In this document: positions 1 to 64,000 of the stretch, piece by piece
Numbering within the stretch: position 1 is the stretch's first letter
Layout: each line of letters starts with the position of its first letter
DNA from: Fidelibacterota bacterium
GTDB lineage: Bacteria; Fidelibacterota; Marinisomatia; SCGC-AAA003-L08; JACNLC01
Direction of reading: 5' to 3'
Assembly (NCBI GenBank): GCA_018657495.1
Contig: JABHXA010000001.1
Coordinates: forward strand, 122,016-186,015
DNA: 64,000 bases
Notes under the pieces: generated by a model
What the model was told of the DNA's origin: nothing
What the model saw: only the letters and a program-made list of their open reading frames with translations
Databases searched by the model: none
Program-made: the position numbers and the translations under genes

Positions 1-229
1 CAGGTGATTCTCTCAGTATTTTACAGGCATCCAGTCCGCTGAGACCTGGCATATTTATATCAAGGAGTATGAGATCCGGTTCGATAGACTTGGCCGATTT
101 TACAGCATCCATGCCATTTGTTTCAGTATAAACCTGATAATTTTCTATTTCAAGTAACTCAGAAAATCCGGCAAGAATATCTAAGTTATCATCTGCAATG
201 AGTATTTTTGCTTTGTTGTGTTTAATCAT
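1..229 (-). CDS. response regulator receiver-domain protein (5' part only; gene continues past the window start)
   Basis: Absent from the ORF track because it runs off the window. Minus-strand translation from ATG 229..227 gives MIKHNKAKILIADDNLDILAGFSELLEIENYQVYTETNGMDAVKSAKSIEPDLILLDINMPGLSGLDACKILRESP, a CheY-like REC fold with the DD pair and the acceptor Asp in LLDINMPG. The start overlaps the upstream kinase stop by 8 nt (ATGATTAA). Confidence 0.85.
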   Translation of the reverse strand, partial: MIKHNKAKILIADDNLDILAGFSELLEIENYQVYTETNGMDAVKSAKSIEPDLILLDINMPGLSGLDACKILRESP

Positions 230-1688
230 TGTGTGATGAAATTTTCATGTTTGCTGCTTTTGAAACAATATCTTGAATTTTATTTGCATCAAATGGTTTG
301 GTGATGCTGTAATCAACACATAATTTAAGTTCGGCATCATCCTTTACATTAATAGCCCAACCTGATAACAGAATAACCGGGGTATCCGGTGATATTAGTT
401 TTATCTTTTCGGCTACTTGTTTACCACTCATTTCAGTCATACCTAAATCCGTAATGACCACGTCAAAATCACTTTCCTTAAATTGCTGTATCGCTTTTTT
501 ACCCGATATAAATCCTGTGACATTATGCCCCAAATCCGATAATAGATCCTCTATTACCTCCAGCACATCATTTTCGTCATCGATGACCAGAATGTTTAAT
601 TGCCGATCTTCATAGGTGATGATTTCTTCTTGCTTAATTTGTATTTCATGAGTGATGGGGAATCTAATGGTTATATCAGTCCCGTCTCCCTCGTTGCTAT
701 CAACAGAAATTTCTCCATTATGACGCTGAACCATTCCATAAACTTCGCTCATCCCCAAACCACTGCCATTTGCACCTTTTGTTGTAAAGAACGGATCGAA
801 AATACGTTCAACGGTATCTTCTGTCATTCCCATACCTGTGTCTTTAAATGAGGCGCTCACCATCTCATCATCTCCATCAACATTCACATGAATGATTCCC
901 CCATTTGGCATTGCATCAACTGCATTGAAAATGATATTTGTAAAACCATTCTGTAGTTCTGAGGCATTTCCAAGAATATATAAATCCGGTTCAATATTTA
1001 CGTTAATGTGAATCAAAATCCCTTTCTTCTGGCTGTTTTCTTTCCATTTATTTTCTGTCAATTCAAGAACATTTTCCACAAGACTACTGAGATTAACCGG
1101 TACTTCCTTTATCCCGTTAGAGTTTCGAGAAAAATCTTGCATTTTTTTCACTGTGGATGCACCATTTCTAGCTGCTCTTTCAATGATTTCAAGCTGATCA
1201 ACCAGGGCTTTGTCTAATCCCTTTTTCTTAATAATGCTGACTCGGCCCATAACAATTTGAAGAAGATTATTAAAATCATGGGCAATGCCCGAACTCATAT
1301 AACCTATAGCAGTCATTTTATTATCCTGGCGGTTTTTATTTTTAATCTCCCTGTCTTTGGTTACATTCTTATTTGTGAGGATAAACCCAGTTAGTTCATT
1401 TTCTTCAGAAAAAACTGGATGGGTTCTTTCCTCCATATATTCACCAAATCGTTCGTCATAGTTTTCCACAGGAATCATCTTTCCAGTATTGATTGTCTCT
1501 TGCAGTGGACAATCTTCGCAAGGTGATTCATTTCTGCGGATTAACTCATAACACATCTTTCCTTTAAGGCTGTATCCATCGCCATAAACAAGATTTGCGG
1601 AACGATTGCTGTCTAAAATTTCATATTCTGAGCTACAGATAACCATAGCATCGGATAAATGGTCAAATACTTTTTCGGGAGTAATCAT
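222..1688 (-). CDS. hybrid sensor histidine kinase (PAS-like, HisKA, HATPase_c, C-terminal REC)
   Basis: 488-aa ORF. It has the H-box SGIAHDFNNLL, the ATP-lid motifs DTGMGM and GSGLGMS, and a C-terminal receiver (LNILVIDDENDV...VVITDLGMTEMSG...TKPF). The N-terminal PAS-like module carries a CYELIRRNESPCEDCP cysteine motif. Confidence 0.9.
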   Translation of the reverse strand: MITPEKVFDHLSDAMVICSSEYEILDSNRSANLVYGDGYSLKGKMCYELIRRNESPCEDCPLQETINTGKMIPVENYDERFGEYMEERTHPVFSEENELTGFILTNKNVTKDREIKNKNRQDNKMTAIGYMSSGIAHDFNNLLQIVMGRVSIIKKKGLDKALVDQLEIIERAARNGASTVKKMQDFSRNSNGIKEVPVNLSSLVENVLELTENKWKENSQKKGILIHINVNIEPDLYILGNASELQNGFTNIIFNAVDAMPNGGIIHVNVDGDDEMVSASFKDTGMGMTEDTVERIFDPFFTTKGANGSGLGMSEVYGMVQRHNGEISVDSNEGDGTDITIRFPITHEIQIKQEEIITYEDRQLNILVIDDENDVLEVIEDLLSDLGHNVTGFISGKKAIQQFKESDFDVVITDLGMTEMSGKQVAEKIKLISPDTPVILLSGWAINVKDDAELKLCVDYSITKPFDANKIQDIVSKAANMKISSHND

Positions 1689-1730
1689 GAATCAAATTTT
1701 CATTAGTAGGTTATATACACAAATTTTGTT

Positions 1731-1784
1731 ATAAAAAACATTCAGACAGGAAATCGTATTTAAAAATTCGACTCCCTGTCTGAA
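1731..1784 (-). terminator. putative intrinsic terminator downstream of the TPR gene
   Basis: The minus strand reads TTCAGACAGG..(inner pairing GGAG-TCG/CGATTTCC)..CCTGTCTGAA followed by TGTTTTTTAT. It lies about 48 nt after the stop at 1833. Confidence 0.55.
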
Positions 1785-1832
1785 TATGAATTAACCAATT
1801 AATAAACCGGAGAACCAACTCCCCCCGGATTA

Positions 1833-3074
1833 TCAAATGGTCAGATTACTCAACGCTTGTTCAGTTTGTGTAACTCGAGCATTTGCCTCGATAAATTGAA
1901 ACTCCTTAAGGGCAGATTGATAGTTTTCTACTGACAGATCTCTATTTCCTGTATCCTCATAGAATTTTCCAATTTCCAGGTAAGTTTCGCCGAGATTAAG
2001 ATGATTATTATCTTCCTTATTTATCCGTTTACTATTTTCATAGTAGGACATGGCAACATTAAAATTCTTTCCTTTTCGATTGATCAATCCTAATATCTTA
2101 TAAACCTCAGCTATTTCGGATTTTGCTTGTAATTCAGAAAATATTTGAAATGTCGTCATTACCAATGCATTACTTTCAGATAATTCTCCCATTCTTGCTT
2201 TCACCTCTGACTGTTCCAGATAGGATAATCCTTTCTGATATACATCATTATTCTCTTTAGCAAGTTTAATGCATTTTGTCAGGTAAGCACTTGCCTTCCC
2301 GTAGTCTTGTTTTATTTTGTAGTTAATGGCAATATTATGCAGTAGCCTTGCTCGCTGTCTTGGATTATCCTTTGATTTTAGAATATCAAGAGCACTTTGA
2401 TAATAACCCATCGATTCATCAAAATCCCCTAATTGGCTACAGACATTTCCTAGATTGGAAAATATTTGGACCTTTAGAAAATGGTTATCATGTTGACTTG
2501 ACATCTGCTGAGCCTCAAGAAAGATGAGTTTTCCTTCAGACGGCTGTCCATTATTAACTTGTATCACCCCAAAAGCAATTTTGTTCTGGAGAATCCCAAA
2601 AGAGTCATTTTCCTTTTTAAAGAGCAATGTACTTTTATTTAGATACTTTATCGAACTATCAGAATCCCCATTATTAAAACAAATATTGGAAAGAGTTCTG
2701 AACGATTTTGCCACCAAAATATTATCTGCATCTTTATTTTTGGTAATTTCTATTAAAAGATTCGTTGCTTTTGTGAATTGAGCATATTTAATAGATACTT
2801 TTGCCAATTTATTAATAAGCTGTAGATACACTTTGATATCGCTAATAAAATGTTTAGAATGTGTAATGATTGTATCAAAATCAATTTCTTTGAAAATGAT
2901 TTTTTTCATGCCGGGCATTTTTTCAGATTTTGGAATTTCCTTCCAGGAATTATTCAATATTCTTTCTCGTTCTCTTTTGATATACAAAAATTGATCTGAA
3001 AATTCCTGTGTGCATTTTTCAACTGTAAGTTGAAATACTTCTTTTAGAAATGACTGTAGTGTTTTATTGGTCAT
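1833..3074 (-). CDS. tetratricopeptide (TPR) repeat protein
   Basis: 413-aa ORF with many repeats of the A/Y/L-rich 34-aa TPR pattern (e.g. LGNVCSQLGDFDESMGYYQSALDI, LHNIAINYKIKQDYGKASAYLTKCIKLA). No enzymatic motif seen. Confidence 0.7.
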   Translation of the reverse strand: MTNKTLQSFLKEVFQLTVEKCTQEFSDQFLYIKRERERILNNSWKEIPKSEKMPGMKKIIFKEIDFDTIITHSKHFISDIKVYLQLINKLAKVSIKYAQFTKATNLLIEITKNKDADNILVAKSFRTLSNICFNNGDSDSSIKYLNKSTLLFKKENDSFGILQNKIAFGVIQVNNGQPSEGKLIFLEAQQMSSQHDNHFLKVQIFSNLGNVCSQLGDFDESMGYYQSALDILKSKDNPRQRARLLHNIAINYKIKQDYGKASAYLTKCIKLAKENNDVYQKGLSYLEQSEVKARMGELSESNALVMTTFQIFSELQAKSEIAEVYKILGLINRKGKNFNVAMSYYENSKRINKEDNNHLNLGETYLEIGKFYEDTGNRDLSVENYQSALKEFQFIEANARVTQTEQALSNLTI

Positions 3075-3100
3075 AATTCCTCCAAATTCGTCTAATAAAA

Positions 3101-3673
3101 TTATTCACCATCAAATTCCCATGCGTATGTTGTAAAATGGTCAATCCAGAATGAAATGGTTTCATTTTCATTATTCAGTTCGAATCCGTCAACGAAAAAC
3201 CAATAATCACCAAGTTGACTAAAGTAGATATCGGCGGCATCCAGATCACCGTCAAAATCTAGGTATGCCCATGACAAAGTAATCAGAACTGGTTCATTAA
3301 AATTCATACTGGGAAGTAATTCCACCCCTGCACCGCATTGCTGATTGTTTTCTATGCAAATAACTTCTAGTGAAAATTCAACATCTTCCGATAGTGCTCC
3401 AGGTGGAAAATATACAGAATTACCATAAGTATTATCTACTCCAAGCAATCCACCCTCAGGTCCAATGATCTGGTCATCAAATCCGTCCCGAGATAAAGAT
3501 CTAATCATTTGCTTCATCTGAGCATTCCATGGAATTATTGATAGTTCTTCCGTAGGGATTCCATTGCCTTCACTGTTTTGAGGGCCAGTAATTGGGTTTT
3601 CACTGCATCCAAATATCAATAAAATAACCAAAAGGATGTTGATTGCACCCCTGTTAATCTTTTGCGCTGTCAT
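3101..3673 (-). CDS. hypothetical lipoprotein
   Basis: 190-aa ORF. The N-terminal signal peptide ends in the lipobox LLIFGC. The rest is acidic and aromatic-rich with no recognisable family motif. Confidence 0.5.
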   Translation of the reverse strand: MTAQKINRGAINILLVILLIFGCSENPITGPQNSEGNGIPTEELSIIPWNAQMKQMIRSLSRDGFDDQIIGPEGGLLGVDNTYGNSVYFPPGALSEDVEFSLEVICIENNQQCGAGVELLPSMNFNEPVLITLSWAYLDFDGDLDAADIYFSQLGDYWFFVDGFELNNENETISFWIDHFTTYAWEFDGE

Positions 3674-4526
3674 AATTCTTTCTCCTTAATCGTTTTCAAA
3701 ATTGCACTGCTGTCCTATAATAACGGATATTGTCTGTTCACGGGTATTAAACAAACTCTACATCATAAATTCAAATGTAGAAATTCAAACAACATTATAT
3801 TCATGTTCCATTTAGCGAGGTATTTTTTGCACATTGAATTCCAAATCGAGCATTTTTATGATATAAACCAATCAATAAAATAATCCATATTGTCTCTCTA
3901 ATGATCAAGCACCTATGGAATTCATTATGGCAAATTTTACGCCAATAGTCGTAATTCCAACTATTTATACATTTTACATCTTGAATATTTTGATTTATAT
4001 ATTCTGATTGATCTTTTATCCTGTTGATAATATAGATCATATCTAATATCTCAAAATATTTTCCCTCGCTATTTATTTATCATAGAATAGATAGTTTAAT
4101 CGAATTACCATTTGTTTGTGTCGATGAGGGTTAAAATTATTTGATTGAATCATCAAGTAAATTTGACGCGAGTCAAATATATTTTACACAATGAGGTCAA
4201 ATCATTTTGACTTTATCGATATTTGGGGTGTATTATATTTAATAATAAATATCGTAGCCGCCATTTCGCTGAATATTTCGATTAAATTATCGCTTGGAAA
4301 ATATCTAAATTTAACTGAAACATAAAAGATAAATATTTTCTGATCAAATTTGTAGAATAAAACATGAAATTATAGTTTTAAAGGATATTTTCATCCTTGT
4401 ATAGAAAATCTAATTAGACTTTTTCCAAGTCTAACCTTAATCAATAATATTTTATATTATTTGAACTCACTTTGCCGTCAAATTAGTCTATCCTTAGAAC
4501 AGTATATGACATCAGCATTCTTGTTA

Positions 4527-5969
4527 TTAGTGTTTACTGTCATTATAAATGGACATTAACTTGGTTTTCAACACTTTTCCAGTATCAGTTCTGGGAATAG
4601 AATTAACATAAAAAACCTCTTTTGGGATTTTGTAATCAGCCAGCTTTCCTTTACAATAATTTTTTATTTCTATACCTTGATCACCTGGTTTTATTAAACC
4701 TCTACTTTCATCATAATTTTTTAATACTATAAATGCCACAATCTTCATTCCCCATTCATTATCAGGAAGTTTTGCAACTTCACAGTCATTAACATCAGGG
4801 ATCTGCATGAGGATATTTTTAACCTCTTCTGGACTCACATTTTCACCACCGCTAATAATAATATTATCTTTTCTCCCTGAAATGTATGTTTTATTATCAT
4901 CACTGATCCTAGCCAAATCACCAGTGTAATGTATACCCCTGCAATCAGTTTCACCGATGTATCCCTTCATAACCATAGGTCCTGATACAACTATCTCTGA
5001 ATCATCAACTTGCAACTTAACATCATTGAATGGAAAACCAATATAATTACCATCTTCCTCGGCTGTAACCGCTGAAAGATGCCAGCCGCAGATTCCTGAA
5101 CATGTTTCAGTCATTCCATAACTGACCATTATTGGCAAATTGGATTCCCGGCAGATCTTTAATAACTTATCGGAAATCGGACCCCCTCCAATAACTATTA
5201 AGCGAAGACTTGAAAATAATGAAGTGATATTATTAGACTGCAGTAACCGAGACATCATGGTGGGGACCAATGAAATTAATGATATGTCCTGATGATATAT
5301 TAATTGATTTACTTTGTTGATGTTGAAATCGATTGCAATGGAAATATTAAAGCCATACAGTAGTGCTCTAATAATAATATTTAATCCTCCCACATGGGAA
5401 ACGGGAAGACATAACAGATAATTATCATGTTCTGTGAATTGAACTTCTTGATGCCAGCTCCTGGCGCTGGAAATAAAATTTACTGCTGTTAATTGAACTG
5501 CTTTCGGAAGTCCAGTACTGCCAGACGTAAATAGTATTACGCAGACGTCTTCAGGATCCGGCAGAACATTCGGTAAATCCTGGATGAAATATGTATCAGA
5601 TAAATCAAAATCATCAACTGACAATTGATTAATTTTATTTTTCTTAAATACTTTTAAGTGAGATTGATCTGTTACCAAGATCGCTGGTTTGACAGTTTCA
5701 AAGCAGGAGATAATCTCATCGTTGGTAAATTTCCTATGCAAAGGAATTACGACTGCACCCAAATTCTGGCCAGCAAGGAAAAATCGAATAAATGCGATTG
5801 GGTCATCAATGCTCAGCATTATTCGCGATTGTCGGGAGACCCCTTTTTTATGAAGCTGAGAAGCAATTTTGAGAGATTCCATCATCAGGGTTTTCATTGT
5901 CCATAAAGTCCCGTTGTAATATACTCTGGCCTTTTCGTTTTGCAATTGAATGTTATATAATGACTGCAA
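4527..5969 (-). CDS. menE: o-succinylbenzoate--CoA ligase (AMP-binding enzyme)
   Basis: Adenylate-forming motifs LFTSGSTGLPKAV, YGMTE, GDLA and SGRKDNIIISGGENV. It is the last gene of a co-directional menB-menA-menC-menE run. Confidence 0.85.
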   Translation of the reverse strand: MQSLYNIQLQNEKARVYYNGTLWTMKTLMMESLKIASQLHKKGVSRQSRIMLSIDDPIAFIRFFLAGQNLGAVVIPLHRKFTNDEIISCFETVKPAILVTDQSHLKVFKKNKINQLSVDDFDLSDTYFIQDLPNVLPDPEDVCVILFTSGSTGLPKAVQLTAVNFISSARSWHQEVQFTEHDNYLLCLPVSHVGGLNIIIRALLYGFNISIAIDFNINKVNQLIYHQDISLISLVPTMMSRLLQSNNITSLFSSLRLIVIGGGPISDKLLKICRESNLPIMVSYGMTETCSGICGWHLSAVTAEEDGNYIGFPFNDVKLQVDDSEIVVSGPMVMKGYIGETDCRGIHYTGDLARISDDNKTYISGRKDNIIISGGENVSPEEVKNILMQIPDVNDCEVAKLPDNEWGMKIVAFIVLKNYDESRGLIKPGDQGIEIKNYCKGKLADYKIPKEVFYVNSIPRTDTGKVLKTKLMSIYNDSKH

Positions 5970-5997
5970 ATCTAAAATCTAATCAATGGGGAAATTG

Positions 5998-7029
5998 TTA
6001 TGCTTCACGGTATTCAATCCCAAGGCCAGGGATCTCTCCAATATACATTCTTCCATTTTCTTGAAAGGGAATATTTTGCTGATCATCATCAAATAATGAA
6101 CCCGTCATGAATCCACATGCTTCAGTAATTTGATACGCACAAGATAAATGAAGCAATGCCATCCTGCCAATATATGATTCCATCATAGAGGTTATCACAC
6201 TTCTAATACCATGGTCCGCAGCGAGTTCTATTATCTCCTTTGTATTTTTAAACCCCCCAGAAACCATCGGTTTTATTACGAATACATCGGTTGCGCCTGC
6301 ATCGATTAAGTTTTGGGCCGATATAATATCTGTCAGGGATTCATCGGCGGCGATAGGAATAGTAGTATTTTTGCGTAATTCTGAAATTTGATGGATTTTA
6401 TCCCTGGATAGAGGTTGTTCAAGGTAATCAATATTGTACGAAGATAATAAATCGCACGCCTCTAAAGCTGTGTTCAAATTCCAAGCACCATTGACATCTA
6501 ATCGAAGCTTGACGGTTGGTCTCAGGCTCATTGTAATATTTTTGACAAAATCGATATCTTCTAATAAAGTATTGCTGCCAATTTTCAACTTTACAACTTC
6601 AACTCCACTTTGCAACTCAAAACCTTTATGATAAAGCATGTTTACTTTCACAAATGAACAGGTGCTTTTATTGATGTAAAAAGCCATAACAGTCTTATTC
6701 ATTTTTGATAATATATCAAGAATAGCCGTCTCCATGGCGAAACAGGCTGAGGGGATTTCTTTTAATAAATCCCGGATAATATCAAGCAGTTTTGCATCAA
6801 CATCAATCCCTTTGATGGTTTTTGCAACGGATATGAGGGCAGATAAACATTCCTTTTCGGACTCGGTGCTGAAACCAGTTAGCGGTGCTGCTTCGCCAAA
6901 ACCATTTATACCATTGGCAGATAGTTTGACGATGAAACCAGATCGATATTTATAGATCCGTTGTGATGTTTGAAGCGGAGTTTTAAAAAATATTTTATAT
7001 GGGATAACCTTGATGTCATTCAATTTCAT
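5998..7029 (-). CDS. menC: o-succinylbenzoate synthase (enolase superfamily, MLE subgroup)
   Basis: 343 aa with enolase-superfamily metal and base motifs (VKLKIG, LRLDVNGAW, YLEQP, AADES). It overlaps menA by 4 nt and sits in men-cluster context. Confidence 0.8.
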   Translation of the reverse strand: MKLNDIKVIPYKIFFKTPLQTSQRIYKYRSGFIVKLSANGINGFGEAAPLTGFSTESEKECLSALISVAKTIKGIDVDAKLLDIIRDLLKEIPSACFAMETAILDILSKMNKTVMAFYINKSTCSFVKVNMLYHKGFELQSGVEVVKLKIGSNTLLEDIDFVKNITMSLRPTVKLRLDVNGAWNLNTALEACDLLSSYNIDYLEQPLSRDKIHQISELRKNTTIPIAADESLTDIISAQNLIDAGATDVFVIKPMVSGGFKNTKEIIELAADHGIRSVITSMMESYIGRMALLHLSCAYQITEACGFMTGSLFDDDQQNIPFQENGRMYIGEIPGLGIEYREA

Positions 7030-7898
7030 AGTATTAAACCAAGAACAAATAGTATGCTGTAGACCATCATCACTCTTGCAGTGCCCCCCAGAATGGGATA
7101 TAATTCCCTCCCTTCAAGGGTCCATACCGATATAGTCATTTTTACAGCCACGGGTATTGAGAAGAGATACAGGTACATGGATAAATCGTTTTTCCAGGTG
7201 ACTGCCAATACTGCCGGGATGAAATATGAAATCACCATCATAAGGCTATATTCTAAACGACCGAATAGTTTTCCCCATCTGACAACAAGAGTTCTTTTCC
7301 CCGTTTTCGTATCTGTTTCCACGTCGCGAAGATTATTAACCACAAGGATTGCAGTTGAAAATGTTCCCATGGAAAAACCAACAAGCAATGATTCGATTGA
7401 GATCATTCCGGTTTGCAGATAGTAAGTACCAGGTACAGCGATAAGTCCAAAAAATACAATTACAAATATATCACCCCAACCATGATAACCAAGGGGATAA
7501 GGTCCACCTGTATAGGCAATCCCAGCTGCAATGGATGCCAAACCAATCCACACGATGGGCCAACCACCGATATATACTAGATAAGTACCGGCAGCAAGAG
7601 CCAAACTGAAAGTGATAATCATGCCATTTTTCACCTGGGTAGTGGATAACAATCCCGACTGAGTGACCCTGGCCGGACCGATCCGTTCAGAGGTATCGGT
7701 TCCGTTGAGAAAATCAAAAAGATCATTGGCAAGATTTGTACCAATTTGAATTAACATGGCAGCAATCAATGTAATCAAACCAGTGTTCCAATGAGATATG
7801 CCGTCATGGAATGCTAATGCCACACCAAGCATCACCGGCGCAATTGCTGCAGGTAATGTTTTTGGTCGAGATGCCAGTATCCAGTATTTAATTTTCAT
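7026..7898 (-). CDS. menA: 1,4-dihydroxy-2-naphthoate polyprenyltransferase (UbiA family)
   Basis: 290-aa polytopic membrane protein with the UbiA Asp-rich motifs NLANDLFDFLNGTD and NNLRDVETD. Men-cluster context. Confidence 0.85.
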   Translation of the reverse strand: MKIKYWILASRPKTLPAAIAPVMLGVALAFHDGISHWNTGLITLIAAMLIQIGTNLANDLFDFLNGTDTSERIGPARVTQSGLLSTTQVKNGMIITFSLALAAGTYLVYIGGWPIVWIGLASIAAGIAYTGGPYPLGYHGWGDIFVIVFFGLIAVPGTYYLQTGMISIESLLVGFSMGTFSTAILVVNNLRDVETDTKTGKRTLVVRWGKLFGRLEYSLMMVISYFIPAVLAVTWKNDLSMYLYLFSIPVAVKMTISVWTLEGRELYPILGGTARVMMVYSILFVLGLIL

Positions 7899-7968
7899 AA
7901 ACAGTAGATGAATAGAAATACAAATATTTCAACAGGTGAGAATACAGGGAAAAAGGAGTAAATATCAA

Positions 7969-8799
7969 TTAGGGCAGACGGTCAAATTTTGAGAAATCCG
8001 GATTTCTTTTTTCTTTAAAAGCGTTCCTTCCCTCCTTGGCTTCCTCGGTCATATAAAACAATAATGTTGCATCTCCAGCCAGCTGTTGCAATCCTGCCTG
8101 ACCGTCGCAGTCTGCATTCAATGCTGCTTTTAATAAACGAATAGACATGGGAGATTTTGCTAGAATTTCACGACACCAGTCGACCGTTTCTTCTTCTAAC
8201 TTTTTGAGAGGAACCACGGAATTTACCAAACCCCAATTTAAGGCGGTGGGGGCATCTATAAAGCGACACATAAACCATAATTCCCGAGCCCGTTTTTGTC
8301 CGATGATCCTTGCCATATATGACGCACCCCAGCCTCCGTCAAATGACCCAACCTTGGGACCAGTCTGTCCAAATTGAGCATTGTCTGCTGCAATCGTCAG
8401 ATCGCACATCATATGGAGAACATGTCCTCCACCCACAGCATATCCGGCAACCATAGCAATGACCGGTTTGGGAATATACCGTATCTGCTTTTGTACATCA
8501 AGAATATTGAGTCGGGGTACGCCGTCATCGCCGATATAACCTTGATCCCCTCGGATTTTCTGATCGCCGCCTGAACAAAAAGCATCCGGTCCTTCACCGG
8601 TGAGGATAATCACACCAACCGAAGCATCCTCTCGTGCCAATTCAAAGGCATCTTTGAGATCGTGGACAGTTTGGGGACGAAAGGCATTTCTCACTTCAGG
8701 ACGATTGATGGTTATTTTGGCGATACCGCTAGCGTCTTTAGTGCCTCGATCATATTTTATATCTTTGTAATCTTTTATGGATTCCCAGTTGTAATTCAT
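7969..8799 (-). CDS. menB: 1,4-dihydroxy-2-naphthoyl-CoA synthase (crotonase fold)
   Basis: 276 aa. Typical MenB strings are [49 protein letters not shown] and the C-terminal KRNPDFSKF. Confidence 0.92.
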
Positions 8800-8841
8800 T
8801 CCCTCTCCATGAAATGCTGCATTAATTAAAAATTGACAATT

Positions 8842-9762
8842 TTACCATAATAGTCCAATTGTGAAGATGAATGCTTTGTCATCATAATCATTGAATGTCA
8901 TAGTATAATCCAGATTTGCAATAATCTGGAAGTTATATGTCCTGAATGTTCGTATTCCGGTGCTTAACAACAATTCGAATCCATCATTTCTTAGTTCATC
9001 TTTGCCGGGATGAGCTACCCAGTGAAATCCTAGTCCAGCACCGATAAACGGGCAGAAATCTCCTTTTGATAATAAGTAATCGGTAAAGACATTTGCAGAA
9101 ATACCTTTCCGTGTAGCAAATTGCATTCCCACAAAGAATTTTTCCATGTCATATCCTTTTCGGAAATCCAAAGTCAGGGAACGGTCTACATCTCCATATC
9201 CGTGCTGCGGATACATATATCCAAAGGAAACTCCCGTATAACCTCGAGCTTCCCGGCGCCGGAACATTTTGTCATTTTCTTTCTCAATTATTGTACCGAC
9301 TTGAGCAGATTCCGATAGGGAGGTGCGATTTACAATACTGGAAGCAATTCTTTTCATTATGGTATCCAATGACTCCACTGATTCTGCCGTAATACTGTCA
9401 CCGATGATCGTGGTTTTGTTTTCAACATCAATCAATAGATATTGAACAACAATCTTCTCCCCAAGAATACTCATAGAGCACAGTACAGCTTCAGTTGCAC
9501 CAACCATTCGCCCAACATTTCCAGCACATCCGGCATCACTGCATATACTGCCATCAAGGGCGCGCTCGATATCCTGCATAGGGGCAACCTGCAATGGTGT
9601 AAGAATACTTATTTCCTGGACAAGTAGATTTTCAGCTGTTTTTGTAGAGTACCTGTCCATCCCTAATGTATGAATAGGAAGTATAGCTATTTTGCCTTGA
9701 GCAGATAAGATGGATGCCAATCCTAATAAACTTAGAAACAGTGATTTTGATATATTCTTCAT
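8842..9762 (-). CDS. hypothetical outer-membrane protein (signal peptide, N-terminal globular domain, C-terminal small beta-barrel)
   Basis: 306 aa. Signal peptide LGLASILSAQG. The C-terminal half has alternating hydrophobic beta-strand patterning and ends in an aromatic residue (..FTIGLLW). Co-directional with menB, 42 nt upstream of it. Confidence 0.45.
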   Translation of the reverse strand: MKNISKSLFLSLLGLASILSAQGKIAILPIHTLGMDRYSTKTAENLLVQEISILTPLQVAPMQDIERALDGSICSDAGCAGNVGRMVGATEAVLCSMSILGEKIVVQYLLIDVENKTTIIGDSITAESVESLDTIMKRIASSIVNRTSLSESAQVGTIIEKENDKMFRRREARGYTGVSFGYMYPQHGYGDVDRSLTLDFRKGYDMEKFFVGMQFATRKGISANVFTDYLLSKGDFCPFIGAGLGFHWVAHPGKDELRNDGFELLLSTGIRTFRTYNFQIIANLDYTMTFNDYDDKAFIFTIGLLW

Positions 9763-10164
9763 TTAACCCTCATTTAATATTTTTATTCTTACCAATATTC
9801 TGTTAACATTGAAAACAATTTCCCTCAAATCTTGTCTGTTCCGATAGTGAAAATTACTGCAATTGCATATCCATTACCGAAGTCAGTTTTATCAGATTGT
9901 GATCAAGCATTTGAGTCATTTTTGTGGATATTGTGATGAAAAATAATATCAATTATATCCATCTTTTTCAGGTTTTGATAAATCGCATTATCAAAAAATA
10001 ATAATTCTGAAAACAAACCTTCCTCAAAAAAAGCACCAACATGGACATGCAAAGTGCAATTTGGTTGTTACCTTTTTCGGAGTCAATACTATTGTCAAAT
10101 CAATCTTTAAAATGTGACGACTGTAATAAATTGGGAATATATTAGTTGTTGGAATGTGATCCGA

Positions 10165-11616
10165 TTACAAAGTGATTTTTTTACCATTTTCAAAATCATA
10201 AAGTGTCATTTTCCTTAAACGATAATATGCCACCCAGTAATCTTTTAGAGTTTGATAATATTGACGATGCGTGTTATCAAGATCATTTTGTGCAAAAAAC
10301 AGACTTGAAATATCAATTTTTCCGATGAGGTATCTTTCCTTTGCTACCTTAAACTGCAAAATGGCAATGGTATCAGATCTTGAGGCAATTACCAATTGCT
10401 GAGTCAATAGCTGAAATTCCTTTACCTGGTACTCAAGCTGTTGTTCAAAGGTAGTTTGGGTTTTGAAAATTGACTGTCGGGTTTTTTCCTGATCTTGCAA
10501 TGTTTTCATGTAGGATAATTTCTTACTCTTTTGTGTGAGAGGAAATTCAAATCCCAAAGAAAATGACTCCGTTTTTAAAGGATCTTTATATAAGTCATCA
10601 AAATTATCTGCAGTTTGATTAAACCCAACACTTGCATATATGTCGGCAGAAAACCAGCGGTTTTTACGCGCCTCATCGACATTTTTTTCTGCGGTGATTT
10701 CCTGAATATCAAATGAAAGATATTGACTACGGTTTTCTCTTGCTTGCCGGATAACAAAATCAGGGTCGATATTCAATTCAGCGAGCTTATCAGGCAGAAT
10801 TATCTGAAACTGTTCGTTTTGATACATACCCAATGCCAGTTTTAAAGCTTCATAATTCCGTTGATAATTCAGGCGGTTTCTTTCCAGTGTATTCTGAGAA
10901 TTCATGAAAGCTAATTCAGATCTCAACAAATCATTCTCAGCGATTTTACCTACAGTATATCGACCTTTTGAGATGGCAAGGATTGTATCATTTACTCCAA
11001 TGTTAAATATTGCATTATCCAGTTGAATCTTCGAAATGTACAATGTGAAAAACAGATTGGTAATATCAGTGGCAATATCCTCCATATCCTCCAGATATTG
11101 CTGCTCAGCAAGTTTTAATTTTTTGTGTTCAATGGTTTTTGTCCATTTCAAATTATTGAACTTGAAGAGAGGCTGTGAATATCCCAGTGTAAATGGTGTT
11201 GCCTGCCAGGACACGATATGTTCATTGGAAAAATCGTCTTGCCGCGTTATACTGCTTGAAGTAAAAATACTGCCACCAGTATAAGGTATGCTTTGGGAAA
11301 CTGATATGCCTACATTGGAATTACTCTGGTTTTGGGGAATAAAAATAGTTTTCAGTGTATCATCAACACTGATATCAAACTCGCGAATGGATCGGGTCAG
11401 ATTGGGAACCTGTCCACCAAATGAAATTTTTGGTCCCAGGTCTGTTCTGAATGACTCATATCCAAGGCGGCTGGACTCGAACTCAGATTTAGCTATTTTG
11501 GCAGATGGACTATTGGCCTTCCCTATTGCAATACAATCTGACAGTGTTAATATTTTCTCCTGTGAATAGAGATAACCTGTTATAAAAATGAGTATTAATT
11601 TTATGAAGTATTTCAT
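10165..11616 (-). CDS. TolC-family outer-membrane efflux channel
   Basis: The ORF track gives 10165..11709. I prefer the start at ATG 11616 (MKYFIKLILIFITGYLYSQE, a signal peptide), which removes the overlap with the upstream permease. The two-repeat coiled-coil/beta pattern is typical of outer-membrane efflux proteins. Last gene of the MacA-MacB-TolC run. Confidence 0.8.
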   Translation of the reverse strand: MKYFIKLILIFITGYLYSQEKILTLSDCIAIGKANSPSAKIAKSEFESSRLGYESFRTDLGPKISFGGQVPNLTRSIREFDISVDDTLKTIFIPQNQSNSNVGISVSQSIPYTGGSIFTSSSITRQDDFSNEHIVSWQATPFTLGYSQPLFKFNNLKWTKTIEHKKLKLAEQQYLEDMEDIATDITNLFFTLYISKIQLDNAIFNIGVNDTILAISKGRYTVGKIAENDLLRSELAFMNSQNTLERNRLNYQRNYEALKLALGMYQNEQFQIILPDKLAELNIDPDFVIRQARENRSQYLSFDIQEITAEKNVDEARKNRWFSADIYASVGFNQTADNFDDLYKDPLKTESFSLGFEFPLTQKSKKLSYMKTLQDQEKTRQSIFKTQTTFEQQLEYQVKEFQLLTQQLVIASRSDTIAILQFKVAKERYLIGKIDISSLFFAQNDLDNTHRQYYQTLKDYWVAYYRLRKMTLYDFENGKKITL

Positions 11617-11644
11617 TTTAACTCTGATAATATTATTGTTCGTA

Positions 11645-13006
11645 TTAATCATGACGTAGCAGAACAACCGGGTCCTGTTTTGCTGCTTTTTTAGCTGGAT
11701 AGATTCCAAATATCAATCCAACTGACACGGATACCAAAAATGAAAGCAATACAGAATTCAGTGAAATTACGCCGGTAATACCTGTTGATTTTTCAATCCC
11801 CAACGTGAAAACATAACCAAGAAATATTCCAATGACTCCACCGGTAAGGGTGATAGTGATTGCTTCGCTCATAAACTGAAGCGTTACATCTTTTCGTGTA
11901 GCACCAATGGATTGGCGTATGCCAATTTCCTTAAACCTATCCATAACAGAGGCCAACATAATATTCATCACACCAATACCACCGACGATAAGAGAAATTG
12001 ACGCAATGGCACCCAAAACAATATTAAAAATCCTTTTTGTCCGCTGTTCCTGCTGTATTAGCTGTTCGGGAATGGAAATTTCATAATCAATAACATTATA
12101 ATGCCGACGCTCCAGCATTCTTTTAATAATTTCAGAAATATGACTCATGTAACGATTGTCATTTACTTTCACGACAATTCTATCAATTTGATGATAATTA
12201 AAATCTTTCTCAACTGTCTCTTCTTCTGCACCTTCGTCAAACATATCCATCCTATTCAATTCCTGAATATCCTGTAATGTAACCATGCCTCGATTCTTAT
12301 AACGGATTAATACCGTTTTAACCGGTGTGTAAACATCCATATTGTAATCGCGGATACCCAGACTTTTTATATTTTCTGATGTAATGTCCTGTTGTTCTAA
12401 AACGCCGATTATTGTCAACCATAACTTGCCACATTTTATTTTTTTGCCAAGAGGACTTTCACCAGCAAAAAATCGGGTACGAATGCCATTGCCTATGACA
12501 CAAACCGGTGCGGAATTATCTAAATGATTATCGGAAAATATCTTTCCCATGCTGATGGGATTGGATTTAGTCTTCCAGAAATTATTATCAATACCGATCA
12601 ATTTACCTGATCGCTTTTTCCCTGAGTATATAATGGTTGTTTCAAGAATGATTTCCGGGCTGGTGAATTCAACATAAGGAATGGTTTTACCTATACTTTC
12701 CGCATCTGAAAGGGTCAAGCCTGGAGAATAATGCTGCTTATTGGAATCTGAAACAATATCTTCACTCACTTTCCCTTCTTCCTGTTCCACATTTGGGGCG
12801 ATGATGATATTATTAGCACCAAGTAATTTCATCTGTTCAAGTAAAGTTGTTTCTGCCCCTTTGCCAATTGCCAGCATTGTTATTACAGATGCCACACCGA
12901 AAATGATACCCATGGAGGTAAGAAATGCCCTTATCTTATTTTCTAAAATGGCATTTACAGCTATCTGAATATTTAGTAAGAGTCTTCTGTAATCGCTTCT
13001 ATCCAT
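11645..13006 (-). CDS. ABC-transporter permease, MacB/FtsX type (no ATPase domain)
   Basis: 453 aa. It has an N-terminal TM helix, a large periplasmic MacB_PCD-like domain and the C-terminal FtsX 3-TM module (GGIGVMNIMLASVMDRFKEIGIRQSIGATRKDV). No Walker motifs. Confidence 0.85.
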   Translation of the reverse strand: MDRSDYRRLLLNIQIAVNAILENKIRAFLTSMGIIFGVASVITMLAIGKGAETTLLEQMKLLGANNIIIAPNVEQEEGKVSEDIVSDSNKQHYSPGLTLSDAESIGKTIPYVEFTSPEIILETTIIYSGKKRSGKLIGIDNNFWKTKSNPISMGKIFSDNHLDNSAPVCVIGNGIRTRFFAGESPLGKKIKCGKLWLTIIGVLEQQDITSENIKSLGIRDYNMDVYTPVKTVLIRYKNRGMVTLQDIQELNRMDMFDEGAEEETVEKDFNYHQIDRIVVKVNDNRYMSHISEIIKRMLERRHYNVIDYEISIPEQLIQQEQRTKRIFNIVLGAIASISLIVGGIGVMNIMLASVMDRFKEIGIRQSIGATRKDVTLQFMSEAITITLTGGVIGIFLGYVFTLGIEKSTGITGVISLNSVLLSFLVSVSVGLIFGIYPAKKAAKQDPVVLLRHD

Positions 13007-13060
13007 GTGTTCCTTTGGGCATTATACTCGTGACAAATGACTTGACGGGGATATCCTTAA

Positions 13061-14305
13061 TCAATCGTTAATGAGTGGAATCAAATCTAATTCGGCGGCA
13101 TCATCTGGAAGTGATAGATAAATTTTGTCCTCCATTACGAGCCCTTTTTTAACTACAGCATAGTTGTCATTAACAAGGCCGGGAATAATCTCCTGCCGGA
13201 CAATATCCATTCCATTTTTTTTATAAACAATGCTTAAACTATCTGAAGTATATATGGATTCCAGAGGGATATATAATACTGAATCTAATTTAGCAATTGT
13301 GATCATATTCGCAGTAGTTAGTGACGGCAGCAGAGTCGAGTCGGATTCACTTATTTCAATATTTACTTCAAATACTTTTGAATCAGAATTGGGTCTCTGC
13401 TCTCCCATATTTGCTACAGATGTAACTCTTCCTGAGAGTAGTTTTGTTGGATCGGCGTCTAGTGTAACAGTCACCAGCTGATCCACTTTAATTTTCTGAA
13501 TATCCACTTCATTGACAAATGTTACCGACTCCATAACAGATAAATCTGGAAGTGTTGCGACCACCGGGTCCCAACCGCTTATACTGGATCCTACGACCTT
13601 TTTTTTGCCATTCCATTCTTTCGCATAGATGACGATACCGTTTTCTGGGGCATAAATTTTAAATTCATCCATGACATTTACTTTTATTTCATGCTGAGAC
13701 TTTTCTTTATCAAGATCGGCAATCACAATTTTTATTTTCTCGATTGCCTGTTTGACTTTTATCTCATAATTCACCTTTGCCTGTACCAGGCTACGCTCTG
13801 CCTTTTCCAGATTTATTTCAGCCTGTCTCTGAATAGCCGGTGCTTCAAAACTGGATTGTTCTTTCGCTAATTGCTGTTGCTCTAAGCTGTATCCCAGGTT
13901 GACTATTTCGTTTCGTGCCGCTGACAAAGTCAAGGTAGAATCTAATTGTGCTTGAATGAGTTGTGATTCGAGTTTTTGAAGATTCAATTCGGACTCTTCG
14001 ATTTTGTTGGAAAGTTCTGATTTATCCAGTTCTGCCACATAATCACCAGCTTTAACAATTGTACCTTCGGCAACCAGATCTGATATTTTCATATTCCAGA
14101 TACGTGCCATTCGGGCTTTGGAAGGACCCCTGATATCTGTTGAATTTTTTGCCTGTAATTCACCCGTGGACGTGACAATCACCTCAAATTGACCAAATTC
14201 CGGTTGGATAATTATGTGATTATCTGTATCTGGTGATCGACGAATTATAGTGATAATTACAATGAGAATAATTGCAGCGATAATATATCTGATTGCTTTC
14301 TTCAT
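13061..14305 (-). CDS. efflux periplasmic adaptor subunit (HlyD/MacA family)
   Basis: 414 aa. It has an N-terminal anchor, a lipoyl-like segment (GDYVAELD), a long coiled-coil hairpin and C-terminal beta-barrel segments. First gene of the efflux operon. Confidence 0.85.
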   Translation of the reverse strand: MKKAIRYIIAAIILIVIITIIRRSPDTDNHIIIQPEFGQFEVIVTSTGELQAKNSTDIRGPSKARMARIWNMKISDLVAEGTIVKAGDYVAELDKSELSNKIEESELNLQKLESQLIQAQLDSTLTLSAARNEIVNLGYSLEQQQLAKEQSSFEAPAIQRQAEINLEKAERSLVQAKVNYEIKVKQAIEKIKIVIADLDKEKSQHEIKVNVMDEFKIYAPENGIVIYAKEWNGKKKVVGSSISGWDPVVATLPDLSVMESVTFVNEVDIQKIKVDQLVTVTLDADPTKLLSGRVTSVANMGEQRPNSDSKVFEVNIEISESDSTLLPSLTTANMITIAKLDSVLYIPLESIYTSDSLSIVYKKNGMDIVRQEIIPGLVNDNYAVVKKGLVMEDKIYLSLPDDAAELDLIPLIND

Positions 14306-14500
14306 GACAGCTTTACATATCCTTGTCTAAATTTTGATATTGTCTTTTTCATCCCTGTGATAAGAGATGATATGGGTTTATCTACATTAGTCAAAATAGT
14401 AGATTGACCCAATTTCCCCGCCTGCAAATGTACTACAATCATGTACCTACTGGTCTAATGTGAAGTGCATTTACTTTGAAGATTAAAATTTTAAAAATGC

Positions 14501-14537
14501 TAAAAAAATAGGCTGGAAAATAATATTCCAGCCTATT
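14501..14537 (-). terminator. intrinsic terminator after the octaheme cytochrome gene
   Basis: Perfect 12-bp stem AATAGGCTGGAA / TTCCAGCCTATT (14507..14518 and 14526..14537) with a 7-nt loop. On the minus strand it is followed by a T7 run (plus-strand A-run 14502..14508). It starts 30 nt after the stop at 14567. Confidence 0.85.
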
Positions 14538-14566
14538 GATTCAATTACAATTTTAGTGGGAGTTGA

Positions 14567-15853
14567 TTAATCACCAAATAACCGACTAAAAAATCCTCGG
14601 TTTTCCTCATATTCTTCATATAATTCTGTAGCTATTGCTTTTATTTCTGATAGGTCCATGACCATTTCATTCCAGCCATACCATAATGAATAATCCGGGT
14701 TATTATGAAACGCACCCTGGAATAATCTCATTCGGTGTTTTAGATGCATGACAAATAATTTCTGCTCGATTGGTGTTGGTGCATCATGGAATGTTAGCAA
14801 ATCAGGAAAATTGTATAAATAGGTATCCGGTTTAACCAGGAGACCTTTTTCATATAAATCAGCGATAATTCGAATTGCCTCAGCCAAAAGAGCATCTCCA
14901 GCTTTGATGAGATCATCGCCTTTTTTCAATTCACCACGACTATAATTTTCAGAATGGCATTTCATACAGACTTTTATCATTTTCTCTCTCTCAACATCGA
15001 ATCCTTCTGCGGTTAATCGTGCCACCTGGGCATTTGCCACCACATCTAATCTACCAGTTGGTTTTCCTTCTGGATCCAAAACTCCTAAGGCCTGAAGTAT
15101 AGTTACCCGATTTGCCCACCATTCAGCATCTTCTCCTGGATAGGGAGCCAGTCCGTCCGTTCTTACAGCTAGAAATCCCCACGCTGTTCTTACCTCATGA
15201 TCCCCATCGGGCATATGACAATCCTGACAAGTTGGGGCACTGGTATTTTCCGGTAGGATACCGTTCTGTTTTAATAAGTATCTTACACCATGTTTTGATG
15301 ATGAATACATTTCCCACTGCGGATGATCAAAACCCATATGACAGGTCTGGCAAGCCTGGGGTTGACGCGCTTCTTTTAGTGAAAATGTGTGTCTGGTGTG
15401 ACAGGCGTCACAGCTGGCATTACCATAAGTATTACCATTTTTTCTCAGGTTTTCAATCTGAGATTTTGATTTCATTCCAATTTTGTGACAGCCCCCACAA
15501 CCCTTCTGGCCCTCTATCAATTCCATGGGTTTCCAATGGGTTGTCGGCATCGCTTCCATGGCTGCCCAGGCTAATGCATGTTTACCTTTTGAAAACTGCT
15601 CAACCTTTTCTTCATGACATTCAGCGCATGTTTCAGGTGTTGGAAATTCTACTTTTTCCACATCATTATTGTTTTGGTGTTCTTCCCCATGACAGACATC
15701 ACAGCCAATGTCATTCTCGCTATGGGCACTGATTTCCCAATCAGTGACTATACCCGGTTGGATTTCCTTATGGCAATCTGTACAGGTGTCTGCATATAGT
15801 AAGGTGATGGATGCCAGCATAGCTGTTATAAGAATATTCCGTAAATATCTCAT
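14567..15853 (-). CDS. octaheme c-type cytochrome, hydroxylamine oxidoreductase (HAO) family
   Basis: 428 aa with a signal peptide and eight CXXCH motifs (CTDCH, CDVCH, CAECH, CGGCH, CDACH, CQTCH, CQDCH, CMKCH). The core CDACHTRHTFS..RQPQACQTCHMGFDHPQWEMYSSSKHG matches, from memory, the conserved HAO core [37 protein letters not shown]. Confidence 0.8.
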   Translation of the reverse strand: MRYLRNILITAMLASITLLYADTCTDCHKEIQPGIVTDWEISAHSENDIGCDVCHGEEHQNNNDVEKVEFPTPETCAECHEEKVEQFSKGKHALAWAAMEAMPTTHWKPMELIEGQKGCGGCHKIGMKSKSQIENLRKNGNTYGNASCDACHTRHTFSLKEARQPQACQTCHMGFDHPQWEMYSSSKHGVRYLLKQNGILPENTSAPTCQDCHMPDGDHEVRTAWGFLAVRTDGLAPYPGEDAEWWANRVTILQALGVLDPEGKPTGRLDVVANAQVARLTAEGFDVEREKMIKVCMKCHSENYSRGELKKGDDLIKAGDALLAEAIRIIADLYEKGLLVKPDTYLYNFPDLLTFHDAPTPIEQKLFVMHLKHRMRLFQGAFHNNPDYSLWYGWNEMVMDLSEIKAIATELYEEYEENRGFFSRLFGD

Positions 15854-15946
15854 GATCTATTCCTTTTGTTGTTTTGTAATAATAATATTTTTAACACGAT
15901 ATTAGGATATGTAACCTATTGATATATTTATATTATGCACAACATC

Positions 15947-15964
15947 TATGACTCATGAGTCATA
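15947..15964. promoter_or_regulatory. 18-bp perfect palindrome, candidate operator in a divergent promoter region
   Basis: TATGACTCATGAGTCATA is a perfect inverted repeat. It lies 94 nt upstream of the HAO-like start (15853, minus) and 106 nt upstream of the OsmC-like start (16070, plus). Confidence 0.4.
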
Positions 15965-16069
15965 TAACTGTTTTATTTAAGAAATTACGATCACTTTCAC
16001 CTAATTATAAACAGTTTGTAACGTGTTCAAAATAAGTGCATCCAACGAAAAAAGTTTAGGAGAAACAAA

Positions 16070-16459
16070 ATGAAAATATATTTTCCAGGTGGAAAAAAAG
16101 TATATGCCGATTTTAATGGATTCACACACAAAACAGATCAGCCAGTTATAAGCGGTGGAGATGAATCATCACCAGCACCATTTGATATGTTTCTTGCATC
16201 ACTGGGTACCTGTGCCGGGATTTATGTTCTGGGATTTTGTCAACAGAGAAATATCGATACTGAAGGAATTGAAATAGCCCAGTCACATAAATTCAATCCA
16301 GCGACGAAATTGATTGAAGAAGTGAATATTGAAATTAAGTTACCTGCAGTCTTTCCCAGGAAATATTCCGATGCACTCACCCGTGTTGCACAAATGTGTG
16401 CCGTAAAAAAACATCTTGAGAATCCTCCTGGTTTTCAAGTCACAACGAAGTTTAATTGA
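16070..16459 (+). CDS. OsmC/Ohr-family protein (peroxiredoxin-like)
   Basis: 129 aa. It has the OsmC-like core SSPAPFDMFLASLGTCAGIYVLGFC with two Cys residues, plus C-terminal MCAVKKHL. Confidence 0.7.
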   Translation: MKIYFPGGKKVYADFNGFTHKTDQPVISGGDESSPAPFDMFLASLGTCAGIYVLGFCQQRNIDTEGIEIAQSHKFNPATKLIEEVNIEIKLPAVFPRKYSDALTRVAQMCAVKKHLENPPGFQVTTKFN

Positions 16460-16543
16460 TAAAATAAATATTATAGTATATAAATAGCGTTCACAACATC
16501 ATTTTTTGAATAATTTAATGCTATAGAAAGGACTCAATTAATA

Positions 16544-17965
16544 ATGAAACAACTTCGGATACCTTCATCACTCCGTCGATTTACATCTGGATCAGCTGTG
16601 CTCACTGTGAAAGGCTACACCATAAAAGAAATTCTGAAAGAGCTGTTCACTCAATTTCCTGAAATACAATTTCAGTTAACTACAGAAGCAGGGAGTTTGC
16701 TAAGCATATTCAACCTGTATTTAGATGGTATAAACATCAAACAGCTGGACGGAATGGAAACAAAACCGGGAGATAATTCAGAAATCATAATAATTCCAAC
16801 TTTTGCATCAGGTACCGAAGACGAGCTCCCACCATTGGTCTCAGATGAGGTTGTCAGATACAGTAGACATTTGCACCTTCCCGAAATTGGAGCACATGGT
16901 CAGAGTAAATTAAAAAATTCCAGCGTACTAATTGTCGGCACCGGCGGACTCGGCAGTCCAGTATCATTATATCTCGCTGCTGCTGGTGTGGGGACCATCG
17001 GTCTGGTTGATTTTGACATTGTGGATGCATCCAATCTTCAGCGACAGATAATATTTAATGTGGATGATACTGGGGAATCAAAGGTTGAGGCAGCGTCAGA
17101 AAAATTAAAAAAATTGAATCCATTTATCAATATTCAGAAGCACAATGTCCAGCTAAACTCTGAAAATGCTATAGAGATTATTCAAAACTATGATCTTGTG
17201 GTTGACGGCTCAGACAATTTCCCAACCCGCTATCTTGTAAATGATGCCTGTGTAATATTGAATAAACCAAATGTATATGGGAGCATTTACCGTTTTGATG
17301 GTCAGGTATCCGTGTTTAATTTTAAAGATGGACCCTGTTATCGCTGTCTATATCCTGAGCCACCTCCACTGCATTTGGTGCCTTCTTGTGCCGAGGGAGG
17401 GGTACTGGGTGTGCTCCCGGGGATTATCGGTACTTTACAGGCCAACGAGGTCATAAAAATTCTTTTAAATATTGGTGATACATTGTCTTCACGCCTATTA
17501 TTATTTGATGCTCTGGCAATGGAATTCTCTGAAATGAAATTGAAGAAAAACGAAAATTGCCCTGTATGCGGTAAACACCCCACAGTCAAAAAACTGATTA
17601 ATTATGTGGAATTCTGCGGGGTTCCTGACTTGCCCTCAAGGGAATCGCATCAGGATATTTCGGTTGAAGAATTACATAATAAATTAAATAATGGTGATAA
17701 TATTACTATTGTAGATGTTCGCGAGACCTTTGAATTGCAGATATCCAGACTTGAAAATGCTGTACATATCCCGGTAAATGAGATTCCTTCACGTCTGAAT
17801 GAATTAGAATCTGCCGATGAACTTGTTATTCTCTGTCGAACCGGGATCAGATCGGCGCAAATCTGTCAATTTTTAGTTAATCAGAATTTCAAAAATGTAA
17901 AAAATGTTATTGGCGGAATCAATGACTGGGGACGAAAAATAGATCCCTCACAGAAATTATATTGA
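16544..17965 (+). CDS. fusion protein: CysO/MoaD-like ubiquitin-fold domain + ThiF/MoeB (MoeZ-type) adenylyltransferase + rhodanese domain
   Basis: 473 aa in three parts:
- Residues 1-~90 (MKQLRIPSSLRRFTSGSAVLTVKGYTIKE...NLYLDGINIKQLDGMETKPGDNSEIIIIPTFASG) follow the CysO/MoaD beta-grasp pattern.
- The E1 core has RYSRHLHLPEIG, the GTGGLGS nucleotide loop and the zinc pairs CYRC/CPVC.
- The C-terminal rhodanese domain has the active-site loop CRTGIRS. Confidence 0.8.
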   Translation: MKQLRIPSSLRRFTSGSAVLTVKGYTIKEILKELFTQFPEIQFQLTTEAGSLLSIFNLYLDGINIKQLDGMETKPGDNSEIIIIPTFASGTEDELPPLVSDEVVRYSRHLHLPEIGAHGQSKLKNSSVLIVGTGGLGSPVSLYLAAAGVGTIGLVDFDIVDASNLQRQIIFNVDDTGESKVEAASEKLKKLNPFINIQKHNVQLNSENAIEIIQNYDLVVDGSDNFPTRYLVNDACVILNKPNVYGSIYRFDGQVSVFNFKDGPCYRCLYPEPPPLHLVPSCAEGGVLGVLPGIIGTLQANEVIKILLNIGDTLSSRLLLFDALAMEFSEMKLKKNENCPVCGKHPTVKKLINYVEFCGVPDLPSRESHQDISVEELHNKLNNGDNITIVDVRETFELQISRLENAVHIPVNEIPSRLNELESADELVILCRTGIRSAQICQFLVNQNFKNVKNVIGGINDWGRKIDPSQKLY

Positions 17966-18039
17966 TTGAGTAAAAATTTGATTTGAATGGTTAGTATGGC
18001 TTGTCATCCCAGTTCGTAATTTCAAATTCTAATAGACAA

Positions 18040-18501
18040 TTATAATTCTTGCTCAACCCCTAAATTTGCCAAATCATCGGCTCTTTCATTCCCGGGATCA
18101 CCAGCATGACCCTTTACCCATTTCCACGACATTTGGTGTCGGAGAGTTTCCTTTTCAAGTTGCATCCATAGCTGTTGATTTTTTACCTGCTTTTTATTAC
18201 TCGTTTTCCAACCATTCATTTTCCAACTATGAATCCACTTCGTGATGCCATTCTTTACATAGGATGAATCGGTAACGAGAGTAACATGGCAAGATGTTTT
18301 GAGTGCTGCAAGCGCTTTAATTACCGCCGTCAATTCCATAATATTATTTGTCGTTTGTGATTCTCCGCCATACATCTCTTTTTCGTGATCACCATAAAAC
18401 AATATTGCTCCCCAACCACCAGGTCCGGGATTTCCCTTGCAGGCGCCATCCGTATATATTTTCACTTCTTTCATCATTTTCTGCATCTGTAAATCTATCA
18501 T
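18040..18501 (-). CDS. rnhA: ribonuclease HI
   Basis: 153 aa with [40 protein letters not shown] and [14 protein letters not shown], giving the complete DEDD catalytic set. Confidence 0.92.
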
Positions 18502-18583
18502 TGATTTTTAAAACTAAAATAGGGAATATTTCCTGCATTTTCAACATGCTTGGATGTAAGATGCTAAATGTAAATTATTCCAT

Positions 18584-19924
18584 ATGAAAAATCCTCAAAA
18601 ACCAGAATTACTGTCTCCTGCCGGTAACTTCAGTAAATTGAAATATGCTCTTGCTTATGGTGCTGATGCAACATATGCAGGGATACCAAAATTTTCGCTT
18701 CGAACCAGAGAGAATGAATTCAGGGAGAAATCCTTGAAACAAGCTATTGAATACAGCCGGAATATGGGAAAGAAATTGTATCTCACCCTGAATATCTTTG
18801 CGCATAATACAAAGATCAATTCGTTTATGAAAGAGCTTGAAAGGGTTGCAGAGTGGAAGCCTGATGCACTGATCATGGCTGATCCCGGTTTAATAAATAT
18901 GACCTTGAAGGAGTATCCTGATATCCCAATACATTTGTCAACCCAGGCAAATGTAACGAATTGGACGACAGTAAAATTCTGGCGGGATATGGGTGTTGAA
19001 CGGATAATTCTGTCCCGAGAATTACAACTGAAAGAGATTGCTGAAATTCATAAGAATGTAGATAATATCGAACTGGAAAGCTTTGTTCACGGTGCTATTT
19101 GTATCGCCTATTCAGGCCGCTGTCTTATCAGTAATTATATGAATCACCGGGATGCAAATCAGGGCACATGCACAAATTCATGCCGATGGGAGTATACTGT
19201 TGGCAGAGATACTGACAGTCTGGTTGAGATGGAAAAAAAACAAATACCGGCACCCGAAATTACATCCGATTCATTAGATGGATTTTATGTAAAAGAAGAA
19301 CATCGTCCAGACCAGAAATATGATATTTCAGAGGATGATTTCGGCACTTACATGTTTAATGCAAAAGATCTCTGTGCTGTTGAACTTCTCGAGGAAATAC
19401 AAAAATCTGGCGTCATGAGCTTCAAAATCGAAGGCAGAACAAAATCAGAATATTATGCTGCCATGGTCACCAGATCATACCGAAAAGCAATTGATGATAT
19501 GGTAAATGGTGAACCCTTTAATACACAAAACCTGAATGATCTCATGGCATTATCTAATCGGAGTTATACAACTGGTTTTTATACACGAAAACCCAGGGAG
19601 TTTGGTGAAAACTATGAAGACGGTCGATCTCTTGAATGGACCCATAAAGCTGTAGGCATGGATTGCATCTATGATCAGGAAAATGGTTTACTCACCTTCG
19701 AAGCAAAAAATCGTATCGAAAAAGGGACAATCGTTGATTTGATCACACCGGAAGGAATTCAATCTGTCAAAATAGAATCACTTATTGACCGAAAAGGGAA
19801 AATAGTTGATGTTGGTCATGGCGGAGCCGGCCGGTATGGATTCCCTTTTCAAAATAATCCCGGTGAATTTGCCGTTATTCGAAGAAAGCTTTATCCTGCC
19901 GAAGAAGAATTGATTAAAACTTAA
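18584..19924 (+). CDS. peptidase U32 family protein (YegQ/TrhP-like)
   Basis: 446 aa with PELLSPAG, the U32 signature E.FVHGAICIAYSGRCLISNY and a Cys cluster (CTNSCRW). Confidence 0.8.
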   Translation: MKNPQKPELLSPAGNFSKLKYALAYGADATYAGIPKFSLRTRENEFREKSLKQAIEYSRNMGKKLYLTLNIFAHNTKINSFMKELERVAEWKPDALIMADPGLINMTLKEYPDIPIHLSTQANVTNWTTVKFWRDMGVERIILSRELQLKEIAEIHKNVDNIELESFVHGAICIAYSGRCLISNYMNHRDANQGTCTNSCRWEYTVGRDTDSLVEMEKKQIPAPEITSDSLDGFYVKEEHRPDQKYDISEDDFGTYMFNAKDLCAVELLEEIQKSGVMSFKIEGRTKSEYYAAMVTRSYRKAIDDMVNGEPFNTQNLNDLMALSNRSYTTGFYTRKPREFGENYEDGRSLEWTHKAVGMDCIYDQENGLLTFEAKNRIEKGTIVDLITPEGIQSVKIESLIDRKGKIVDVGHGGAGRYGFPFQNNPGEFAVIRRKLYPAEEELIKT

Positions 19925-19947
19925 TTCGTATCTATTTTGCTAAATTG

Positions 19948-19979
19948 ACTCCAACCCTGTGGAGTAATTTTTTCTTTTA
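19948..19979 (+). terminator. putative intrinsic terminator after the U32 gene
   Basis: ACTCCA-accctg-TGGAGT hairpin followed by AATTTTTTCTTTT, 24 nt after the stop at 19924. Confidence 0.6.
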
Positions 19980-20009
19980 AAAGAATTTATTCCACCTCTA
20001 ATTAAAATA

Positions 20010-20978
20010 TTATTGTGAAAAGACAATTACCTCATTTTCAATCGGTGTGAGGGTTTGCAAATATTTAAATATCGCAGTTAAATCTTCTTCAGTCATACCA
20101 GCATACATCGTCCACGGCATGACAGTATTAAATCCTCCTGGCACTGTTTCGATTCCAAACGGATCAATAAAGGCACTGAATCGATCAAGAAAATCGTCTA
20201 CCTCCCAATTACCAACACCTGTGGTTTCATCGGGTGTGAGATTGGCTGATCTGACTATACCACCTCCAGGCAGTTTAAACTCAAAACCACCTGCAAATGA
20301 CATGCCTTCAACAGGTTTCCCTTTTTCTGCCATGGTATGACATTCACTGCAGCCGGCAATTGTAACCAGATATTTACCGTAGTTCAATGTGTCTGATGGA
20401 GAAGGCCTGGTTGTGGGTTCGGCAGGCTTAGGAATCATTCTCATAATTAAATTCATCGGGAAATCGGCTTTTGATTCTTTTACTTCATTTTCCTGAGGCT
20501 CAAGTGAGCGAATATATGCAATGATCGATTTCATATCCTCAACATCCATTTTCCCATATGACGGATAAGGCATAAGGGGGAAAATTGGCTCCCAATCCCG
20601 AGTCACCCCTGTTGTAATTAACCTGTGCAATTCACCATCAGTCCAGTCACCAATACCTGCCGGTGTAATATTCTTGGCATAAAACGTACCGGGGAAACCG
20701 TACTCTTTACCAAATTTCTCACCTCCTATTCCCTCAGTACCGGGGATTATTGGACCAGAAAAATAAGACCAGTCCCGAGTGGAATGACAGTCGATGCAGA
20801 CTGCAACATGATTAGCAAGATAATCTCCCCGGGCAATTATTTCATCAGATGAGTCAATGATGATATCTCCTGCTGGATCCACCTTTGGAAACACCGTATA
20901 TAATATTGTTAGCAAACCGATAATTAATATGCCAAAAACCAATGATGACCATTTGAGTATTCGAAGTAAAACACCCAT
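20010..20978 (-). CDS. membrane-anchored dihaem c-type cytochrome
   Basis: 322 aa with an N-terminal TM anchor and two CXXCH motifs (CIDCH, CSECH), each in a class-I cytochrome c-like module. Confidence 0.75.
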   Translation of the reverse strand: MGVLLRILKWSSLVFGILIIGLLTILYTVFPKVDPAGDIIIDSSDEIIARGDYLANHVAVCIDCHSTRDWSYFSGPIIPGTEGIGGEKFGKEYGFPGTFYAKNITPAGIGDWTDGELHRLITTGVTRDWEPIFPLMPYPSYGKMDVEDMKSIIAYIRSLEPQENEVKESKADFPMNLIMRMIPKPAEPTTRPSPSDTLNYGKYLVTIAGCSECHTMAEKGKPVEGMSFAGGFEFKLPGGGIVRSANLTPDETTGVGNWEVDDFLDRFSAFIDPFGIETVPGGFNTVMPWTMYAGMTEEDLTAIFKYLQTLTPIENEVIVFSQ

Positions 20979-21125
20979 GACACTTCCCTTTCATTGTTAT
21001 TTTTCTGAATTATTTTGTCTGGCTTTTAAACCAATGTGACAAAATTGTGGTGATTTATACTGTGAAACTTATGTTAAGTCTGTAAAATATTCAAAAATCA
21101 ACATTTCTAAATCATTCCAAGTCGG

Positions 21126-22361
21126 TCAATTGATATATTCGTTTGACCTTTTTATTAATTCTTTTAATACTGGCTGATTTATTTTTGAGTTATTATAGAT
21201 TGTAGTACACCGATTGAATAATGCAAATATGGCTAATTTTTTTGCAAATTTATTTAGAATGAATTCACTCAGCTGGGAGCTCTTCTCAAAGTATAAATTG
21301 TTAATGTTGAATATTTTTGTCTTACTATCAGCTTTTGTATCCATCCTTCCAATAAATCTTTTGCCATACAAGATTGGTAAGACAAAGTACCCATACTGAC
21401 GTTTTGCAAACGGTACATAACATTCAATTGTATAATCGAATCCAAATAATTTCCTGATTCTATCCCGCAGAATCACCATATTGTCAAATGGTGACAAAAT
21501 ATGTACATCCCTTGATTTAGCAAATGAGATGTTTGAGTTTTCTAAAATATCAGGTAAAACATAAAATTCTATTTTAGGAATTGTATCGACCGTCACGATG
21601 CTAACACTCTGTTCATCTACCATGGACTGCAAACTTGTTTCAATAACTTTTCGTGGTATCACCTGGATATGATTGATAATATCATTTTTTGAGGCAATCC
21701 CATATGCAACCAAAGCCCGTTTAACAAAAAATCGTCCCGTCTCTTCCTGAGTCGGCATCGTCTTGTCAACCCAATCCGGCAGTACCCGCTCACGCAAATC
21801 ATATATTTTTTGAAACTTATCCCGCCGGGATACCATGAGTTTGCCCTGCCAATACAAAATTTCCAAAGCAGCTTTTGCTGGTTTCCAATCCCACCAAATA
21901 CCCTTTCTTTTATCTCCCGCCTCTTCAAAATCTTTTGTTCCCAGGGCACCCTCTTCTCTTATTCGTTTGAGAACTGGATCTAATAAATGACCATATCTTT
22001 CCAATCTATCTTTTGTCCATTTTTTTTCAGGATTCATAAACGCCGCCATTTTGGGGAGATAATAGCGATAATCTTTCATTGGCAAATATGAAGCAGCATG
22101 CCCCCAGTATTCAAATACGCGCCTGTCATCCGAAAGAAGCTCATTCAGAATATCTGGAGAATATTTCTGGTTTCTTGTCCACAGAGTGTGATGATGCGCT
22201 CTTTGAACAACATGTAAAGTATCAATTTGGATATAACCCAATTTTTCAATGATACTTGCTGTCAGTTCCTTGGGATTTAATTGGGAATTTCTTGAGAAAG
22301 AGAATTGTGGCTGAATAGCTAATGACCTGGCCTGATGGATGGATATTTTTTCTTTTGTCAT
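21126..22361 (-). CDS. winged-helix DNA glycosylase, YcaQ/AlkZ-like (HTH_42 superfamily)
   Basis: 411 aa. The N-terminal region GYIQIDTLHVVQRAHHHTLWTR and the overall length resemble the YcaQ/AlkZ interstrand-crosslink glycosylase family. Called from memory of family motifs. Confidence 0.6.
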   Translation of the reverse strand: MTKEKISIHQARSLAIQPQFSFSRNSQLNPKELTASIIEKLGYIQIDTLHVVQRAHHHTLWTRNQKYSPDILNELLSDDRRVFEYWGHAASYLPMKDYRYYLPKMAAFMNPEKKWTKDRLERYGHLLDPVLKRIREEGALGTKDFEEAGDKRKGIWWDWKPAKAALEILYWQGKLMVSRRDKFQKIYDLRERVLPDWVDKTMPTQEETGRFFVKRALVAYGIASKNDIINHIQVIPRKVIETSLQSMVDEQSVSIVTVDTIPKIEFYVLPDILENSNISFAKSRDVHILSPFDNMVILRDRIRKLFGFDYTIECYVPFAKRQYGYFVLPILYGKRFIGRMDTKADSKTKIFNINNLYFEKSSQLSEFILNKFAKKLAIFALFNRCTTIYNNSKINQPVLKELIKRSNEYIN

Positions 22362-22383
22362 ATTTTAACAGGAGCTATGAGGA

Positions 22384-22956
22384 CTATGATAATGTATACC
22401 TCATGATGGGTCTGGTTTCTGAACGTCGTTTTACTTCACTGAATCCTGCTTTTCTGAAAGATGAGGCAATACCAGTCCAGGCAAAAACATCCGGCATTTT
22501 GTTTTTCTTTGGTTCAATAGGATATGCTTCAATTATTCTGCCACCCTGTTCAATTACAAAATCTTTGCAGGCTTCAATGAGGATTGTACTGATACCCTTA
22601 TACCTAAATTCCTTTTTTACAAAAAAGCAGACAATTGACCATACAGGCTGATTGTCAATTTTCTTTAATATTCTGGATCTGCTCAGAGTTGAAAATTCTG
22701 TTCTTTTACCAATAGAGCACCAGGCAACAGGATCATCGTCATCAAATGCAATGAGGCCCGGTATAAATCCATCTTTTACGTAATTTTTCATCAATGAATA
22801 ATTAGCCTGGCCTTTATTTTTATCAAACTCCGATCGTTTTAATCGCCAATACATACACCAACATCCACCACAGGCACCTTTTTCACCAAACAGATTTTCA
22901 AACTGATCCCAATTTTCCATGGTAAGAGTTTTACATGTGATATTATTGGATGACAT
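22384..22956 (-). CDS. GNAT-family N-acetyltransferase
   Basis: 190 aa. It has a GNAT core (FFVKKEFRYKGISTILIEACKDF..GGRIIEAYP) and an N-terminal Cys cluster GACGGCWCMYWR. Confidence 0.65.
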   Translation of the reverse strand: MSSNNITCKTLTMENWDQFENLFGEKGACGGCWCMYWRLKRSEFDKNKGQANYSLMKNYVKDGFIPGLIAFDDDDPVAWCSIGKRTEFSTLSRSRILKKIDNQPVWSIVCFFVKKEFRYKGISTILIEACKDFVIEQGGRIIEAYPIEPKKNKMPDVFAWTGIASSFRKAGFSEVKRRSETRPIMRYTLS

Positions 22957-22959
22957 ATT

Positions 22960-23325
22960 TTAGAATAGATCTTTTATACTACTGACATCCGGTGAAAACA
23001 TTGAATCAGGTCCTTCCCAGCCAACTACTTTGAAATTTACTTTTCCGCTTGAGCTGAAAATCACCCCTTCTTTTTCAAGGATGATTCTTTGAACAGAGGC
23101 TCCATCTCCACCGATTCTTGGACTCACTTTCCCCTGGCTGTTGATGACTCTTTGCCATGGGATTCCCTGATCATGGGGGGTAGCCGCCATGGCATATCCC
23201 GCTTGCCGAGCAGTACATTTTCCTATAATAGCGGCAATTTGTCCATAGGTAGCTACCTTTCCAGCAGGTATCATCCGAACAAGATCATAGATTGAGTCAT
23301 ATAATTTTGAGGGTTCTTTTTTCAT
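22960..23325 (-). CDS. alkyltransferase-like (ATL) protein, an MGMT-fold DNA-damage sensor lacking the acceptor Cys
   Basis: 121 aa. It has the MGMT DNA-binding-domain pattern IPAGKVATYGQIAAIIG..ARQAGYA. The canonical PCHRV motif reads IPWQRV, a Trp in place of Cys as in the PWHRV of E. coli YbaZ and S. pombe Atl1. Confidence 0.7.
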   Translation of the reverse strand: MKKEPSKLYDSIYDLVRMIPAGKVATYGQIAAIIGKCTARQAGYAMAATPHDQGIPWQRVINSQGKVSPRIGGDGASVQRIILEKEGVIFSSSGKVNFKVVGWEGPDSMFSPDVSSIKDLF

Positions 23326-23378
23326 TGGATTTTCACTTTATTCTGACTGTTCTTATTTTATATATACTAGGCTGTTTA

Positions 23379-24161
23379 TCAATTTTTCTTATTTAAACTT
23401 TTTAGGGTTGTTATAAATGAAGAAGCACCTTCCAATGGATTTACCGCTGTCTCCATTGCTTTTATTAGAGCACTACCCACCACAGCCCCATCCGAGTGCT
23501 GGTTAATTAGTTGTACATCTTGCGGAGATTTGATGCCAAATCCAACTACGTATGGAACTGTACTGTTTTTTTTGACTCGCATAAGATAATTAACAAGATC
23601 AGAGTTATCAGCTGATTTTTTACCCGTCACCCCTAAAACAGATACACAGTAAAGAAGAACACCTGAAATTTTTGATATTTTCTTAATTCTGCTATCAGGC
23701 GTATTCGGTGCAACCAGCATGATTGGTGCTAAACCATACTTTTTCATTTCATCCGTAATATCTTCACATTCTTCCGGCGGAAGATCGGGGATAATTAGTC
23801 CATCAACACCACATTGTTTACAATCCTTGATAAATTTTTGCCAGCCATATTGCATGATTGGATTGATGTATCCCATCAATACTATTGGAGTTTCACATCC
23901 ACGGCTGCGAATCAGGGTTACCTGCTCTAAAATCCACTTTACTGTCACTCCATTTGAAAGGGCAATTTGACTGGATTTCTGAATTATGGGTCCATCGGCA
24001 AGCGGATCAGAAAAGGGCATACCCAATTCGATCATATCTGCACCTGATGCTTCGGCAGCCAACACTAATGGTATGGTGATATCAAGAGAGGGATATCCTG
24101 CCGTGATAAATGGAATTAGCTTACTTTTAGGTTGTGAAAAGAGGGTTTTAATTCGATTCAT
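23379..24161 (-). CDS. trpA: tryptophan synthase alpha chain
   Basis: 260 aa with ELGMPFSDPLADGPIIQ and GFGI motifs. Last gene of the trp operon. Confidence 0.95.
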   Translation of the reverse strand: MNRIKTLFSQPKSKLIPFITAGYPSLDITIPLVLAAEASGADMIELGMPFSDPLADGPIIQKSSQIALSNGVTVKWILEQVTLIRSRGCETPIVLMGYINPIMQYGWQKFIKDCKQCGVDGLIIPDLPPEECEDITDEMKKYGLAPIMLVAPNTPDSRIKKISKISGVLLYCVSVLGVTGKKSADNSDLVNYLMRVKKNSTVPYVVGFGIKSPQDVQLINQHSDGAVVGSALIKAMETAVNPLEGASSFITTLKSLNKKN

Positions 24162-24182
24162 TTGATAATTGTTATTTCCAGA

Positions 24183-25385
24183 TTACAGTTTAATTCCGAG
24201 GTAATCAGCGACGGTATGAACGTCTTTATCACCACGTCCTGAAAGACAGATTACAACATTATCCCCTGCTGAAATTTCGTTTCCGGGCTTCCTGAGATAT
24301 GCCATTGCATGGGCTGATTCGAGGGCAGGTAATATCCCCTCCATCTCACTGAGCCATCTAAAAGCATTTACAGCTTCATCATCCGTTACCGAATCATAAA
24401 TTACTCTACCGATGTCTTTTAAATGACTGTGTTCCGGTCCGACACCAGGATAATCCAACCCGGCAGAGATGGAATGAGGAAGTGTAATTTGACCATCGTC
24501 ATTTTGAAGCAGATAACTTGCTGACCCGTGTAAAATACCATATTTACCTTGTGTCATTGTTGCTGCATGTTTATCCGTTTCGGTACCTAGTCCGGCAGCT
24601 TCGACCCCGATAAGTTTCACTTTATCAGATAAAAATGGATAGAACATACCAATGGCATTACTGCCACCGCCGACACATGCAACTATTACGTCAGGTAATT
24701 TATTTTCAGTTAATTTATCCATTGCAAAAAACTGTTCCCTGGTCTCGATGCCGATTACTGATTGAAAATCACGGACAATCATTGGGTATGGATGGGGCCC
24801 GACAACGGAGCCAATAAGATAGTAGGTGTTCTCGACGTTTTCGACCCAATCTCTGATCGCCTCATTGGTTGCATCTTTTAGCGTTTTGCTCCCAGAGTTT
24901 ACAGAACGAACCTCGGCACCCAGTAATTCCATTCGAAACACATTCAATTTCTGTCGGCGGATGTCTTCCTCACCCATATAAACCACACATTCCAGACCGA
25001 ATTGAGCCGCCACTGTAGCGGTCGCCACACCATGCTGCCCTGCTCCAGTCTCGGCAATGATTCGTTTTTTTTCCATCTTTTCGGCAAGAAGTATTTGACC
25101 CAGCGCATTATTGATTTTGTGAGCTCCGGTATGATTTAAATCTTCTCTCTTCAGATAAATATTAAATCCGCATTCTTTTGAGATTTGTCTGGCAAAATAT
25201 AAGGGAGTTGGCCGGCCGGAATAATTCTGAAGTAAATTGGTTAAACGATCCTGGAACTGGATATCATTTTGTATTTGCCCATAGAGTTCTTCCAGCTCAT
25301 TGATAGCCGGGATTAGTGATTCTGGGACATATTTTCCACCAAATTTATTGAAATGCCCTCTGATATCCGGGTATTCATAGGTCAT
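24183..25385 (-). CDS. trpB: tryptophan synthase beta chain
   Basis: 400 aa with [16 protein letters not shown] (PLP Lys), [10 protein letters not shown] and GGGSNAIG. Confidence 0.97.
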
Positions 25386-26068
25386 CAGACATCATCCGCT
25401 GAAATCGAATCATCTGGTAATTCTTCCTTTGTTGCTTCGAAAATATTCTTATATGGGCCAGTATTTTTAACCGTTTGAAAAAATTCATCTATTTTATTAT
25501 GATCTTTTAATCCAGGTGATAATTCAACACCACTGTTTACATCCAGAGCATGCGGATTGATGGTCTTTATGGCATCTTTGACAATTTTGTGATTTAACCC
25601 GCCACTTAAGATGATTGGTTTATTCCATTTATGATTATTGATAAGGGACCAGTCAAAGGATTTTCCAGTTCCGCCATAACTTTTTTCTGACCATGTATCC
25701 AGCAGGAGAGCGCAGACATTATTGGGGAATTCCATAGTTACGGATACCCCTTTTTTTAATCTCAATGCTCGTATGACAGGTTTTGAGAGAGACTGACAAA
25801 ATTCATCAGATTCGTCTCCATGGAGCTGAATTAAATCAAGACTTGCTGTTTTTATAATAGATTCAATGTGGGGCATAGATTCATTGACAAATATACCTAC
25901 TTTTTTAATTTTTCTATCCGTTCCCTCAGAAATAATCCCAGCACTTTTTGGTGAAATAAATCGTGGACTTCCAGGATAAAATATATAACCCATCGCAGAC
26001 GCCCCGACTCTTACAGCATATCTGGCATCACTCAAATTGGTTATGCCACAAATCTTTACCGGAATCAT
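25385..26068 (-). CDS. trpF: phosphoribosylanthranilate isomerase
   Basis: 227 aa with KICGIT, QLHG and LDVNSGVE. The TGA stop overlaps the trpB ATG by 1 nt. There is a short acidic C-terminal extension. Confidence 0.9.
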
Positions 26069-26845
26069 TTATTGTCCATCCAGTAACTGCGGGATGGCCA
26101 ACCCCGGATTGTCTTTATTCATAAGGGAAGTCCCAACTAGAATGGCATCATATCCAATTGTATCCACAAATCTAACATGCTCGTTGGAATGAATTCCACT
26201 TTCAGCAATTTTGATGGATGTTTCTGGAAGATGATGATAAGATGTTTCAAACCACTTCAAATCGATCTCCATAGTTTCGAGGTTTCTTGAGTTTACGCCA
26301 CAAATTTCCGGTTTCAATTTTTTGACTTTTTTTATCGCAGACATGGAGTGCGCCTCAACAAGAACTTTCAGTCCAATTTCCATTGCCTTTTCATATAATG
26401 ATTCTAATACAGAATATTCGAGGATATCGGCAATTAAAAGTAATGCATCAGCGCCATGCAAATATGATTCGTATACCTGGTACTCACTGATAATAAAGTC
26501 TTTACGGAGAATCGGAATTTTTACCGAAGATTTAATTTTTGATAGCAATTCAATTGATCCGCCAAAAAAGGGATTATCAGTAAGAACGGAAATTGCCGCC
26601 GCACCATTATTTTCATAGGATTCAGCAATTTCAACTGGATCATTTGTCTTATTAATGATACCCTCAGAAGGAGATTTCTGTTTTATTTCGGCGATGACCG
26701 ATATGACATCTGAAGTCAAAGCCTTGAGCATGTTTGCCCGTTTAAAATTTTTATGTTTTGCTCGTAAAACTTCTATGGGGGTTTTATTTTCTAAAACTTG
26801 TAGTTCCTGTTTTTTTGACTCAATAATTTTATTGAGTGTATTCAT
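26069..26845 (-). CDS. trpC: indole-3-glycerol-phosphate synthase
   Basis: 258 aa with VIAEIKQKSPS, LRKDFI, EAHS and GVNSRNL. It abuts trpF. Confidence 0.93.
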   Translation of the reverse strand: MNTLNKIIESKKQELQVLENKTPIEVLRAKHKNFKRANMLKALTSDVISVIAEIKQKSPSEGIINKTNDPVEIAESYENNGAAAISVLTDNPFFGGSIELLSKIKSSVKIPILRKDFIISEYQVYESYLHGADALLLIADILEYSVLESLYEKAMEIGLKVLVEAHSMSAIKKVKKLKPEICGVNSRNLETMEIDLKWFETSYHHLPETSIKIAESGIHSNEHVRFVDTIGYDAILVGTSLMNKDNPGLAIPQLLDGQ

Positions 26846-27840
26846 CTTTTAGAAATTAACTTTTGCATGACATCATATGCTGATCCAGAATCAATGGATT
26901 GCCTTGCCAGTTCAATTCCTTTTGATAAATATTCAACTTTTCCTCCAACAACGATACCTGCGGCAGCATTCAGCAAAACAATATCGCGTCTTGGCCCTGT
27001 TTCGCCACGGAAAATATCAATGATAATCTTGGCATTTTCTTCAGGTTCTCCGCCGGCCAAATCACCCAGCTTTGCAACGGCAATTCCATAATCTGCTGGA
27101 GAAAATACTGTGGATTTAATCGATCCATTTTCCAATTTGGTTACTTTAGTGGAAGATGTATTGGTAATTTCATCCATGCCGTCATGTCCATGCACAACCA
27201 TGGCAGACACAGCATTTAACCGTTTTAAAACTTTTGCAAGTGTTACAGTAAGCACACCATCATAAACTCCCAATACTTGTCGTCTGACACCTGCTGGATT
27301 TGCTAAAGGTCCGAGAATATTAAATACGGTCCTAACCCCAAGAGAAGTGCGCGCCTTGACTGCATATTTCATCGCTGGATGAAGATATGGTGCAAACATA
27401 AAACCGATACCAATTTCATCCACACACTCAGCAACTTTCTCAGGACTCATCGTGATATCAACACCCAATGCTGTCAGTACATCTGCAGACCCGGATTTGG
27501 ATGTCATGGATCGATTACCATGTTTGGCAACTTTTACTCCGGCACCGGCAACTACAAAAGAAGCTGCTGTGGAAATATTAAAAGTACCTCTGGCATCTCC
27601 TCCAGTACCACACATGTCTATGGCATCTGATTGGATGGGAACAGATGTCATTTTTTCTCTCATCGCCTGTGTAAATCCAGCTATCTCCGATGATGATTCT
27701 CCCTTAGAGCGCAATGCAATAAGAAATCCGGCAATCTGAACGTCATTAAATTCACCGGACATGATTTTAAACATAATTTCGCGGGATTCATCCTGATTTA
27801 AGCTTTGATTACCTAATAATTTGTCAATTGTTGTTTTCAT
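26842..27840 (-). CDS. trpD: anthranilate phosphoribosyltransferase
   Basis: 332 aa with DMCGTGGD, FNISTA and KHGNRS. It overlaps trpC by 4 nt. Confidence 0.95.
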   Translation of the reverse strand: MKTTIDKLLGNQSLNQDESREIMFKIMSGEFNDVQIAGFLIALRSKGESSSEIAGFTQAMREKMTSVPIQSDAIDMCGTGGDARGTFNISTAASFVVAGAGVKVAKHGNRSMTSKSGSADVLTALGVDITMSPEKVAECVDEIGIGFMFAPYLHPAMKYAVKARTSLGVRTVFNILGPLANPAGVRRQVLGVYDGVLTVTLAKVLKRLNAVSAMVVHGHDGMDEITNTSSTKVTKLENGSIKSTVFSPADYGIAVAKLGDLAGGEPEENAKIIIDIFRGETGPRRDIVLLNAAAGIVVGGKVEYLSKGIELARQSIDSGSAYDVMQKLISKR

Positions 27841-27883
27841 TTTATATTTCTCAATTTTTTTTCGGGCTTCGAAAAGTGGATAT

Positions 27884-28444
27884 TCAATTTAAAAAGTTTG
27901 AGACCATTTTTTTTCCATAGTCTGTCATAATAGATTCAGGGTGAAACTGAACACCGAATACCGGATATTTTTTATGTTCGATGCCCATGATAATACCATT
28001 ATCTGTCTCAGCAGTTATTCTTAAATCACTTGGAAATGAGCTTCTTTCTGCAATCAATGAATGATATCGAGTGGCGATGAAGGTCTCTGGAATATTATTA
28101 AATATTTTTGATTCCAAATGATTAATACTAGAGGTTTTTCCATGCACAATTTCATCGGCACAGATGATCTTGCCTCCAAATGCTTCCGTTATGGACTGGT
28201 GGCCAAGGCAAATTCCAAAAATCGGAATACTTTTATAAAATCGACGAATCAGGCTGATGGATATTCCCGCCTGCTGCGGAATACCTGGTCCGGGAGATAT
28301 AACTATTCGCTCAGGCTGCATTTTTTCAATATCCTGAATAGTTATTTTATCATTTCGAACTACGGTCAATTCAGAATTTATAACTCCAATGTACTGGACC
28401 AAATTATAAGTGAATGAATCGTAATTATCTATAATCAATATCAT
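27884..28444 (-). CDS. trpG: anthranilate synthase component II (glutamine amidotransferase)
   Basis: 186 aa with IDNYDSFTYNL, GICLGHQ (catalytic Cys) and GVQFHPES. Confidence 0.95.
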   Translation of the reverse strand: MILIIDNYDSFTYNLVQYIGVINSELTVVRNDKITIQDIEKMQPERIVISPGPGIPQQAGISISLIRRFYKSIPIFGICLGHQSITEAFGGKIICADEIVHGKTSSINHLESKIFNNIPETFIATRYHSLIAERSSFPSDLRITAETDNGIIMGIEHKKYPVFGVQFHPESIMTDYGKKMVSNFLN

Positions 28445-28451
28445 GTCTTTC

Positions 28452-29921
28452 TCACGTTACCAAACCATTTTCAGCAAAATCTATTGCTGCATTTATGGCT
28501 TTTGCTTTGTTGATACATTCATTGTATTCTTTCTCAGGGTCAGAATCGTGCACAATCCCTGCCCCGGCTTGAAAATAAGCAATGCCATCCTTAACCACCA
28601 TAGTTCTGATGGCAATACAGGTATTCATATTACCACAGAAATCGACAAAACCAACAGCTCCGCCATATATATTCCTCTTGGCTTTTTCTAAATTATGAAT
28701 AATTTCCATTGCCCTGATTTTTGGTGCACCCGTCAAAGTTCCTGCCGGAAAGCCACTTAATAATGCATCAATTAAATCTACATCCTGTCTTTTCTTTCCG
28801 TGGATTTCAGAAATTATATGCATAACATGAGAATATTTTTCTACCTGCATGAATTCATGAACTTTTACGGTTCCAAATTTGGAAACTTTCCCCACATCGT
28901 TTCTGCCCAAGTCAACAAGCATCAGGTGCTCGGCGCATTCCTTTTTATCTGCAAGCAGCTCATTTTCTAATAAATGGTCCTCCTGTTCGCTGTTTCCCCG
29001 GTGACGCGTGCCTGCAATAGGCCGTAAAATTATTGTGTTATCTTCTACTTTTACAAGCAATTCAGGTGAGGCGCCAATTATTGCCCAATCATCAATTTTA
29101 ATATAAAATAAATATGGCGACGGATTAATAGATCTCAAGGCTCGATAGATATCCACAGGTTTGGCATTTGTTTTCCTTTGGAATCTCTGGCTCAGTACCA
29201 CCTGAAAAATATCACCGGATTTTATATGGTCTTTGGCCTGTTTAACAACGTCAGTAAATTCTTCAAGTGTCGTTTCAAATTTAATTTTACTTCTCTTTAG
29301 TTTGACTGGACTCTGATAATCAATATCTGTATGGAGGTCATCTCCCAGTTCATCAATTCTCTGATTTGCTTTTGCATAGGCTTTCGGCAAATCATCTGTT
29401 TCAGTGTTGACATTACTAAATACAATAATTCTATTTTTTAAATGATCAAAAACGATGATATCCTCATAAACCATGAATACGGAATCCGGCACACCCAGTT
29501 CATCGGTATCGTAAATTGGAATATCCTCATTTAAACGGATGCATTCATATCCCAAATACCCCACAACCCCACCGGTAAACCCGGGAAATCCACTGATCTG
29601 ACAGCTGCTGTATGAGCTTACCAGGGTCCTAAGGTTATCTAAATATGAATTTGGACTTTCATAATTGAGATTATTTTCTGTGATTGTGGTTTTATTGTCG
29701 GCAAAATTGATTATCTTCTGGGGATTTCTTCCAATATAGGAATATCTTGAAAACCGAGTTCCTTTTTCAACTGATTCAAATAGAAAAGAATATTTTGAGT
29801 TTTGGGACAATCTCAAATAGGCCGAAATCGGCGTCAGTAAATCTGCAAGAATCTGCTTATATACCGGAACCATTTTATGCTTTCCGGCAAGTAATAAAAA
29901 TTCAGAATAAGTCATATCCAT
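28452..29921 (-). CDS. trpE: anthranilate synthase component I
   Basis: 489 aa with an N-terminal Trp-feedback region (LFESVE), GAPK.RAMEII, and the GGAVGY-type motif reading GGAVGF here. Confidence 0.95.
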   Translation of the reverse strand: MDMTYSEFLLLAGKHKMVPVYKQILADLLTPISAYLRLSQNSKYSFLFESVEKGTRFSRYSYIGRNPQKIINFADNKTTITENNLNYESPNSYLDNLRTLVSSYSSCQISGFPGFTGGVVGYLGYECIRLNEDIPIYDTDELGVPDSVFMVYEDIIVFDHLKNRIIVFSNVNTETDDLPKAYAKANQRIDELGDDLHTDIDYQSPVKLKRSKIKFETTLEEFTDVVKQAKDHIKSGDIFQVVLSQRFQRKTNAKPVDIYRALRSINPSPYLFYIKIDDWAIIGASPELLVKVEDNTIILRPIAGTRHRGNSEQEDHLLENELLADKKECAEHLMLVDLGRNDVGKVSKFGTVKVHEFMQVEKYSHVMHIISEIHGKKRQDVDLIDALLSGFPAGTLTGAPKIRAMEIIHNLEKAKRNIYGGAVGFVDFCGNMNTCIAIRTMVVKDGIAYFQAGAGIVHDSDPEKEYNECINKAKAINAAIDFAENGLVT

Positions 29922-30060
29922 TAGATTAATTCATTTTTAGTTTTCAAAATTTTCATTTTGCTCTGTATGCATACATACCATTGCTAATTATTAAGTTTTA
30001 TATCAAACTGTCAAAAAGACAAAGGCCTCTTTCTTATACCAGTGAATCGATTAATCTTAT

Positions 30061-30089
30061 AAACAAAAAACCCCGCTTTATTTGCGGGG
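30061..30089 (-). terminator. intrinsic terminator in the trpE 5' leader (attenuator terminator)
   Basis: The minus strand reads GGACCCCGC-AAATAAA-GCGGGG followed by TTTTTTGTTT. It lies between the leader ORF (30123..30170) and the trpE ATG (29921). No minus-strand gene upstream could own it, because the next gene (30312) is on the plus strand. Confidence 0.75.
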
Positions 30090-30122
30090 TCCAATTCACC
30101 TTATACAATTCCAGGTGGATTA

Positions 30123-30170
30123 TTAACCCTTGAAACACTGCCACCAGAAATCATCTTTTTTGTATTGCAT
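30123..30170 (-). CDS. trpL: trp operon leader peptide (15 codons, tandem Trp codons)
   Basis: Below the ORF-track size cutoff. The minus strand reads ATG CAA TAC AAA AAA GAT GAT TTC TGG TGG CAG TGT TTC AAG GGT TAA, giving MQYKKDDFWWQCFKG. The TGG TGG pair is at 30146..30141. The terminator hairpin starts about 30 nt after the stop. Confidence 0.6.
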   Translation of the reverse strand: MQYKKDDFWWQCFKG

Positions 30171-30311
30171 TGTAGTTAATTTAATAAATCAGGAGAACTA
30201 AAAACAAAATAATTTCGATTGGGGCTGCCTTATCTAAACCGATAAATTATCCATTTGTAATATGACAAATTATAGAAAATCTAAATTCAATAATTAAGAA
30301 TCAGAACACCT

Positions 30312-31319
30312 ATGAATAAATATATCAATATCTGGCTTTTTTCAGCATGTATTCTAATTATCACCATGGTAGTTATTGGGGGCATTACCAGACTTACCCA
30401 TTCTGGTCTGTCCATGGTTCAGTGGAAACCCGTATCCGGAAGTATCCCGCCGCTGAATGAAACTGATTGGCAGGTTGAGTTTGACCATTACAAACAATAT
30501 CCCGAATACAAACTCATAAATAATAAAATGACACTTGATGAATTCAAATCCATATTCTTCTGGGAATACATTCATCGAATGATTGGTCGTTTTCTCGGTT
30601 TATTATTTGTGATTCCATTTTGTATTTTTTATTACAAGAAAATGATTCCCGATAAACTTTATCCAAATCTTTTTATTATGTTTGGACTTGGATTCCTACA
30701 GGGATTAATGGGCTGGTATATGGTTAAAAGCGGATTGGCTGATAATCCACATGTCAGTCATTACAGGCTGGCGGCACATTTCCTACTCGCTGTCGCTCTT
30801 GTTGGATATATATTCTGGACCATTTTGGATTTCAATTATAAAAAAATAAAATTTCCTGTGAATTCTGGACTACTAAAGTATAGTATAATAATTTCGGTAA
30901 TCATTGTACTTCAAATGATATACGGCGCTTTTACAGCTGGCCTTAAGGCAGGGTTTGCCTGGAATACTTTCCCATTGATGAACGGACTCTGGATTCCAGA
31001 TGGACTCTTTTCTCTAAATCCTGTCTGGAAAAATCTGGTGGAAAATAATATGACCGTTCAGTTCATTCATCGATATGTTGGGATTCTCATTCTGACAATT
31101 GTTAGCGGCCTGCTGCTTAAGGTACGAAAACAACCGGAAAACTATCATATAAAAAAACCAGTAACTCGTTTAGCGATTATCGTCTGGATTCAGGTCATTC
31201 TGGGCATTAGTACTTTACTAATGTTTACCCCTGTCTGGATGGCGGTTGTTCACCAGGTACTTGCTGTCTTACTTTTTTTATCCTCATTGCATCTTATCTG
31301 GACATTAAAGCAAAATTAG
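30312..31319 (+). CDS. ctaA: heme A synthase (COX15/CtaA family)
   Basis: 335-aa polytopic membrane protein with ITRLTHSGLSMVQWKP, EYIHRMIGR and conserved His pairs (HR..G, HQ..A). Confidence 0.85.
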   Translation: MNKYINIWLFSACILIITMVVIGGITRLTHSGLSMVQWKPVSGSIPPLNETDWQVEFDHYKQYPEYKLINNKMTLDEFKSIFFWEYIHRMIGRFLGLLFVIPFCIFYYKKMIPDKLYPNLFIMFGLGFLQGLMGWYMVKSGLADNPHVSHYRLAAHFLLAVALVGYIFWTILDFNYKKIKFPVNSGLLKYSIIISVIIVLQMIYGAFTAGLKAGFAWNTFPLMNGLWIPDGLFSLNPVWKNLVENNMTVQFIHRYVGILILTIVSGLLLKVRKQPENYHIKKPVTRLAIIVWIQVILGISTLLMFTPVWMAVVHQVLAVLLFLSSLHLIWTLKQN

Positions 31320-31345
31320 AAATATTTGTATAAAGAAAATCATAA

Positions 31346-31406
31346 TTGTACCAATCATTTGTACATAGTCATTTTATTTTTGTAATTTGTACTTTGCCAT
31401 TGTACA
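31346..31406. promoter_or_regulatory. four TTGTAC repeats upstream of the antitoxin gene (candidate autoregulatory operator)
   Basis: TTGTAC occurs at 31346, 31359, 31387 and 31400. That is two pairs with 13-bp spacing, 41 bp apart. Two copies extend to the palindrome TGTACA. The last copy ends 18 nt before the ATG at 31424. Confidence 0.45.
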
Positions 31407-31423
31407 ATTAAAGGAGTTTTTTC

Positions 31424-31654
31424 ATGGACACTATTGCTGTTAGTGAGTTAAGAGCCAATTTGATGAAAGTTCTCGAACGAGTAAATAATGGTGACCATAT
31501 CCAGATTACATCCAGAGGGAAGGTAATTGCCCAGCTTATGCCGTCTGAAAATATCCGGGAAAAGGCAAAGGCAAGACTATTAACATTGAGTAAAACTGCT
31601 AAAATAATTGATGTTATGAATCCAATTGATGAAACATGGGATGTTTTCTCCTAA
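31424..31654 (+). CDS. type II antitoxin, Phd/YefM family
   Basis: 76 aa. The start MDTIAVSELRANLMKVLERV..G..I.ITSRGK is typical of Phd/YefM. The stop overlaps the toxin ATG (TAATG). Confidence 0.85.
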   Translation: MDTIAVSELRANLMKVLERVNNGDHIQITSRGKVIAQLMPSENIREKAKARLLTLSKTAKIIDVMNPIDETWDVFS

Positions 31655-32049
31655 TGATTACACTTGATACACATGTTATTATCTGGGATGCTTTAAAACC
31701 TGAAAAAATCAGCCCAAAAGCAAGGGAGGTCATTAATCTGGCAAATGACAGTGGTGAAATAATTATTGTCGATATATCTTTATGGGAAATTGCCATGCTC
31801 ATGAAAAAGAAACGGCTAAAAGTTGATGTGCATTATAATGATTTTATCAAATTGATTCGTGAAGCAAATAGTTATGTGGTTCAATCCATCACAGCTGAGA
31901 TTGCCGAACGGTCTGTTTCAATTTTTTCGCAGATAGCTGTTGATCCTGTGGAAAGTATAATTTGTGCTGTATCCCAAATATTGAATGCTCCCCTGGTCAC
32001 CGCTGATACGAATCTTGGGAATTCAGATAGTATTAAAACAATATGGTAA
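31654..32049 (+). CDS. vapC: type II toxin, PIN-domain ribonuclease (VapC family)
   Basis: The ORF track starts at 31636. I prefer ATG 31654 (MITLDTHVIIW), the usual PIN N-terminus carrying the first acidic residue. Further acidic residues lie in WEIAML and the C-terminal TAD. Confidence 0.8.
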   Translation: MITLDTHVIIWDALKPEKISPKAREVINLANDSGEIIIVDISLWEIAMLMKKKRLKVDVHYNDFIKLIREANSYVVQSITAEIAERSVSIFSQIAVDPVESIICAVSQILNAPLVTADTNLGNSDSIKTIW

Positions 32050-32058
32050 ATCCACAGT

Positions 32059-32520
32059 TTAAAAATTAATCTCTGTCAATTTCATTTTTGATTTATTACT
32101 TGTTATCATTTTATGAAATTGAAATAGTCCTGTTTTCTGCTGATCCCATAACATAATTTCGCCCGCCTCAATAACGGGGCACCATTTATATTCAACATGC
32201 TCTGAAGACAACTTAACTGTTTTTTCAGTAACCATAACTCCAAATACTGGTATAAGATTCATTCGATCTTTAACTGCTTCATAATAATGATTTACCCGAT
32301 CAACTGACCACAATTTCACCGGAACCAGTCCTGTTTCCTCATTGAGCTCACGAATTGCTGTTTCGTACGGTTTTTCATTTGGTTCAATCTTTCCAGTAAC
32401 GCATTGCCAGATCCCCGGGTAAATCTGATTCTCAGATCTCTTCAACATCAGGTATAAGGGTTCTCCCTTTTGAAGGATGAAAATATGACAGTCAATTACG
32501 CGTACACAAATATCTGTCAA
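32059..32520 (-). CDS. NUDIX hydrolase, NudB-like (possible dihydroneopterin triphosphate diphosphatase)
   Basis: 153 aa. The Nudix box is GKIEPNEKPYETAIRELNEETGL. The strings IWQCVTGK and EHVEYKW resemble E. coli NudB (FWQSVTGS, EHLAYKW), recalled from memory. It overlaps tgt by 4 nt. Confidence 0.55.
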   Translation of the reverse strand: MTDICVRVIDCHIFILQKGEPLYLMLKRSENQIYPGIWQCVTGKIEPNEKPYETAIRELNEETGLVPVKLWSVDRVNHYYEAVKDRMNLIPVFGVMVTEKTVKLSSEHVEYKWCPVIEAGEIMLWDQQKTGLFQFHKMITSNKSKMKLTEINF

Positions 32521-33650
32521 CTTTCCCCACCTTCATATAAATCCAAAAATTGTCGCGACCACGGCGTGAAGTTATCATTTAATATTTCCATCCTCATAGT
32601 TTTCATCAATTGAGTGTAGAAATAGAGATTATGCTGGGTTGCAATTCTTAAACCTAACACCTCATTTATTTTAAATAGATGGTGAAGATATGCCTTGCTA
32701 AATGATTTTGACATAGGTGATGCGCTATTCGAATCAATCTCGGAGAAGTCATTTTTATATTTCGCATTCCTGATATTCACTTTACCAGTGCTGGTGAATA
32801 ATTGACCGTTCCGGGCATTTCTAGTGGGCATGACACAATCAAACATATCAATCCCCCTTGAAACACATCTCACCAGATCAGCAGGGGTACCTACACCCAT
32901 GAGATAGCGCGATTTTTCCATCGGCAGTAATTCACCCATCAATTGAGTTGTATCCAGCATATCATTTTTGGATTCGCCTACTGCCAATCCTCCAACAGCA
33001 TATGCCTGTGCATCCAACGACATTAATTCTTCAGCAGACTGTTTTCTCAGTTCATGATCGGTGCCGCCTTGAACAATGGGTAATAAAACCTGGTGAAAGC
33101 CATAGTGGCCCTCTGTTTCTGAATAGTACTTCATAGCCTTTTTAGCCCATTGTGTGGTCTTGTTTAGCGCATCAATCCACGTTGCCCGATCGGCATCACC
33201 TGGGGGACAAATATCCAACATCATCATAAAGTCTGAACCAATAACCCTTTGAGTCTCGACGACACTTTCAGGTGTAAAATGATGTTTTGATCCATCAATA
33301 TGTGATTGAAATGTGACACCATCGTCAGTAATTTTTCTTAAACCTGAAAGACTAAAAACCTGAAACCCTCCTGAATCTGTGAGAATAGACCCATCCCAGT
33401 TCATGAAATTATGAAGTCCTCCAACGGCCTTCAGTACTTCCACTCCCGGTCTGAGATATAGATGGTATGTATTGCTCAGGAGGATTTTACTCAATTGGGA
33501 AATTTCGTTTGAGGATTGTGTTTTTACTGCCCCCACTGTTCCCACCGGCATAAAAAAGGGTGTCTCAATTTTGCCGTGATCAGTGGTCACAAAACCGGCT
33601 CGTGCTGAAGAATTAGGATCTGTTTTTATCAGCTGGAATATAGAATTCAA
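32517..33650 (-). CDS. tgt: queuine tRNA-ribosyltransferase (tRNA-guanine transglycosylase)
   Basis: 377 aa with FMPVGT, TDSGGFQV, LMGVGTPADL and DMFDCVMPTRNARNG. Confidence 0.95.
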   Translation of the reverse strand: MNSIFQLIKTDPNSSARAGFVTTDHGKIETPFFMPVGTVGAVKTQSSNEISQLSKILLSNTYHLYLRPGVEVLKAVGGLHNFMNWDGSILTDSGGFQVFSLSGLRKITDDGVTFQSHIDGSKHHFTPESVVETQRVIGSDFMMMLDICPPGDADRATWIDALNKTTQWAKKAMKYYSETEGHYGFHQVLLPIVQGGTDHELRKQSAEELMSLDAQAYAVGGLAVGESKNDMLDTTQLMGELLPMEKSRYLMGVGTPADLVRCVSRGIDMFDCVMPTRNARNGQLFTSTGKVNIRNAKYKNDFSEIDSNSASPMSKSFSKAYLHHLFKINEVLGLRIATQHNLYFYTQLMKTMRMEILNDNFTPWSRQFLDLYEGGES

Positions 33651-33668
33651 ATAATATTCAGACTATAG

Positions 33669-35474
33669 TTAAGTGGATATATGTTTATGGAGAAATGATT
33701 CCATTGCTCGATAGAAATCAAAAATATTCTCTTCATTCTGGAAGCCGTGACCTTCATTATCCTTCACCATGTATTCAATTTCAATCCCTCGTTCTTTAAG
33801 GGCATTTACCATTTGGTCAGACTCATTCTTTTTCACTCTAGGGTCATTTGCACCCTGGGCAATAAATAATGGTGTCTTAATTTTATCTGCATGTTTTGCC
33901 GGGGAGTATTTCTCAAACATTTCCCTGTCTTTTTCAGGATGCCCGACCATTTCATACATCATTTCAAGGTATTGTTTCCAATACGGCGGGATCGTCTCAA
34001 GAAATGTAAACAAATTAGAAACACCCACAAAATCTATAGCACAGGCATATACATCCGGTGTTTTTACAATTGCAGATAATGTGGCATAACCACCGTAACT
34101 GCCACCAAAAATTGCCAATTTATCAGGATCTGCAATTCCCCTGTCAATCAAATATTGAACACCGTCAGTAATATCATCCTGCATGGTCTGGCCCCATTGT
34201 TTGAAGCTAGCCTTCAGGAATGATTTTCCGTAACCGGTAGAACCCCTGAAATTCATTTGGAATACAGCAAATCCCCTATTAACAAGAAACTGAATTGCAG
34301 GATTATATCCCCATGCATCGCGATGCCAGGGTCCACCATGTGGATGCACAACAACCGGAAGCTTCTCAGCTTTTTTATCATTTGGCACAGAGAGATACCC
34401 ATGAATTACCAAACCGTCTCTCGAGGTGTATTTTATCGGTTTCATTTCCGCCATATCGTTTTCTGACAGCCAGGGCGTTAAGTCAAAAAGTTTGGTAAGT
34501 GTCCAGGATTTTAAATCGCAATAATAATATGCTCCGAGGGTTCGATCGCTTCCTGAATGTACAGTACAAGAGTTTTCTTCTCGGTCAAAAGACGTTACTG
34601 AATTTTCATATCCAGGTAATTTATCATCAAGAAAATTCTGAAGTTTTTCTCTTTCGTCATCAAAAAAGTGATAATGCAGACGGTCAGTATAGTATGATAC
34701 ACCCGTAATTAATTTTCGTTTTTTTGAAATCATCAAACGGGAAATATCCACTTCATCATGCTCATAGATCAACAATGTTTCTTTACCTGTTCTCAAATCG
34801 TAGGTGAATAGGGAGGATTTATCACTATTGACATTTGAGCTGACATAAATGGATTGATTATCAAATGTGAAAAAGAGTGGAATGGCATTTTCAACAAAAT
34901 TGTATGTCGCCACTGTTTTCCAGGTGAATGCCTCGGTTTCCCTAAAAAGAATACTATTATTTACACCGTCAGTTGTAACACATAATCGCAACTTTCCATC
35001 ATGATCTGTAAACCACTGCGATATATTTCCTGGATTTTCAGCGATCAAATCCAATTGGCCATTTTGAACATTTAATCGATAAACATCAAAAAATTCTTTT
35101 TTTCTTTTATTCATTTGAATCAGCACATGATCATCGTCATTTTCAAGTTCATCTACAATATCACATTTCACATCCTTGAAAGGAGTGAGATCCAAATTAT
35201 TAGTCCCATCTATCCCAACAGAGTAGAGACGAGTGTTTTCATCACCTCCTGTATCTTTTAAATAAATAAGCCGATCATTGTTACACCAGGTATACCCTTG
35301 AATATCCCGATCAATTCCGTGGGTCAACTGATTTACTTCCCCATCGGGTAGAGCTTTTACGAATAAGTTCATCCGTCGCTTATGTGGTGCAAGATAGGCA
35401 AGGGTTTTCCCATCGGGCGACAATTCGATATTGATTTTTTCAGGTTTTCTGAATAAATCTTCAATGGTGATCAT
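33669..35474 (-). CDS. S9-family serine peptidase (prolyl oligopeptidase / dipeptidyl aminopeptidase type)
   Basis: The ORF is open to 35540. ATG 35474 (MITIEDLFRKPE) looks like the more natural start. It has an N-terminal beta-propeller and a C-terminal alpha/beta hydrolase domain with the nucleophile elbow GGSYGGY plus ANDPRV and GHGF. No signal peptide. Confidence 0.85.
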   Translation of the reverse strand: MITIEDLFRKPEKINIELSPDGKTLAYLAPHKRRMNLFVKALPDGEVNQLTHGIDRDIQGYTWCNNDRLIYLKDTGGDENTRLYSVGIDGTNNLDLTPFKDVKCDIVDELENDDDHVLIQMNKRKKEFFDVYRLNVQNGQLDLIAENPGNISQWFTDHDGKLRLCVTTDGVNNSILFRETEAFTWKTVATYNFVENAIPLFFTFDNQSIYVSSNVNSDKSSLFTYDLRTGKETLLIYEHDEVDISRLMISKKRKLITGVSYYTDRLHYHFFDDEREKLQNFLDDKLPGYENSVTSFDREENSCTVHSGSDRTLGAYYYCDLKSWTLTKLFDLTPWLSENDMAEMKPIKYTSRDGLVIHGYLSVPNDKKAEKLPVVVHPHGGPWHRDAWGYNPAIQFLVNRGFAVFQMNFRGSTGYGKSFLKASFKQWGQTMQDDITDGVQYLIDRGIADPDKLAIFGGSYGGYATLSAIVKTPDVYACAIDFVGVSNLFTFLETIPPYWKQYLEMMYEMVGHPEKDREMFEKYSPAKHADKIKTPLFIAQGANDPRVKKNESDQMVNALKERGIEIEYMVKDNEGHGFQNEENIFDFYRAMESFLHKHIST

Positions 35475-35551
35475 ATGTTTCCCCGTTACGTTGAAAGGTG
35501 GTTTCTGGTGGGCCAGCGTATCAAAAATGATGCAAAACACCCATTAGATAA

Positions 35552-35812
35552 TTATTTTTCCGTTTTCTTTTTTACCGCTGGTTTTTTCTTTGCTACTGGT
35601 TTCTTTGTTGGTTTTTCGGCAGTCTTTTTTACTGCTGGTTTTTTCTTTACTACTGGTTTCTTTGCTGGTTTTTCGGCAATCTTTTTTACCGGTTTTGGTT
35701 TGGTCGTTTCGGTCTTCTTCCCTGCTTTAGCCCGGGATTCACGAATTTTATTTTTTAATCGTTCACGGTTTTTTCTATGTTTAAATTTTGAAAGCTTATC
35801 TTTTTTGTTCAT
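35552..35812 (-). CDS. small lysine-rich basic protein with AKKP/KKPA repeats (histone H1-like / nucleoid-associated candidate)
   Basis: 86 aa, roughly 40% Lys. The C-terminal half is two 19-aa repeats (AEKPAKKPVVKKKPAVKKT / AEKPTKKPVAKKKPAVKKKT). Minus-strand neighbours on both sides support this strand over the antisense F/G-rich ORF. Confidence 0.55.
   Translation of the reverse strand: MNKKDKLSKFKHRKNRERLKNKIRESRAKAGKKTETTKPKPVKKIAEKPAKKPVVKKKPAVKKTAEKPTKKPVAKKKPAVKKKTEK
35567..35695. repeat. 57-bp tandem repeat (about 2.25 copies) inside the Lys-rich gene
   Basis: Units start at 35567, 35624 and 35681 (CTTTTTTACYGCTGGTTTTTTCTTTRCTACTGGTTTCTTTGYTGGTTTTTCGGCARt). The two full copies differ at about 4 positions. 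Confidence 0.9.
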
Positions 35813-35857
35813 AATTTACTTCTTTACTTTTTATTTGTGTTACTTAGTTTAAGTGCA

Positions 35858-38800
35858 TTAAAAATCAAGTCCAATTGTTAGATACCACATCCTCTTAGTT
35901 TTTTCATGAGGGATATATTCCCATGCATAATCCAGTTGCCAGGGCATACCCAGAAAAATGAATCGAGGTCCAAAGCCATATGTTAAAACAAAATCCTGCG
36001 GGTGGGAGTCCCAGCTGTTTCCTTCCCACATATCCGGTCTTTTATCACTCCATGCCATACCAAAGTCTGTAAATAATACACCGTTGATTTGACCAAAATA
36101 CTTGATAGTTGGGAAATAGTATAAAAGAAATGGCGTTCGTAATTCAAGGTTTATGACGACTGCCTTGTTGCCATATAATTCATTGATTTGTGCCCCTCTC
36201 ACCGGCATTACATATTTTGTGAAGAATATTTCTTTTAAATTGTCCTCTGAGTAATCTTCATACAGTTCATCAAAATTGGCATAGTAAGTATCTTCAGAAG
36301 AAAATAACCAGGGTAGTCCGCCAACACGAAATATTTCAGCATTTTTGCCCTGGCTATATCCAGCATATAGTCTGGCCCCAATACTTACCCCGTTTCCAAG
36401 GGGGATATAATGTCTTGCATCGATACTGAAAGTTTGAAATTCTAAACTGTTACTTTTGTTACCTGGGCTTATCTGGTATCGAAAATAGACTCTGTCGCCA
36501 TCTATCGGGTAAAGATAACTCCAAATTGTATTGTCCCATATTAAACCGAAGGTAGGCATGATTGATTTGATCGAATTTATCTTTTGTTCTTCAAATTCAA
36601 TATAACCAGAATTATTGCTAATTGGTATTATCATGGTCTGTTCAGCATAGGCATATTCTAGCCCATATTCGAAACGATTGAATCGGGAAAAGGGTCTTGA
36701 TGCCAACACTTCTAATGCTAGTTTCCTTAACCTCACCAAAAAACTGCCCTGTTGCTGATTAATGGTGGAATTATGTGAAAACATAAAGTTAATATCTGTT
36801 CTCATGGGTAAATATCGATACATGAAAAAATAATCTGAGTTTTTTAATGAGATATCATTCATTTCAGTACTGAGTAATATTTTATGATCACCAAGCAAAT
36901 CGCTCCACAGAAAATATGCCATCATCTGAGGATTATACTGCGCACTGTAATTATAATAAGGCTGTATCAAGTCTAAAGTGAATCTGGTTTTATATCTATA
37001 CTTGCGGAAAGTACCCGTAGTATCTTTTGTATCCTCATTCGTTAGTTCAATTTCAGGTTTTTCTTCAAGTTTTATACTGTTGAAATTATTAAAAACATAG
37101 TTTTCATAACTTACAGAGGGTTGATATTTTTCCTTATTATCCTCCCTGATCAATAATTTTTGTGGATCTATATCCCGTGATGTTACCCACTTCGCCGGTG
37201 GGATGCTTATGTTATCATTTCTTTTATCTTTTGGATTATCAATAGTAAAGATGTCATAACCACCATCCTCAAAACCTGAGCAAATCAGCTGTGTATCATC
37301 CCGACTCCATGAAAGTTGTGAGACACCGGTTAGAATATTTGTAATTGGGAATGAAGAATCTAACGAGTCACTTAGTAAATAAATATTATTTATCCCTGAT
37401 TCATCTGAAATATAGGCGAGATACTGTCCATCAAACGACATTGTAGGATAAGATTCAATAAATGGCGTGTTGGTAATTCTGGTAATATGAGATCCATCTC
37501 TGGTTATAGAGTAAATATCGGCCTGGTCTACTGGGTATTCTTCTATCATTTCTTCCACAGATGTGTCAAGATGATCACCGCGGTCAGAAATAAAATACAG
37601 CGATTTTCCATCAGGTGACCAGGAAACCATATCATCAGTAAACCAATCATTTGTCAAATTGGTGAGTTCCTCAGTTTCAATATCAAAAATATAAATATCA
37701 CTTGTGATGCCGTCATTTCCAATAAATGCAATTTCATCCTTCACGGGATTCCAGGTAGCCCTGAATATACCTTCCATCCCAAAACGATACTTTCGACTTT
37801 CTTCAGTCTTGTGATCTACAATAAATAAAGCATCAGATTTTCCAGATTTGGCTGGGAATGCCAGTCTGTCTCCATTTGGTGACCAGGTAATCCCTGGTTT
37901 TAAAATATGCAATTCTTCATATTCTGCATTCCTCTCACCCTGGATAATTTTTTTAATAAATACACCGTCTTCAGTTGCCAGCAGGTATATTGCCATTTGT
38001 CCATCTTTATTGGATATAATTGCCATTTGCTTACCATCAGGGGAAAGGGCTGGAGAGATATTATAGGTGTTTCCTAATTTCTCGTGGTCGGTCAATTTTC
38101 TGGCGATATCCTGTAAGCTTTCTCTTCCTTCAATATCCGGCCAGTATTGTTTCTTTAAATACTTATGCCATTGTTCAGTTAACTCATCTATGTCCACCCC
38201 GAGAGAGTTTTCAATTCCTTTTTCAACATTATTTTTTCTTTTGATTTGAGTGAAAACCTCGGCGATGACTTCATCACCCCACTTATCAGTAATAAATTTC
38301 CAGACTGACTGACCACCTCTATAGGCCCAGTACCCGCCTAACATATTGATATTTGGGAGATCACCACCATTTATGGCAAGATCTCTCAGCCACATATCCG
38401 AATTTGTGTCCCAACCGCTTGCCAGGTACTCGGCAAGACCTTCATTCATCCAGCCGGGTATCTGGAATTTAATAGTACTGTTTAACAAAGACTGAAGGTT
38501 TCCACCATAAATATTGTCATTGATAAACGCATGAACAAGTTCATGATGAATAACATGGGCAAATTGTTTGTGGGATCCATCATATGGAATAACAACCCGA
38601 TTTTTGAATAATTCTGTAACCCCTCCGATGCCTTCGTACATGTAGGAATCAATTACATTTGTCTGTTGAAAACCATTATGTGAGTTATAAATAATAATTG
38701 ATACTCTTTCCTGCAAATCCCCGAGCAACCTTGTAGATATATTTACATAGGCTTTTTCGGCTTCAATGGCGGCAAATTCTGCATGGGAGTATCCGTCTTC

Positions 38801-38944
38801 AGAAAAATAAATATCGAAATGTGCCGATTTTATAAAACTCCAGGTAAAACCATCATATTGAACAATATTTTGACCAAACTGACCGAAGATTTTTGACGAC
38901 AATACAATTAAAAAGAGGAAAAGCGTTTTATTATACATTTTCAT
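35858..38944 (-). CDS. large outer-membrane protein: N-terminal HExxH (gluzincin-like) domain + TolB-like PD40 beta-propeller + C-terminal Omp85-like beta-barrel
   Basis: 1028 aa with the following parts:
- a signal peptide;
- HHELVHAF ... WMNEGLAEY, i.e. HExxH plus a downstream Glu;
- at least 6 PD40-type repeats (SPDGKQMAIISNKDG, SPNGDRLAF, SPDGKSLYFISDRGD, SFDGQYLAYISDESG and others);
- about 400 aa of amphipathic beta-strands ending in the OMP C-terminal signature ..YLTIGLDF. Confidence 0.65.
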   Translation of the reverse strand: MKMYNKTLFLFLIVLSSKIFGQFGQNIVQYDGFTWSFIKSAHFDIYFSEDGYSHAEFAAIEAEKAYVNISTRLLGDLQERVSIIIYNSHNGFQQTNVIDSYMYEGIGGVTELFKNRVVIPYDGSHKQFAHVIHHELVHAFINDNIYGGNLQSLLNSTIKFQIPGWMNEGLAEYLASGWDTNSDMWLRDLAINGGDLPNINMLGGYWAYRGGQSVWKFITDKWGDEVIAEVFTQIKRKNNVEKGIENSLGVDIDELTEQWHKYLKKQYWPDIEGRESLQDIARKLTDHEKLGNTYNISPALSPDGKQMAIISNKDGQMAIYLLATEDGVFIKKIIQGERNAEYEELHILKPGITWSPNGDRLAFPAKSGKSDALFIVDHKTEESRKYRFGMEGIFRATWNPVKDEIAFIGNDGITSDIYIFDIETEELTNLTNDWFTDDMVSWSPDGKSLYFISDRGDHLDTSVEEMIEEYPVDQADIYSITRDGSHITRITNTPFIESYPTMSFDGQYLAYISDESGINNIYLLSDSLDSSFPITNILTGVSQLSWSRDDTQLICSGFEDGGYDIFTIDNPKDKRNDNISIPPAKWVTSRDIDPQKLLIREDNKEKYQPSVSYENYVFNNFNSIKLEEKPEIELTNEDTKDTTGTFRKYRYKTRFTLDLIQPYYNYSAQYNPQMMAYFLWSDLLGDHKILLSTEMNDISLKNSDYFFMYRYLPMRTDINFMFSHNSTINQQQGSFLVRLRKLALEVLASRPFSRFNRFEYGLEYAYAEQTMIIPISNNSGYIEFEEQKINSIKSIMPTFGLIWDNTIWSYLYPIDGDRVYFRYQISPGNKSNSLEFQTFSIDARHYIPLGNGVSIGARLYAGYSQGKNAEIFRVGGLPWLFSSEDTYYANFDELYEDYSEDNLKEIFFTKYVMPVRGAQINELYGNKAVVINLELRTPFLLYYFPTIKYFGQINGVLFTDFGMAWSDKRPDMWEGNSWDSHPQDFVLTYGFGPRFIFLGMPWQLDYAWEYIPHEKTKRMWYLTIGLDF

Positions 38945-39083
38945 AATTTATAAATTAAAAAAGAAACCCGCCTTTTACTACTGTTTTGATGCAAAGGTTT
39001 CTCTTGATTTACTCTAAAAAAATATTTTTATAATGTGTCAATTTATTATGAAATAGCAGAATCAATTCTTTAGTTTTTGCGCT

Positions 39084-39839
39084 ATGAAATTGCCATTGTA
39101 TATAGTTTCTGATAACCATTTCCTTATGCAGGCTGATCATCAGGAAAAAAGTCGACGTCTGCTGATATTTGATTTGTTTGACCAAATCAGTAACTCTGGG
39201 GGTACATTAATCATAGGTGGAGACTTTTTTGATTTCTGGTTTAATTATAAAAATGTAATGCCATCATTTTACACGGACATTATATATGAGTTAAACAAAT
39301 TAAATCAAAACGATGTGGAAATTCATTTTCTCGCCGGCAATCACGATTACTGGGATTTTGGTCTGCTTAGCTCCCTTACCGGTTGCATATTTCATGAAGG
39401 TGATTTTGAGTTTATTCTCGACCATAAGAAAATCCTGGTTACCCATGGTGATGGATTATTGTCATTTGATCATGGATATCGACTGATGAAAAAGATTATT
39501 CGAAGTAAGACCTGTATTTTTCTTTTTGGATTATTACATCCCGACTGGGGGTGCGCATTGGCTCGTTTTGTATCCACCACTGAAGAAAAATATGATAAAA
39601 TTGATAAAAACCATGAGAAAATAAAACAGGAGATTCAGTCATTCGCCCGCAATAAATGGGAAGAAGGTTATGACACCATCTTGGTAGGCCATTATCACAA
39701 TACCGGATTTTATGAATCTAATGATTCAAAAATGATCTGGCTTGGAGACTGGTTAACAAAATATACTGTGACTAAATATGCTCAGTTCGAGTGGTCTCAG
39801 GTCAATTGGAAAGAACATCAAAAAATAATTAAGGATTAG
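39084..39839 (+). CDS. metallophosphoesterase, LpxH-like (UDP-2,3-diacylglucosamine diphosphatase candidate)
   Basis: 251 aa. Calcineurin-like motifs are present in order: VSDNH, GGDFFDFW, AGNHDYW, THGD and GHYH. Confidence 0.6.
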   Translation: MKLPLYIVSDNHFLMQADHQEKSRRLLIFDLFDQISNSGGTLIIGGDFFDFWFNYKNVMPSFYTDIIYELNKLNQNDVEIHFLAGNHDYWDFGLLSSLTGCIFHEGDFEFILDHKKILVTHGDGLLSFDHGYRLMKKIIRSKTCIFLFGLLHPDWGCALARFVSTTEEKYDKIDKNHEKIKQEIQSFARNKWEEGYDTILVGHYHNTGFYESNDSKMIWLGDWLTKYTVTKYAQFEWSQVNWKEHQKIIKD

Positions 39840-39843
39840 TTAA

Positions 39844-40746
39844 ATGAATTTTAAGTTAATGATATTCACAATAATAGGGACAATATTTTTATCGGCTGCT
39901 CCTATTAAACCTTATATATTTATTGGGGAAAGTGGTGAATCCGTTGAAAGAACAAAATCCAAAATAATTCAGGCAGTATTTTTCTCCGATGAATCATTTG
40001 AAATAATTGGGGAATATAATCCTGAGAACAATCCTGAAAAACTTGTATTGATCCTAACCAATCCGACATTACAAAAAATTATTACAAATAGTAATGATAA
40101 TGCCGCTTACCTTGGAGGAATGCACCTTGCCATAACGGCAAAAGGTGAAATGACATATGTATCCTGTCAAAATCCGGAATATTGGGCGATTGCCTTCCTG
40201 CAGGATGATTATAATAAACATGAGTCTGCCATTATAAAATTCAAAAACGAATTGCTCGGATTGATGCCGTCAATGAGTATGCGCATAGATATGGAGTATG
40301 GTTCATATTCGGATTTAACTTCTGAGGAAATAAAAAATTATAAATATAAGCGGAAAATGCCAGGATTTTCAGATACAGTCAAGATTGGGGAATTTAAAAA
40401 CTTCAAAGAAGCTGTAGGCGTAATTGAATCAAATTTAGCTTCATCATCTGTTTGCAAACAGGTATTTACAAATAAGACAGAAGGCAAAAATGTACAGGTT
40501 TTTGGAATTGGTTTATCAGGGAATAACGGCGAATCAAGTTTCTTTAAAATATTTGATACAGGGGATAAGAGAGCAACTTCATTTTTACCCTATGAAATTA
40601 TAGTTATAGAGAATAACGTATTTATGTTAAATGGAAGATATAGGTTCGCCCTTGGATTTCCCGATCAGTCCAAAAAGATATTTTCAAAAACTAAATCAGT
40701 TCAAAAAAACATTGAAGCGGATTTGCGTACACTCATGATCAAATAA
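39844..40746 (+). CDS. hypothetical secreted protein
   Basis: 300-aa ORF with an N-terminal hydrophobic signal-like segment. It starts 4 nt after the LpxH-like stop. No family motif recognised. Confidence 0.4.
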   Translation: MNFKLMIFTIIGTIFLSAAPIKPYIFIGESGESVERTKSKIIQAVFFSDESFEIIGEYNPENNPEKLVLILTNPTLQKIITNSNDNAAYLGGMHLAITAKGEMTYVSCQNPEYWAIAFLQDDYNKHESAIIKFKNELLGLMPSMSMRIDMEYGSYSDLTSEEIKNYKYKRKMPGFSDTVKIGEFKNFKEAVGVIESNLASSSVCKQVFTNKTEGKNVQVFGIGLSGNNGESSFFKIFDTGDKRATSFLPYEIIVIENNVFMLNGRYRFALGFPDQSKKIFSKTKSVQKNIEADLRTLMIK

Positions 40747-40777
40747 CAATTACCCTATTGGGTGATTCATTTTCGGA

Positions 40778-41149
40778 TCATGAATTTTTATGGAGCATCC
40801 TTTCCAATTCTTCGTACTTAAATGGTTTTCCTATATAGTCTGTAAATCCTTCTTTGCTAAAATATTCCTGTAATTCTCTGAATGAATAAGCGGTAACTGC
40901 AATGATGGGCGTATCAGAATACTTTTTCTGATCCCTTATTTTTTCCATGAAAGTAATCCCTGATATCCCGTGACCCAGATTGATATCTACCAACAAAAAA
41001 TCTGCATCCGACTTTTCAGCCAATCGTAGGGCTTCTTCCCCGGTGATAGCATCTATGCACTCTATCTCTAATTTTTTTAACATTATTTTGATTAGATTCA
41101 TGTTTAGAGGATTATCCTCGACTATGAGTGCTGTTTTTATTTTTTCCAC
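40778..41149 (-). CDS. single-domain response regulator (CheY-like)
   Basis: 123 aa with ALIVEDNPLN, the acceptor Asp in FLLVDINLG, T in AVTA and K in GKPF. It lies 18 nt downstream of the large kinase gene. Confidence 0.9.
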   Translation of the reverse strand: MEKIKTALIVEDNPLNMNLIKIMLKKLEIECIDAITGEEALRLAEKSDADFLLVDINLGHGISGITFMEKIRDQKKYSDTPIIAVTAYSFRELQEYFSKEGFTDYIGKPFKYEELERMLHKNS

Positions 41150-41167
41150 TATTTTTTCCTATTCAAT

Positions 41168-44100
41168 CTACTTTTCCAACGGTAGTTTTAAATAAAATAT
41201 ATTTCCATTGGGAGTATTGGGTTTAACACCGGTTTTCCCATTATGGGCTTCGCTTATCCGCCTTACAATTGACAGCCCCAGACCTCTTCCCTGTTTTATA
41301 CCTTTCCCTAATTGAATCCCTCGTCTAAAAACTTTTACATAGTCCTTTTTGGGAATAGTCTTACCAAAATCAATGATATTTACAGTAAGGTATTTCTCAT
41401 CCCTCTTGGTTTCAACAATTATTTTTTTACCTGAACTGGCAAATTTTATTGCATTGCTAATAAAGTTTTTGAACACTTCAGATATTATTGGATTATTATT
41501 TATAATCAATTTGTCATGGATTTTTAATTCGATCGTCATCCCAGCCTCCTTCAGTGGAGATTCAAAATCATTGACTACATTTTTCAATAATTCAACCAGA
41601 TCAATACTAATGATATCCAATTGTTCGCCAATAACCATTTTTGACAGGGAGGCGGTATTATCTATTACATTCAATAGGCTTTCACTGCTCTCATGAATAA
41701 TTCTGGCATACTCATTATCAGGATCCTCTGAAATCATGATTTCAGAAATACCTGATAATACTCCGGCAGGGTTCTTCAGGTCGTGGCTTACTACGTCTAG
41801 TAATAGTTCTTTCATTGCATTTGATTCTGCCAAATGTTCAGACAGTTTTTTAAATCTCAACTCAGATTTCTTCATATTTATTTCCTGAGTTTTCCAGTTA
41901 ATTGAAATCGCAATTTGCTCAGCAACAAATGAAACAAATTCTAAGTCGGTTTCATCATACTCATAGGGATTATGATAGCTCTGCAAAACAATGATGCCCA
42001 TTATTTTATTATTTAGCTTTAGAGGTGCTCCAAGCCATATTTGCGGTGGTGTGCCTTTGAGGACAATCTCACCGGATTTTTCCAGTGATTTGATGTTTTC
42101 ATAATAAAGAATCTTTGGTTTCCCTGTTTTGAAGATATATTCAGTAAGCCCTTTTGCAAAAGATCTGCTCTTTGGTTTAGCATCTTTCTCATCTATAAAA
42201 TAGGGGAATTGTATTAACGATTCTTTCTCATCGATTATTGCTATATAAAAATTAGTTGTATCTAATAAAGTACTGAGATGTTTGTGTATTAACTCAAATA
42301 AATTATCATAAGAGATGCTTGTTACAACAGATTGCGAGATTTGCAGCAGTGTTTCTTCTTTTTTCTCTTTATTCTTTAATTCGGTTATATCTCTGATCAC
42401 ACCAAGGAGATATGTTTCTTCAGAGATTTTTATCTTTTTTAAAGTGACATCTGAATCAAACAATGATCTATCTTTACAGGTATGGAGCCATTCAAACCTG
42501 GCTTCTCCAGTTTGATAGGCCGATTTTATAAACGACTCTGAAGATTGATCTGATTGAAGGCCATTTGGCTGAAGTTTGTTTGAGAATAAGAATGGTGAAC
42601 TGCCGATAATATCATCCAATTGACATTTATATAGTTCGAGTGCGCGTCTATTACATTCGATAACCTTGCTTTTCTTGAAAATAAATACTGCATCTGCATT
42701 TGAATTAAAGAGATTTCGATAATAAACCTCGCTATCTTTTAAATCCTGAGCCATCTTCAATCTAGAAGTGATATTTCTGATTATGACTTGAAATGCCATT
42801 TTATCATCAAAAATTATTGGACCTGATGAAACCTCTACTGTGAGTTTCTCGCCTTTTAAATTGATCATTTCTTCTTGAAAAAGGGGAAGAGGTTTTCCGG
42901 TATCTTTCATTTGTAGTATACGATCATTCACAACATCCTTGTAATCAGGATGAATAAATCGTGATATATTCGTTCCAACTAAGCTGCCCATTTCAGGGGC
43001 TCCAACCATTTTTACACCAGCATCATTCACAAATACTATAGTGTTTCCATCGTGAACAATCACGGCGTCCTGAATATTTTCAAAGAGGAATCTATATCTT
43101 TCTTCGCTTCTTCTAAGCCCGAGATAAGCAAGTTTATATTCCGATATATCTGCAAATAAAAATATGGTAGTTGACAAATTCTCCCATTGAATAGGTAGCA
43201 TGTTTATCCGTGCCCATTTCACGCTTTTGTCCCCGCATTCTAATTCGACCTCGATTAACTTTGGAGGGTTGATATCAAATATGGCATTATTTTCCTGCTC
43301 TGAGATGGATTCATGATATTCTTTTTTTATAAAGTCATAAGGTGATTTTCCCAGAATATCCACCTTTTCAAAACCGGTGATATTTGAGGTAATAGAATTT
43401 GAGTAGATGATAATGTTGTCTCTGGATATAAAAACACCCACATCCAGATTTTGGACAAGAAATTTATATTCCGATTCAGAGTTTTTCACTTGAATCTGTC
43501 GTAACATCATAATTCTCAGCATCCATGAAATACAAAAAATGATGATAACACCTAAAATGAGAATAATTTTACTGGACAGCGAGGGAAAATCTTTGGCATC
43601 CGAGGACGGCGAGACATATACCGTCCAAAACCTGTCAAAAACAGGAATGGAGTAACTACCCAAAATTTCCAGAGTTATATTGGGAAGGGGCTGAAAGCTT
43701 TGATATATCTCTTTATTATTATCATCAATATAATAGACAAATTGTTTTAAATCCTGATTCGACAGACAGTATTCTATGATGTCATCGATTCTAAATACTC
43801 CGTTGATATATCCGACAACTTTGTCATCCAAAATTACCGGTAAATATGAAGCATAACCCCATCCACCCTGAAAGAGAGGAATTGGTGGTGTAAATTCCAG
43901 TTTCCCTTCATCGACCGTTTTTGTATAGGTTGCAATTACGGAAGGATCTTGATGATTATAGAGGTTTTTTCCTATAGCGCCACGGTTTGTCGCTTCGGGA
44001 ACAACCCAAATTATAGTACCGGATGTATCTACAAAATTAATTGCCTGGAATCCGCCTTTTGAAAGTAAAATTCGCTCAATAGTAACTGTAAAGTCGTCGT

Positions 44101-44323
44101 AATTATCAAACGGTTTGTTTTCCCATTCCTGCTTCAAACGGTATAATTCATCAATGTGATACCGAATATTATCACTTATTCTAAAGGCTAATTGTTTGGA
44201 AATTGTTGAGGATATCGTCTTGAATTCTAATATATTTCGTTGTTGAAACAACCACCACCCGGTGATAAATACCACCAATAGTATAATATATGTGAAAACT
44301 GGGATTATTACATTTTTCTTCAA
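41168..44323 (-). CDS. multi-sensor histidine kinase (TM - extracytoplasmic sensor - TM - 3x PAS - GAF - HisKA - HATPase_c)
   Basis: 1051 aa. Two TM helices flank a ~230-aa outside domain. PAS-like starts are at SEYKFLVQNLDVGVF, SEERYRFLFENIQDAVIV and SEVYYRNLFNSNADAVFI. There is a GAF-like block, the H-box VVSHDLKNP and the ATP-lid GRGLGLS. Confidence 0.9.
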   Translation of the reverse strand: MKKNVIIPVFTYIILLVVFITGWWLFQQRNILEFKTISSTISKQLAFRISDNIRYHIDELYRLKQEWENKPFDNYDDFTVTIERILLSKGGFQAINFVDTSGTIIWVVPEATNRGAIGKNLYNHQDPSVIATYTKTVDEGKLEFTPPIPLFQGGWGYASYLPVILDDKVVGYINGVFRIDDIIEYCLSNQDLKQFVYYIDDNNKEIYQSFQPLPNITLEILGSYSIPVFDRFWTVYVSPSSDAKDFPSLSSKIILILGVIIIFCISWMLRIMMLRQIQVKNSESEYKFLVQNLDVGVFISRDNIIIYSNSITSNITGFEKVDILGKSPYDFIKKEYHESISEQENNAIFDINPPKLIEVELECGDKSVKWARINMLPIQWENLSTTIFLFADISEYKLAYLGLRRSEERYRFLFENIQDAVIVHDGNTIVFVNDAGVKMVGAPEMGSLVGTNISRFIHPDYKDVVNDRILQMKDTGKPLPLFQEEMINLKGEKLTVEVSSGPIIFDDKMAFQVIIRNITSRLKMAQDLKDSEVYYRNLFNSNADAVFIFKKSKVIECNRRALELYKCQLDDIIGSSPFLFSNKLQPNGLQSDQSSESFIKSAYQTGEARFEWLHTCKDRSLFDSDVTLKKIKISEETYLLGVIRDITELKNKEKKEETLLQISQSVVTSISYDNLFELIHKHLSTLLDTTNFYIAIIDEKESLIQFPYFIDEKDAKPKSRSFAKGLTEYIFKTGKPKILYYENIKSLEKSGEIVLKGTPPQIWLGAPLKLNNKIMGIIVLQSYHNPYEYDETDLEFVSFVAEQIAISINWKTQEINMKKSELRFKKLSEHLAESNAMKELLLDVVSHDLKNPAGVLSGISEIMISEDPDNEYARIIHESSESLLNVIDNTASLSKMVIGEQLDIISIDLVELLKNVVNDFESPLKEAGMTIELKIHDKLIINNNPIISEVFKNFISNAIKFASSGKKIIVETKRDEKYLTVNIIDFGKTIPKKDYVKVFRRGIQLGKGIKQGRGLGLSIVRRISEAHNGKTGVKPNTPNGNIFYLKLPLEK

Positions 44324-44482
44324 AGAAAGTAATTCCGATTAATTATTATTAATTTTGTGGAGAATTCGTTCCTCCAAACTATTATCCCAACCGGGATAAT
44401 CAGAACTATGACAATACATATTAATTAAATCAGACTTTTGTCGTGGTTGTAGTCGAATTCCAAATTCCTTCATATGTGGATA

Positions 44483-45316
44483 TCATTTTAGTTCAAGGAA
44501 ATTTTTGACGGTCCAGGAGATCCAAAAAATAACCAGAAGACCAAAAATGAGTATAATTTTACTGGATAACGATAGTAGTTCTTTTACAGCCCAGGGTGTA
44601 AGAGCAACATAAACTGTCCAGAAGCGATTAAAAACTGGGACAGCATAGCTACCCAAAATTTCTGATGAAATTATTTGTTCAGTTTTGATACTTGAGTAAA
44701 TTTCATTCTGTAAATCGTCTATATAAAATACATATTCTTTAAAACTGCCGCGGGATAAACAATAATTGACTATTTTATCCACACTAAGAACACAATTCAG
44801 ATACCCGGAAATCACACCATCATTTTTTATTGGAAAGAATATGATATATCCATTCCTGTTATTTGAAATCTCGTAAACAGATGAAATGGTAATATCGCCT
44901 GTTTTTCTCGCCAGTGAAAAGGTATCATATAACGCTTGATCAGATGTATCCAACATGTTTGATTGAATACCCCAAATATGACCTTTAGACTCTGATAAAA
45001 AAACAATATTGCCTTCGATATCGATATAATTAATTGAGTGAAAGCCCCCAGTTGAATTCAGTATTTTTTCCACTCTTTCAGAAAATTTCTCTTTTGACTT
45101 TAGAGGTGTATTTTCCCATTCATCTCTAAACACATCCATATTGGATAATTTATGATTAATATTATCCCCAATTCTTAAGGCTACCTGTTCAGATAGGCTG
45201 GTCGCGATATTTCTATGTTCAGAAATATTTCTTTTTTCGAATATCCACCATACAATAATGAGCATTGATGATAGCACAAAATAGAGAAGTATTGGGACAA
45301 TTCTTGATTTTTTCAT
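44483..45316 (-). CDS. stand-alone TM-sensor-TM protein, paralogue of the N-terminal sensor module of the adjacent kinase
   Basis: 277 aa. It is colinear with residues 1-~275 of the 1051-aa kinase: MKKSRIVPIL..WWIFEKRNI vs MKKNVIIPVF..WWLFQQRNI; DEWENTP vs QEWENKP; YVFYIDD vs FVYYIDD; LGSYAVPVFNRFWTVYV vs LGSYSIPVFDRFWTVYV; LSSKIILIFG vs LSSKIILILG. It stops right after TM2. Confidence 0.7.
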   Translation of the reverse strand: MKKSRIVPILLYFVLSSMLIIVWWIFEKRNISEHRNIATSLSEQVALRIGDNINHKLSNMDVFRDEWENTPLKSKEKFSERVEKILNSTGGFHSINYIDIEGNIVFLSESKGHIWGIQSNMLDTSDQALYDTFSLARKTGDITISSVYEISNNRNGYIIFFPIKNDGVISGYLNCVLSVDKIVNYCLSRGSFKEYVFYIDDLQNEIYSSIKTEQIISSEILGSYAVPVFNRFWTVYVALTPWAVKELLSLSSKIILIFGLLVIFWISWTVKNFLELK

Positions 45317-45380
45317 TTTTATATTTTAATAATAATCAATAGTTAAAGATGATATATGAATTCGTCTCTCAGATCATTCC

Positions 45381-46175
45381 CTAATTTACAATAATACCGG
45401 TTATCAAATCAGCAAATTGAGATTTTACTCTTTCTGTAGTTTCAAGTACTTCTAGGTGAGTTAAGGGTTTTGATGAAATACCTGCAGCATAATTTGTCAG
45501 GCAGGATATGCCCAATACTTTTAATCCGAGTTTATCTGCTTCTTCAATTTCAGGTACAGTGGACATTCCAACAGCATCACCACCCAGAGCATGCATATAT
45601 TCGATTTCTGCTGGTGTTTCGTATGTTGGGCCAAGTGTCCAGCAATATTTTCCCTTTCTGATAAGTAATGACTGTGATTTGGCAATATCTTTTGCTTTAA
45701 GCAACAGGTTTTTATCATAGCATAATAATGTATCCATTAATGGGGGATTTGATGATGAATGTCGGAATGTAAAATCGAAATGCCCATCAATAACCATGAG
45801 TTCACCTGTGTTCCAGTCCCTATTCATGCACCCTGCAGCATTGGTGATGATAACAGACTTGCACTGGATATCATGAAATACTCGTAGGGGAAGTGTGACA
45901 GTTTCAATAGAATGTCCCTCGTAATAATGAAACCGGCCGCGAGCACATAGCACAGGTGTATTACCTGCAAAACCAAAAATAAATTCACCTACATGGCCTG
46001 AAACTGATGGCTGAGGGTACTCACTTATTTCACTATATGGCACATTTACCGGATTGGTTAATGTGGATGTAAATTCACTCAAACCAGAACCAAGAATAAT
46101 TGATATCTCTGGTGCTACAGGAATTTTTTTTAGAATATACTCAGCAATATTTTTTGTATCATATTTGTTTTTCAA
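45381..46175 (-). CDS. purine nucleoside phosphorylase (PunA / PNP family 2 trimeric type)
   Basis: 264 aa with ILGSGLS, GRFHYYEGH, VGMSTVPE and TNYAAG. Confidence 0.88.
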   Translation of the reverse strand: MKNKYDTKNIAEYILKKIPVAPEISIILGSGLSEFTSTLTNPVNVPYSEISEYPQPSVSGHVGEFIFGFAGNTPVLCARGRFHYYEGHSIETVTLPLRVFHDIQCKSVIITNAAGCMNRDWNTGELMVIDGHFDFTFRHSSSNPPLMDTLLCYDKNLLLKAKDIAKSQSLLIRKGKYCWTLGPTYETPAEIEYMHALGGDAVGMSTVPEIEEADKLGLKVLGISCLTNYAAGISSKPLTHLEVLETTERVKSQFADLITGIIVN

Positions 46176-46177
46176 AT

Positions 46178-47338
46178 CTACAAATTTTCCTTTTCTTTGT
46201 TATTTACGGCAAGTTGCCCACAGGCAGCATTAATATCTTTGCCCTTACTCCTTCTCACAAGTACACGGTATGTAGTTTGTCTATCGTACAAATATTCTGC
46301 AAACTCTTTAATTTTATCTTCATCGGGTCGATTAAATATCCCACCCATGCTGTTGTATGGAATAAGATTTAGCTTACATTGCACTCCATTTAGCAGTTTA
46401 TGGAGTCGATAAGCATCTTCAATGCTGTCATTTACATTTTTCAGCAAAACATATTCAAACATGACTCGCCTTCTTGGCAGTTCAGAATAGGTCTTTCCAG
46501 CTTTAATTAACTCTTTTATCGGCCATTTGGAATTCAATGGCATAATTTGAGTTCTGGTAATATCATCAGATGCATTCAATGAAATGGCAAGTTTATATTT
46601 TCTATTCTCAGTAATGAACTGGTAAATCCGTGGAAGAATGCCCGCTGTTGAGATGGTAATACGGGTAGATGCAAGATCAAACCCTCTTTGATGGTGGAAA
46701 ATATCGGCGGCATCCATCACCCGTTTATAATTCAGAAATGGTTCACCCATTCCCATAAAAACTATGTTGGTAACCGGTAATGTTGTCTTTCTCATTACCC
46801 ACAATAATTGATCAACAATTTCACCAGTTAGAAGATTTCTGGAGAATCCCATTTTACCTGTAGCACAAAAATCACAATCTACATTGCAACCTATCTGTGT
46901 TGACAGACATACAGTATGCCTCTGTTTTTCGATTATACTTACAGATTCAATGAATTTACTTTCGTGGGTTTTGAATAAATATTTCTGTGTCGATTCCTGA
47001 TTAGATTCGGATACACTTTCCAAGGTTAGCGTTTCAAGGCTGGCATTCAGGGTTAAAAAATCCCTGAAGGACTTTTTTATATTTGACATTTCATCTATAT
47101 TGGTTATGCCATGACGATAAAGCCATTCAAATAGCTGCCCACCTCGATATGCAGATTCACCCTTATCAATACACCATTCCTGTAATTCAGTAAATGTCAT
47201 CCCTTTTATAATGGTGTGATCAGATGAAATATTTTTTTTTAGTGGTGCAATCTTGCCCTGTTCAATCGATATACTGTTCATCATGCGAATATTACATGAA
47301 TTTTTTACGATACAGCAAGAATTTTTCATGGTTAACAA
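46178..47338 (-). CDS. rlmN: 23S rRNA/tRNA (adenine-C2)-methyltransferase RlmN (radical SAM)
   Basis: The motifs are YRGGQLFEWLY, the radical-SAM cluster CNVDCDFCATG, GMGEP and the C-terminal CGQL. The true start may be an internal Met (MMNSIS.., about 47284). Confidence 0.9.
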   Translation of the reverse strand: MLTMKNSCCIVKNSCNIRMMNSISIEQGKIAPLKKNISSDHTIIKGMTFTELQEWCIDKGESAYRGGQLFEWLYRHGITNIDEMSNIKKSFRDFLTLNASLETLTLESVSESNQESTQKYLFKTHESKFIESVSIIEKQRHTVCLSTQIGCNVDCDFCATGKMGFSRNLLTGEIVDQLLWVMRKTTLPVTNIVFMGMGEPFLNYKRVMDAADIFHHQRGFDLASTRITISTAGILPRIYQFITENRKYKLAISLNASDDITRTQIMPLNSKWPIKELIKAGKTYSELPRRRVMFEYVLLKNVNDSIEDAYRLHKLLNGVQCKLNLIPYNSMGGIFNRPDEDKIKEFAEYLYDRQTTYRVLVRRSKGKDINAACGQLAVNNKEKENL

Positions 47339-47382
47339 ACTCTTCTTCTCATAGATTTCCTGTCTGAAAATTTAAGGAAAAT

Positions 47383-48366
47383 ATGAATAATCTTCAACTT
47401 GTCGAAAATCTTCACCAGAAAAAAAGTGAAATCTATTCTGAAATTGGTAAGTCAATCATTGGGCAGCATAAAGTCATTGAACATTTATTTGTGGCATTAC
47501 TGTGCCAGGGCCACATCCTTCTCGAAGGAGTTCCCGGTCTGGCAAAAACATTACTGATTAAAACTTTGTCGGATGTTCTTGAACTCAATTTTAGCCGAAT
47601 TCAATTCACACCGGATTTGATGCCATCAGATATTACGGGTACTGAAATTATAGAAGAGGATTCTGATACAGGCAAAAGAGCATTTAAGTTCTTCAAAGGT
47701 CCAATATTCTCAAATATTATTCTCGCTGATGAGATTAATCGAACACCGCCAAAAACTCAATCGGCTTTATTAGAAGCTATGCAGGAACATAAGGTCACTA
47801 CCGGCGGAACGACATACACTCTTGATGAACCATTTTTTGTGCTAGCTACTCAAAATCCTATTGAACAGGAAGGAACATATCCCCTTCCAGAGGCCCAGCT
47901 TGACCGTTTTATGTTTAATCTAAAAATTAGTTATCCTTCATCTGCAGAAGAAATCGATATTGTCAAGAAAGTCACCAGTGTAGAAAAAACCGTTCTTGAA
48001 CATGTTTTGGGTAGGAAAGAATTGTCTGATTTTCAGACACTAATAAAAAATATTCCTGCTGCAGATAATGTTATAGAATATGCCGTGAATATCGTCGGCA
48101 TGACGCGACCAGATGATAATCGTGCACCAAATTTTATTAAAGATTGGCTTGACTGGGGGGCCGGTCCCAGGGCAAGCTCATACCTTGTTCTTGGAGCCAA
48201 ATGTCTCGCAGTACTTGATGGGCGGACTACACCTGATATTTCGGATGTTAAAACTCTGGTTAAACCTGTTTTGCGACATCGCATCATCACTAATTTCAAC
48301 GCCGAGGCAGACAATATTAAAACTGACGACATACTAAAAAAATTAATTGAGCATACAAACGGATAA
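47383..48366 (+). CDS. MoxR-family AAA+ ATPase
   Basis: 327 aa with Walker A GVPGLAKT, Walker B ILADEINR, and ATQNPIEQEGTYPLPEAQLDRF. Confidence 0.92.
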   Translation: MNNLQLVENLHQKKSEIYSEIGKSIIGQHKVIEHLFVALLCQGHILLEGVPGLAKTLLIKTLSDVLELNFSRIQFTPDLMPSDITGTEIIEEDSDTGKRAFKFFKGPIFSNIILADEINRTPPKTQSALLEAMQEHKVTTGGTTYTLDEPFFVLATQNPIEQEGTYPLPEAQLDRFMFNLKISYPSSAEEIDIVKKVTSVEKTVLEHVLGRKELSDFQTLIKNIPAADNVIEYAVNIVGMTRPDDNRAPNFIKDWLDWGAGPRASSYLVLGAKCLAVLDGRTTPDISDVKTLVKPVLRHRIITNFNAEADNIKTDDILKKLIEHTNG

Positions 48367-48410
48367 AGTCGTAAAAAGCTTGAATCAAATTCTTTTTTTG
48401 GTGATCAAAT

Positions 48411-49304
48411 ATGGATAAAGCAAAATACCTGACGCCATCTATTATCTCCAAACTGGATAATCTATCTCTCAAAGCTCGATTGGTAGTTGAGGGATTTATT
48501 GTGGGTCAGCATAAAAGCCCATATCATGGATTTTCAGTGGAATTTTCCCAGCATCGTGCCTATGATCAAGGCGATGAAATTAGACATATTGACTGGAAGC
48601 TTTTTGGTAAAACTGACCGATATTATATCAAACAATATGAAGAGGAGACAAATCTCCGATCGTATCTTCTTATCGATCAGTCCAAATCGATGAATTTCAC
48701 TTCAACTGATATTACAAAACTAGAATACGCCCAAATTTTAGGTGCAGCCTTGGCATATCTCATGCTGAAGCAACAGGATGCGGTGGGATTGAGCCTATTT
48801 GATTCAGAAATCAGAGCCTATATACCGCCTAGATCAAAATCCAGTCATCTAAATATCCTTTTGAATCAGATGAGCAAAATCAATCCTGGACCTGAAACAG
48901 ATATTGCTCCCATCCTTCATCGTACAGCTGAAACGATAAATAAGAGGGGGTTGATAATTTTAATCTCCGATTTATTTGATGACCCTGATGAAATCATATC
49001 TGGAATCAAACATTTTAGACATAAGGGACATGAGGTGGTGATTTTCCATATTTTGGACCCTCAGGAATTAACCCTTGACTTCTCTGAAAGAACTCTTTTC
49101 AGGGATATGGAAACCGGTGAAGAAATCATTACTGAACCCATCCATATAAAAAAAGACTATCAGCGAAATATGGAATCTTTCTGTGATTATTATTCGGACC
49201 AGTGTCGAAAAAATCGAATAGATTATATCAAATTGCTTACAAATCAACCCCTGGATCTTGCCCTCACAGAGTATTTGATAAAAAGAAGACGAATTGGCGG
49301 ATAA
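48411..49304 (+). CDS. DUF58 domain protein (vWA-like partner of MoxR)
   Basis: 297 aa with the motif G.H.S...G.S.EF...R.Y..GD..R.IDWK that is characteristic of DUF58, and the vWA-like LIILISDLFDD. Confidence 0.85.
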   Translation: MDKAKYLTPSIISKLDNLSLKARLVVEGFIVGQHKSPYHGFSVEFSQHRAYDQGDEIRHIDWKLFGKTDRYYIKQYEEETNLRSYLLIDQSKSMNFTSTDITKLEYAQILGAALAYLMLKQQDAVGLSLFDSEIRAYIPPRSKSSHLNILLNQMSKINPGPETDIAPILHRTAETINKRGLIILISDLFDDPDEIISGIKHFRHKGHEVVIFHILDPQELTLDFSERTLFRDMETGEEIITEPIHIKKDYQRNMESFCDYYSDQCRKNRIDYIKLLTNQPLDLALTEYLIKRRRIGG

Positions 49305-49334
49305 AAAAAGGGCTGATGTTTAATCAACCCTTTT
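49303..49334. terminator. bidirectional intrinsic terminator between convergent genes
   Basis: The A7 run (49303..49309) is followed by the hairpin GGGcTGAT-gttta-ATCAaCCC (49310..49330), then TTTT. Read on the minus strand, the hairpin is followed by T7. Confidence 0.7.
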
Positions 49335-49359
49335 AAAAATTATATCCGGATACTTAAAA

Positions 49360-50421
49360 CTAATCCATCATTTTCTCAACAGATGGAATAAATATCTCAT
49401 TCATTTGCCGGATCATCTTCTTCATTTCGGATACTGCTTCACCAGCTCCTGTATCTTCTGTTTCAAGGTTCAAAGTCTGTTGAAAATACTCTTTTGCATC
49501 GATACTGTATTTTTTAGCTGACCTGAACTGCTGGTATATTTCTTTAAGTTTCTCCTGATCCGGGTTTTCCATATCCGAAATTATAAGAAAGTTTTCTCTC
49601 GCAGTATTAAAATCCGCCAATGCAAGTTTTTGATATAATACACCCATATTGTAATAAATATCTGCATCATTAGGATATGACCGTAGCGCTTCAAGTGAGT
49701 AATCGATGGCCTCCTCATATTTTCCCAAATCAATATAGAGAAAGATAAGTTTTCTCATGATGGGTCCTGGATTTTTAGATACTTTTGATGCTTTTAAATA
49801 ATATTTTATAGCATTATCAAAATCTTCCAACTCTAAGGCAATCGTCGCTGCAGCTAAATTCACCTGTTCATCGTCCGGAGCATATTTTAATCCTTCTTTT
49901 ATCACTTCACTGGCTTTTGATCCATTGCCTATTTCAAGATATAATGCCGAAAGTGTACCGTAAGTCATTCCTTTAACGGGCCAAATCAATGCTGCCAGTT
50001 CAAAGTTTTCAATTGCCTTCAGGTTATCTCCGTCATTAAAGTTGGACACCCCAGCATTATAAGTAGTGCCCCATTCTTGTTCACGATAAACCTTGACTGC
50101 ATCACCAACAGTAATGATAGGATCATTACCAATTTTGAATGGCCGTTCCAATTTTTGATCAGGATTCCGCAACATTGTTTCGTCCAGCATCCTGGCAAAA
50201 TCTTTATAATTCTTCTTTTCAAGATAAACATCTACTGCAAGGATGTATGGGATAAGTGCGTTTTCCGGTTCCTTCTCAAGGGCAAGCAAACCATTTTCTT
50301 CTGCTTTTTCCAGATTGTTTTCGTTAACATACATTTTCAGTGATGTAAACTCAGGACTGTTGCATCCTAATATGATCAACAATAATATTCTCGTAATTAT
50401 ATATGTCATTCTAAATTTCAT
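49360..50421 (-). CDS. TPR-repeat lipoprotein
   Basis: 353 aa. The signal peptide ends in the lipobox LIILGC. There are multiple TPR units (e.g. YYNMGVLYQKLALADFNTARENF). Confidence 0.7.
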   Translation of the reverse strand: MKFRMTYIITRILLLIILGCNSPEFTSLKMYVNENNLEKAEENGLLALEKEPENALIPYILAVDVYLEKKNYKDFARMLDETMLRNPDQKLERPFKIGNDPIITVGDAVKVYREQEWGTTYNAGVSNFNDGDNLKAIENFELAALIWPVKGMTYGTLSALYLEIGNGSKASEVIKEGLKYAPDDEQVNLAAATIALELEDFDNAIKYYLKASKVSKNPGPIMRKLIFLYIDLGKYEEAIDYSLEALRSYPNDADIYYNMGVLYQKLALADFNTARENFLIISDMENPDQEKLKEIYQQFRSAKKYSIDAKEYFQQTLNLETEDTGAGEAVSEMKKMIRQMNEIFIPSVEKMMD

Positions 50422-50442
50422 TTTGACTCCTTTGACGTATGA

Positions 50443-51357
50443 TTATACCGGAATTCCGGTATCCATTGATTGTTTTATAAATTTTATTCGTTCGTTAAGA
50501 GTTTCCTGAGTTGCTTCCAGCAGGCCCTCCAAACCAAATCCTGATACGGTAAAAGACGCAATTGCGGCTCCTGATATAACGGCATCTACCAGGCTATCAG
50601 ATCCGTTTCGGCAAATATGCCCAATAAATCCTCCGGCAAAAGTGTCCCCGGCTCCAGTAGGATCAAGAACAGTAACATGGGGATAAACTGGAATAGTAGC
50701 TGATCCGGTGGCATCCACCAATAGCGCTCCCTTTACTCCCATTTTTATCACAATAATTTGAGGACCTATTTTACGCAATGAATCTGCGGCGGATTGAAGA
50801 TCTGTTTGATTTGTTAGCTGCAAGGCCTCCTCATCATTCAACAGAAAAATATCCACTTTTTTCAAAACCTGTTTAAGTTCTTCAGGATTATTGTCAATCC
50901 AAAGGTTCATTGTATCACATATGACTACTTTTGAATCTGACAGCATATCATTAACGGATGCCTGTAGCTCTGGCTGAATATTCCCTAAAAACAAATAAGT
51001 GGATTGATTCTCCGGGCATTGAACAACAGGTGCAAATGATTCAAAAACGCCCAGTTTTGTAAACAATGTCTCCCTGCTGGAATAATCTGAGCTGTATCTG
51101 CCTCCCCACTGAAATGTTTCTCCAGGTTTAAATTGTACATTGGATAGGTCGATGTTTTTGGATTTCAGTAAATCGATAGCACTTTCAGGGAAATCATCAC
51201 CAACAATACCAATAAGGCCAACCGGAGCAAATAAGGCTGCAGCTATTCCAAAGTATGTGGCTGATCCACCCAAAATATTTGATCGGCTTCCTTTTGATGT
51301 TTCAATGGTATCCAGGGCGATGGACCCAACGGCAAGTATGTGATTTTCTCTCGTCAT
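50443..51357 (-). CDS. PfkB-family carbohydrate/nucleoside kinase
   Basis: 304 aa with an N-terminal GG dipeptide region and the C-terminal signature DPTGAGDTFAGGF. Confidence 0.85.
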   Translation of the reverse strand: MTRENHILAVGSIALDTIETSKGSRSNILGGSATYFGIAAALFAPVGLIGIVGDDFPESAIDLLKSKNIDLSNVQFKPGETFQWGGRYSSDYSSRETLFTKLGVFESFAPVVQCPENQSTYLFLGNIQPELQASVNDMLSDSKVVICDTMNLWIDNNPEELKQVLKKVDIFLLNDEEALQLTNQTDLQSAADSLRKIGPQIIVIKMGVKGALLVDATGSATIPVYPHVTVLDPTGAGDTFAGGFIGHICRNGSDSLVDAVISGAAIASFTVSGFGLEGLLEATQETLNERIKFIKQSMDTGIPV

Positions 51358-51434
51358 AATAGCGTCAATTTTACTCAGAATTTCAGATTAAAACCAAGTT
51401 GGTTTCCTCATACATATCTATCTAAAATTCCCTT

Positions 51435-51962
51435 ATGGCATACTTGGAATTTTGTTCAAATTGCGGAGAAAAAAATGAATTCGGAAATTCTGAAGGCCGG
51501 AATAGATTTCATTGTGCCCATTGTGGGGCCATCCATTATGAAAATCCAAAACCTGCCGCAACACTTATTTGTCCAAAAGATGATTATATATTATTAGTGA
51601 AACGGGCCTTTGAACCTGCCAAAGGAGCCTGGAGTCTCCCCGGTGGTTTTATGGAACTCAACGAAACTATTGAAATGACAGCTGAAAGAGAATTACTTGA
51701 AGAGACCGCCCTTAAAGGCAAGGTCAAAAATCGGTTGGGACATTGCTCACATTATAATACAGTGTTTGGAGATGTCTTGCTTATTGGGTTTATCGTTTTC
51801 ATCGAAAGTTTTTCAAATCTTACTCCCGGTGATGATGCTTCAGAAGCAGAATTATTTTATATAGACAATTTGCCGCCTGTAGCTTTTCCCTGTCATCAAA
51901 AATTTCTGGATATGTATCTTCAAAAAATCAATCATAAACCAGGCGGTAAAGACAAACAATGA
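51435..51962 (+). CDS. NUDIX hydrolase with N-terminal zinc ribbon
   Basis: 175 aa with CSNCG...CAHCG (four Cys) followed by the Nudix box GGFMELNETIEMTAERELLEETAL. Confidence 0.8.
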   Translation: MAYLEFCSNCGEKNEFGNSEGRNRFHCAHCGAIHYENPKPAATLICPKDDYILLVKRAFEPAKGAWSLPGGFMELNETIEMTAERELLEETALKGKVKNRLGHCSHYNTVFGDVLLIGFIVFIESFSNLTPGDDASEAELFYIDNLPPVAFPCHQKFLDMYLQKINHKPGGKDKQ

Positions 51963-52369
51963 AACAGCTGCTCATCATCCACGGGCCCAACATGAATTTA
52001 CTCGGTCTTCAATCTGCTCGTGTTGGAACCCGATATACATTGGATAAAATAAATCGGGCTTTGCGAAAATCGGTTAGAGATTCAAACTTCTCCCTGAAAA
52101 TTTACCAAACCCACGATGAGGCAAAGTCTGTTACGTTACTGCATCGTAATCGGAAATCTGCAGCAGGTATACTTATCACACCGGGCCCATGGTTTGAGAA
52201 TGGATATATGCTCAAAGAAACACTGGAATTATTACAAATCCCCTATTTGACAGTATCTTTTATTAAACGGGAAAATACAATTTTTCGCCATGAGGAAATT
52301 GTTGTTGAATCGGACCCGATGAAAGCATATTTGCAGGCTCTTGATTCTTTAATAGCTCAGCTAAAGTAA
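51959..52369 (+). CDS. type II 3-dehydroquinate dehydratase-like protein with divergent active site
   Basis: 136 aa. It has the AroQ N-terminus LLIIHGPNMNLLG and colinear blocks throughout. The usual catalytic strings read QSARVG, YQTHDEA, ITPGPWFENG and TVSFIK instead of R.P..YG, FQSNHEG, NPGA.SHTS and EVHLSN. It overlaps the Nudix gene by 4 nt. Confidence 0.55.
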   Translation: MKQLLIIHGPNMNLLGLQSARVGTRYTLDKINRALRKSVRDSNFSLKIYQTHDEAKSVTLLHRNRKSAAGILITPGPWFENGYMLKETLELLQIPYLTVSFIKRENTIFRHEEIVVESDPMKAYLQALDSLIAQLK

Positions 52370-52599
52370 CCCAGCTCTCAGTTATTACATTATTTTCCCG
52401 TTTTATCCTGGAATGATATTCCCTACCAATACCTATAATATTCTACTTGAAATAATATTCCTGGTCCTGGATTTTTGTTAAAATACTTTTTAGGATTTCT
52501 CAAATTTACGCATCTGAAAAAAGTTTTATGAATCGGTATTCGTTCATATTTAAGCTTCACCACGAATTTTAATTAGCATTTATATTTTGGAGGATTTGC

Positions 52600-54411
52600 A
52601 TGCAATTTTTATTAAAAAAACAAATATTTTTATATACCCTACTGATTACCCTATTATTTTCCCGAGTTTTTGCCGTTGGTGAGGCTGGTGCTGTTTTTCT
52701 TTTAATCTCCCCTTCTCCCATGTTGAATGGTATGGGAGGTGTTGGCGCCGGGTACCCTGTTAATGATATTTTTTCAAGTTATTATAACCCTGCCAATTCT
52801 TTTGCCCCTATAGGTTTAACCTATTATGCCACAAAGAACTCAACTTTATGGTTACCTAATATTTCTGATAATATATATTTGAAGAATAAAATTATTAAGG
52901 TTTCCTATCGTTTAAAAAAATCTCCCTTTTACTACACACTGACGCAATTTAAAACTTTTATGGATCTAGGGAATCAGGCTCTTACTAATGAAAATGGTGA
53001 AATAGTGGGCCTGTCTGACGCAAGTATGAAGTCCACGAGTATCAGTTACGCATTTGGAATGAACTTCCGTAATTTTCCATTGAGAGTTTCGATAGGTCGG
53101 ACAGATAAAAAAGTCAAACAGCACTTGTTCAATTCTTCAAATCAAATGGTAATAATAGGTAATTCAAATGATAAGCTATATGATATTGGAATACTGGTTT
53201 CCTTTCCATATTCGACAACCAAAAAACGTAAGGGAATTTCAACCCAAATAACACCGGCAATCGGTTTCAGTCAATCAAATCGAGGTGGAAATATTCATTT
53301 TGGTGACTCTCAGGATCCGGCACCACGATTTGCCCGATTAGGTATTTCTCTCTCAGTGAATATGGTTCTTGATAATAAGTTAAAGATTCTTAATTATGCT
53401 ATTGCCAGAGAAGCAGGTGATATGCTGGCAGAACGATATTGGGAGTCAGATTCTGTATCCGTAATCCGGTATCAATCCGGCACAGGGGATATTAATTTTA
53501 AAAATCATCTGATCGATTCCAAAACCAGTCATCATGTTTCAATATCTCAGGGTCAGGAATTAGGCTTTATGAATACAATCTTTTTTCGAAAGGGTAAATT
53601 CACTGATATTGATGGTTCTATATATTCACGATATTCAGGATGGGGGTTCAATCTAAAAGGATTTCTGCACCTGGCGTCTCATTTAACCAATCATAAAAAA
53701 TACTCACAATTGAGCAAGTTTATTAATGTTCGCTACAATCAGGTTGTTGAATCGTCTAATGAACCAGAATCACCCAGAGATGGAATTACGTATCAAAATT
53801 TTACTTTCACATTGAAAAATCCAGGAAGATTTTTAGAATTTATTAATCAAAAACAAATTAGCTTTTTTGCAGGACAAATACGTTCAACAATTATTAATAA
53901 TGATGTCTCATCCAGACTAAATAATTCTGGAATTGAGTACGGCATTGAATTACCAAAGTTTATGAATAGAGCCGGGGTAATTACCGGAATTAGATTTGCT
54001 CAAATGGGGTTTAAACTGAATTCTCCTGACGACGTGTATATCTCCGGAGATCTAAAAGTAACGTTGAATTACCTTAGGGTTTATGTTTATAAATCCTATG
54101 AATTCGCCGGTTTTGATTTCCAAACAGGTCCAGATTTTGGATATTTAATCAATGTAAATTTAACATCTAAAAATTGCTTTGGAGAAAATTGTTATTCTTC
54201 TTCATATACAATCTCAGGTGATAAATGGACAGATGAGAATACTGGAAACCGGTATGATATTGGATGGAGTGCCGGTATTCGTCTTTTTCCAAAATCAGAA
54301 TATTCCATGGGTTTAGACTACTATTATGGGTTCAGTAACGTCATTAATACTGCAAGGAGTTTAAACACTAGTTTTAACATAAGATTTTACTGGAACATCA
54401 ACAGAAAATAA
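52600..54411 (+). CDS. outer-membrane beta-barrel protein with PorV-like N-terminal motif
   Basis: 603 aa with a signal peptide. The segment GAVFLLISPSPMLNGMGGVGAGYP...YYNPAN resembles the FLLISPDAR..GMG..G.A...NP motif I recall at the N-terminus of PorV/LptO-type barrels. The rest shows alternating beta-strand patterning. Confidence 0.45.
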   Translation: MQFLLKKQIFLYTLLITLLFSRVFAVGEAGAVFLLISPSPMLNGMGGVGAGYPVNDIFSSYYNPANSFAPIGLTYYATKNSTLWLPNISDNIYLKNKIIKVSYRLKKSPFYYTLTQFKTFMDLGNQALTNENGEIVGLSDASMKSTSISYAFGMNFRNFPLRVSIGRTDKKVKQHLFNSSNQMVIIGNSNDKLYDIGILVSFPYSTTKKRKGISTQITPAIGFSQSNRGGNIHFGDSQDPAPRFARLGISLSVNMVLDNKLKILNYAIAREAGDMLAERYWESDSVSVIRYQSGTGDINFKNHLIDSKTSHHVSISQGQELGFMNTIFFRKGKFTDIDGSIYSRYSGWGFNLKGFLHLASHLTNHKKYSQLSKFINVRYNQVVESSNEPESPRDGITYQNFTFTLKNPGRFLEFINQKQISFFAGQIRSTIINNDVSSRLNNSGIEYGIELPKFMNRAGVITGIRFAQMGFKLNSPDDVYISGDLKVTLNYLRVYVYKSYEFAGFDFQTGPDFGYLINVNLTSKNCFGENCYSSSYTISGDKWTDENTGNRYDIGWSAGIRLFPKSEYSMGLDYYYGFSNVINTARSLNTSFNIRFYWNINRK

Positions 54412-54425
54412 TCAAATACTAAGGA

Positions 54426-54881
54426 TTACAATTCTCCCAGTATATCAATTGCATGAGTTTTTACTTTCACTTTTCCATAAACTTTTTCGATGAGTCCGTT
54501 TTCATCAATAAGATACGTAACCCGATTTATACCCATGTACTCACGACCCATGAATTTTTTTAGACCCCAAATCCCATAAGCTTCCAGCATTTCATGACTT
54601 TCATCACAAAGCATAGGAAATTGAAATTGATATTTTTCAACAAATTTTTTCTGTTTTTTGGGTGGATCTGCAGAGACACCAATGATGGTAGTATTCTTAT
54701 CTCCATAATTCTTGGATTCATCACGGAACCCTTTTCCTTCAGTTATTCAACCAGGTGTATTTGCTTTTGGGAAAAACCATAAAACTAATTTTCTACCTGA
54801 ATAATCTTTGAGAGAAACATCATTCTCATTTGCATCTGGCAAAGTGAAGTCTGGTGCTTTATCTCCGACATTTAATAGCAT
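54426..54881 (-). CDS. Bcp/PrxQ-type peroxiredoxin with an in-frame TGA at the peroxidatic position: candidate selenoprotein (alternative: pseudogene)
   Basis: The ORF track lists only the C-terminal 62 aa (54426..54614). The same frame continues up to ATG 54881..54879. It reads MLLNVGDKAPDFTLPDANENDVSLKDYSGRKLVLWFFPKANTPG[TGA]ITEGKGFRDESKNYGDKNTTIIGVSADPPKKQKKFVEKYQFQFPMLCDES.... The TGA (54747..54749) replaces the Cys of the conserved F.PK..TPGCT.E motif. Confidence 0.6.
54714..54731 (-). promoter_or_regulatory. hairpin downstream of the in-frame UGA (candidate bacterial SECIS element)
   Basis: The minus strand reads GGGUUC-CGUGAU-GAAUCC. The stem is 6 bp including one G.U pair, and the 6-nt loop contains GU. 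It begins 15 nt after the UGA. The stem is short and I could not extend it convincingly. Confidence 0.35.
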
Positions 54882-55030
54882 GAATTCTCCTTAATTTCTT
54901 TGTAATTCTAAAATTTCTGATATTTATTCAGGCATATAATAAAGAGAACATATAAACATTATGAAAAAAAATGTACTCATTGAACAATTGCTATTCTATC
55001 TAAATTAGCTATCAGTTTACCGGTATAAAA

Positions 55031-55276
55031 ATGATAACTATATATTCTTCAAATTGGTGTGCATCATGCGTTTGGGCAAAAAGGCTTCTAGACGATCTGG
55101 GCCTTACTTATCTTGAAATAAATATTCAGAAAAAAAATATGACTCGAAATGATCTGGAATCCATCACTGGCGGAAGAACGGTACCCCAGATCATTATCAA
55201 TGATGTTTGTATTGGCGGATTCGATAAATTATATAGTTTAAATAGATCCGGTGAATTAGAAAAATTACTGAATTAA
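55031..55276 (+). CDS. glutaredoxin (CxxC = CASC)
   Basis: 81 aa with IYSSNWCASCVWAKRLL, TVPQIIIND and IGGFDKLYSL. Divergent from the peroxiredoxin gene across 150 bp. Confidence 0.88.
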   Translation: MITIYSSNWCASCVWAKRLLDDLGLTYLEINIQKKNMTRNDLESITGGRTVPQIIINDVCIGGFDKLYSLNRSGELEKLLN

Positions 55277-55288
55277 TCAGGAGTTGTC

Positions 55289-55876
55289 ATGTTTTCACAA
55301 GATATCTTAAAATCAATTATTCAATTAAAACCGGTTATTCACACACCGGATATTTATATTAGAATGGTGGAGAAAACGGATAATGAAGCAATATTTGAAT
55401 ATGCCTCAGATCCAATTGTCAGTAAATACCATAGTTGGGATCCACATCAATCCCTTCAGGATACACATGGATTTCTCTCTCGATATATAGAGTTCCTAAA
55501 TAAATTTCAGAAACTGGAATTTGGAATTATCCTAAAAGAAAATGATACCTTAATCGGAATGTGCGGATTCCATGATTTCAGTTTTACCCATAGCCGATGT
55601 GAAATCAGATATGTTTTATCTGCAAAATACAGGGAAAAGGATTTATTGACTGAATCTGTTGAAGCCCTTATTGAGTTTGGGTTTACCCGAATGGAACTGA
55701 ATAGAATAGAGGCAAGAACCCGAATCGAGGATATAGCCTCTCAGAGGGTACTCAAGAATGTAGGTATGAATGAGGAAGGTCTGTTGAGAGAGCAAATGTT
55801 TATTAAAGGACAGTTTACAGATTTCAAATTATATTCAAAATTGAAACGGGAGCATCATCGACCAAAATATAACTAG
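55289..55876 (+). CDS. GNAT N-acetyltransferase (RimJ/RimL-like)
   Basis: 195 aa. The pattern LIGMCGFHDF......EIRYVL....REKDLLTESVEALIEFGF......NRIEARTRIEDIASQRVLKNVGMNEEG is typical of the RimJ/L subfamily. Confidence 0.8.
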   Translation: MFSQDILKSIIQLKPVIHTPDIYIRMVEKTDNEAIFEYASDPIVSKYHSWDPHQSLQDTHGFLSRYIEFLNKFQKLEFGIILKENDTLIGMCGFHDFSFTHSRCEIRYVLSAKYREKDLLTESVEALIEFGFTRMELNRIEARTRIEDIASQRVLKNVGMNEEGLLREQMFIKGQFTDFKLYSKLKREHHRPKYN

Positions 55877-55991
55877 TTCTGTTTTACGCAAAAAGAATAT
55901 TCTCATCTGCATAACGGGGTCAATTGCCGCCTATAAAAGCTGTGAGATAATCCGCTTTCTTCGGAAGGAAAATGCAAATATATGGGTTGCA

Positions 55992-57080
55992 ATGACGAAG
56001 TCGGCACAAAAATTTGTTGGAAAGGCTACATTTGCAGCTTTATCTGCGAATGAGGTTCTTACTGATATTTTCCCTGACACTCCAAAAGCCGGTCTTGAAC
56101 ATATTGAACTTTCACATACCATGGATGGAATAATAATTCTACCTGCTACTGCCAATATCCTGGGAAAGGCTGCCAATGGAGTTGCTGATGATCTGGTTTC
56201 TACACTCTTATCTGTATGTGAACAGCCCACCTTATTTGTGCCTGCAATGAATAGCCGGATGTGGGAGAACCCGGCAACAATGGACGCCATATCTAAATTA
56301 AAAAACAGGGAAAAGGCAATTCTCAACCCTGACTCAGGTTATCTTGCCAGTCTTCACGAAGGGACAGGTAGGTTACCCGGAAATACGGAAATCATGAATG
56401 CAATACGCGAATTGTTTTCACCACCGCTACCTTTAAAAAACATTCATGTTCTTGTAACAGCAGGCCCAACTCATGAGTCTATTGACCCTGTGAGATATTT
56501 AACAAATCGATCCAGTGGAAAAATGGGCTTTGCCCTGGCAGAAGTTGCAAGAGACCTGGGTGCAGATGTAACATTAATAACTGGACCGGTTTTTCTTCCA
56601 GATCCTGCCGAAATTCATATTATCAATGTAACAACTGTTCACCAAATGTTAGAATCTATTCAAAAGTGCATTTCCAAATCGAAATGGGATTATATCATCA
56701 TGGCAGCTGCTCCTGCAGACTATTACCTGGAAGGTCCCTCAGAATCAAAAATAAAACGGAAATCTGAAAAATTATCTTTATCTCTTTCAACTGCTCCTGA
56801 TATATTGAAATCTATAAAGGATTCAACGGACAGCGTCATCGTAGCATTTGCCCTTGAAACAGAAAATGGCAAAGAAGAGGCATTAAGGAAAATGAAGGAT
56901 AAAGGGGCTGATTATATCATATTAAATTATGCAAATGAAGAGGGTGCAGGGTTCGAATCCTCAACAAATCGAGTGACAATATTTTCTAAAAACGGTGATG
57001 AGATCAATCTTAAAAAAGATCGGAAAGACAGGATTGCCCGGAAGATTTTTAAATCTATTTTAAAAAAACAATTACCCTAA
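55992..57080 (+). CDS. coaBC: bifunctional phosphopantothenoylcysteine decarboxylase / phosphopantothenate--cysteine ligase (coordinates from first ATG; the real start is probably upstream)
   Basis: The CoaC motifs are PATANILGKAANGVADDL and PAMN..MW. The CoaB motifs are VTAGPT.E.IDPVR.L.N.SSGKMG and AAAPADY. The conserved N-terminal strand KNILICITGSIAAYK is encoded in-frame upstream (about 55890..55937) of the first ATG. Confidence 0.85.
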   Translation: MTKSAQKFVGKATFAALSANEVLTDIFPDTPKAGLEHIELSHTMDGIIILPATANILGKAANGVADDLVSTLLSVCEQPTLFVPAMNSRMWENPATMDAISKLKNREKAILNPDSGYLASLHEGTGRLPGNTEIMNAIRELFSPPLPLKNIHVLVTAGPTHESIDPVRYLTNRSSGKMGFALAEVARDLGADVTLITGPVFLPDPAEIHIINVTTVHQMLESIQKCISKSKWDYIIMAAAPADYYLEGPSESKIKRKSEKLSLSLSTAPDILKSIKDSTDSVIVAFALETENGKEEALRKMKDKGADYIILNYANEEGAGFESSTNRVTIFSKNGDEINLKKDRKDRIARKIFKSILKKQLP

Positions 57081-58009
57081 AACTTTAGCTTAAGCCCCAC
57101 CGGTAAGTGATCAGATACTTTTTGGTTATATTCAATAAATGCTCCAGGAAGATAGTCTCCAACAAGGATAGTTTGAATTTTCGAAATAGGGTTTTCAAAT
57201 TCGTCAAAAAGATCATCGGTAATGAGTATATGATCAATATGACTTGGCCAACTGGGATACGACCAAGAATTTTCGGTAGGATCTTCTGCTAACTCCATAT
57301 CTGCAAACAAATATTGTTGATCATTTTCTATAAAATTCCAGAAAACATTTGTTGATTGCGGTTCATGGATTTCATCATTCCAATCACCGACAATGATCAC
57401 ATTTCCATATTCGGGATTATCTTCTACCCATTCCTGAAGTAATTCACTGGCCAACTGTCGACGAGACTCATTATCCCCACCACCACAACATTTTAAATGA
57501 TTATTAATGATTCGGATTGAATCACTATTAAACAACAAATCAAATATGTAGGGTTCTCGTGGAAAAGCCGACCCTTCGTATGGATAGATTTCAAACGGTT
57601 CATTTATTATAGTTACAGTATTAGATTTTATTATATAAGATAATTCCATGCAAAAATTGCCACAGGACGTGACATATCCTATCCAAGCACTTGTTGTATC
57701 AGCCGTATTTAATTCATCAATCAATAAATCAAAATAACTGCTGCTCTCAATTTCCTGCAAGGCGTAGACATCAGCATCAATTGCTAAAATGATATCCTTG
57801 GCCATTTGAACGGTAGTAGTATTCTGTTTGGGGAAATTTTCAATATTCCAGGTAATAATTTCAAAAGTCTCATCTGTCCCAAACTGGATATCATTTAATG
57901 ATGGATCCAGGTTAATAGGGGCCAAAGGTGTGGTGTTCTTGGCGCATCCTGAAATAAACAGGATTGTAATAATGTATGTTATAAGTTTCAAATTGATAAA
58001 TATTTTCAT
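57077..58009 (-). CDS. endonuclease/exonuclease/phosphatase (EEP) family lipoprotein
   Basis: 310 aa with the lipobox LFISGC and the EEP catalytic strings ALQEIE, NNHLK, GDWND and SDHLPV. It converges on and overlaps coaBC by 4 nt. Confidence 0.8.
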   Translation of the reverse strand: MKIFINLKLITYIITILFISGCAKNTTPLAPINLDPSLNDIQFGTDETFEIITWNIENFPKQNTTTVQMAKDIILAIDADVYALQEIESSSYFDLLIDELNTADTTSAWIGYVTSCGNFCMELSYIIKSNTVTIINEPFEIYPYEGSAFPREPYIFDLLFNSDSIRIINNHLKCCGGGDNESRRQLASELLQEWVEDNPEYGNVIIVGDWNDEIHEPQSTNVFWNFIENDQQYLFADMELAEDPTENSWSYPSWPSHIDHILITDDLFDEFENPISKIQTILVGDYLPGAFIEYNQKVSDHLPVGLKLKF

Positions 58010-58085
58010 GGAATCCGGATAAAATCAACGTTTATGTTTTCGTAAATTTATAACCTATTTATCATATTATTTTATAAGGGAAATC

Positions 58086-59105
58086 ATGAGAAAACGCGCG
58101 ATTTTGATCACTGGGGCAAATGGTGAAATTGGCCATGGGCTCATATCTTCGCTTCATCAGAAACATGAGCAGAATATCATTGCTCTTGATCTGCAGCCGA
58201 TGGACTCTAAAATTACAGGATATATAAAAGAAGGTATTGTGGGAAACATCCTCGATAAAAACCTTCTTGAGCAAATCAATGGCGAATACGCTATTTCAGA
58301 AATATATCATTTGGCAGCCCTACTTAGCACCCGGGCAGAATTCTCTCCTCAGGTGGCACATGAAGTAAATGTAGGGGGAACTATTAACCTTTTAGAGCTC
58401 GCTGTAAAACAATCCAGAAGCCAGGGACAGGCAGTAAAATATTTCTTTCCCAGTTCGATAGCTGTATATGGGTTTACGTCTTTGAACGAGAAAATCCTTA
58501 ATCCCATTTTAAAAGAAGATGAGCACTGTGATCCGCAAACCATGTATGGCTGTAATAAATTGTATTGTGAGAAACTGGGTATTTATTATAGTCACCATTA
58601 CCAAAGATTGGCAGCTGAATTCACCCCCGGGTTGGTTGATTTTCGCTCTATAAGATTTCCCGGACTGATCAGCGCCAGTACTATACCAACAGGGGGCACC
58701 AGTGATTACGCACCTGAAATGATTCACGCAGCAGTACAGGGAAAACCATATGCATGTTTTGTACGGCCAGATACAATAATACCGTTTATGACTATGCCAG
58801 ATGCGATCAAATCTATACTGAACCTGATGAATGCTGATAAGCAGAAATTATCACGATTGGTTTACAATATCACGGCTTTTCATCCAACTGCAGAAGAATT
58901 TTTTGATAAAATTTTGAACTATTTTTCAAACGCTGAGGTCAGCTATGTCATCAATAAAAAAAGACAGGCAATTGTTGATAGCTGGCCTGCCGAGGTGGAT
59001 GATTCTATTGCCAGGGCTGACTGGGGGTGGAAACCTGAGTATGATTTTCAATCTGCATTTGAAACCTATCTTATCCCAAAAATCAAATTGCATTATGGGC
59101 AATAA
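58086..59105 (+). CDS. tdh: NAD-dependent L-threonine 3-dehydrogenase (extended-SDR / epimerase-like type)
   Basis: 339 aa with ILITGANGEIGHGL and the catalytic YGCNK (YxxxK). It lies directly upstream of kbl, the usual Thr-to-Gly pairing. Confidence 0.75.
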   Translation: MRKRAILITGANGEIGHGLISSLHQKHEQNIIALDLQPMDSKITGYIKEGIVGNILDKNLLEQINGEYAISEIYHLAALLSTRAEFSPQVAHEVNVGGTINLLELAVKQSRSQGQAVKYFFPSSIAVYGFTSLNEKILNPILKEDEHCDPQTMYGCNKLYCEKLGIYYSHHYQRLAAEFTPGLVDFRSIRFPGLISASTIPTGGTSDYAPEMIHAAVQGKPYACFVRPDTIIPFMTMPDAIKSILNLMNADKQKLSRLVYNITAFHPTAEEFFDKILNYFSNAEVSYVINKKRQAIVDSWPAEVDDSIARADWGWKPEYDFQSAFETYLIPKIKLHYGQ

Positions 59106-59195
59106 TCCATAAATTACCAACGGAAACAAGGGTTTATTGATTATTAACAATTATACATAACACTGGATAATTTGCATTTCTTAAGGAGTAAATAA

Positions 59196-60380
59196 ATGAG
59201 CAACCTACAGACACGATTAACCGGAGAATTGAAAATGATCCGGGATGCTGGATTACAAAAAGATGAGCGCATTATTGAATCACAGCAAAGTGCAGAGATT
59301 AAGGTAAACGGTAAAACTGTGCTAAATTTTTGTGCCAATAATTATCTGGGATTATCCAACCACCCGCACCTGGTAAAGGCAGCGCAGGATGGATTGGATA
59401 AATGGGGATTTGGTTTGAGCTCGGTGAGATTTATATGCGGAACTCAAACCATCCACAAAGAACTGGAAAAGAAATTATCTAACTTTCTGCAAATGGATGA
59501 TACTATTCTATATACATCCTGCTTCGACGCTAATGGCGGTTTGTTCGAAACTCTGCTTGGGGCTGAGGATGCAATTATCTCAGATGCATTAAATCATGCT
59601 TCAATCATTGACGGTGTTCGATTGTGCAAGGCACAGAGATATAGATATGCCAATTCAGATATGGCGGGCCTTGAAGAAATTTTGTCAAAAACTCAGAATG
59701 CCAGAACTCGATTGATTACAACCGATGGTGTATTCAGTATGGATGGATTTGTTGCAAGATTATCAACAATTTGTGATCTGGCAGATAAATATGATGCCAT
59801 TGTTCACGTTGACGATTCCCACGCTACCGGGTTTTTCGGAAAGTCAGGCAGGGGCTCAATTGATTACTGTGAGGTGATGGGCAGTGTTGACATTGTTACC
59901 TCAACTCTGGGAAAAGCAATGGGTGGTGCTTCCGGGGGGTTTACTTCCGGAAAGCAGGAAATTATCGATATATTAAGACAAAGATCCCGACCGTATCTGT
60001 TTAGTAATACTGTGGCTCCGGCGATAGTCTGTGCCTCAATTGCTGTTCTTGATATGTTGACCGATTCTACAGATCTCAGGGATACTCTAGAAAAAAATAC
60101 ACTTTTCTTTAGAGATGAGTTGACAAAAAATGGATTTGATATTAAAAAAGGTGAACATCCTATAGTACCCATTATGCTGTATGATGCAAAACTGGCTCAG
60201 AATATTGCTTCTGATATGCTTGAAAAGGGGATTTATGTAATCGGTTTTTCATTCCCTGTAGTGCCAAAAAATGAAGCAAGAATCAGGGTTCAAATCAGTG
60301 CTGCTCACACAAATGATCACCTGAAAAAAGCCATATCCTCATTTGTTGAAATTGGCAAAAAACATGGGGTGATAAATTAA
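59196..60380 (+). CDS. kbl: glycine C-acetyltransferase (2-amino-3-ketobutyrate CoA ligase)
   Basis: 394 aa. This is an alpha-oxoamine synthase with [28 protein letters not shown] and the PLP-Lys motif STLGKAMGG. Confidence 0.9.
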
Positions 60381-60429
60381 GTTGGAGAGGATTACTGAGA
60401 AATCAAGATAACGGTCAAATTATTCAAAT

Positions 60430-61674
60430 CTAATAACGTAGTTGTGCCAGCTCCATAACCTGCATCATATCCAGGCCGATTCTTGCAGGATCCTCATATC
60501 CGATAATTCTGTCATTTAAACCCGTTCCCTGCGAAAGGTCTATAGGTCTGGACATTAGTTTTTTTCTTGAAATATTTTCATACACTATTCTTATTATGGG
60601 CCGGAGATGATTGGATTCGATCACAACTGCGGTTCTGTTGCTTTCCAGCTTTACCAGGGTTCCAACCGGATATATGCCTATAAAATTGATAAATTTATTT
60701 ACTAGGTCTTCTTTGAAATGGTTTGCCCGGGATTTAAATATTTCATTTATTGCAACAACAGGAGGTATTCCAGACACAAATATTCTATCGGAACTCATAG
60801 CATCAAACACATCCACAATAGCTGCCATTTGTCCAGCAAGACTGATCTGATCACCACTTAATCCGTTGGGGTATCCAGATCCATCCAACCTTTCATGGTG
60901 TTCGGCAGTAACTTTTAAAACTATATCAGAAACGGACCGGTCTTTGTTAAGAATTTCTAATCCCTCAACCACATGATTTTGTATTAATGCAAATTCATCA
61001 TCAGATAATTTCCCAGGTTTATTTAGGATATTTAACGGGATTTTCATTTTTCCGATATCATGCATTAATCCTGCCATACCGTATTGATTTAATAAATCAC
61101 CTTTGATACCTACTGTTTTTGCGAATGTTATAAGCATTGTACTCACACTTAGTGAATGCATAAAGGTGTAGTCATCGCCCTCTTTCACCCTGAGCAATGA
61201 AATAAGCGCATCCTTGTTACGGCTGATTGATTCAACCATGACGTCAACAATCGGATGTAATGCTTGAAGATTTGTTTCTTTCCCTAGTATTACATTATCA
61301 TAGGCCTCAACTAAAACGTCTTTTGTCTCAGACAGTATTTCTTTTGCATTGTCAATTTCTTCCTGATAAGTAATCGTCTTGGGTATTTCTTCTTCCTTAA
61401 TTGATTCTCGCTGAATCGTTTTTAAAACCTCAGATTTTGTTTCTTTTATAACAATTCTCTCTGGGGGAGGTGGTGCTGGGGTTTTTTTGACATCCAATCC
61501 TCTGGATGTATCAATATACAGATCTTCGATGCCAATTTTTTTTACTTTCTCTAATGCGGCATCGGTATTAATCGTCAATCGGCGTTTAATAAAGGGATGA
61601 TCCATCCATCCACAATTAAAGTCGTGGACAAACATTCCAATTCTCAATTCTTTAATTTTAATCTTTTTAATCAT
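60430..61674 (-). CDS. HD-GYP domain protein with DUF3391-like N-terminus (c-di-GMP phosphodiesterase candidate), copy 1
   Basis: 414 aa with the N-terminus MIKKIKIKELRIGMFVHDFNCGWMDHPF, plus HDIGK and HHERLDGSGYP. Confidence 0.85.
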   Translation of the reverse strand: MIKKIKIKELRIGMFVHDFNCGWMDHPFIKRRLTINTDAALEKVKKIGIEDLYIDTSRGLDVKKTPAPPPPERIVIKETKSEVLKTIQRESIKEEEIPKTITYQEEIDNAKEILSETKDVLVEAYDNVILGKETNLQALHPIVDVMVESISRNKDALISLLRVKEGDDYTFMHSLSVSTMLITFAKTVGIKGDLLNQYGMAGLMHDIGKMKIPLNILNKPGKLSDDEFALIQNHVVEGLEILNKDRSVSDIVLKVTAEHHERLDGSGYPNGLSGDQISLAGQMAAIVDVFDAMSSDRIFVSGIPPVVAINEIFKSRANHFKEDLVNKFINFIGIYPVGTLVKLESNRTAVVIESNHLRPIIRIVYENISRKKLMSRPIDLSQGTGLNDRIIGYEDPARIGLDMMQVMELAQLRY

Positions 61675-61755
61675 AAAATATTAATTCATTGAATTACTAT
61701 TAAACACCATTGGTTCTCACCCAAATTAATGAGTGTATATAGGTTTATAATTTAA

Positions 61756-62973
61756 CTAGTGGATTCCCAAAACTTTACCTACATCAATTCCCCAATTTCG
61801 AGGATCTTCAACTCCAACAATACGATTATTCAGACCCATGCCCTGTGATAAATCAAGCTTTCTTGGTGTTATGGCCCTTTTTCTTCTATAATTATATACA
61901 AGCATTATAATCGGGGTTACCTGGTTAGATTCAATGACGACGCCGAGAAGACTCCCTTCTAATTTTACCAAGCTACCTACTGGGTAGATACCCATAAACT
62001 TTATAAACTGATCCACCAAACCTTCGTTGAAGAAATTGTTTTTTCTCCATTCATATATCTTCCGAATCGATGCTGCTGGTGATAATCCTTTATGATAAAC
62101 ACGATCTGAGCTGATAGCATCGAACACATCGACGATAGCTGTCATTTTACCACCTTGACTGATTTCTGTGGCATGTTTTTTATCTGGATATCCTCTGCCA
62201 TCTTCTCTTTCATGATGTTCCCCGGCTATTTGAATAACTAATTCCGGTATATCTCCAATTTCTGACAATATCATCCTGCTTTGCACAACGTGATTTTTCA
62301 TCTTTTTAAATTCTTCATCATTGAGACTTGCCGGTTTATTTAGAATTTTTAACGGAACAGTCATTTTACCAATATCATGCATTAGACCGCCAACGCCATA
62401 GAGGCTTAGTTCCTCACCTGTAATTCCAATAGATTTGGCAAAAGCAATAAGCAAGGCACCCACACTCACAGAATGCATGAAAGTATATTCATCTTTATGT
62501 TTCACACGAAATAACGATAACAAGGCACTTTCATTCCTGGATAAGGATTCCACCATATCATTTACCAGGGGATAGACCTCATCCATTCGGACATCCTTTC
62601 CCTTCATAACCTCTTTATAAACCTTTGTCAGTTGCTCCTTTGCATTGTCTTTCACCTTCATGGCATTTTCAACTTCTTCTTCATATTCAACTAATTTATG
62701 AGTTGTTCCTATCGGTGTATCAGAAACTCCTTTTTCAAGATCATTGGTGATTTGCTTTTCAACTTCACTGGCTGTATAAGCATCACCAATATCCAGCCCT
62801 TTTACAGTATCAATATATAAGTCACGAATTTTTAAACTGTTTACCTTCTTGACCATTTCATCAGTGGTTATTGCAATCTGTTTTTGAATAAAGGGATGTT
62901 CCATCCACCCACAATTAAAATCGTGGACATACATACCTTTACGAAGCTGTTTTATTTTTATTTTTTTAATCAT
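61756..62973 (-). CDS. HD-GYP domain protein with DUF3391-like N-terminus, copy 2 (tandem paralogue)
   Basis: 405 aa with the N-terminus MIKKIKIKQLRKGMYVHDFNCGWMEHPF, plus HDIGK and HHEREDGRGYP. It is colinear with copy 1 over the whole length. Confidence 0.85.
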   Translation of the reverse strand: MIKKIKIKQLRKGMYVHDFNCGWMEHPFIQKQIAITTDEMVKKVNSLKIRDLYIDTVKGLDIGDAYTASEVEKQITNDLEKGVSDTPIGTTHKLVEYEEEVENAMKVKDNAKEQLTKVYKEVMKGKDVRMDEVYPLVNDMVESLSRNESALLSLFRVKHKDEYTFMHSVSVGALLIAFAKSIGITGEELSLYGVGGLMHDIGKMTVPLKILNKPASLNDEEFKKMKNHVVQSRMILSEIGDIPELVIQIAGEHHEREDGRGYPDKKHATEISQGGKMTAIVDVFDAISSDRVYHKGLSPAASIRKIYEWRKNNFFNEGLVDQFIKFMGIYPVGSLVKLEGSLLGVVIESNQVTPIIMLVYNYRRKRAITPRKLDLSQGMGLNNRIVGVEDPRNWGIDVGKVLGIH

Positions 62974-63239
62974 TCTTGGTCCTATTATCGGTAGAAATAC
63001 CTTCTAAAGCATTAGTTAATTTAGATTTTGATTTACCACACTGGAAATGAAAATATTTTAATTAAACAGGAGTGATTATGACTTTGAGGTTATTCAATTT
63101 GTGACTGGACAATCAATGATATTAATTAAATCGAGAGAAATTTATCATTGATATTTTATGGTTGACCCTTTGGTTCAGGTGCGAGAAATGATGTAAAATA
63201 TCATAATAGTATCACCACCATTCTTGGAATTCATTATAC

Positions 63240-64000
63240 ATGAAAAAAGTATCAATTAACGATATTAGAAAACTAAAGGGAAGTGGGCAGCCATTTGCAA
63301 CAGTTACCGCCTATGATTATACATCCGCCCGTATTGTCGATAATGCCGGTATTCCGCTTATTCTTGTAGGTGACAGTGCTGCCATGGTTGTTCTGGGTTA
63401 TGACACCACCCTGCCTGTGACTATGGATGAGATGCTTATGCTTACAGCCGCGGTATGCAGGGGGACAAAAAGAGCCCTGGTAATTGCTGATCTTCCTTTT
63501 ATGTCATATCAGGCATCAATATCTGATGCACTACATTCCGCTGGAAAATTTATTAAAAAAGCAGGTGCGTCAGGAGTGAAACTGGAAGGTGGAAAAAGAG
63601 TTTGCCCTCAGATAAGATCCTTGGTAGATCATGGAATTCCGGTTATGGGTCATATCGGTCTAACACCACAATCATACCATCAGTTCTCAGGTTATACCAT
63701 TCAGGGTAAAACTGTTGAAGCTGCAAGACAATTATTAACCCACGCCATTGAAGTTGCTGAAGCCGGTGCATTCGCCTTAGTCCTTGAGGGCATTCCGGCA
63801 GAGGTGGCAAAATTAATATCTGAAAAAATAACAATCCCCACTATTGGTATCGGTGCTGGGCCTCATTGCGATGGGCAGATTCAGGTTTTTCATGATATTC
63901 TTGGTTTATTTGGTGACTTTGTCCCAAAACATACTAAAAGATTTGTGAATCTTACCGATCAAATAAGTACTGCTATAAAATCTTTTATCAACGATGTGCA
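63240..64000 (+). CDS. panB: 3-methyl-2-oxobutanoate hydroxymethyltransferase (3' end beyond the window)
   Basis: Absent from the ORF track because there is no stop inside the window. From ATG 63240 it reads MKKVSINDIRKLKGSGQPFATVTAYDYTSARIVDNAGIPLILVGDSAAMVVLGYDTTLPVTMDEML...VKLEGG...VMGHIGLTPQS...IGIGAG..CDGQ, which are canonical PanB strings. Confidence 0.92.
   Translation, partial: MKKVSINDIRKLKGSGQPFATVTAYDYTSARIVDNAGIPLILVGDSAAMVVLGYDTTLPVTMDEMLMLTAAVCRGTKRALVIADLPFMSYQASISDALHSAGKFIKKAGASGVKLEGGKRVCPQIRSLVDHGIPVMGHIGLTPQSYHQFSGYTIQGKTVEAARQLLTHAIEVAEAGAFALVLEGIPAEVAKLISEKITIPTIGIGAGPHCDGQIQVFHDILGLFGDFVPKHTKRFVNLTDQISTAIKSFINDV

Follow-up and report, generated by a model that had tools for sequence, protein, structure and literature searches.

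The window, by which we mean the whole 64-kb stretch of DNA that was analysed, encodes a sulfur-carrier-activating E1 enzyme that carries a CysO-like ubiquitin-fold (Ubl) domain at its own N terminus, and in this copy the carrier domain is probably a relic under relaxed selection on a still-functional E1/sulfurtransferase. The gene (16544..17965, on the forward strand, as are all features below unless stated) starts with ATG and specifies 473 amino acids plus a stop codon. Its product combines a CysO-type β-grasp domain of the ThiS/MoaD superfamily (residues 1-90; 16544..16813), a linker reading TEDELPPLV (residues 91-99; 16814..16840), a ThiF/MoeB adenylation domain (residues 100-345; 16841..17578) and a rhodanese domain (residues 373-464; 17660..17935). 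Interpreting the carrier domain as a relic fits better than the alternatives because a small clade that includes this gene has specifically lost the penultimate glycine of the carrier and because the adjacent cysM and JAB genes have been deleted. The architecture as such is not new, and what the window holds is probably a remnant of it, which makes the discovery a modest one.

Residues 1-90 belong to the CysO-type carrier family, as judged from sequence profiles and a predicted fold. Over their whole length, the domain and M. tuberculosis CysO can be aligned (BLASTP E=2e-10), which places S89-G90 against the terminal GG of the latter, and profile searches matched 4N6E_B (E=2e-22) and 3DWG_C (E=4e-21). 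An HMM built from the Ubl domains of the fused family scored it at 88.8 bits. The Pfam ThiS model (PF02597) reached 24.0 bits over residues 6-88 of the full protein (cut-off 22.5) and 21.6 bits, just under that cut-off, on the isolated domain, and the NCBIfam SAMP1 score of 37.6 bits lay under its cut-off of 60. An AlphaFold2 model of residues 1-95 was confident (pLDDT 89.6), and its best Foldseek matches in the PDB were the CysO structures 4N6E_B and 3DWG_C (TM 0.85-0.90, rmsd 1.7-1.9 Å). The original prediction, a CysO-like carrier fused to a MoeZ-type E1 with rhodanese, was therefore correct, and the β-grasp fold that it proposed checking in residues 1-95 was recovered in the model. All of the motifs it listed are present: IPSSLRRFT, IIIIPTFASG-TEDELPP, GTGGLGS (132-138), CYRC (265-268), CPVC (339-342) and CRTGIRS (431-437). 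The start of the linker (residues 87-92) is disordered in the AlphaFold2 model; the full-length model, calculated as a monomer, had a pTM of 0.59 and an inter-domain arrangement that was not confident.

The remainder of the protein appears to be a working enzyme. Pfam assigned ThiF (PF00899) to residues 106-341 with 277.8 bits and Rhodanese (PF00581) to residues 373-464 with 60 bits, the E1 domain aligned with MoeB (1JW9, E=2e-56), and the protein matched the Uba4/MOCS3-type structure 6YUB (E=3e-54). Among the NCBIfam models, MoeB (NF006444) scored 461.4, above its cut-off of 449; MoeZ (NF005902; 441.9 versus 647) and NF005646 (473.4 versus 633) both fell below theirs. The adenylation domain retains the RYSRH arginine finger, GTGGLGS, DFD, NLQRQ and DGSDN motifs, both zinc-binding pairs (C265/C268 and C339/C342) and C282 in the crossover loop. 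Residues that are invariant in the family are present here as well, including R105, G132-G137, D156/D158, R167, D221/D224 and the two zinc pairs, together with C431 and R436 of the rhodanese domain, whose active-site loop C431-RTGIRS occupies nt 17834-17854. These intact catalytic residues, and a dN/dS of 0.05 across the E1 domain (see below), suggest that the protein still catalyses adenylation and sulfur transfer.

Fusions of this kind are far commoner than the original prediction had implied. We found the architecture in >100 protein clusters and >590 species-representative genomes, ranging across Marinimicrobia, Acidobacteriota and one Nitrososphaerales archaeon (locus L082), among others; it is common and already recognised in source annotations. 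Within 80 related species-representative loci, the two parts were fused in 66 and encoded side by side as separate cysO and moeZ genes in 14. A JAMM/JAB protease gene lay no more than 400 nt upstream in 73 of the 80, and 66 of 80 had both this gene and a CysM-type PALP gene upstream, with PALP preceding JAB. In four loci (L003, L006, L007 and L008), the order was PALP, Prok-JAB and fusion, with no standalone PF02597 carrier gene within ±10 kb of the fusion. The PALP genes of the family have cysM/cysKM as their best NCBIfam match; the JAB genes come closest to desampylase and contain an HxHx7Sx2D motif. The 14 unfused relatives encode CysO with 0-13 residues beyond the GG. Given the adjoining JAB gene in 73 of 80 loci, the lack of a standalone carrier in the operons examined, the conserved AGG and the short post-GG extensions of the unfused relatives, it is strongly supported, by analogy with MoaX, that the fused family makes a CysO precursor that a JAB protease releases. 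The original prediction had offered cleavage by a JAMM protease or conversion into a regulatory or docking module as alternatives; the former appears right for the family, and neither is the best description of the gene studied here.

From these data, we propose that the ancestor of the present gene belonged to a module of three genes, cysM - JAB(mec) - cysO::moeZ, that is widespread. In the family, the carrier would be made as the N terminus of its own E1, and the adjacent JAMM/JAB protease would free it by cutting after Gly-Gly. The E1 domain would then adenylate the exposed C-terminal glycine, the rhodanese persulfide would turn the adenylated carrier into a thiocarboxylate and the CysM-type synthase would use this to form a CysO-cysteine adduct. 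The JAB protease would act again on the adduct, liberating cysteine and regenerating the carrier. If this mechanism holds, the protease is doubly employed, first freeing a carrier from the E1 that activates it and afterwards releasing cysteine, in parallel to eukaryotic ubiquitin, the fusion precursors of which are trimmed by deubiquitinases.

The glycine pair at which this cut would fall is degenerate in the query. A GG junction was found in 108 of 111 full-length homologues, and the three exceptions are the query and its close relatives P0002 and P0003, hereafter the query clade; 142 of 144 representatives at 50% identity also have GG. In place of the C-terminal Gly-Gly of a carrier, the query has S89-G90 (16808..16813), and the penultimate glycine is replaced by alanine in P0002 and by glutamate in P0003, giving junction tripeptides of ASG, AAG and SEG. 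Gly90 is retained by all three. The original prediction had read -ASG correctly and had missed that it is peculiar to this small clade, as about 98% of relatives read -AGG. Other residues have been lost alongside the glycine. Among sites conserved at ≥90%, 8 of 27 have changed in the Ubl domain and linker compared with 9 of 166 in the E1 and rhodanese domains, and the replaced invariants in the Ubl domain of the clade include R53, F55 and G89. The three Ubl sequences differ from one another at many formerly conserved sites, and beyond the losses there is no newly fixed residue shared across the clade. Two further homologues have unusual junctions. P0179 reads AGA. P0265 (locus L089) reads ACG, and JAB and PALP are absent upstream of it as well; this gene and its contig are full of frameshifts and do not offer firm support.

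The partner genes are missing from the same clade. In L006, the locus of P0004 (whose junction reads IAGG and whose fusion shares 64% identity with the query), the order is cytochrome, OsmC, PALP, JAB, fusion and RNase H, and the interval between OsmC and the fusion holds a cysM-like gene, a Prok-JAB gene and a short ORF on the opposite strand. In the window and in P0002 and P0003, the flanks are unchanged and PALP and JAB are missing. In the window, these flanks are an OsmC-family gene (16070..16459), which appears unrelated to the sulfur-carrier system, and an RNase H gene on the reverse strand (18040..18501), both syntenic with the relatives. The cysM and JAB genes have thus been deleted at the syntenic site in the query clade. 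OsmC lies upstream on the same strand, as the original prediction had it, and the gap between it and the fusion measures 84 nt (16460..16543) and contains no detectable remnant of either gene; throughout the window, tblastn and HMM searches for JAB or CysM remnants returned best E values of at least 0.14. The proposed search for a JAMM protease, CysM and a separate carrier, run over the 64 kb by annotation, tblastn and HMM, found none of these, nor a second E1. When the remaining ORFs were annotated with Pfam, genes related to Moco, thiamine, cysteine or carriers were absent, and PALP is represented in the window solely by TrpB, within a trp operon. A scan around the gene found no terminator between OsmC and the fusion and no informative promoter near it, using a sigma-70 consensus that may not apply to this phylum.

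Substitution patterns also set the carrier domain apart. Between the query and P0003, dN/dS was 0.43 for the Ubl domain, 0.05 for E1 and 0.14 for rhodanese, and identity was 55% for Ubl versus 90% for E1. The resulting Ubl/E1 dN ratio of 5.8 was the highest of 94 pairs, compared with 0.3-4.1 for pairs retaining GG. In normal relatives as well, the protein evolves fastest in its Ubl domain, and the dN/dS of 0.43 lies significantly under 1 (Fisher p=0.002), indicating that some constraint is left. A domain-specific acceleration on the deeper branch was not clear: in a relative-rate test against P0004, the query lineage was faster by 2.35-fold for Ubl and 1.99-fold for E1, such that the whole protein has evolved about twice as fast with a small Ubl-specific excess. 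Given this result, the evidence for relaxed selection comes from the comparison within the clade and from the lost invariant residues.

In the query lineage, we suggest that deletion of cysM and JAB brought OsmC to its present distance from the fusion and left the carrier jobless, after which the penultimate glycine and other invariants were replaced. The Ubl domain would have been drifting since, under purifying selection that is relaxed yet not absent. Its persistence is probably explained by the start codon and the soluble N terminus that it still provides to the essential E1. The protein today is most likely an uncleaved MoeZ/MoeB-type adenylyltransferase/sulfurtransferase whose likely clients are encoded at other sites, be they MoaD, ThiS or a carrier for tRNA thiolation. 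The observations that weigh against a relic include the retention of G90 and a linker (residues 91-99) with zero non-synonymous changes relative to P0003. The analysis covered 64 kb of the genome, and cysM and JAB could sit elsewhere in it. We also considered whether translation might start internally at the invariant Leu98 and so skip the relic domain. This codon is TTG in the window and in L005, but also in 13 of 67 fused genes, making it uninformative.

Other explanations would leave the domain with a function, or dispense with the fusion altogether. That two adjacent genes were joined by a frameshift or misassembly, the scenario that the original prediction named as its possible undoing, has some footing in the loci where unfused cysO and moeZ lie side by side, but is exceedingly improbable: an identical protein occurs on 12 independent contigs, the junction has no stop codon or change of frame, and one continuous frame with a variable linker recurs in the >100 clusters and in the 66 of 80 species-representative genomes, which together rule out an artefact. 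It is unlikely, in our view, that the carrier still functions, cut by a JAB or other protease encoded elsewhere and supplying, with its -SG end, a CysM that has moved or some other enzyme that depends on a thiocarboxylate. The intact, confidently modelled fold, the terminal Gly90 throughout the clade, a Ubl dN/dS below 1 and the 64-kb scope of our search are all compatible with such activity, as is HvJAMM1, reported, in work cited by PMC8832034, to act on linear fusions without need of a di-Gly. Yet serine, alanine and glutamate at position 89 in close relatives look like a lost constraint rather than a new specificity, particularly as about 98% of relatives keep GG, and the invariant R53 and F55 have gone too. 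Moreover, the syntenic site has lost JAB and cysM, which adjoin the fusion in 66-73 of 80 relatives, and in MoaX the equivalent loss, G81A, abolishes cleavage and function (PMC4326299).

It is similarly doubtful that the uncleaved Ubl has been neofunctionalised and kept as a regulatory or docking element in cis, for example as a pseudo-substrate gating the carrier-binding site or as an adaptor for a partner protein. The residual purifying selection (p=0.002 against neutrality) and the fully conserved linker would suit such a role, and a non-carrier role was proposed by Iyer et al. 2006 for a different Ubl-ThiF protein that co-occurs with a standalone ThiS (PMC1779556). Against this, no residue has become newly fixed across the clade, the three sequences diverge at formerly conserved sites, the needs of an essential enzyme for a start codon and soluble N terminus also explain the residual constraint, and the modelled inter-domain arrangement is not confident. 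A more specific version, quite unlikely in our estimation, has the uncleavable domain docked on the carrier-binding surface of the E1 as a built-in pseudo-substrate or gate, biasing its choice among free carriers (MoaD, ThiS or a tRNA-thiolation carrier); if true, a bacterial ubiquitin-like domain would have turned from a substrate into a cis-regulator of its own E1.

Relic or not, the parts of the protein have clear counterparts in characterised systems. One is the CysO/MoeZR/Mec+/CysM system of M. tuberculosis: the N-terminal domain is a homologue of CysO in sequence and fold, MoeZR has the same E1 and rhodanese architecture as the C-terminal part, and the partners known from that system, a JAB protease and a PLP enzyme of the CysM type, are encoded in the operons of the relatives. 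The query differs in having carrier and E1 on one polypeptide, in a degenerate di-Gly and in the absence of cysM and JAB from the window. In M. tuberculosis, CysO is presumably encoded separately, with moeZR unlinked. QbsE and HcyS, carriers whose C-terminal extensions are removed by JAMM proteases (QbsD and HcyD), act in pathways other than cysteine synthesis, namely those for thioquinolobactin and homocysteine. Their extensions are short, as in the unfused relatives that carry 1-13 residues past GG beside an adjacent JAB gene, and the fused CysO-E1 form seems to take this precursor design to its limit. Uba4/MOCS3, the eukaryotic enzymes serving Urm1 and MOCS2A, share the E1 and rhodanese architecture and catalytic residues with the query and lack an N-terminal carrier domain. 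MoeZR serves CysO and MoaD alike (PMC3227635).

Carriers fused to other enzymes offer precedents for how the family might work. MoaX of M. tuberculosis is a MoaD-MoaE fusion, its G81A change being at the penultimate glycine, and DRJAMM cuts the Deinococcus MoaD-MoaE fusion DR2607 (PMC8832034). Both resemble the family in that the carrier forms the N-terminal portion of its partner enzyme and has to be cut off after GG in order to work; they differ in that the partner is the acceptor enzyme MoaE, not an E1, and in being experimentally characterised, whereas the fused CysO-E1 family is known by sequence. Among the papers that our literature search covered, none reported experiments on a CysO-MoeZ or Ubl-E1 fusion. 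As the original prediction had noted, such fusions feature in genomic surveys (PMC1779556, PMC2948915), the latter noting 'Ubl-E1-TBP in Thaumarchaeota', shared with bacteria. Operons of cysM, JAB and cysO/E1 correspond to types 4c/4d of Iyer et al. 2006 (PMC1779556), a classification that does not extend to the window, where neither a JAB nor a CysM-type gene adjoins the fusion. Nor does the query belong with Campylobacter-type Ubl-ThiF proteins (PMC1779556), which likewise fuse an N-terminal β-grasp domain to an E1-like domain but have a Ubl distinct from ThiS, a co-occurring standalone ThiS and no rhodanese. Here the Ubl is CysO-like, rhodanese is present and no standalone carrier lies nearby in the relatives; ThiS or thiamine genes were found neither in the window nor in the relatives' loci examined.

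The window can be seen as a natural 'knock-out', with neither protease nor synthase left beside the fusion and with a decayed penultimate glycine, which supports a functional coupling of these parts. It also holds two cautions for annotation: a ThiS/MoaD match on an E1 is not by itself proof that the carrier works, and automated gene calling can cut the Ubl domain short. The JGI gene call for this ORF begins 21 codons too late.

The query ORF (window 16544..17965, + strand) begins with ATG and encodes 473 aa, and every sequence motif originally claimed for it was found in the DNA and its translation. Pfam placed ThiS at residues 6-88 (24.0 bits, against a gathering cut-off of 22.5), ThiF at 106-341 (277.8 bits) and Rhodanese at 373-464 (60 bits). 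With NCBIfam models, the C-terminal 375 residues grouped with MoeB/MoeZ adenylyltransferase/sulfurtransferases, and the N terminus was closest to SAMP1 and archaeal MoaD, each under its curated cut-off. Sequence matches in the PDB were MoeB (1JW9, E=2e-56), Uba4 and ThiF, and the catalytic residues of the E1 and rhodanese domains are all present and invariant in the family. In the JGI annotation this protein (P0001) is 452 aa long, with a GTG start at residue 22. Codons 1-21 (window 16544-16606) are thereby lost, and with them beta-strand 1 and the conserved IPSxLRRFT motif; ThiS is missing from the precomputed Pfam list of P0001. Because homologues keep residues 1-21, ATG 16544 is preferable as the start.

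The N-terminal domain (Ubl, residues 1-90) is homologous to CysO. A profile of the family's Ubl aligned end to end with CysO of M. tuberculosis (3DWG_C, E=4e-21) and Amycolatopsis (4N6E_B, E=2e-22), the last aligned position being exactly the terminal Gly-Gly in both. The query Ubl alone matched M. tuberculosis CysO with E=2e-10, with S89-G90 facing G92-G93. AlphaFold2 modelled residues 1-95 with confidence (pLDDT 89.6), and Foldseek ranked CysO structures best in the PDB (TM 0.85-0.90, rmsd 1.7-1.9 Å), above SAMP1, MoaD-related proteins and Urm1; the proposed beta-grasp identity, against which a different N-terminal fold would have spoken, thus holds. In the full-length model the Ubl was likewise confident and the junction (residues 87-92) disordered.

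An artefactual fusion through frameshift or misassembly is excluded, as an identical protein occurs on 12 contigs and a homology search recovered the three-domain arrangement, by Pfam, in more than 100 clusters of proteins ~470 aa long, at identities down to 51%. These clusters are mostly from Marinimicrobia and other FCB-group bacteria, and some of their JGI annotations already name all three domains. A junction-spanning profile found more than 592 matching stretches in species-representative genomes. Among the best 80, the gene was fused in 66, and cysO and E1 were separate but adjacent in 14; the taxa included Acidobacteriota, Gemmatimonadota, Bacteroidota, Verrucomicrobiota, Omnitrophica, Spirochaetia, Cyanobacteriota, Moritella, Shewanella and one Nitrososphaerales archaeon. 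The orthologue survey that had been proposed thus recovered the fused architecture widely, and a profile search of 1.84 billion 50%-identity representatives gave 108 matches at E<=1e-30, mostly across the junction. Comparative-genomic surveys had noted Ubl-E1 fusions, and the operon type 'ThiS/MoaD + E1-rhodanese + JAB + cysteine synthase' is also on record there (PMC1779556; PMC2948915). Our literature search for experimental work on a CysO-E1 fusion found none. The CysO-E1-rhodanese architecture is of a known kind, present in surveys, source annotations and hundreds of species. The archaeal copy (L082, a Nitrososphaerales MAG; 3913-4359 and upstream) is likewise a CysO-E1 fusion, preceded by JAB at a distance of 28 nt and by PALP at 567 nt; it agrees with the 'Ubl-E1' fusion in Thaumarchaeota noted by Makarova and Koonin.

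In all four relatives with long contigs, the fusion follows a PALP gene (CysM-like) and a Prok-JAB gene, and no separate ThiS/MoaD gene lies within 10 kb of it. In 73 of the best 80 loci a same-strand JAB gene ends within 400 nt of the fusion on its upstream side, and in 66 JAB and PALP stand there in canonical order. In the exceptions, JAB and/or PALP are more distant or differently ordered, PALP alone is missing, or the contig ends early upstream (a few cases); one locus has neither gene in 4 kb of upstream sequence. The relatives' PALP proteins matched cysM/cysKM models best, and their JAB proteins, which carry the HxHx7Sx2D motif, matched the haloarchaeal desampylase model. At two loci (L072 and L076), the JAB and PALP HMMs match one single stop-to-stop ORF upstream of the fusion, which suggests a putative CysM-JAB fusion protein in some Vicinamibacteria/Acidobacteriota.

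The junction survey bore out Gly-Gly as the norm: 108 of 111 full-length homologues have -AGG followed by a linker of varying length, and 142 of the 144 representatives in the 50%-identity set have xGG; the three exceptions among the full-length homologues are the query and its two nearest relatives. The 100% AGG among the 80 genome loci is not independent evidence, because these were fetched partly via an AGG-containing pattern. Unfused relatives frequently carry a short CysO tail beyond GG, about 270-300 nt past the match start of each locus (YA, R, NIV, CSALNK, C, NGDR, V, CDR, GQEM and others; L013, L022, L023, L026, L045, L051, L055, L065, L070, L081 and L086). Such tails imply that the C terminus is processed, as it is in QbsE and HcyS, and proteolytic maturation therefore seems normal for the family.

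The fused family is best read, from this context, as a CysO precursor freed by the adjacent JAB protease. The protease would release the carrier from the fusion, the co-translated E1/rhodanese would activate it, the activated carrier would serve CysM, and the same protease could plausibly free cysteine from the carrier adduct. In M. tuberculosis, Mec+ releases cysteine from the CysO adduct. Direct precedents for cleavage of fused carriers are MoaX, in which the cut after Gly-Gly is required for function (PMC4326299), and the Deinococcus MoaD-MoaE fusion, cut by the JAMM protease DRJAMM (PMC8832034). For the family as a whole, a JAMM protease is predicted to mature the carrier out of a fusion with the carrier's own E1.

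The query clade departs from this pattern. The junction reads -ASG in the query, -AAG in P0002 (90% identical) and -SEG in P0003 (82%), its two nearest relatives, and -AGG in the next nearest, P0004 (64%). The P0004 locus (L006) runs men genes, multihaem cytochrome, OsmC, a small opposite-strand ORF, PALP, JAB, fusion and RNase H, and is syntenic with the window; in the window, P0002 and P0003 the flanks are the same and the fusion directly follows OsmC. Neither tblastn nor HMM searches of the whole 64-kb window detected a JAB, a CysM-type, a carrier or a second E1 sequence; its sole PALP-family gene is trpB, and Pfam annotation found no Moco, thiamine or cysteine genes among its other ORFs. 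The synteny with P0004 and the missing genes indicate that the query clade deleted cysM and JAB, and the loss of the penultimate Gly falls in that same clade.

The carrier domain also shows signs of decay. Of positions conserved in >=90% of the other 108 sequences, 8 of 27 in the Ubl/linker are changed in the query, including the invariant R53, F55 and G89, against only 9 of 166 in the E1/rhodanese; position 89 differs in each of the three clade members. The query and P0003 are 55% identical in the Ubl and 90% in the E1, and for this pair NG86 dN/dS is 0.43 in the Ubl, 0.05 in the E1 and 0.14 in the rhodanese. In a control of 94 fused-gene pairs (E1 identity between 0.80 and 0.985, same statistics) the Ubl was the faster-evolving part too; the Ubl/E1 dN ratio was 0.3-4.1 in GG-retaining pairs and highest, at 5.8, in the query pair, whose Ubl omega ranked second. 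A relative-rate test against P0004 showed the whole protein evolving ~2x faster in the query lineage, with only a small Ubl-specific excess. The Ubl omega is still below 1 (p=0.002), and linker residues 91-99 are without change; by these sequence statistics, selection on the query Ubl is relaxed, not absent.

The most likely account, held with moderate confidence, is that a cysteine-synthesis module has been lost, leaving the N-terminal domain as its relic, and that the protein now acts uncleaved. It would serve as a MoeZ/MoeB-type E1 and sulfurtransferase for carriers encoded elsewhere; its E1 and rhodanese are under strong purifying selection, and mycobacterial MoeZR works for CysO and MoaD alike (PMC3227635). 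That the carrier still functions with partners elsewhere in the genome seems improbable. In MoaX, replacing the terminal Gly leaves cleavage intact and the carrier inactive, and a penultimate Gly-to-Ala change, exactly that borne by P0002, abolishes both cleavage and function (PMC4326299). We give a similarly small chance to a Ubl turned cis-regulatory or docking module; the constraint on the Ubl can be explained by the dependence of the E1 on its start codon and a soluble N terminus. Of the two options originally offered, JAMM cleavage or a regulatory module, cleavage is supported for the family, and the query is best read as a relic instead. The query copy is a degenerate member, and its clade a natural negative control for the JAMM-maturation prediction.

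The only other penultimate-Gly loss found is P0265 (-ACG; L089 4640-6270). Frameshifts break this gene in both the Ubl and the E1 portion, other genes on the contig are fragmented as well, and the 5 kb upstream contain neither JAB nor PALP; the case reflects either independent decay or a noisy assembly.

Elsewhere in the window, a menaquinone-type cluster (4527-8799, -; MenE-like AMP-binding, MenC-like, UbiA prenyltransferase and MenB-like enoyl-CoA hydratase genes) is syntenic with L006, and a complete trp operon, trpE-G-D-C-F-B-A, lies at 23379-29921 (-). Sizeable ORFs at 52600-54411 (+, 603 aa), 39084-40746 (+, 251+300 aa), 8842-9762 (-, 306 aa) and 3101-3673 (-, 190 aa) had no Pfam matches at the thresholds used. 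A 428-aa multihaem cytochrome (14567-15853, -; Pfam Multi-haem_cyto / Cytochrome_C554) adjoins OsmC in all syntenic relatives. Redox-defence genes recur beside the fusion across lineages, with OsmC in the window clade (window 16070-16459) and L006, and thioredoxins and AhpC/1-Cys peroxiredoxin at another relative's locus (L003 1124-2032 and 11606-12244); these neighbours may be there by chance or may echo the role in oxidative stress proposed for the CysO pathway.

Follow-up and report, generated by a model that had tools for sequence, protein, structure and literature searches.

The region upstream of trpE in the window (the whole stretch of 64,000 nucleotides analysed here) is read, with a probability of roughly 0.85, as a ribosome-mediated (leader-peptide) attenuator that controls transcription of the trpEGDCFBA operon in Candidatus Marinimicrobia. 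This reading, first put forward in the initial annotation of the sequence, is supported by the anatomy of the element, its conservation among relatives, the co-variation of its antiterminator strands and folding under a ribosome mask. The host (SAR406, FCB group) is known only from metagenome-assembled genomes, and its assignment agrees with the earlier suspicion that the organism was not a proteobacterium.

Anatomy of the trp leader

The operon, trpEGDCFBA, lies at 29921..23379 on the minus strand and was assigned with NCBIfam models. It comprises trpE as first gene (28452..29921; TIGR00564, 588 bits), trpG (27884..28444), trpD (26842..27840; TIGR01245), trpC (26069..26845), trpF (25385..26068), trpB (24183..25385; TIGR00263) and trpA (23379..24161; TIGR00262), all on the minus strand. 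The divergent neighbour is a heme A synthase gene, on the plus strand from 30312.

The leader ORF is trpL-like and occupies 30170..30123 (minus), present in the letters exactly as first described: 15 codons and a stop, ATG CAA TAC AAA AAA GAT GAT TTC TGG TGG CAG TGT TTC AAG GGT TAA, with the peptide MQYKKDDFWWQCFKG*. The tandem Trp codons (TGG TGG, UGG UGG in the RNA), the putative regulatory codons, are at 30146..30141 (minus) and the UAA stop at 30125..30123; two Phe and one Tyr complete the aromatic residues of the peptide. Across the long ORFs of the window Trp makes up 1.1% of residues. No Shine-Dalgarno-like motif was found before the leader ATG, a condition shared by about 65% of the long ORFs of the window, trpE among these. 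Mini-ORFs (ATG-initiated, 8-40 codons, both strands) number 1,280 in the 64-kb window and 11 of them contain WW, two with a terminator-like site 10-80 nt downstream: the trpE leader ORF and a second one at 35464..35547, which overlaps a long coding ORF.

The GC-rich hairpin and T-run that had been noted about 30 nt after the ORF were identified as an intrinsic terminator (structure 3:4) at 30092..30061 (minus), 30 nt past the end of the leader ORF. It has a 9-bp stem (GGACCCCGC/GCGGGGUUU), a 7-nt loop and a U-run, with an energy of -15.2 kcal/mol; the hairpin GGACCCCGC-AAATAAA-GCGGGGTTT spans 30092..30068 and the T-run goes on to 30061. This is the single terminator-like site in 29800..30400, where shuffled sequences give an expectation of 0.2. 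As had been argued before, it terminates no other gene, since the neighbour at 30312 (+) is divergent and the nearest same-strand upstream ORF ends about 1.97 kb away. The spacer between terminator and trpE, estimated at about 140 nt in the initial annotation, measures 139 nt (30060..29922, minus), with the trpE ATG at 29921.

The TATAAT hexamer pointed out earlier as a possible -10 element is present at 30274..30269 (minus); its counterpart in L018, the closest relative, is TACAAT, and a sigma-70 consensus scan gave no -35 partner for it. An operator at the palindrome beside this hexamer was considered and dropped because the palindrome is not conserved in L018. No significant structure was found between the putative -10 and the leader ATG (z=+0.82). 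The spacer also contains a promoter-like site close to consensus, TTGACA-16-AATAAT (30014..29987), which is not kept in L018; matches of this grade were observed once against 3.4 expected by chance. This site could allow a bypass of attenuation.

Competing RNA structures

Folding gave three structures that exclude one another and are similar in energy, 1:2, 2:3 and 3:4, with the classical order of appearance as the transcript lengthens. The 1:2 hairpin (anti-antiterminator) is located at 30154..30105 (minus), with a 5' arm AUGAUUUCUGGUGG that contains the Trp codons, a 3' arm UCCACCUGGAAUUGU and a loop that holds the leader stop codon and GGGUU. The naked leader folds into it as the minimum free energy (MFE) structure (-12.8 kcal/mol), and no other stable structure forms earlier in the growing transcript; within it UUUCUGGUGG pairs with CCACCUGGAA, a pairing already proposed in the initial annotation and recovered here by folding.

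The antiterminator (2:3) extends over 30129..30087 (minus) and joins GGGUU..UAAU.CACCU (30129..30113) with AGGUG.AUUG.GACCC (30101..30087), which ties up 6 nt of the 9-nt 5' arm of the terminator. With -13.7 kcal/mol it is the MFE structure of the transcript ending before the terminator 3' arm, either naked or with a ribosome stalled at Trp. It includes GGGUU:GACCC, so that the second pairing proposed earlier, of GGGUU with the terminator 5' arm, was found as well.

Conservation among relatives

The layout of a Trp-codon leader, a G-rich segment and a terminator was identified in six of the 11 sampled Marinimicrobia/FCB TrpE clusters and in two metagenome loci; no attenuator was found in the remaining five clusters. 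The TrpE search of genome contigs gave only Firmicutes loci (L001-L016, 40-45% identity), of no use for the leader comparison. In the search of metagenome contigs with universal TrpE motifs (AEHLML[VL]D, GAPKIRAM), L022 and L023 were the sole close relatives among the matches listed. The set compared comprises nine loci (window, L018, L019, L020, L022, L023, L112, L116 and L125), which amount to eight distinct leaders.

The ORF of L018 is 100% identical in nucleotides to that of the window and encodes the same peptide. The leader of L019, whose TrpE is 65% identical, is MQSLLQHCWWLIPMG, homologous, also of 15 codons and with WW at the same codons 9-10. Trp leaders were identified in the six other loci: ..FNYYWYY.. 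in L020, ..IWGFYFYF.. in L022 (in the longer stretch IWGFYFYFSY), ..YSWLWCF.. in L023, ..YYSWYWFF.. in L112 (in the longer stretch NYYSWYWFF), ..KYFWWYS.. in L116 and ..EYYWWYF.. in L125. The TrpE cluster represented by L112 is the largest, with 71 of the 120 homologs. The conservation of the mini-ORF and its Trp codons, which had been named beforehand as a check on the attenuator, was thus observed. All eight distinct leaders contain Trp, with two Trp codons tandem or near-tandem in six of them; the Trp enrichment taken alone is partly circular, since the leader ORFs of the relatives were chosen for containing Trp. In most of the related leaders, such as those of L020, L022, L112 and L125, the Trp codons are located within runs of Tyr and Phe codons.

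The relatives share a CCCCG-type terminator with a 5' arm complementary to the G-rich segment. Both the terminator and a helix equivalent to the antiterminator were found in the nine loci. A structure competing with the terminator, the lack of which had been set to count against the attenuator, is therefore present in every such locus, and its strands co-vary. Cognate segment-2/segment-3 duplexes have a mean energy of -16.65 kcal/mol against -10.59 for non-cognate ones (permutation p=5e-5), and in each row the cognate partner pairs best, as in GGGUUGAUAU:AUAUCAACCC of L019 or GGGUUGGAG:..UUCCAACCC of L020. Co-variation refers here to this permutation of cognate and non-cognate duplexes, used in place of a column-by-column count because bulges and variable-length inserts would have forced a structure-fitted alignment.

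Over the attenuator, taken from the leader ATG through the T-run, the window and L018 agree at 108 of 110 nt (98%). Both changes are in loops of the antiterminator or the terminator, and the terminator itself is 97% identical with its single change in the loop; identity in the 139-nt spacer is 69%. The 1:2 hairpin is not clearly conserved: it has a U-U mismatch in L018, a comparable arrangement in L125 and no obvious equivalent in several loci. In several loci the antiterminator forms by default when the transcript is naked. Related leaders often have a small chorismate mutase gene immediately before them and trpE immediately after.

Ribosome-mask folding and proposed mechanism

The ribosome footprint in the mask folding was assumed to extend from -15 to +12 around the A site, and truncated transcripts, ending before the terminator 3' arm, replaced full-length equilibrium folding as a model of the kinetic decision. 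In the truncated transcripts with the ribosome stalled at Trp, the antiterminator was the MFE structure in the nine loci. With the ribosome at the stop codon, the helix of the G-segment was lost in eight of nine. The exception is L125, where the antiterminator strand is left uncovered because the stop lies 17 nt beyond the G-run and the segment is upstream of the masked stretch. In seven of the eight distinct loci, 14-18 nt separate the last Trp codon from the G-run in the 5' strand of the antiterminator, so that a stalled ribosome would have the G-run at its leading edge. In full-length equilibrium folding with a stalled ribosome the terminator still dominated, with P=0.94 for the window and a like outcome in most other loci, and switching occurred in L020 and L116 only; the control would thus have to be kinetic and co-transcriptional, as in E. 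coli.

In the proposed mechanism, transcription would begin upstream of 30170 and the leader ORF would be translated while the RNA is still growing. When Trp is scarce, the low level of charged tRNA-Trp would stall the ribosome on UGG UGG (30146..30141), with a footprint covering the 5' arm of the 1:2 hairpin and stopping 1-2 nt short of GGGUU (30129). The freed GGGUU segment would pair with AUUGGACCC, where the terminator 5' arm begins, and the antiterminator (-13.7 kcal/mol) would form ahead of the synthesis of the terminator 3' arm, letting RNA polymerase enter trpE. When Trp is plentiful, the ribosome would reach the UAA stop (30125..30123) and cover GGGUU and the next ~12 nt; with the antiterminator blocked, the terminator (-15.2 kcal/mol) would fold and transcription would end at the U-run (30061). 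If the leader is not translated, the 1:2 hairpin (-12.8 kcal/mol) would form first, likewise favouring termination. The geometry and the thermodynamics of the leader are consistent with this model, whose presumed steps are the translation of the ORF, the start of transcription, the kinetic coupling and the response to Trp. If so, the leader is indirect evidence for transcription-translation coupling in this lineage, with the Trp supply sensed via tRNA charging.

Alternative explanations

A broader reading is that the Marinimicrobia leaders are multivalent aromatic attenuators at the chorismate branch point instead of pure Trp sensors, phylum-wide and outside Rfam. Depending on which aromatic codon holds the ribosome, with positions that differ by a few nucleotides relative to the antiterminator strand, a stall could permit or block antitermination, and one leader could then balance the chorismate flux between Phe/Tyr and Trp. 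The ilvGMEDA leader is a multivalent attenuator of this sort, with mixed Ile, Leu and Val codons, and most leaders of the relatives similarly combine Trp codons with those of the related Tyr and Phe. However, the Tyr and Phe codons are here just candidate regulatory codons, with two Phe and one Tyr in the leader of the window, and this broader role is considered rather doubtful.

Improbable is an attenuator in which a protein or an RNA acts as the sensor (TRAP-like, T-box-like or a ligand-binding RNA) and the small ORF is incidental and untranslated. The leader ORF without a Shine-Dalgarno motif would agree with such a sensor, as would a terminator and competing structures that exist regardless of ORF translation. 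However, no T-box, riboswitch or other cis-regulatory family was matched in the sense of this alternative, either at gathering thresholds or at E<=10. The TRAP-type attenuation of the trp operon in Bacillus relies on about 11 (G/U)AG triplets, 2-3 nt apart, overlapping the antiterminator, whereas the 390-nt leader region contains no array of five or more such repeats and six GAG/TAG triplets in total. In addition, the peptides diverge almost wholly while three features persist, namely the Trp codons, a reading frame that reaches or crosses the G-segment and the spacing of 14-18 nt, a pattern predicted by a ribosome sensor and not by a ligand-binding fold.

Similarly improbable is that the ORF and the hairpin are an independent small RNA or small protein, with trpE not controlled in cis, or not solely. 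There is a precedent in Sinorhizobium meliloti, where the trp attenuator RNA and leader peptide (rnTrpL/peTrpL) act in trans (PMC6614838, PMC7298713). The unusually long spacer of 139 nt and the promoter-like site before trpE point in the same direction, but the terminator of the other loci is separated from the trpE start by only ~25-55 nt, the element directly precedes trpE in every case and the peptide is unconserved beyond Trp and aromatic residues. A role in trans would, moreover, supplement attenuation in cis, not replace it.

Finally, a short WW ORF and an unrelated terminator might have come together by chance in this AT-rich intergenic region, and the second such pair in the window (35464..35547) might speak for that. 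Chance has a very low probability, however, and is effectively refuted by the comparative data: the layout recurs before trpE in eight distinct loci, whose antiterminator strands co-vary (p=5e-5), and conservation amounts to 98% in the attenuator and 69% in the spacer next to it. Only two of 1,280 mini-ORFs qualify (128 kb, both strands), one of them exactly at trpE.

Relationship to known attenuators

Among the closest described systems is the E. coli trp leader (trpL; Rfam Trp_leader, RF00513), with which the leader of the window shares a short ORF with tandem UGG codons (15 codons in the window, 14 in E. coli), a GC-rich terminator that ends in a U-run shortly before trpE and three competing structures (1:2, the 2:3 antiterminator and the 3:4 terminator), the logic of stalled and released ribosomes being presumably the same. 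The differences are an ORF without a Shine-Dalgarno motif, an antiterminator 5' strand that overlaps the last codons and the stop of the ORF, a 1:2 hairpin inconsistently conserved and, in the lineage of the window, the 139-nt spacer to trpE. The Trp_leader covariance model gave a weak match that spans the UGGUGG hairpin and the terminator, with 28.7 bits in the window, 29.8 in L018 and 31.7 in L125 (the maximum among the orthologs; E=7e-4 to 0.03). The cutoff of this family is 41 bits, and no family reached its gathering threshold in the Rfam search. Trp_leader is a proteobacterial family, whereas the host here belongs to the Marinimicrobia (FCB group).

Attenuator candidates have reportedly been described in Bacteroidetes/Chlorobi and Thermotogales by Vitreschak et al. 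in 2004. The Bacteroid-trp motif (RF01692) is a predicted Trp peptide leader upstream of trpE or trpB in Bacteroidetes, characterized by Weinberg et al. (2010) as just a 'loosely conserved hairpin' (PMC2864571). This motif is alike in belonging to a neighbouring FCB phylum, in having a short ORF with at least two UGG codons followed by hairpins, and in being AT-rich with no Shine-Dalgarno motif. In its seeds the Trp run often comes after a Tyr codon (AUACAUAU UGG UGG, the frame being our reading). In contrast, no resemblance in sequence is evident between the seeds and the GGGUU/ACCCCG pair of the Marinimicrobia leader. Bacteroid-trp was absent among the 18 matches at E<=10 in 29880..30320 (441 nt) and from the matches at E<=0.1 in 12 related loci, in both cases with Rfam 15 assumed to include RF01692.

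Leader-peptide attenuators have also been predicted in Actinobacteria (Seliverstov et al. 2005, PMC1262725) and in Firmicutes (Naville and Gautheret 2010, PMC2965389). The actinobacterial ones have conserved complementary triples across antiterminator and terminator (PMC1262725), analogous to GGG(G)UU / AACCCC / GGGGUU here, but both groups belong to other phyla, are GC-rich and have no sequence relationship to the Marinimicrobia leader. The surprise expressed in the initial annotation at a leader-peptide attenuator outside the proteobacteria was therefore overstated, in view of these predictions in Bacteroidetes, Actinobacteria and Firmicutes (PMC2864571, PMC1262725, PMC2965389).

The mechanism itself is textbook and the understanding of attenuation is unchanged; the element extends classical leader-peptide attenuation to Candidatus Marinimicrobia, an abundant uncultured marine phylum, and full-text searches found no literature linking Marinimicrobia to attenuators. 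For genome annotation, it adds an unannotated small ORF and a cis-regulatory RNA that no Rfam model captures, and the eight distinct leaders of the nine loci could seed a covariance model. Leader-peptide attenuation recurs widely, probably by reinvention (PMC2965389), and the patchy spread observed here (six clusters with the element, five without) fits a picture of frequent attenuator gain and loss. The other 78 metagenome loci among the matches listed, a cross-phylum group, include at least four unrelated loci with a WW leader and a terminator.

Leader, terminator and host lineage

Between the heme A synthase gene (30312..31319, plus strand, NCBIfam) and trpE (29921..28452, minus strand, NCBIfam), which is divergent from it, the minus strand reads as the initial annotation had described it. 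The leader ORF (ATG CAA TAC AAA AAA GAT GAT TTC TGG TGG CAG TGT TTC AAG GGT TAA; 30170..30123, minus strand) has 15 codons and is separated by 30 nt from a terminator hairpin (GGACCCCGC-AAATAAA-GCGGGGUUU, 30092..30068, minus strand, U-run to 30061). The trpE ATG lies 139 nt 3' of the U-run end, and the seven ORFs downstream of the leader are trpE, G, D, C, F, B and A (NCBIfam). The attenuator hairpin was the single terminator-like site found by consensus scan in 29800..30400 (shuffle expectation 0.2). It terminates no other gene, as had been argued from the divergent neighbour, because the closest same-strand ORF upstream of the attenuator ends about 1.97 kb away.

The 64-kb window, with a G+C content of 37%, contains on both strands 1,280 ATG-initiated ORFs of 8-40 codons, 11 of them with WW. 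Two of these 11, the leader ORF being one, have a terminator-like site 10-80 nt downstream. The other (MVIICFPVTLKGGFWWASVSKMMQNTH, 35464..35547, plus strand) overlaps the long minus-strand coding ORF 33669..35540 and is probably a chance occurrence. No SD-like motif was found 5' of the leader ATG; such motifs were identified in 17 of the 48 long ORFs of the window and not in trpE, so initiation here is often SD-independent.

The exact TrpE protein of the window is encoded on NCBI MAG contig JABIDX010000003.1 of GCA_018651535.1. A member of the TrpE 90% cluster carries the NCBI names "Candidatus Marinimicrobia bacterium" and "Candidatus Neomarinimicrobiota bacterium", and homologs that are 58-65% identical are named likewise or as "FCB group bacterium". 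These names place the host in the SAR406/Marinimicrobia lineage, in agreement with the earlier view that it is probably not a proteobacterium.

Competing structures

Folding of the window leader bears out the alternative pairings proposed initially, giving three structures that exclude one another and are similar in stability. The first is the anti-antiterminator hairpin 1:2 (-12.8 kcal/mol), with the Trp codons in its 5' arm AUGAUUUCUGGUGG and UCCACCUGGAAUUGU as 3' arm. The second is the antiterminator 2:3 (-13.7 kcal/mol), a duplex of GGGUU..UAAU.CACCU and AGGUG.AUUG.GACCC that ties up 6 nt of the 9-nt terminator 5' arm, and the third is the terminator 3:4 (-15.2 kcal/mol). When naked transcripts of increasing length were folded to order structure formation, the 1:2 hairpin was the earliest structure (lengths 76-92), the antiterminator was slightly favoured at lengths 96-104, and 1:2 plus terminator became decisively best (-31 kcal/mol) after the terminator 3' arm emerged. 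Conservation of the 1:2 hairpin is inconsistent among loci.

A ribosome was represented by a mask spanning -15 to +12 relative to the first A-site nucleotide, the footprint size being assumed. At full-length equilibrium the terminator remains dominant in most loci under the mask (P=0.94 in the window) and only L020 and L116, two of the related trpE loci, switch; the decision must therefore be kinetic, as in E. coli. The trp operon of E. coli is the system in which classical leader-peptide attenuation was established. In transcripts ending just before the terminator 3' arm, a stall at the Trp codon(s) leaves the G-rich segment past the ribosome leading edge paired with the terminator 5' arm in 9 of 9 loci. 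With the ribosome at the stop codon this helix is gone in 8 of the 9, and mean arm pairing drops to 0.05-0.56, the residual pairing being with other partners. The exception is L125, whose G-segment is upstream of the stop-codon mask. Measured from the first base of the final Trp codon, the distance to the G-run in seven of the eight distinct loci is 14, 14, 15, 16, 16, 18 and 18 nt; L022 has a spacing of 27 nt, taken up by codons for Phe and Tyr.

Conservation and co-variation in related loci

When 120 TrpE homologs, 58-100% identical, were grouped at an 80% identity threshold, 14 clusters resulted, and upstream DNA was compared for representatives of 11 of them plus two moderately close metagenome loci among the matches listed. 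The layout of Trp leader ORF and terminator recurs upstream of trpE in 6 of the 11 clusters and in both metagenome loci. The leader peptide is MQYKKDDFWWQCFKG in the window and in L018 (TrpE 91% identical to the window's), MQSLLQHCWWLIPMG in L019 (65%), MSTRTDRFNYYWYYQTRGLEQRP in L020/L021 (63%), MKYINTNNYYSWYWFFNQEGVS in L112/L113, which stand for the largest cluster (71 members), MIQFNSNKYFWWYSVSGENR in L116-L119 (cluster P0035), MNISLQQGNEYYWWYFSPRGGLYL in L125 (cluster P0051), and MIHQLIEKIWGFYFYFSYGGLL and MNFYLNTTNKFYSWLWCFPERGSL in the metagenome loci L022 (58%) and L023 (53%). The L019 leader has 15 codons with WW at codons 9-10, and ends with Gly and the stop inside GGGUUGA. The terminator 3' of each leader has an (A)ACCCC(G)-type 5' arm. 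The remaining five clusters (L102/L104/L107, L114, L120, L123 and L126) have neither leader ORF nor terminator in their short or AT-rich intergenic regions; the attenuator is thus widespread in the Marinimicrobia lineage, not universal. L123 has a divergent AsnC/Lrp-type regulator gene.

The antiterminator strands share a GGG:CCC core, outside which the sequences vary by locus yet remain complementary: GGGUUGAUAU:AUAUCAACCC in L019, GGGUUGGAG:..UUCCAACCC in L020, GGGGUUUCAUAGUC:GACUAUG...AAACCCC in L112 and CCGGGGAAAAUC:GAUUUUACCCCGG in L116. Duplex energies were calculated in an 8x8 matrix of each locus's segment 2 (antiterminator 5' strand) against each segment 3 (3' strand). The mean was -16.65 kcal/mol for cognate pairs versus -10.59 for non-cognate ones, the cognate was the best partner in all 8 segment 2 rows, and 1 of 20,000 permutations attained the observed cognate mean (p=5e-5). 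From the leader ATG to the U-run end, the window and L018 are identical at 108 of 110 nt, one L018 substitution lying in the loop of the terminator and the other in that of the antiterminator inner hairpin. Outside the attenuator, identity is 69% in the 139-nt spacer to trpE and 90% in the 5' region.

Trp makes up 14 of 165 leader residues, against 1.1% in the window's long ORFs; Trp codons were part of what identified the leader ORFs in the relatives, which makes this enrichment circular by itself, and it is geometry, co-variation and footprint that give independent support. These uphold the reading as a ribosome-mediated trp attenuator, and the window leader is very probably functional as such (probability about 0.85).

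Known families and other sensing mechanisms

No T-box or riboswitch was matched in the Rfam searches, and the leader region lacks a (G/U)AG repeat array of the TRAP type. The Rfam search of the entire window returned no family at gathering score. A permissive search of 29880..30320 gave one notable match, the proteobacterial Trp_leader (RF00513) at 30152..30063, with the UGGUGG hairpin and terminator aligned and a score of 28.7 bits (cutoff 41, E=7e-4); L018 (29.8 bits) and L125 (31.7 bits) are sub-threshold too. The Bacteroid-trp model (RF01692) matched neither the window leader region nor the related loci. Quantitatively the attenuator falls short of membership in both Rfam trp leader families.

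In Bacteroidetes, the "Bacteroid-trp leader motif" described 5' of trpB/trpE was presumed to be a peptide leader carrying at least two UGG codons (Weinberg et al. 2010, PMC2864571), with no earlier reports of such leaders in that phylum (PMC2864571, Additional file 1). Classical trp attenuators have been predicted in Corynebacterium and Streptomyces (Seliverstov et al. 2005, PMC1262725), with conserved complementary triples common to antiterminator and terminator (PMC1262725). Leader peptides have also been found in Firmicutes, with a case made for repeated emergence (Naville and Gautheret 2010, PMC2965389). A full-text literature search found no paper on an attenuator in Marinimicrobia. The predicted mode of action resembles that of the E. 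coli, Bacteroidetes, actinobacterial and Firmicutes leaders, and the element, as the Marinimicrobia trp leader, is best placed within the leader-peptide attenuator class, not as a separate kind of system.

Among the matches listed, at least four metagenome trpE loci of other phyla (TrpE 44-47% identical) have a WW/WWW mini-ORF followed by a terminator: L026 (~728-811), L027 (~745-828), L058 (~627-680) and L075 (~619-672). Their motifs include GWWLW, GWWW and NWCWW, the terminators are strong, and the Rfam search gave no hit at E<=0.1 for any of the four. These leaders are consistent with recurrent use of the device across bacteria.

Aromatic codons and chorismate mutase

Of 165 leader residues, 34 are Tyr or Phe (20.6%, the loci not being independent), versus 8.5% in the window's proteins. 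They cluster round the Trp codons (FNYYWYY, IWGFYFYFSY, NYYSWYWFF, EYYWWYF, KYFWWYS). The Tyr/Phe-rich leader ORFs of L020 (1040-1111), L022 (259-327), L112 (~680-750) and L125 (~745-820) lie directly 3' of a small chorismate mutase gene (PF01817 CM_2) on the same strand (L020 723-995, L022 1-~225, L112 463-672, L125 426-683). Enrichment and adjacency together make multivalent aromatic attenuation possible, and the Marinimicrobia leaders may, judging from sequence, respond in this way at the chorismate branch point; the pattern is weakly seen in the window leader (DFWWQCF). Many Marinimicrobia loci, with the attenuator or lacking it, have the chorismate mutase gene next to trpE, 5' of it and on its strand (also L104 511-771 and L126 552-812), and a leader, where present beside it, sits between that gene and trpE. 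In the window the divergent heme A synthase gene takes its place.

Promoter-like and other small features

The TATAAT hexamer at 30274..30269 (minus strand) is TACAAT in L018, and the promoter scan found no -35 partner for it. The 18-bp near-palindrome ATTTGTCAT|ATTACAAAT (30253-30270, minus strand) adjoins it and is operator-like; it is degenerate in L018 and probably due to chance. Between terminator and trpE, a near-consensus sigma-70-like TTGACA-16-AATAAT (11/12; 30014..29987, minus strand) would, if active, allow trpE expression independent of the attenuator. It is not kept in L018, and such promoter-like matches are fewer than the shuffle expectation in this AT-rich region. A conserved motif, TAAT(A/T)ATTTGTTT(T/C)GG, possibly a promoter element, lies about 45-50 nt 5' of the trpE ATG in L102/L104/L107 (~845-870), L114 (~850-875) and L120 (~860-880); TATAATTTG of the window resembles it. 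A second small ORF just 5' of trpE (MVCMHTEQNENFEN, 29922-29982, minus strand, in the window; MVCMYVEQKEVLKNRNDLI, 1142-1203, in L018) has zero Trp codons and poor protein-level conservation; the stop codon of the L018 copy and the trpE ATG overlap (TAATG).

Follow-up and report, generated by a model that had tools for sequence, protein, structure and literature searches.

Introduction

The general idea of a stand-alone gene related to the sensor of a kinase already has precedents in SMP_2 and SkiA. SMP_2, a Pfam family, is a stand-alone module of the Cache clan that is related to the DUF2222 sensor of the BarA/GacS kinases (Upadhyay et al., PMC4822843). In Bacillus anthracis, over-expression of SkiA (pXO2-0075/pXO2-61) or of pXO1-118 is described as altering signalling in a manner dependent on the sporulation kinase BA2291 (PMC5862856, citing White et al. 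2006). In that account, SkiA/pXO2-0075 and BA2291 furnish an experimental precedent for the control of a kinase by a stand-alone paralogue of its sensor domain (PMC5862856, citing White et al. 2006).

Other systems bear on the same problem from different directions. In a survey of CHASE sensors, a known output was recognised in 1173 of 1214 proteins: 607 were kinases, 549 were c-di-GMP enzymes, and the small remainder were of other types (PMC4822843). An output-less Cache-HAMP receptor, CHH, signals via a separately encoded Ser/Thr kinase (bioRxiv 10.64898/2026.05.25.727664). Finally, in the RetS/GacS system, a heteromer that replaces the kinase homodimer blocks signalling (PMC8498467). Here, we describe a locus in which the TM-sensor-TM input module of a histidine kinase recurs as a separate gene directly upstream of that kinase.

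Results

The window (the whole 64,000-nucleotide stretch of DNA that was analysed, denoted W) derives from an uncultured marine Marinimicrobia bacterium. The features of the locus are collected in Table 1. A preliminary description had given the coordinates and features of the short ORF, the kinase and the response regulator, all of which were as stated, and its estimate of a spacer of about 160 bp before the kinase agrees with the measured length.

Table 1. Features of the stand-alone sensor locus in the window, with positions numbered from the first letter of the window
Feature	Position	Strand	Remarks
Purine nucleoside phosphorylase-family (PNP) gene	45381..46175	(-)	conserved upstream neighbour
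Stand-alone TM-sensor-TM gene	44483..45316	(-)	277 aa + stop; output-less paralogue of the adjoining kinase's input module
TM1 of stand-alone ORF, ~residues 6-26	45239..45301	(-)	follows short basic cytoplasmic N-terminus MKKSR; hydropathy, AF2 helix 3-69
Membrane-distal PAS-like lobe of stand-alone ORF, residues 91-178	44783..45046	(-)	
Membrane-proximal core + TM2 of stand-alone ORF, residues 219-272	44501..44662	(-)	kinase-like part
Spacer between stand-alone gene and kinase, 159 nt	44324..44482	(-)	
44-codon spacer ORF	44339..44473	(-)	probably no gene
Kinase input module, residues 1-275	43499..44323	(-)	TM1, CHASE-type sensor, TM2; parent/paralogue of stand-alone gene
Histidine kinase, 1051 aa	41168..44323	(-)	CHASE, three PAS, GAF, HisKA, HATPase_c; TTG start
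Single-domain response regulator (RR; REC only), 123 aa	40778..41149	(-)	18 nt 3' of kinase

The short ORF had been judged by eye to be colinear with the N-terminal ~275 residues of the kinase. BLASTP bears this out: the alignment runs colinearly from residue 1 through residues 271/270 with a single gap, and has 105 identities in 271 positions (39%), 62% positives and an E value of 7e-61. The similarity is far above chance. All of the shared blocks that had been quoted (WW.F..RNI, EWEN.P, Y.DD...EIY, LGSY..PVF.RFWTVYV and LSSKIILI.G) were found.

Hydropathy analysis locates two TM segments in the short ORF, at approximately residues 6-26 and 246-272, with Kyte-Doolittle windows exceeding 1.6 at residues 3-28. 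An AlphaFold2 model (mean pLDDT 82) consists of TM1 and a long stalk helix, the helix spanning residues 3-69, followed by two PAS-like lobes and TM2. The best Foldseek matches of the model are the sensor domains of KinD (E of 2e-8), PcrK (CHASE; 2e-7), CqsR and Mlp24. The protein stops about 5-8 residues past TM2, with the same end in four lineages, and therefore has no transmitter, as the preliminary description had proposed. Its topology is that of a cytoplasmic N-terminus, a periplasmic sensor of ~220 residues and a cytoplasmic tail so short that the protein cannot signal on its own.

The layout of the short ORF (two flanking TM segments, a long N-terminal helix and two PAS-like lobes, from hydropathy, AlphaFold2 and Foldseek) is that of a CHASE sensor, and this module is not the N-terminal input to a cytoplasmic output domain. 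The kinase scores 31.2 bits for CHASE, above the Pfam PF03924 cut-off of 25; the short ORF has no match to this model at E <= 0.1. A family HMM gives 263 bits for the kinase input module versus 185 bits for the short copy. The short ORF is thus CHASE-derived by descent, given its 39% identity to the CHASE module of the kinase, yet it no longer fits the model. Its score for dCache_1 (PF02743), 31.1 bits, is below the cut-off of 45; NCBI labels the protein "cache domain-containing protein" despite this sub-threshold score. Pfam SMP_2 has no match in the short ORF at E <= 0.1.

The stand-alone ORF is a retained gene under strong purifying selection. Measured against an 88%-identical orthologue at dS of ~1.0, its NG86 dN/dS is 0.058, similar to the values for the kinase sensor (0.067), the rest of the kinase (0.068) and the RR (0.060). 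The protein is 276-277 aa long in four lineages (W, L013, L001 and L003), down to 44% identity. A protein 100% identical to it (P0001) occurs in 129 contigs of the species of the window, the full-length members all being 277 aa, and neither stops nor frameshifts were found in the gene in the four lineages or in these 129 contigs. The tandem order of PNP, stand-alone gene, kinase and RR is kept in L013 (91%), L001 (88%) and L003 (44%), the last being a 1.6-kb contig that ends 110 codons into the gene downstream of the stand-alone copy. In every lineage that carries the stand-alone gene, across 44% identity, a kinase on the same strand adjoins it. The stand-alone copies are reciprocal closest relatives, and bootstrap support for the W-type short clade is 100%. 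The low dN/dS and the conservation of length and gene order uphold the preliminary preference for retention over decay; a full-length second kinase at this position was looked for in the relatives and seen in none, and the two-gene arrangement is conserved. These comparisons rest on five or six lineages, all metagenomic. Two scans of genome contigs found no relative, a metagenome scan found one locus, and a further protein search found no new lineage.

The divergence between the short ORF and the kinase is distributed unevenly. The distal lobe (residues 91-178) is only 23% identical to that of the kinase, and close orthologues are under tighter constraint there (omega 0.035) than in any other region. 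The proximal core and TM2 (219-272) are 62% identical to the kinase and 72% identical between deep stand-alone orthologues. Between the old paralogues, identities are 23-27% in the distal lobe, 35-37% in the stalk helix and 57-62% in the proximal lobe and TM2. Deep kinase orthologues are more alike in the distal lobe (67-69%) than in the proximal lobe and TM2 (45-51%); deep stand-alone orthologues display the inverse (38% versus 72%). Further, 31 signature columns are conserved in 80% or more of 102 unrelated family members. Of these columns, 26-28 are present in the kinases (28 in the W kinase), 17 in the W-type stand-alone proteins and 13 in the L003 stand-alone protein. The distal-lobe signature (P108, N112, A115, Q149-G150-G151 and F174 in short-ORF numbering) is not preserved in the short ORF, and the losses of the stand-alone proteins include P108 (100% conserved in the family), N112 (98%), Q149, G150 and G151.

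Recent gene conversion was considered as the source of the resemblance between paralogues in the proximal lobe and TM2. There, synonymous sites have reached saturation (pS 0.72; third-position identity 43%), which points to protein-level constraint and not to recent conversion; nor is there a consistent excess of paralogue identity within genomes over that between genomes. The resemblance could reflect a shared structural constraint, or a gene conversion old enough for its synonymous signal to have disappeared.

One lineage, L014, has a younger arrangement of the same kind. It carries a tandem repeat of ~1 kb (86% nucleotide identity) that comprises the intergenic region and the first 288 kinase codons; the left edge of the duplicated unit is the stop-codon region of PNP. 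The resulting stand-alone copy is 84% identical to its own kinase (dS 0.33, omega 0.24), and its reading frame is intact. The kinase copy has accumulated 11 derived changes and the stand-alone copy 20. Among the latter, GG to DG, GA to ES and QGG to QEE affect the same signature motifs as in W; near-invariant distal-lobe residues have been lost in old and young stand-alone copies alike. L009, the sister lineage of L014, has the kinase alone at the same locus. Unlike L014, W retains no duplication footprint in the form of residual homology between its two intergenic regions. A search of 44300..44560 with the whole kinase (tblastn) for a kinase remnant in the spacer of W gave chance-level matches only, the best non-trivial one being MKEFGIRLQPRQKSDLI against kinase residues 924-940 (E of ~9).

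In the reading that we favour, the short ORF arose via tandem duplication of the 5' part of the kinase gene. The preliminary description had raised the possibility of a surviving 5' part of a duplicated kinase. The duplicated 5' part stands, but duplication of the whole kinase is not required, since a gene of this kind is the direct product of the partial tandem duplication in L014; there is thus no need to see the short ORF as a remnant of a whole kinase. For W, the duplication predates the split at 44% identity. Rather than two independent duplications, a single ancient one might be envisaged, with conversion of the whole unit accounting for the 84% identity in L014 and with loss of the copy in L009. 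Tandem paralogues do undergo conversion, and both lineages have the copy in the same position (PNP to kinase) with a like end point (within ~10 residues after TM2). Uncorrected distances, too, place the W-type stand-alone proteins outside all kinases (97%), as fits an old duplication. However, this is the outcome expected from long-branch attraction, and Gamma-corrected distances group them with the W-type kinases (83-89%); the position of L009 with respect to the old duplication also shifts with the distance correction. Moreover, a repeat that takes in the intergenic region from the PNP stop-codon region is the footprint of a simple tandem duplication, L14_short carries no sign of descent from a W-type copy (its identity to W_short, 33%, equals that of L14_HKn), and L009, the sister of L014, lacks the copy. 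On balance, we regard a single duplication as rather unlikely.

The 44-codon ORF in the spacer, flagged as uncertain in the preliminary description, lacks the pattern of a conserved coding sequence. Conservation is limited to its first ~18 codons; three close relatives have versions of 44, 35 and 43 aa, and L003 and L014 have none; its omega is 0.37, and it has no Pfam match. We therefore rejected it as a conserved gene; judging from these features, it is probably not a gene. The 5' ~75 nt of the spacer are conserved in close relatives, no more so than the intergenic region between PNP and the short ORF. The spacer had no Rfam match to a structured RNA at E <= 1, and no intrinsic terminator was found in it.

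The best 150 of 1,989 profile matches were surveyed for stand-alone members in the wider family. P0113 proved to be a kinase with a frameshift, the sequences of P0119 and P0152 end where a PAS domain begins, P0130 sits at a contig end, and P0092, a singleton, has a truncated gene as its neighbour. No verified second case outside Marinimicrobia was found among these 150 matches.

Discussion

In this report, we found that a marine Marinimicrobia bacterium keeps, beside a histidine kinase, a gene for a diverged copy of the kinase's input module. The reading that we favour, at about even confidence, is that the short ORF is a functional, output-less paralogue of the TM-CHASE-TM module that acts as a modulator or co-sensor of the adjoining kinase, in the manner of a truncated receptor. 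The short protein would join the full-length kinase within the membrane, making contact through the parts that are still kinase-like (the proximal lobe, TM2 and, in part, TM1), and the association would alter kinase output. In one version, complexes with just one DHp/CA arm would form and damp signalling; in the other, the re-modelled distal lobe would sense a second cue and feed it to the kinase. Both the physical association and the sign of its effect are inferred. A point against a modulator is that L009 has the kinase alone at the locus, which indicates that the kinase is not dependent on a partner. Further, heterodimerisation may have been lost, judging from the stalk helix, the usual dimer interface, which is only 35-37% identical between the old paralogues.

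The divergence of that helix would also suit an independent receptor-like or scaffold protein, which might either bind something via its re-modelled distal lobe and act on another membrane partner, or play a structural role in the envelope. The tight constraint on a distal lobe that differs so greatly from the kinase's (omega 0.035 at 23% identity) speaks for such a role. SMP_2 proteins, for which a role of this kind is assumed, offer a precedent in which a cut-off module of the Cache clan has a function of its own (PMC4822843). We nevertheless think this explanation fairly improbable: adjacency to a same-strand kinase is kept wherever the gene occurs, the most kinase-like region is the proximal lobe and TM2, and a tail of ~5-8 residues offers no evident route for inward signalling except via a membrane partner.

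Two further explanations fare worse. The stand-alone copy might be a decoy that binds the ligand of the kinase and titrates it away, as was proposed for SkiA of B. anthracis; the precedent (PMC5862856) and the fold and origin in common with the kinase sensor are consistent with this idea. A decoy for the same ligand is disfavoured, however, because the near-invariant distal-lobe residues that the kinases keep are lost in old and young duplicates alike, and a membrane-anchored binder facing open seawater would presumably be a poor sink for a diffusible ligand. We judge a decoy to be improbable. Last, the gene could be a non-functional remnant, a decaying 5' kinase end left over from duplication and still awaiting loss. 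It was indeed born by duplication, L009 lacks a copy, and short matches across the wider family are mostly artefacts (e.g. the frameshifted L010). The hallmarks of a pseudogene (dN/dS near 1, stops or frameshifts, variable length) are nonetheless absent from the W gene: its dN/dS is 0.058 at dS of ~1, its frame is uninterrupted, its length is the same across lineages, and the duplication is older than the split at 44% identity. The case is weaker for the young L014 copy but still runs against decay, with its pair omega of 0.24 and a frame intact at dS 0.33. A remnant is thus the least plausible explanation; the selection test refutes it for the W gene, and we consider it very improbable.

The proposed modulator can be set against the described systems. 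Like SMP_2, it is an output-less extracytoplasmic module of the Cache superfamily derived from a kinase sensor, but SMP_2 is DUF2222-like and proteobacterial, whereas the short ORF is CHASE-derived and belongs to another phylum. The kinship of SMP_2 to a kinase sensor is detectable solely by profile comparison; the stand-alone copies here are 39% (or 84%) identical to theirs. SMP_2 genes are not known to be adjacent to barA; the copy here adjoins its parent, with the footprint of duplication still visible in L014. The short ORF is an analogue of SMP_2 with an independent origin, and not a member of that family. As with SkiA and pXO1-118, it stands alone as a gene and has the sensor domain of one particular histidine kinase as its paralogue. 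The sensor fold of those proteins is of the globin type, their genes lie on plasmids and far from that of the kinase, and they are proposed to act by titration of an activating signal. The short ORF, by contrast, is of the CHASE/dCache type, is anchored by both TM helices and is encoded in the chromosome next to its kinase; the loss of its presumed ligand-pocket signature speaks against a simple titration mechanism.

With CHASE receptors such as PcrK of Xanthomonas and the plant AHK4 cytokinin sensors, the short ORF has in common the layout of TM segment, stalk helix, two PAS-like lobes and TM segment; it differs in having no output domain and in scoring too low for either Pfam model, CHASE or dCache_1. 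The CHH receptor is likewise a Cache-type membrane receptor without an enzymatic output that is encoded beside a kinase, and a partnership with the kinase is what we propose here. However, CHH keeps a cytoplasmic HAMP domain as a docking site, and its partner kinase is non-paralogous and sensorless. The tail of the short ORF has only ~5-8 residues, and any contact with the kinase must therefore be made in the membrane or the periplasm. RetS differs in being a full hybrid kinase that acts through its cytoplasmic DHp domain, and not a sensor-only paralogue.

More tentatively, and with less confidence than we attach to the modulator itself, the locus may exemplify naturally truncated receptor isoforms that are separate genes and that regulate bacterial two-component kinases. 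Partial tandem duplication of the first kilobase of the kinase would yield a product that co-assembles with its parent at birth; selection would then keep the proximal-lobe/TM2 contact and strip the ligand-pocket signature, resulting in a dedicated negative regulator or a second-input subunit. Such genes would have been born independently at least twice at the same Marinimicrobia locus. If so, births of different ages at one locus would constitute a natural time series of regulator evolution.

The control of histidine kinases by their sensor domains, and the addition of new inputs to their pathways, are poorly understood. The three states of this locus, with no copy (L009), a young copy (84%, L014) and an old one (39%, W), form a comparative series that suits the study of how paralogues of a membrane receptor interfere with each other and how such interference is resolved. 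For annotation, short "Cache/CHASE domain-containing proteins" beside kinases are not necessarily fragments. For the bacterium, a sensor-only paralogue adjoining its parent kinase would be a simple genetic means to tune or gate that kinase from outside the cell.

Architecture of the locus

The window, which belongs to a Candidatus Marinimicrobia (Neomarinimicrobiota) MAG, holds only two copies of the sensor module, one in the 277-aa ORF and one at the N-terminus of the neighboring kinase. The preliminary description regarded the ORF as a copy of the kinase's input module; BLASTP bears this out, with 39% identity over 271 colinear residues, one gap and an E of 7e-61, and every sequence block quoted as shared was found. 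Pfam searches assign a CHASE domain to the kinase at 31.2 bits, above the cut-off of 25, together with three PAS, a GAF, a HisKA and a HATPase_c domain; the short ORF has only a dCache_1 match of 31 bits, below the cut-off of 45. Hydropathy places two TM segments in the short protein (residues ~6-26 and 246-272), and its C-terminus lies ~5-8 residues beyond TM2, as had been described. The AlphaFold2 model (pLDDT 82) runs from TM1 into a long stalk helix, distal and proximal PAS-like lobes, and TM2; among PDB structures, it best matches the sensor domains of KinD, PcrK (CHASE), CqsR and Mlp24. A protein 100% identical to the short protein (P0001) is present in 129 contigs. Its database names are "cache domain-containing protein" (NCBI) and "sensor domain CHASE-containing protein" (JGI).

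Features of the locus in the window.
Feature	Position	Strand	Remark
RlmN-family radical-SAM gene	46178..47338	-	start calls vary by assembly here and in syntenic loci (363-386 aa)
Purine nucleoside phosphorylase-family gene (PNP)	45381..46175	-	first in minus-strand order
Stand-alone sensor ORF, 277 aa	44483..45316	-	after PNP
Spacer, 159 nt	between 277-aa ORF and kinase	-	
Conserved 5' 75 nt of spacer	44410..44482		
44-codon ORF	44339..44473	-	not regarded as a gene
Histidine kinase, 1051 aa	41168..44323	-	after spacer; TTG start
REC-only response regulator (RR)	40778..41149	-	after kinase
1028-aa ORF	35858..38944	-	kept in all syntenic loci

The TTG start of the kinase (TTG AAG AAA AAT, M K K N) is common to four lineages (window 44321..44323; L001 8991; L003 1269; L013 5994; the last three are loci from relatives or metagenomes). 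ATG is the start codon of every stand-alone copy and of the kinases of two further such loci, L009 and L014. The kinase may thus be initiated at a lower rate than the stand-alone copy in translation. The window's longest RlmN ORF, which also starts at TTG, is probably over-extended. Orthologues of the 1028-aa ORF match Peptidase_MA_2, a Tricorn/PD40 beta-propeller and a C-terminal Omp85 barrel in Pfam, an unusual fusion of protease/propeller and outer-membrane barrel.

No kinase remnant was detectable in the spacer, and neither a terminator nor an Rfam family was found there. Early doubt about the 44-codon ORF was justified. In our view it is not a gene, because only its first ~18 codons are kept in close relatives while the remainder diverges freely, its lengths there differ (44, 35 and 43 aa), it is absent from L003 and L014, and its omega is 0.37. 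Those codons (MKEFGI[RQ]L[QP]PRQ..DLI), in the 5' part of the spacer, are near-identical in the window, L013 and L001. In its level of conservation this part does not exceed the other intergenic region, that between PNP and the stand-alone gene; a regulatory element specific to the lineage is one possibility, a leader peptide another.

Retention and divergence of the stand-alone copy

The order PNP, stand-alone gene, kinase, RR recurs in L001 and L013, whose short proteins are 88% and 91% identical to that of the window, and the order is seen again in L003, where the stand-alone protein has 276 aa and is only 44% identical. The downstream gene in L003 begins with the same TM-sensor N-terminus before the 1.6-kb contig stops after 110 codons; it is 38% identical to the window kinase, 32% to the short ORFs and 29% to L003's own short ORF. 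In none of the relatives does a second, full-length kinase occupy this site. The stand-alone copies are 44% identical to each other versus 31-32% to any kinase N-terminus, and the old copies form one clade with 100% bootstrap. The duplication is therefore older than these lineages.

Purifying selection on the short ORF is strong, its dN/dS being on a par with those of the kinase and the RR (table below), and each full-length member of its 90% cluster has exactly 277 aa. The argument for retention thus holds. The stand-alone gene is functional; what its function is we infer below.

dN/dS between the window and L001 (Nei-Gojobori; dS ~1.0).
Region	dN/dS
Short ORF	0.058
Kinase sensor	0.067
Rest of kinase	0.068
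RR	0.060
PNP	0.11

Two scans of the GTDB species-representative collection yielded 62 stretches fitting the pattern, none encoding a relative. NCBI MAGs such as GCA_018651535.1 do carry the stand-alone gene; in the GTDB representatives of these species the locus may be absent or masked.

When 1.84 billion representatives were searched with a profile, 1,989 proteins proved to carry the sensor module; the best 150 are nearly all of 500-1750 aa with the module N-terminal. Against a family HMM built from 102 non-Marinimicrobia members, kinase N-termini score 262-270 bits and stand-alone copies 143-191 bits. Each of 31 signature columns is at least 80% conserved across the family. At these positions 26-28 consensus residues survive in the kinases, 17 in the window-type stand-alone copies, and 13 in that of L003. 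The losses are located in the distal lobe: P108 (100% conserved), N112 (98%), A115, Q149, G150, G151 and F174. The pattern of constraint is inverted between the two groups (table below): in the stand-alone copies the distal lobe is re-modelled, and the proximal lobe and TM2 are conserved. Among close orthologues, the distal lobe is the most constrained part of the short copy (omega 0.035). Recent gene conversion is ruled out as the cause of the similarity between paralogues, because synonymous sites in the similar region are saturated (pS 0.72).

Regional conservation of the sensor module.
Comparison	Distal lobe	Proximal core + TM2
Deep kinase orthologues	67-69%	45-51%
Deep stand-alone orthologues	38%	72%
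Old paralogues, same genome	23-27%	57-62%

Origin of the duplication

A search with the kinase's sensor module led to P0167, a stand-alone protein of 288 aa named "CHASE domain-containing protein". The locus that encodes it, L014, is syntenic, in the order MoxR, RlmN, PNP, stand-alone gene, 1057-aa kinase, RR. This copy is 84% identical to its own kinase N-terminus and only 33% to the window short ORF. It lies in a tandem repeat of ~1,010 nt at 86% identity (7865..9875), whose unit extends from the PNP stop-codon region across the intergenic region to 12 codons past the kinase TM2; in the alignment, the stop codon of the stand-alone gene falls opposite the PNP stop region that was copied. Possible microhomology is seen at the junction as a short TGGTT match. 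Such a repeat is what a simple partial tandem duplication leaves behind, so that no stage with a complete second kinase has to be assumed. Of the earlier reading of the ORF as the surviving 5' part of a duplicated kinase, the duplication stands and the need for a complete second kinase falls away.

The L014 pair has a dS of 0.33 and an omega of 0.24. Polarized with the L009 and window kinases, 20 derived changes fall in the stand-alone copy versus 11 in the kinase; the former include G92D, G117E, A118S, G155E and G156E, which sit in signature motifs also lost by the old copies. L009 (GCA_046861405.1) forms a group with L014, the two being 67% identical in the kinase sensor and 75% in PNP. There the kinase comes straight after PNP, across a 107-nt intergenic region (2534..2640) with no stand-alone gene, which represents either the unduplicated state or a loss.

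Trees join the L014 stand-alone copy to the L014 kinase N-terminus (80-100% support) and L009 to L014 (84-100%). The old stand-alone clade groups with the window-type kinases under gamma-corrected distances (83-89%) and falls outside all kinases under uncorrected ones, the behavior expected from long-branch attraction. We favor two independent duplications, with L009 never duplicated, over a single old event after which L014 underwent conversion of the whole unit and L009 lost the copy.

Another 288-aa "stand-alone CHASE" protein, from a soil/sediment metagenome (L010, 175..1523), is part of a kinase that a frameshift has broken in two; the ORF downstream overlaps it and begins mid-PAS domain. 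It advises caution when stand-alone sensors are counted in databases.

Discussion

The stand-alone gene encodes an output-less, two-TM periplasmic sensor paralogue that is under selection and adjoins its parent kinase wherever present. We propose that the protein works inside the membrane to influence that kinase. Such sensor kinases are dimeric, and the TM helices and stalk of the young L014 copy are 82-93% identical to its parent's; co-assembly of the two would therefore be physically hard to avoid. Such a heteromer would have one DHp/CA arm only, a case of paralogue interference. Later, the proximal lobe and TM2 were kept and the pocket signature was lost, after which the distal lobe came under constraint anew.

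This history is more in line with a dedicated modulator or second-input subunit than with a decoy for the same ligand, an idea in keeping with the shared module that we nevertheless consider improbable. That the ORF is a dead remnant of a kinase is most unlikely given the selection on it. The chief rival is an independent role that does not involve the kinase. The stalk helix of the old pair is only 35-37% identical and one lineage (L009) has the kinase alone, both of which count against coupling to the kinase; we still find the independent role somewhat doubtful. Our prediction of a modulator or second-input subunit acting on the neighboring kinase stands at about an even chance.

The nearest evolutionary analogue is SMP_2 (Pfam), of which the short protein is not a member by Pfam search; the present protein arose separately, within the CHASE lineage, and still adjoins its parent. 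The nearest functional analogues are SkiA (pXO2-0075) and pXO1-118 of B. anthracis, stand-alone paralogues of the BA2291 sensor domain whose suppression of sporulation depends on BA2291 (PMC5862856). Unlike the present protein, these have a globin fold and a plasmid location, with signal titration as the mechanism proposed there. Cache-HAMP receptors without output dock on a neighboring Ser/Thr kinase (bioRxiv 10.64898/2026.05.25.727664) and RetS-GacS form heteromers (PMC8498467), so control in trans and heteromeric control exist; both systems work through cytoplasmic domains, which the present protein lacks.

The origin of the stand-alone gene can be refined to partial tandem duplication. What takes the case beyond the routine is the apparently repeated birth of such a gene at one locus, with the same conserved residues lost in parallel. 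A natural series of no copy, young copy and old copy is formed by L009, L014 and the window.

Follow-up and report, generated by a model that had tools for sequence, protein, structure and literature searches.

A predicted selenocysteine-containing Bcp/PrxQ-type peroxiredoxin, divergently paired with a glutaredoxin gene, in a Fidelibacterota genome

The minus strand of the window (by which we mean the whole 64-kb stretch of Fidelibacterota DNA that was analysed) contains a reading frame of 151 codons, hereafter prx, which begins with an ATG at 54881..54879, ends with a TAA at 54428..54426, and is interrupted in frame only once, by a TGA at 54749..54747 in the context FFPKANTPG-TGA-ITEG. The assignment of ATG 54881 as the true start is supported by the sequence AAGGAG positioned 5 nt upstream. 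A mechanical list of open reading frames shows prx only as pieces of 44 and 62 amino acids. The sequence-only reading of this DNA had joined the pieces into a single peroxiredoxin gene, and its coordinates, its reading frame and the single TGA were all confirmed when we read the sequence again. A glutaredoxin gene (grx) lies divergently upstream of prx, and a short hairpin follows the TGA within the coding sequence (Table 1).

Table 1. Features of the prx/grx locus, numbered from the first nucleotide of the window
Feature	Position	Strand	Basis or details
Bcp/PrxQ-type peroxiredoxin coding sequence (prx), predicted selenocysteine at residue 45	54426..54881	minus	Translation, Pfam, NCBIfam, structure alignment
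UGA codon at the peroxidatic position of PxxxTxxC (TPG-U)	54747..54749	minus	Column comparison over 160 loci
SECIS-like hairpin	54714..54731	minus	5' arm 54731..54726 GGGUUC; loop 54725..54720 CGUGAU; 3' arm 54719..54714 GAAUCC
Shine-Dalgarno-like AAGGAG	54887..54892 (read 54892..54887)	minus	5-nt spacer to ATG; direct sequence reading
Divergent intergenic region between prx and grx	54882..55030	.	149 nt; presumed to hold both promoters
Glutaredoxin (grx), 81 residues, CASC active site, TVPQI motif	55031..55276	plus	Pfam Glutaredoxin, 2.5e-16

For profile searches, Cys was put in for the TGA of prx. The product matched the Pfam family AhpC-TSA (PF00578) with an E-value of 1.2e-38, residues 5–133 covering positions 1–123 of the 124 in the profile, and its score with the NCBIfam model NF006960 (thioredoxin-dependent thiol peroxidase, Bcp; COG1225) was 168.2 bits, the cut-off being 140. 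These matches bear out the earlier identification of a full-length Bcp/PrxQ-type protein. Residues 3–149 align with a solved BCP-type chain, 5enu_A (5e-31), in which the Cys of TPGC stands opposite the TGA. The PxxxTxxC motif of the family reads P38-K-A-N-T42-P-G-U45 in prx, and the conserved catalytic Arg is R120 in GINRVTYLID, aligned to GIERSTFLID of 5enu, so that the predicted catalytic residues are Pro38, Thr42, Sec45 and Arg120. The Thr three residues before the TGA-encoded position and the Gly immediately before it do not vary among the 95 Sec forms. The product has a single Cys, C92 in the sequence LLCDE, where it stands in place of the Ser of the LLSD motif. The Cys-type BCP/PrxQ proteins (the E. 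coli Bcp family NF006960, and the solved chains 5enu, 5iox, 3gkk and 3ixr) thus resemble the prx product in fold family, length, PxxxTxxC motif and catalytic Arg, but they possess a peroxidatic Cys and usually a resolving Cys at +5, whereas the prx product would carry Sec at the former position and is without a Cys at the latter.

We compared the peroxidatic column across 160 related loci, which came from two scans, the one of species-representative genomes and the other of metagenome contigs. The codon is TGA in 94 loci and TGT or TGC in 66, and it is TAA or TAG in none. The labelled genome-derived loci with TGA are from metagenome-assembled genomes (MAGs) or single-cell genomes (SAGs) of Candidatus Neomarinimicrobiota, Marinimicrobia or Fidelibacterota, and proteins of the genome-derived TGA loci are 55–69% identical to that of the window. 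One of the related loci, L023, is located on the complete Fidelibacterota chromosome OZ252221.1. TGA relatives were also found at 73%, 93% and 99–100% identity. The closest Cys forms, in contrast, are only 57–59% identical and come from Myxococcota-labelled MAGs. The near relatives of prx therefore hold TGA and not TGY, and a recent nonsense mutation, which the sequence-only reading had named among the outcomes that would count against its proposal, is refuted. In a neighbour-joining tree, the clade of 89 TGA tips includes one Cys sequence only (L149), which is 85% identical to a TGA form (L160) and retains five of the six stem pairs of the hairpin described below. The tree fits a single old change from Cys to Sec followed by rare reversion.

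The question of whether prx could be a pseudogene, dead or dying from a change of TGT or TGC to TGA at the catalytic Cys codon, also has to be considered, given that one base change is sufficient to produce the TGA and that gene callers break prx into pieces of 44 and 62 amino acids. However, the TGA has become fixed across 94 loci whose divergence extends to about 55% amino-acid identity, a spread that also excludes a single contaminating sequence as the source of the related loci, and there is no near-identical TGY relative. No additional stops or frameshifts are found: the 25 fully reconstructed prx genes (that of the window and those of 24 genome loci) each form one reading frame of 150–157 codons, and the part after the TGA spans 105–110 codons across all TGA loci. 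The entropies at the three codon positions of the TGA forms are 0.83, 0.56 and 1.42 bits downstream of the TGA as compared with 0.73, 0.51 and 1.39 bits upstream, and the amino-acid identity among these forms is 0.585 downstream and 0.613 upstream. The similar excess at the third position and the similar identity on either side of the TGA indicate that the 3' part of the gene evolves as translated sequence. The 2 kb around prx, TGA included, recur with 100% identity in the MAG GCA_018651535.1 (contig JABIDX010000003.1) as well as in two metagenome assemblies from JGI, and the presence of the same DNA in three independent assemblies shows that the TGA did not arise from a sequencing mistake. 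The assembly GCA_018645785.1 likewise contains precisely this locus. Exact matching of the glutaredoxin protein sequence traced the locus to a Saanich Inlet sample as well. We consider that the probability of a decayed gene is close to nil.

An alternative explanation for an intact gene with an internal TGA is that UGA specifies a standard amino acid, either through genome-wide reassignment (code 4 or code 25, giving Trp or Gly) or through site-specific read-through or suppression. Public databases do hold 151-residue prx products with Trp at position 45, from gene calls on short contigs; the Trp seems to be an artefact of metagenome gene callers applying code 4. The fact that Sec-decoding machinery was not found in the window and the locus flanks (see below) could also be cited in favour of this explanation. 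Nevertheless, TGA is the terminator of 15 of the 54 long open reading frames in the window, in keeping with the earlier claim that it serves there as a normal stop, and it is the true stop of 15 of the 89 complete TGA-prx genes. When the window was scanned for other pairs of open reading frames joined by one TGA, a procedure that misses short N- or C-terminal cases, 36 mechanical candidates were obtained, none of which was credible besides prx. Genome-wide reassignment of UGA is excluded by these two results, namely the use of TGA as a terminator and the lack of another credible in-frame TGA in the window. Furthermore, the codon occupies the column of the peroxidatic Cys that is indispensable in the homologues, and Trp or Gly at this position would abolish catalysis. 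Finally, the TGA is linked to a hairpin that is conserved at the spacing of a SECIS element. Insertion of a standard amino acid is, in our view, very improbable.

The hairpin, GGGUUC/CGUGAU/GAAUCC, has the sequence and the place given in the earlier reading. Its stem starts 15 nt and its loop 21 nt past the UGA, and it is encoded by the codons for G-F-R-D-E-S. When 45 nt from the UGA were folded as a single sequence, the minimum free energy (MFE) was −6.4 kcal/mol (z = −0.68), and 47 of 200 shuffled sequences folded equally well. A fold of 66 nt reached −8.3 kcal/mol, but solely by adding a second, unrelated hairpin. Single-sequence folding was therefore rejected as evidence for a SECIS element, the result being within chance, and any significance of the hairpin has to come from comparison with relatives, many of which are extended by a further G-C pair or a lower stem and fold at −8 to −12 kcal/mol.

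The comparison showed a complete stem of six pairs in 84 of 89 distinct TGA sequences and five pairs in the remaining five, whereas the complete stem was absent from all 64 distinct Cys homologues, most of which form two or three pairs. In a covariation analysis of 91 sequences, 90.9% of the cells were paired, as compared with 8–63% when the 3' arm was slid along the sequence. Double changes were seen at four of the pairs, and the covariation score was reached by none of 500 shuffles. For instance, pair 27/40 is A-U in 63 sequences, G-C in 19, G-U in 7 and U-A in 1, and pair 25/42 is G-C in 75, G-U in 13 and A-U in 2. Conservation with compensatory changes, which had been proposed as a check on the hairpin, is thus borne out, and the structure is linked to the TGA and is not found in the Cys homologues.

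One could still argue that prx encodes a selenoprotein but that this hairpin is a by-product of the G-F-R-D-E-F peptide, the real recoding signal being located elsewhere or being of a different kind. The stem has only 6 bp, its folding energy is unremarkable (−6.4 kcal/mol, z = −0.68), it is built out of a conserved amino-acid motif, and one relative (L001) has LSFKQEF in place of this motif and folds differently. Against this explanation, the synonymous sites within the hairpin are frozen, and to minority codons: Phe at +7 is TTC in 25 of 25 genes and Glu at +10 is GAA in 25 of 25, Arg at +8 is CGT or CGG only, and Gly at +6 is GGA or GGG only. By comparison, TTC accounts for 26% of the Phe codons in the window and CGT and CGG together for 25% of the Arg codons, and the adjacent Gly codons outside the hairpin, at −1 and +4, vary freely among three codons. 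The third-position entropy falls to 0.98 in the hairpin zone, as opposed to about 1.4 elsewhere. The pairing is also kept through changes of the amino acids themselves. Where Phe has become Leu, the Gly codon has shifted from GGA to GGG, and both arms have changed with pairing retained in L145 (T-F-R-D-E-I; Gly to Thr and Phe to Ile) and in L160 (V-F-R-D-E-Y; Gly to Val and Phe to Tyr). Moreover, the Cys homologues that share the F-R-D core form the hairpin in 0 of 64 cases. A mere peptide by-product is thus an unlikely explanation, and we infer that the hairpin is a bacterial-type SECIS element that would be bound by SelB.

The bacterial SECIS (bSECIS) criteria are a loop of 3–9 nt, a stem of 4–16 bp, a G in the first two loop positions, a distance of 16–37 nt from the UGA to the loop, and an MFE of −7.5 kcal/mol or lower (PMC13188914). 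The window hairpin falls within this model in its loop (6 nt), stem (6 bp), loop G (position 2) and spacing (21 nt), the last of which agrees with the earlier claim of a distance in the bacterial SECIS range, and falls short of it in MFE (−6.4 kcal/mol). The earlier reading had also pointed to a GU in the loop. A G at position 2 followed by U is indeed present in the window loop, but a fixed GU is not conserved, the G at position 2 being followed by U or G in relatives. The in-coding-sequence stem-loop just past the UGA resembles the bSECISearch model of Zhang and Gladyshev (2005) as summarised in PMC13188914; the hairpin shows no sequence resemblance to the SECIS element of E. coli fdhF. A search of Rfam returned no SECIS family at E ≤ 10 in 54600..54900 and no match at gathering score across the window.

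We also looked for the machinery of Sec decoding. ARAGORN, applied to the window and all loci, reported no tRNA of any kind, and hence no tRNA-Sec, and tblastn searches of the window and the 160 loci with approximate E. coli SelA, SelB and SelD sequences gave no credible match; the one match to these approximate queries (22% identity, E = 0.01) was in a non-Marinimicrobia locus. Extensions of 10 kb at both ends of the window, taken from longer public contigs, carry no AIRS, SelA or SelB-wing Pfam labels. The absence of selA, selB, selC and selD thus applies to the 64-kb window, about 0.7 Mb of relatives' flanks and the 10-kb extensions, a small part of a genome of about 2 Mb. Single-cell genomes of SAR406 are reported to contain SelD, and in the list of Peng et al. 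(2016) three SAR406 SAGs have an "orphan SelD" without SelA, SelB or selenoproteins (PMC5029168). The likeliest reason for this label is that the genomes are incomplete and that genes with an internal TGA were missed. Much less likely is the extreme version, in which the genomes truly are without SelA and SelB and Sec is inserted by an unknown route.

The divergent glutaredoxin reported in the earlier reading is a genuine gene, as judged from its Pfam match, and its association with prx is specific to the TGA forms: a divergent glutaredoxin gene lies within 300 nt in 58 of the 76 TGA-prx loci that have enough flanking sequence, but in none of 65 Cys-prx loci. The spacer between the two genes is usually 61–87 nt in relatives and is longer in the window; no regulator site was identified in it. 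In 20–21 relatives, the first active-site Cys of the glutaredoxin is itself encoded by TGA (UxxC) and is followed by a hairpin of its own, the mean MFE of which is −7.2 kcal/mol in UxxC glutaredoxins as opposed to −2.7 kcal/mol in Cys-type glutaredoxins. The window glutaredoxin itself is a Cys form. A TGA at the catalytic Cys codon of a second, unrelated family is an independent sign that this lineage decodes UGA as Sec, and the occurrence of UxxC glutaredoxins next to TGA-prx genes further suggests that the two proteins are functionally linked. A search beside the TGA-prx loci that have no glutaredoxin gene for SelW-like or other CxxU or UxxC reading frames gave nothing convincing. Taking the above observations together, we conclude that prx is very probably a true Sec-encoding gene for a Bcp/PrxQ-type peroxiredoxin, with Sec as the predicted peroxidatic residue.

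The sequence-only reading had remarked that the resolving Cys usually found five residues after the peroxidatic position is missing from the prx product, and this proved to be a trait of the whole clade. Cys is present at +5 in 8 of 95 TGA forms as compared with 60 of 66 Cys forms, and the window sequence reads U-I-T-E-G-K. Nor does the prx product have an α3-type resolving Cys, because Leu is aligned to the Cys of EALCALF in 5enu. Cys residues at +24, +36 and +47 are each found in a third to half of the members of the TGA clade. Without the +5 Cys, the window enzyme is expected to behave as a 1-Cys (here 1-Sec) type, and with that residue lost and no other Cys universal, recycling by an external thiol is most likely. 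The neighbouring glutaredoxin, on the strength of synteny, is the prime candidate for the reductant of the oxidised enzyme.

One could thus envision the following scheme. UGA codon 45 would be read by Sec-tRNA(Sec) brought by SelB, which would be recruited by the hairpin of 6 bp and 6 nt that starts 15 nt downstream within the coding sequence. The selenolate of Sec45, seated in an active site with Pro38, Thr42 and Arg120, would then reduce peroxide and become a selenenic acid; the catalytic steps at Sec45 rest on established peroxiredoxin chemistry. The selenenic acid would be attacked by an external thiol, for which the glutaredoxin is the favoured source, giving a mixed peroxiredoxin–glutaredoxin intermediate joined by an Se-S bond, or by an Se-Se bond in relatives with UxxC glutaredoxins. 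The second Cys of the glutaredoxin could resolve this mixed bond, after which the glutaredoxin may be re-reduced by glutathione or a reductase.

A selenoprotein family of this kind is already known, as the sequence-only reading had pointed out with reference to surveys of marine metagenomes. The family designated Prx (COG1225/pfam00578, with the motif TxxU) is well established and abundant among marine selenoproteins (PMC1088965; PMC2398784); it has been in print since 2005, when Zhang, Fomenko and Gladyshev described it from the Sargasso Sea (PMC1088965), and Zhang and Gladyshev (2008) counted 253 Prx sequences in the GOS data (PMC2398784). The prx gene of the window resembles this family in its Pfam and COG assignment, its TxxU motif, its predicted Sec at the peroxidatic position, its marine origin, and a SECIS-like hairpin directly downstream, and when set beside the published description it is almost certainly a member. 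The marine surveys used unassigned reads, whereas here the clade is tied to genomes of Marinimicrobia/Fidelibacterota. The comparative definition of the SECIS element, the quantified loss of the +5 Cys and the conserved divergent glutaredoxin are likewise additions to those papers; the GOS paper mentions Prx/SelW neighbours but not Prx/Grx neighbours (PMC2398784). A full-text literature search found no paper assigning selenoproteins to Marinimicrobia/SAR406. What is new, then, is the host phylum, a comparatively defined SECIS element, the lost resolving Cys and the pairing with glutaredoxin, and not the Sec-peroxiredoxin family as such.

The glutaredoxin has a known counterpart as well: PMC1088965 and PMC13188914 list a Sec-glutaredoxin (UxxC) family, known from marine metagenomes and Clostridia, which about 20 of the glutaredoxin relatives match, whereas the window glutaredoxin has CASC. 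A MoeB-rhodanese gene was considered, MoeB being a known marine selenoprotein family, and was set aside because it proved to be of the Cys type, with an ordinary stop codon.

PrxU of Eubacterium acidaminophilum is reportedly a Sec-peroxiredoxin verified by experiment (the work is said to be that of Sohling and co-workers in 2001). It is like the predicted prx product in having Sec at the peroxidatic position, but it belongs to another peroxiredoxin subfamily and is longer, its model (NF040737, peroxi_PrxU) having 233 positions. The prx product scores 36.4 bits with this model, far below the cut-off of 270, and is therefore not an orthologue of PrxU.

The expectation that automated annotation would mishandle the gene held, with one exception. 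The gene calls of JGI and ENA divide prx into pieces of 44 and 62 amino acids, and the 44-residue fragment is recorded as "peroxiredoxin Q/BCP" on 134 contigs of up to 328 kb. The gene appears as this fragment on long contigs and as a full-length Trp45 product on short ones, although one NCBI MAG record already holds a product of 151 residues.

The understanding of selenoproteins in general is not changed by prx. Rather, a well-known marine selenoprotein family that had been without a taxonomic assignment is now tied to Marinimicrobia. As a consequence of the fragment and Trp45 records, metabolic reconstructions of a phylum that is very abundant in the ocean misreport an antioxidant enzyme and hide a need for selenium. 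As a tentative proposal, which we think has somewhat less than an even chance of being right, the TxxU reads of the 2005 and 2008 surveys may be largely from Marinimicrobia, and the Sec-peroxiredoxin without a resolving Cys may be one half of a dedicated selenium peroxidase system encoded by two co-transcribed genes, the other half being a glutaredoxin that alternates between Cys and Sec, and the two operating through an Se-S/Se-Se relay. The predicted Sec-peroxiredoxin and its glutaredoxin neighbour constitute, in any case, a testable redox pair.

Across the Sec clade, the prx gene of the Bcp/PrxQ-type peroxiredoxin carries TGA at the catalytic cysteine codon, and only one Cys form, L149 (TGT), is nested within it. 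L149 is 85% identical to the TGA form L160 and still keeps five of the six base pairs of the SECIS-like hairpin; it appears to have reverted recently from Sec to Cys and to carry a relic SECIS. A second variant, L001, retains TGA and has divergent residues after the Sec position (AAEGLSFKQEF). Only five of the six standard pairs are formed in this locus, and RNAfold favours another hairpin, beginning 4 nt downstream of the UGA, which may be a remodelled SECIS. The clade also accounts for thousands of public entries (P0001-P0120 and P0121) in which a full-length protein has Trp at the catalytic position. Apparently, these entries arose from gene callers that applied genetic code 4 to short contigs with the in-frame TGA.

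In the related loci, the spacer between prx and the glutaredoxin gene grx is mostly only 61-87 nt long, and most of these spacers have in common a central A/T-rich motif around TAATTTA, which may be a divergent promoter common to both genes or an operator. The spacer in the window is unusually long, at 149 nt.

The other neighbours of the pair, together with further features, are listed in the table. No Pfam family is on record for the 603-residue ORF, the product of which begins with a signal-peptide-like segment and has a high content of Tyr, Asn and Gly, as in an outer-membrane beta-barrel; a syntenic counterpart in the related locus L002 shows 39% identity. The longest ATG-started ORF of CoaBC has 362 residues, whereas one NCBI record gives 408 residues from a start further upstream that overlaps the end of the GNAT acetyltransferase gene; both starts are candidates only. 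The two DUF3391 genes are tandem paralogues encoding HD-GYP-like phosphohydrolases. The menaquinone cluster and the putative tryptophan cluster, which from the first reading of the sequence we take to occupy ~20000..29921 of the minus strand with trpE as its confirmed member, are ordinary biosynthetic clusters. About 5 kb past the right end of the window, one Saanich Inlet assembly (L168) has DNA unlike that of the other assemblies. Because this DNA differs and includes a phage-integrase gene, the segment is suggested to be an integrated element that varies among members of the population.

Features of the window and of related loci
Feature	Position or loci	Strand	Remark
menE, menC, UbiA-family prenyltransferase, enoyl-CoA hydratase-family gene	4527..8799	-	menaquinone cluster
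ThiS/MoaD/SAMP-like + MoeB/ThiF-type adenylyltransferase + rhodanese fusion	16544..17965	+	473 residues
trpE	28452..29921	-	
ORF	52600..54411	+	603 residues; convergent with prx
Glutaredoxin	55031..55276	+	
GNAT acetyltransferase	55289..55876	+	precedes CoaBC
CoaBC (Flavoprotein + DFP)	55992..57080	+	
DUF3391 + HD_5/HD	60430..61674	-	414 residues
DUF3391 + HD_5/HD	61756..62973	-	405 residues
Region in the variant TGA-prx locus	L001:3127-3198		
Divergent segment	L168:4560-5861		
UxxC glutaredoxin	L006, L017, L020, L026, L082, L083, L090, L094-L096, L100-L102, L105, L109-L111, L113, L114, L119, L141		

MoeB is a selenoprotein family known from marine sources. The MoeB-type fusion in the window, which has a ubiquitin-fold ThiS/MoaD/SAMP-like domain at residues ~18-89 and rhodanese as its C-terminal domain, is a Cys form (LCRTG) that ends in a normal stop.

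In about 20 relatives, grx lies just upstream of prx and the first Cys codon of the glutaredoxin CxxC motif is replaced by TGA, giving UxxC. These genes have their own hairpin 3′ of the TGA, with a stem around GCAGC...GCUGC. The glutaredoxin of the window is a Cys form (CASC). Within the clade, therefore, glutaredoxin switches from Sec to Cys forms and back, whereas the peroxiredoxin remains Sec.
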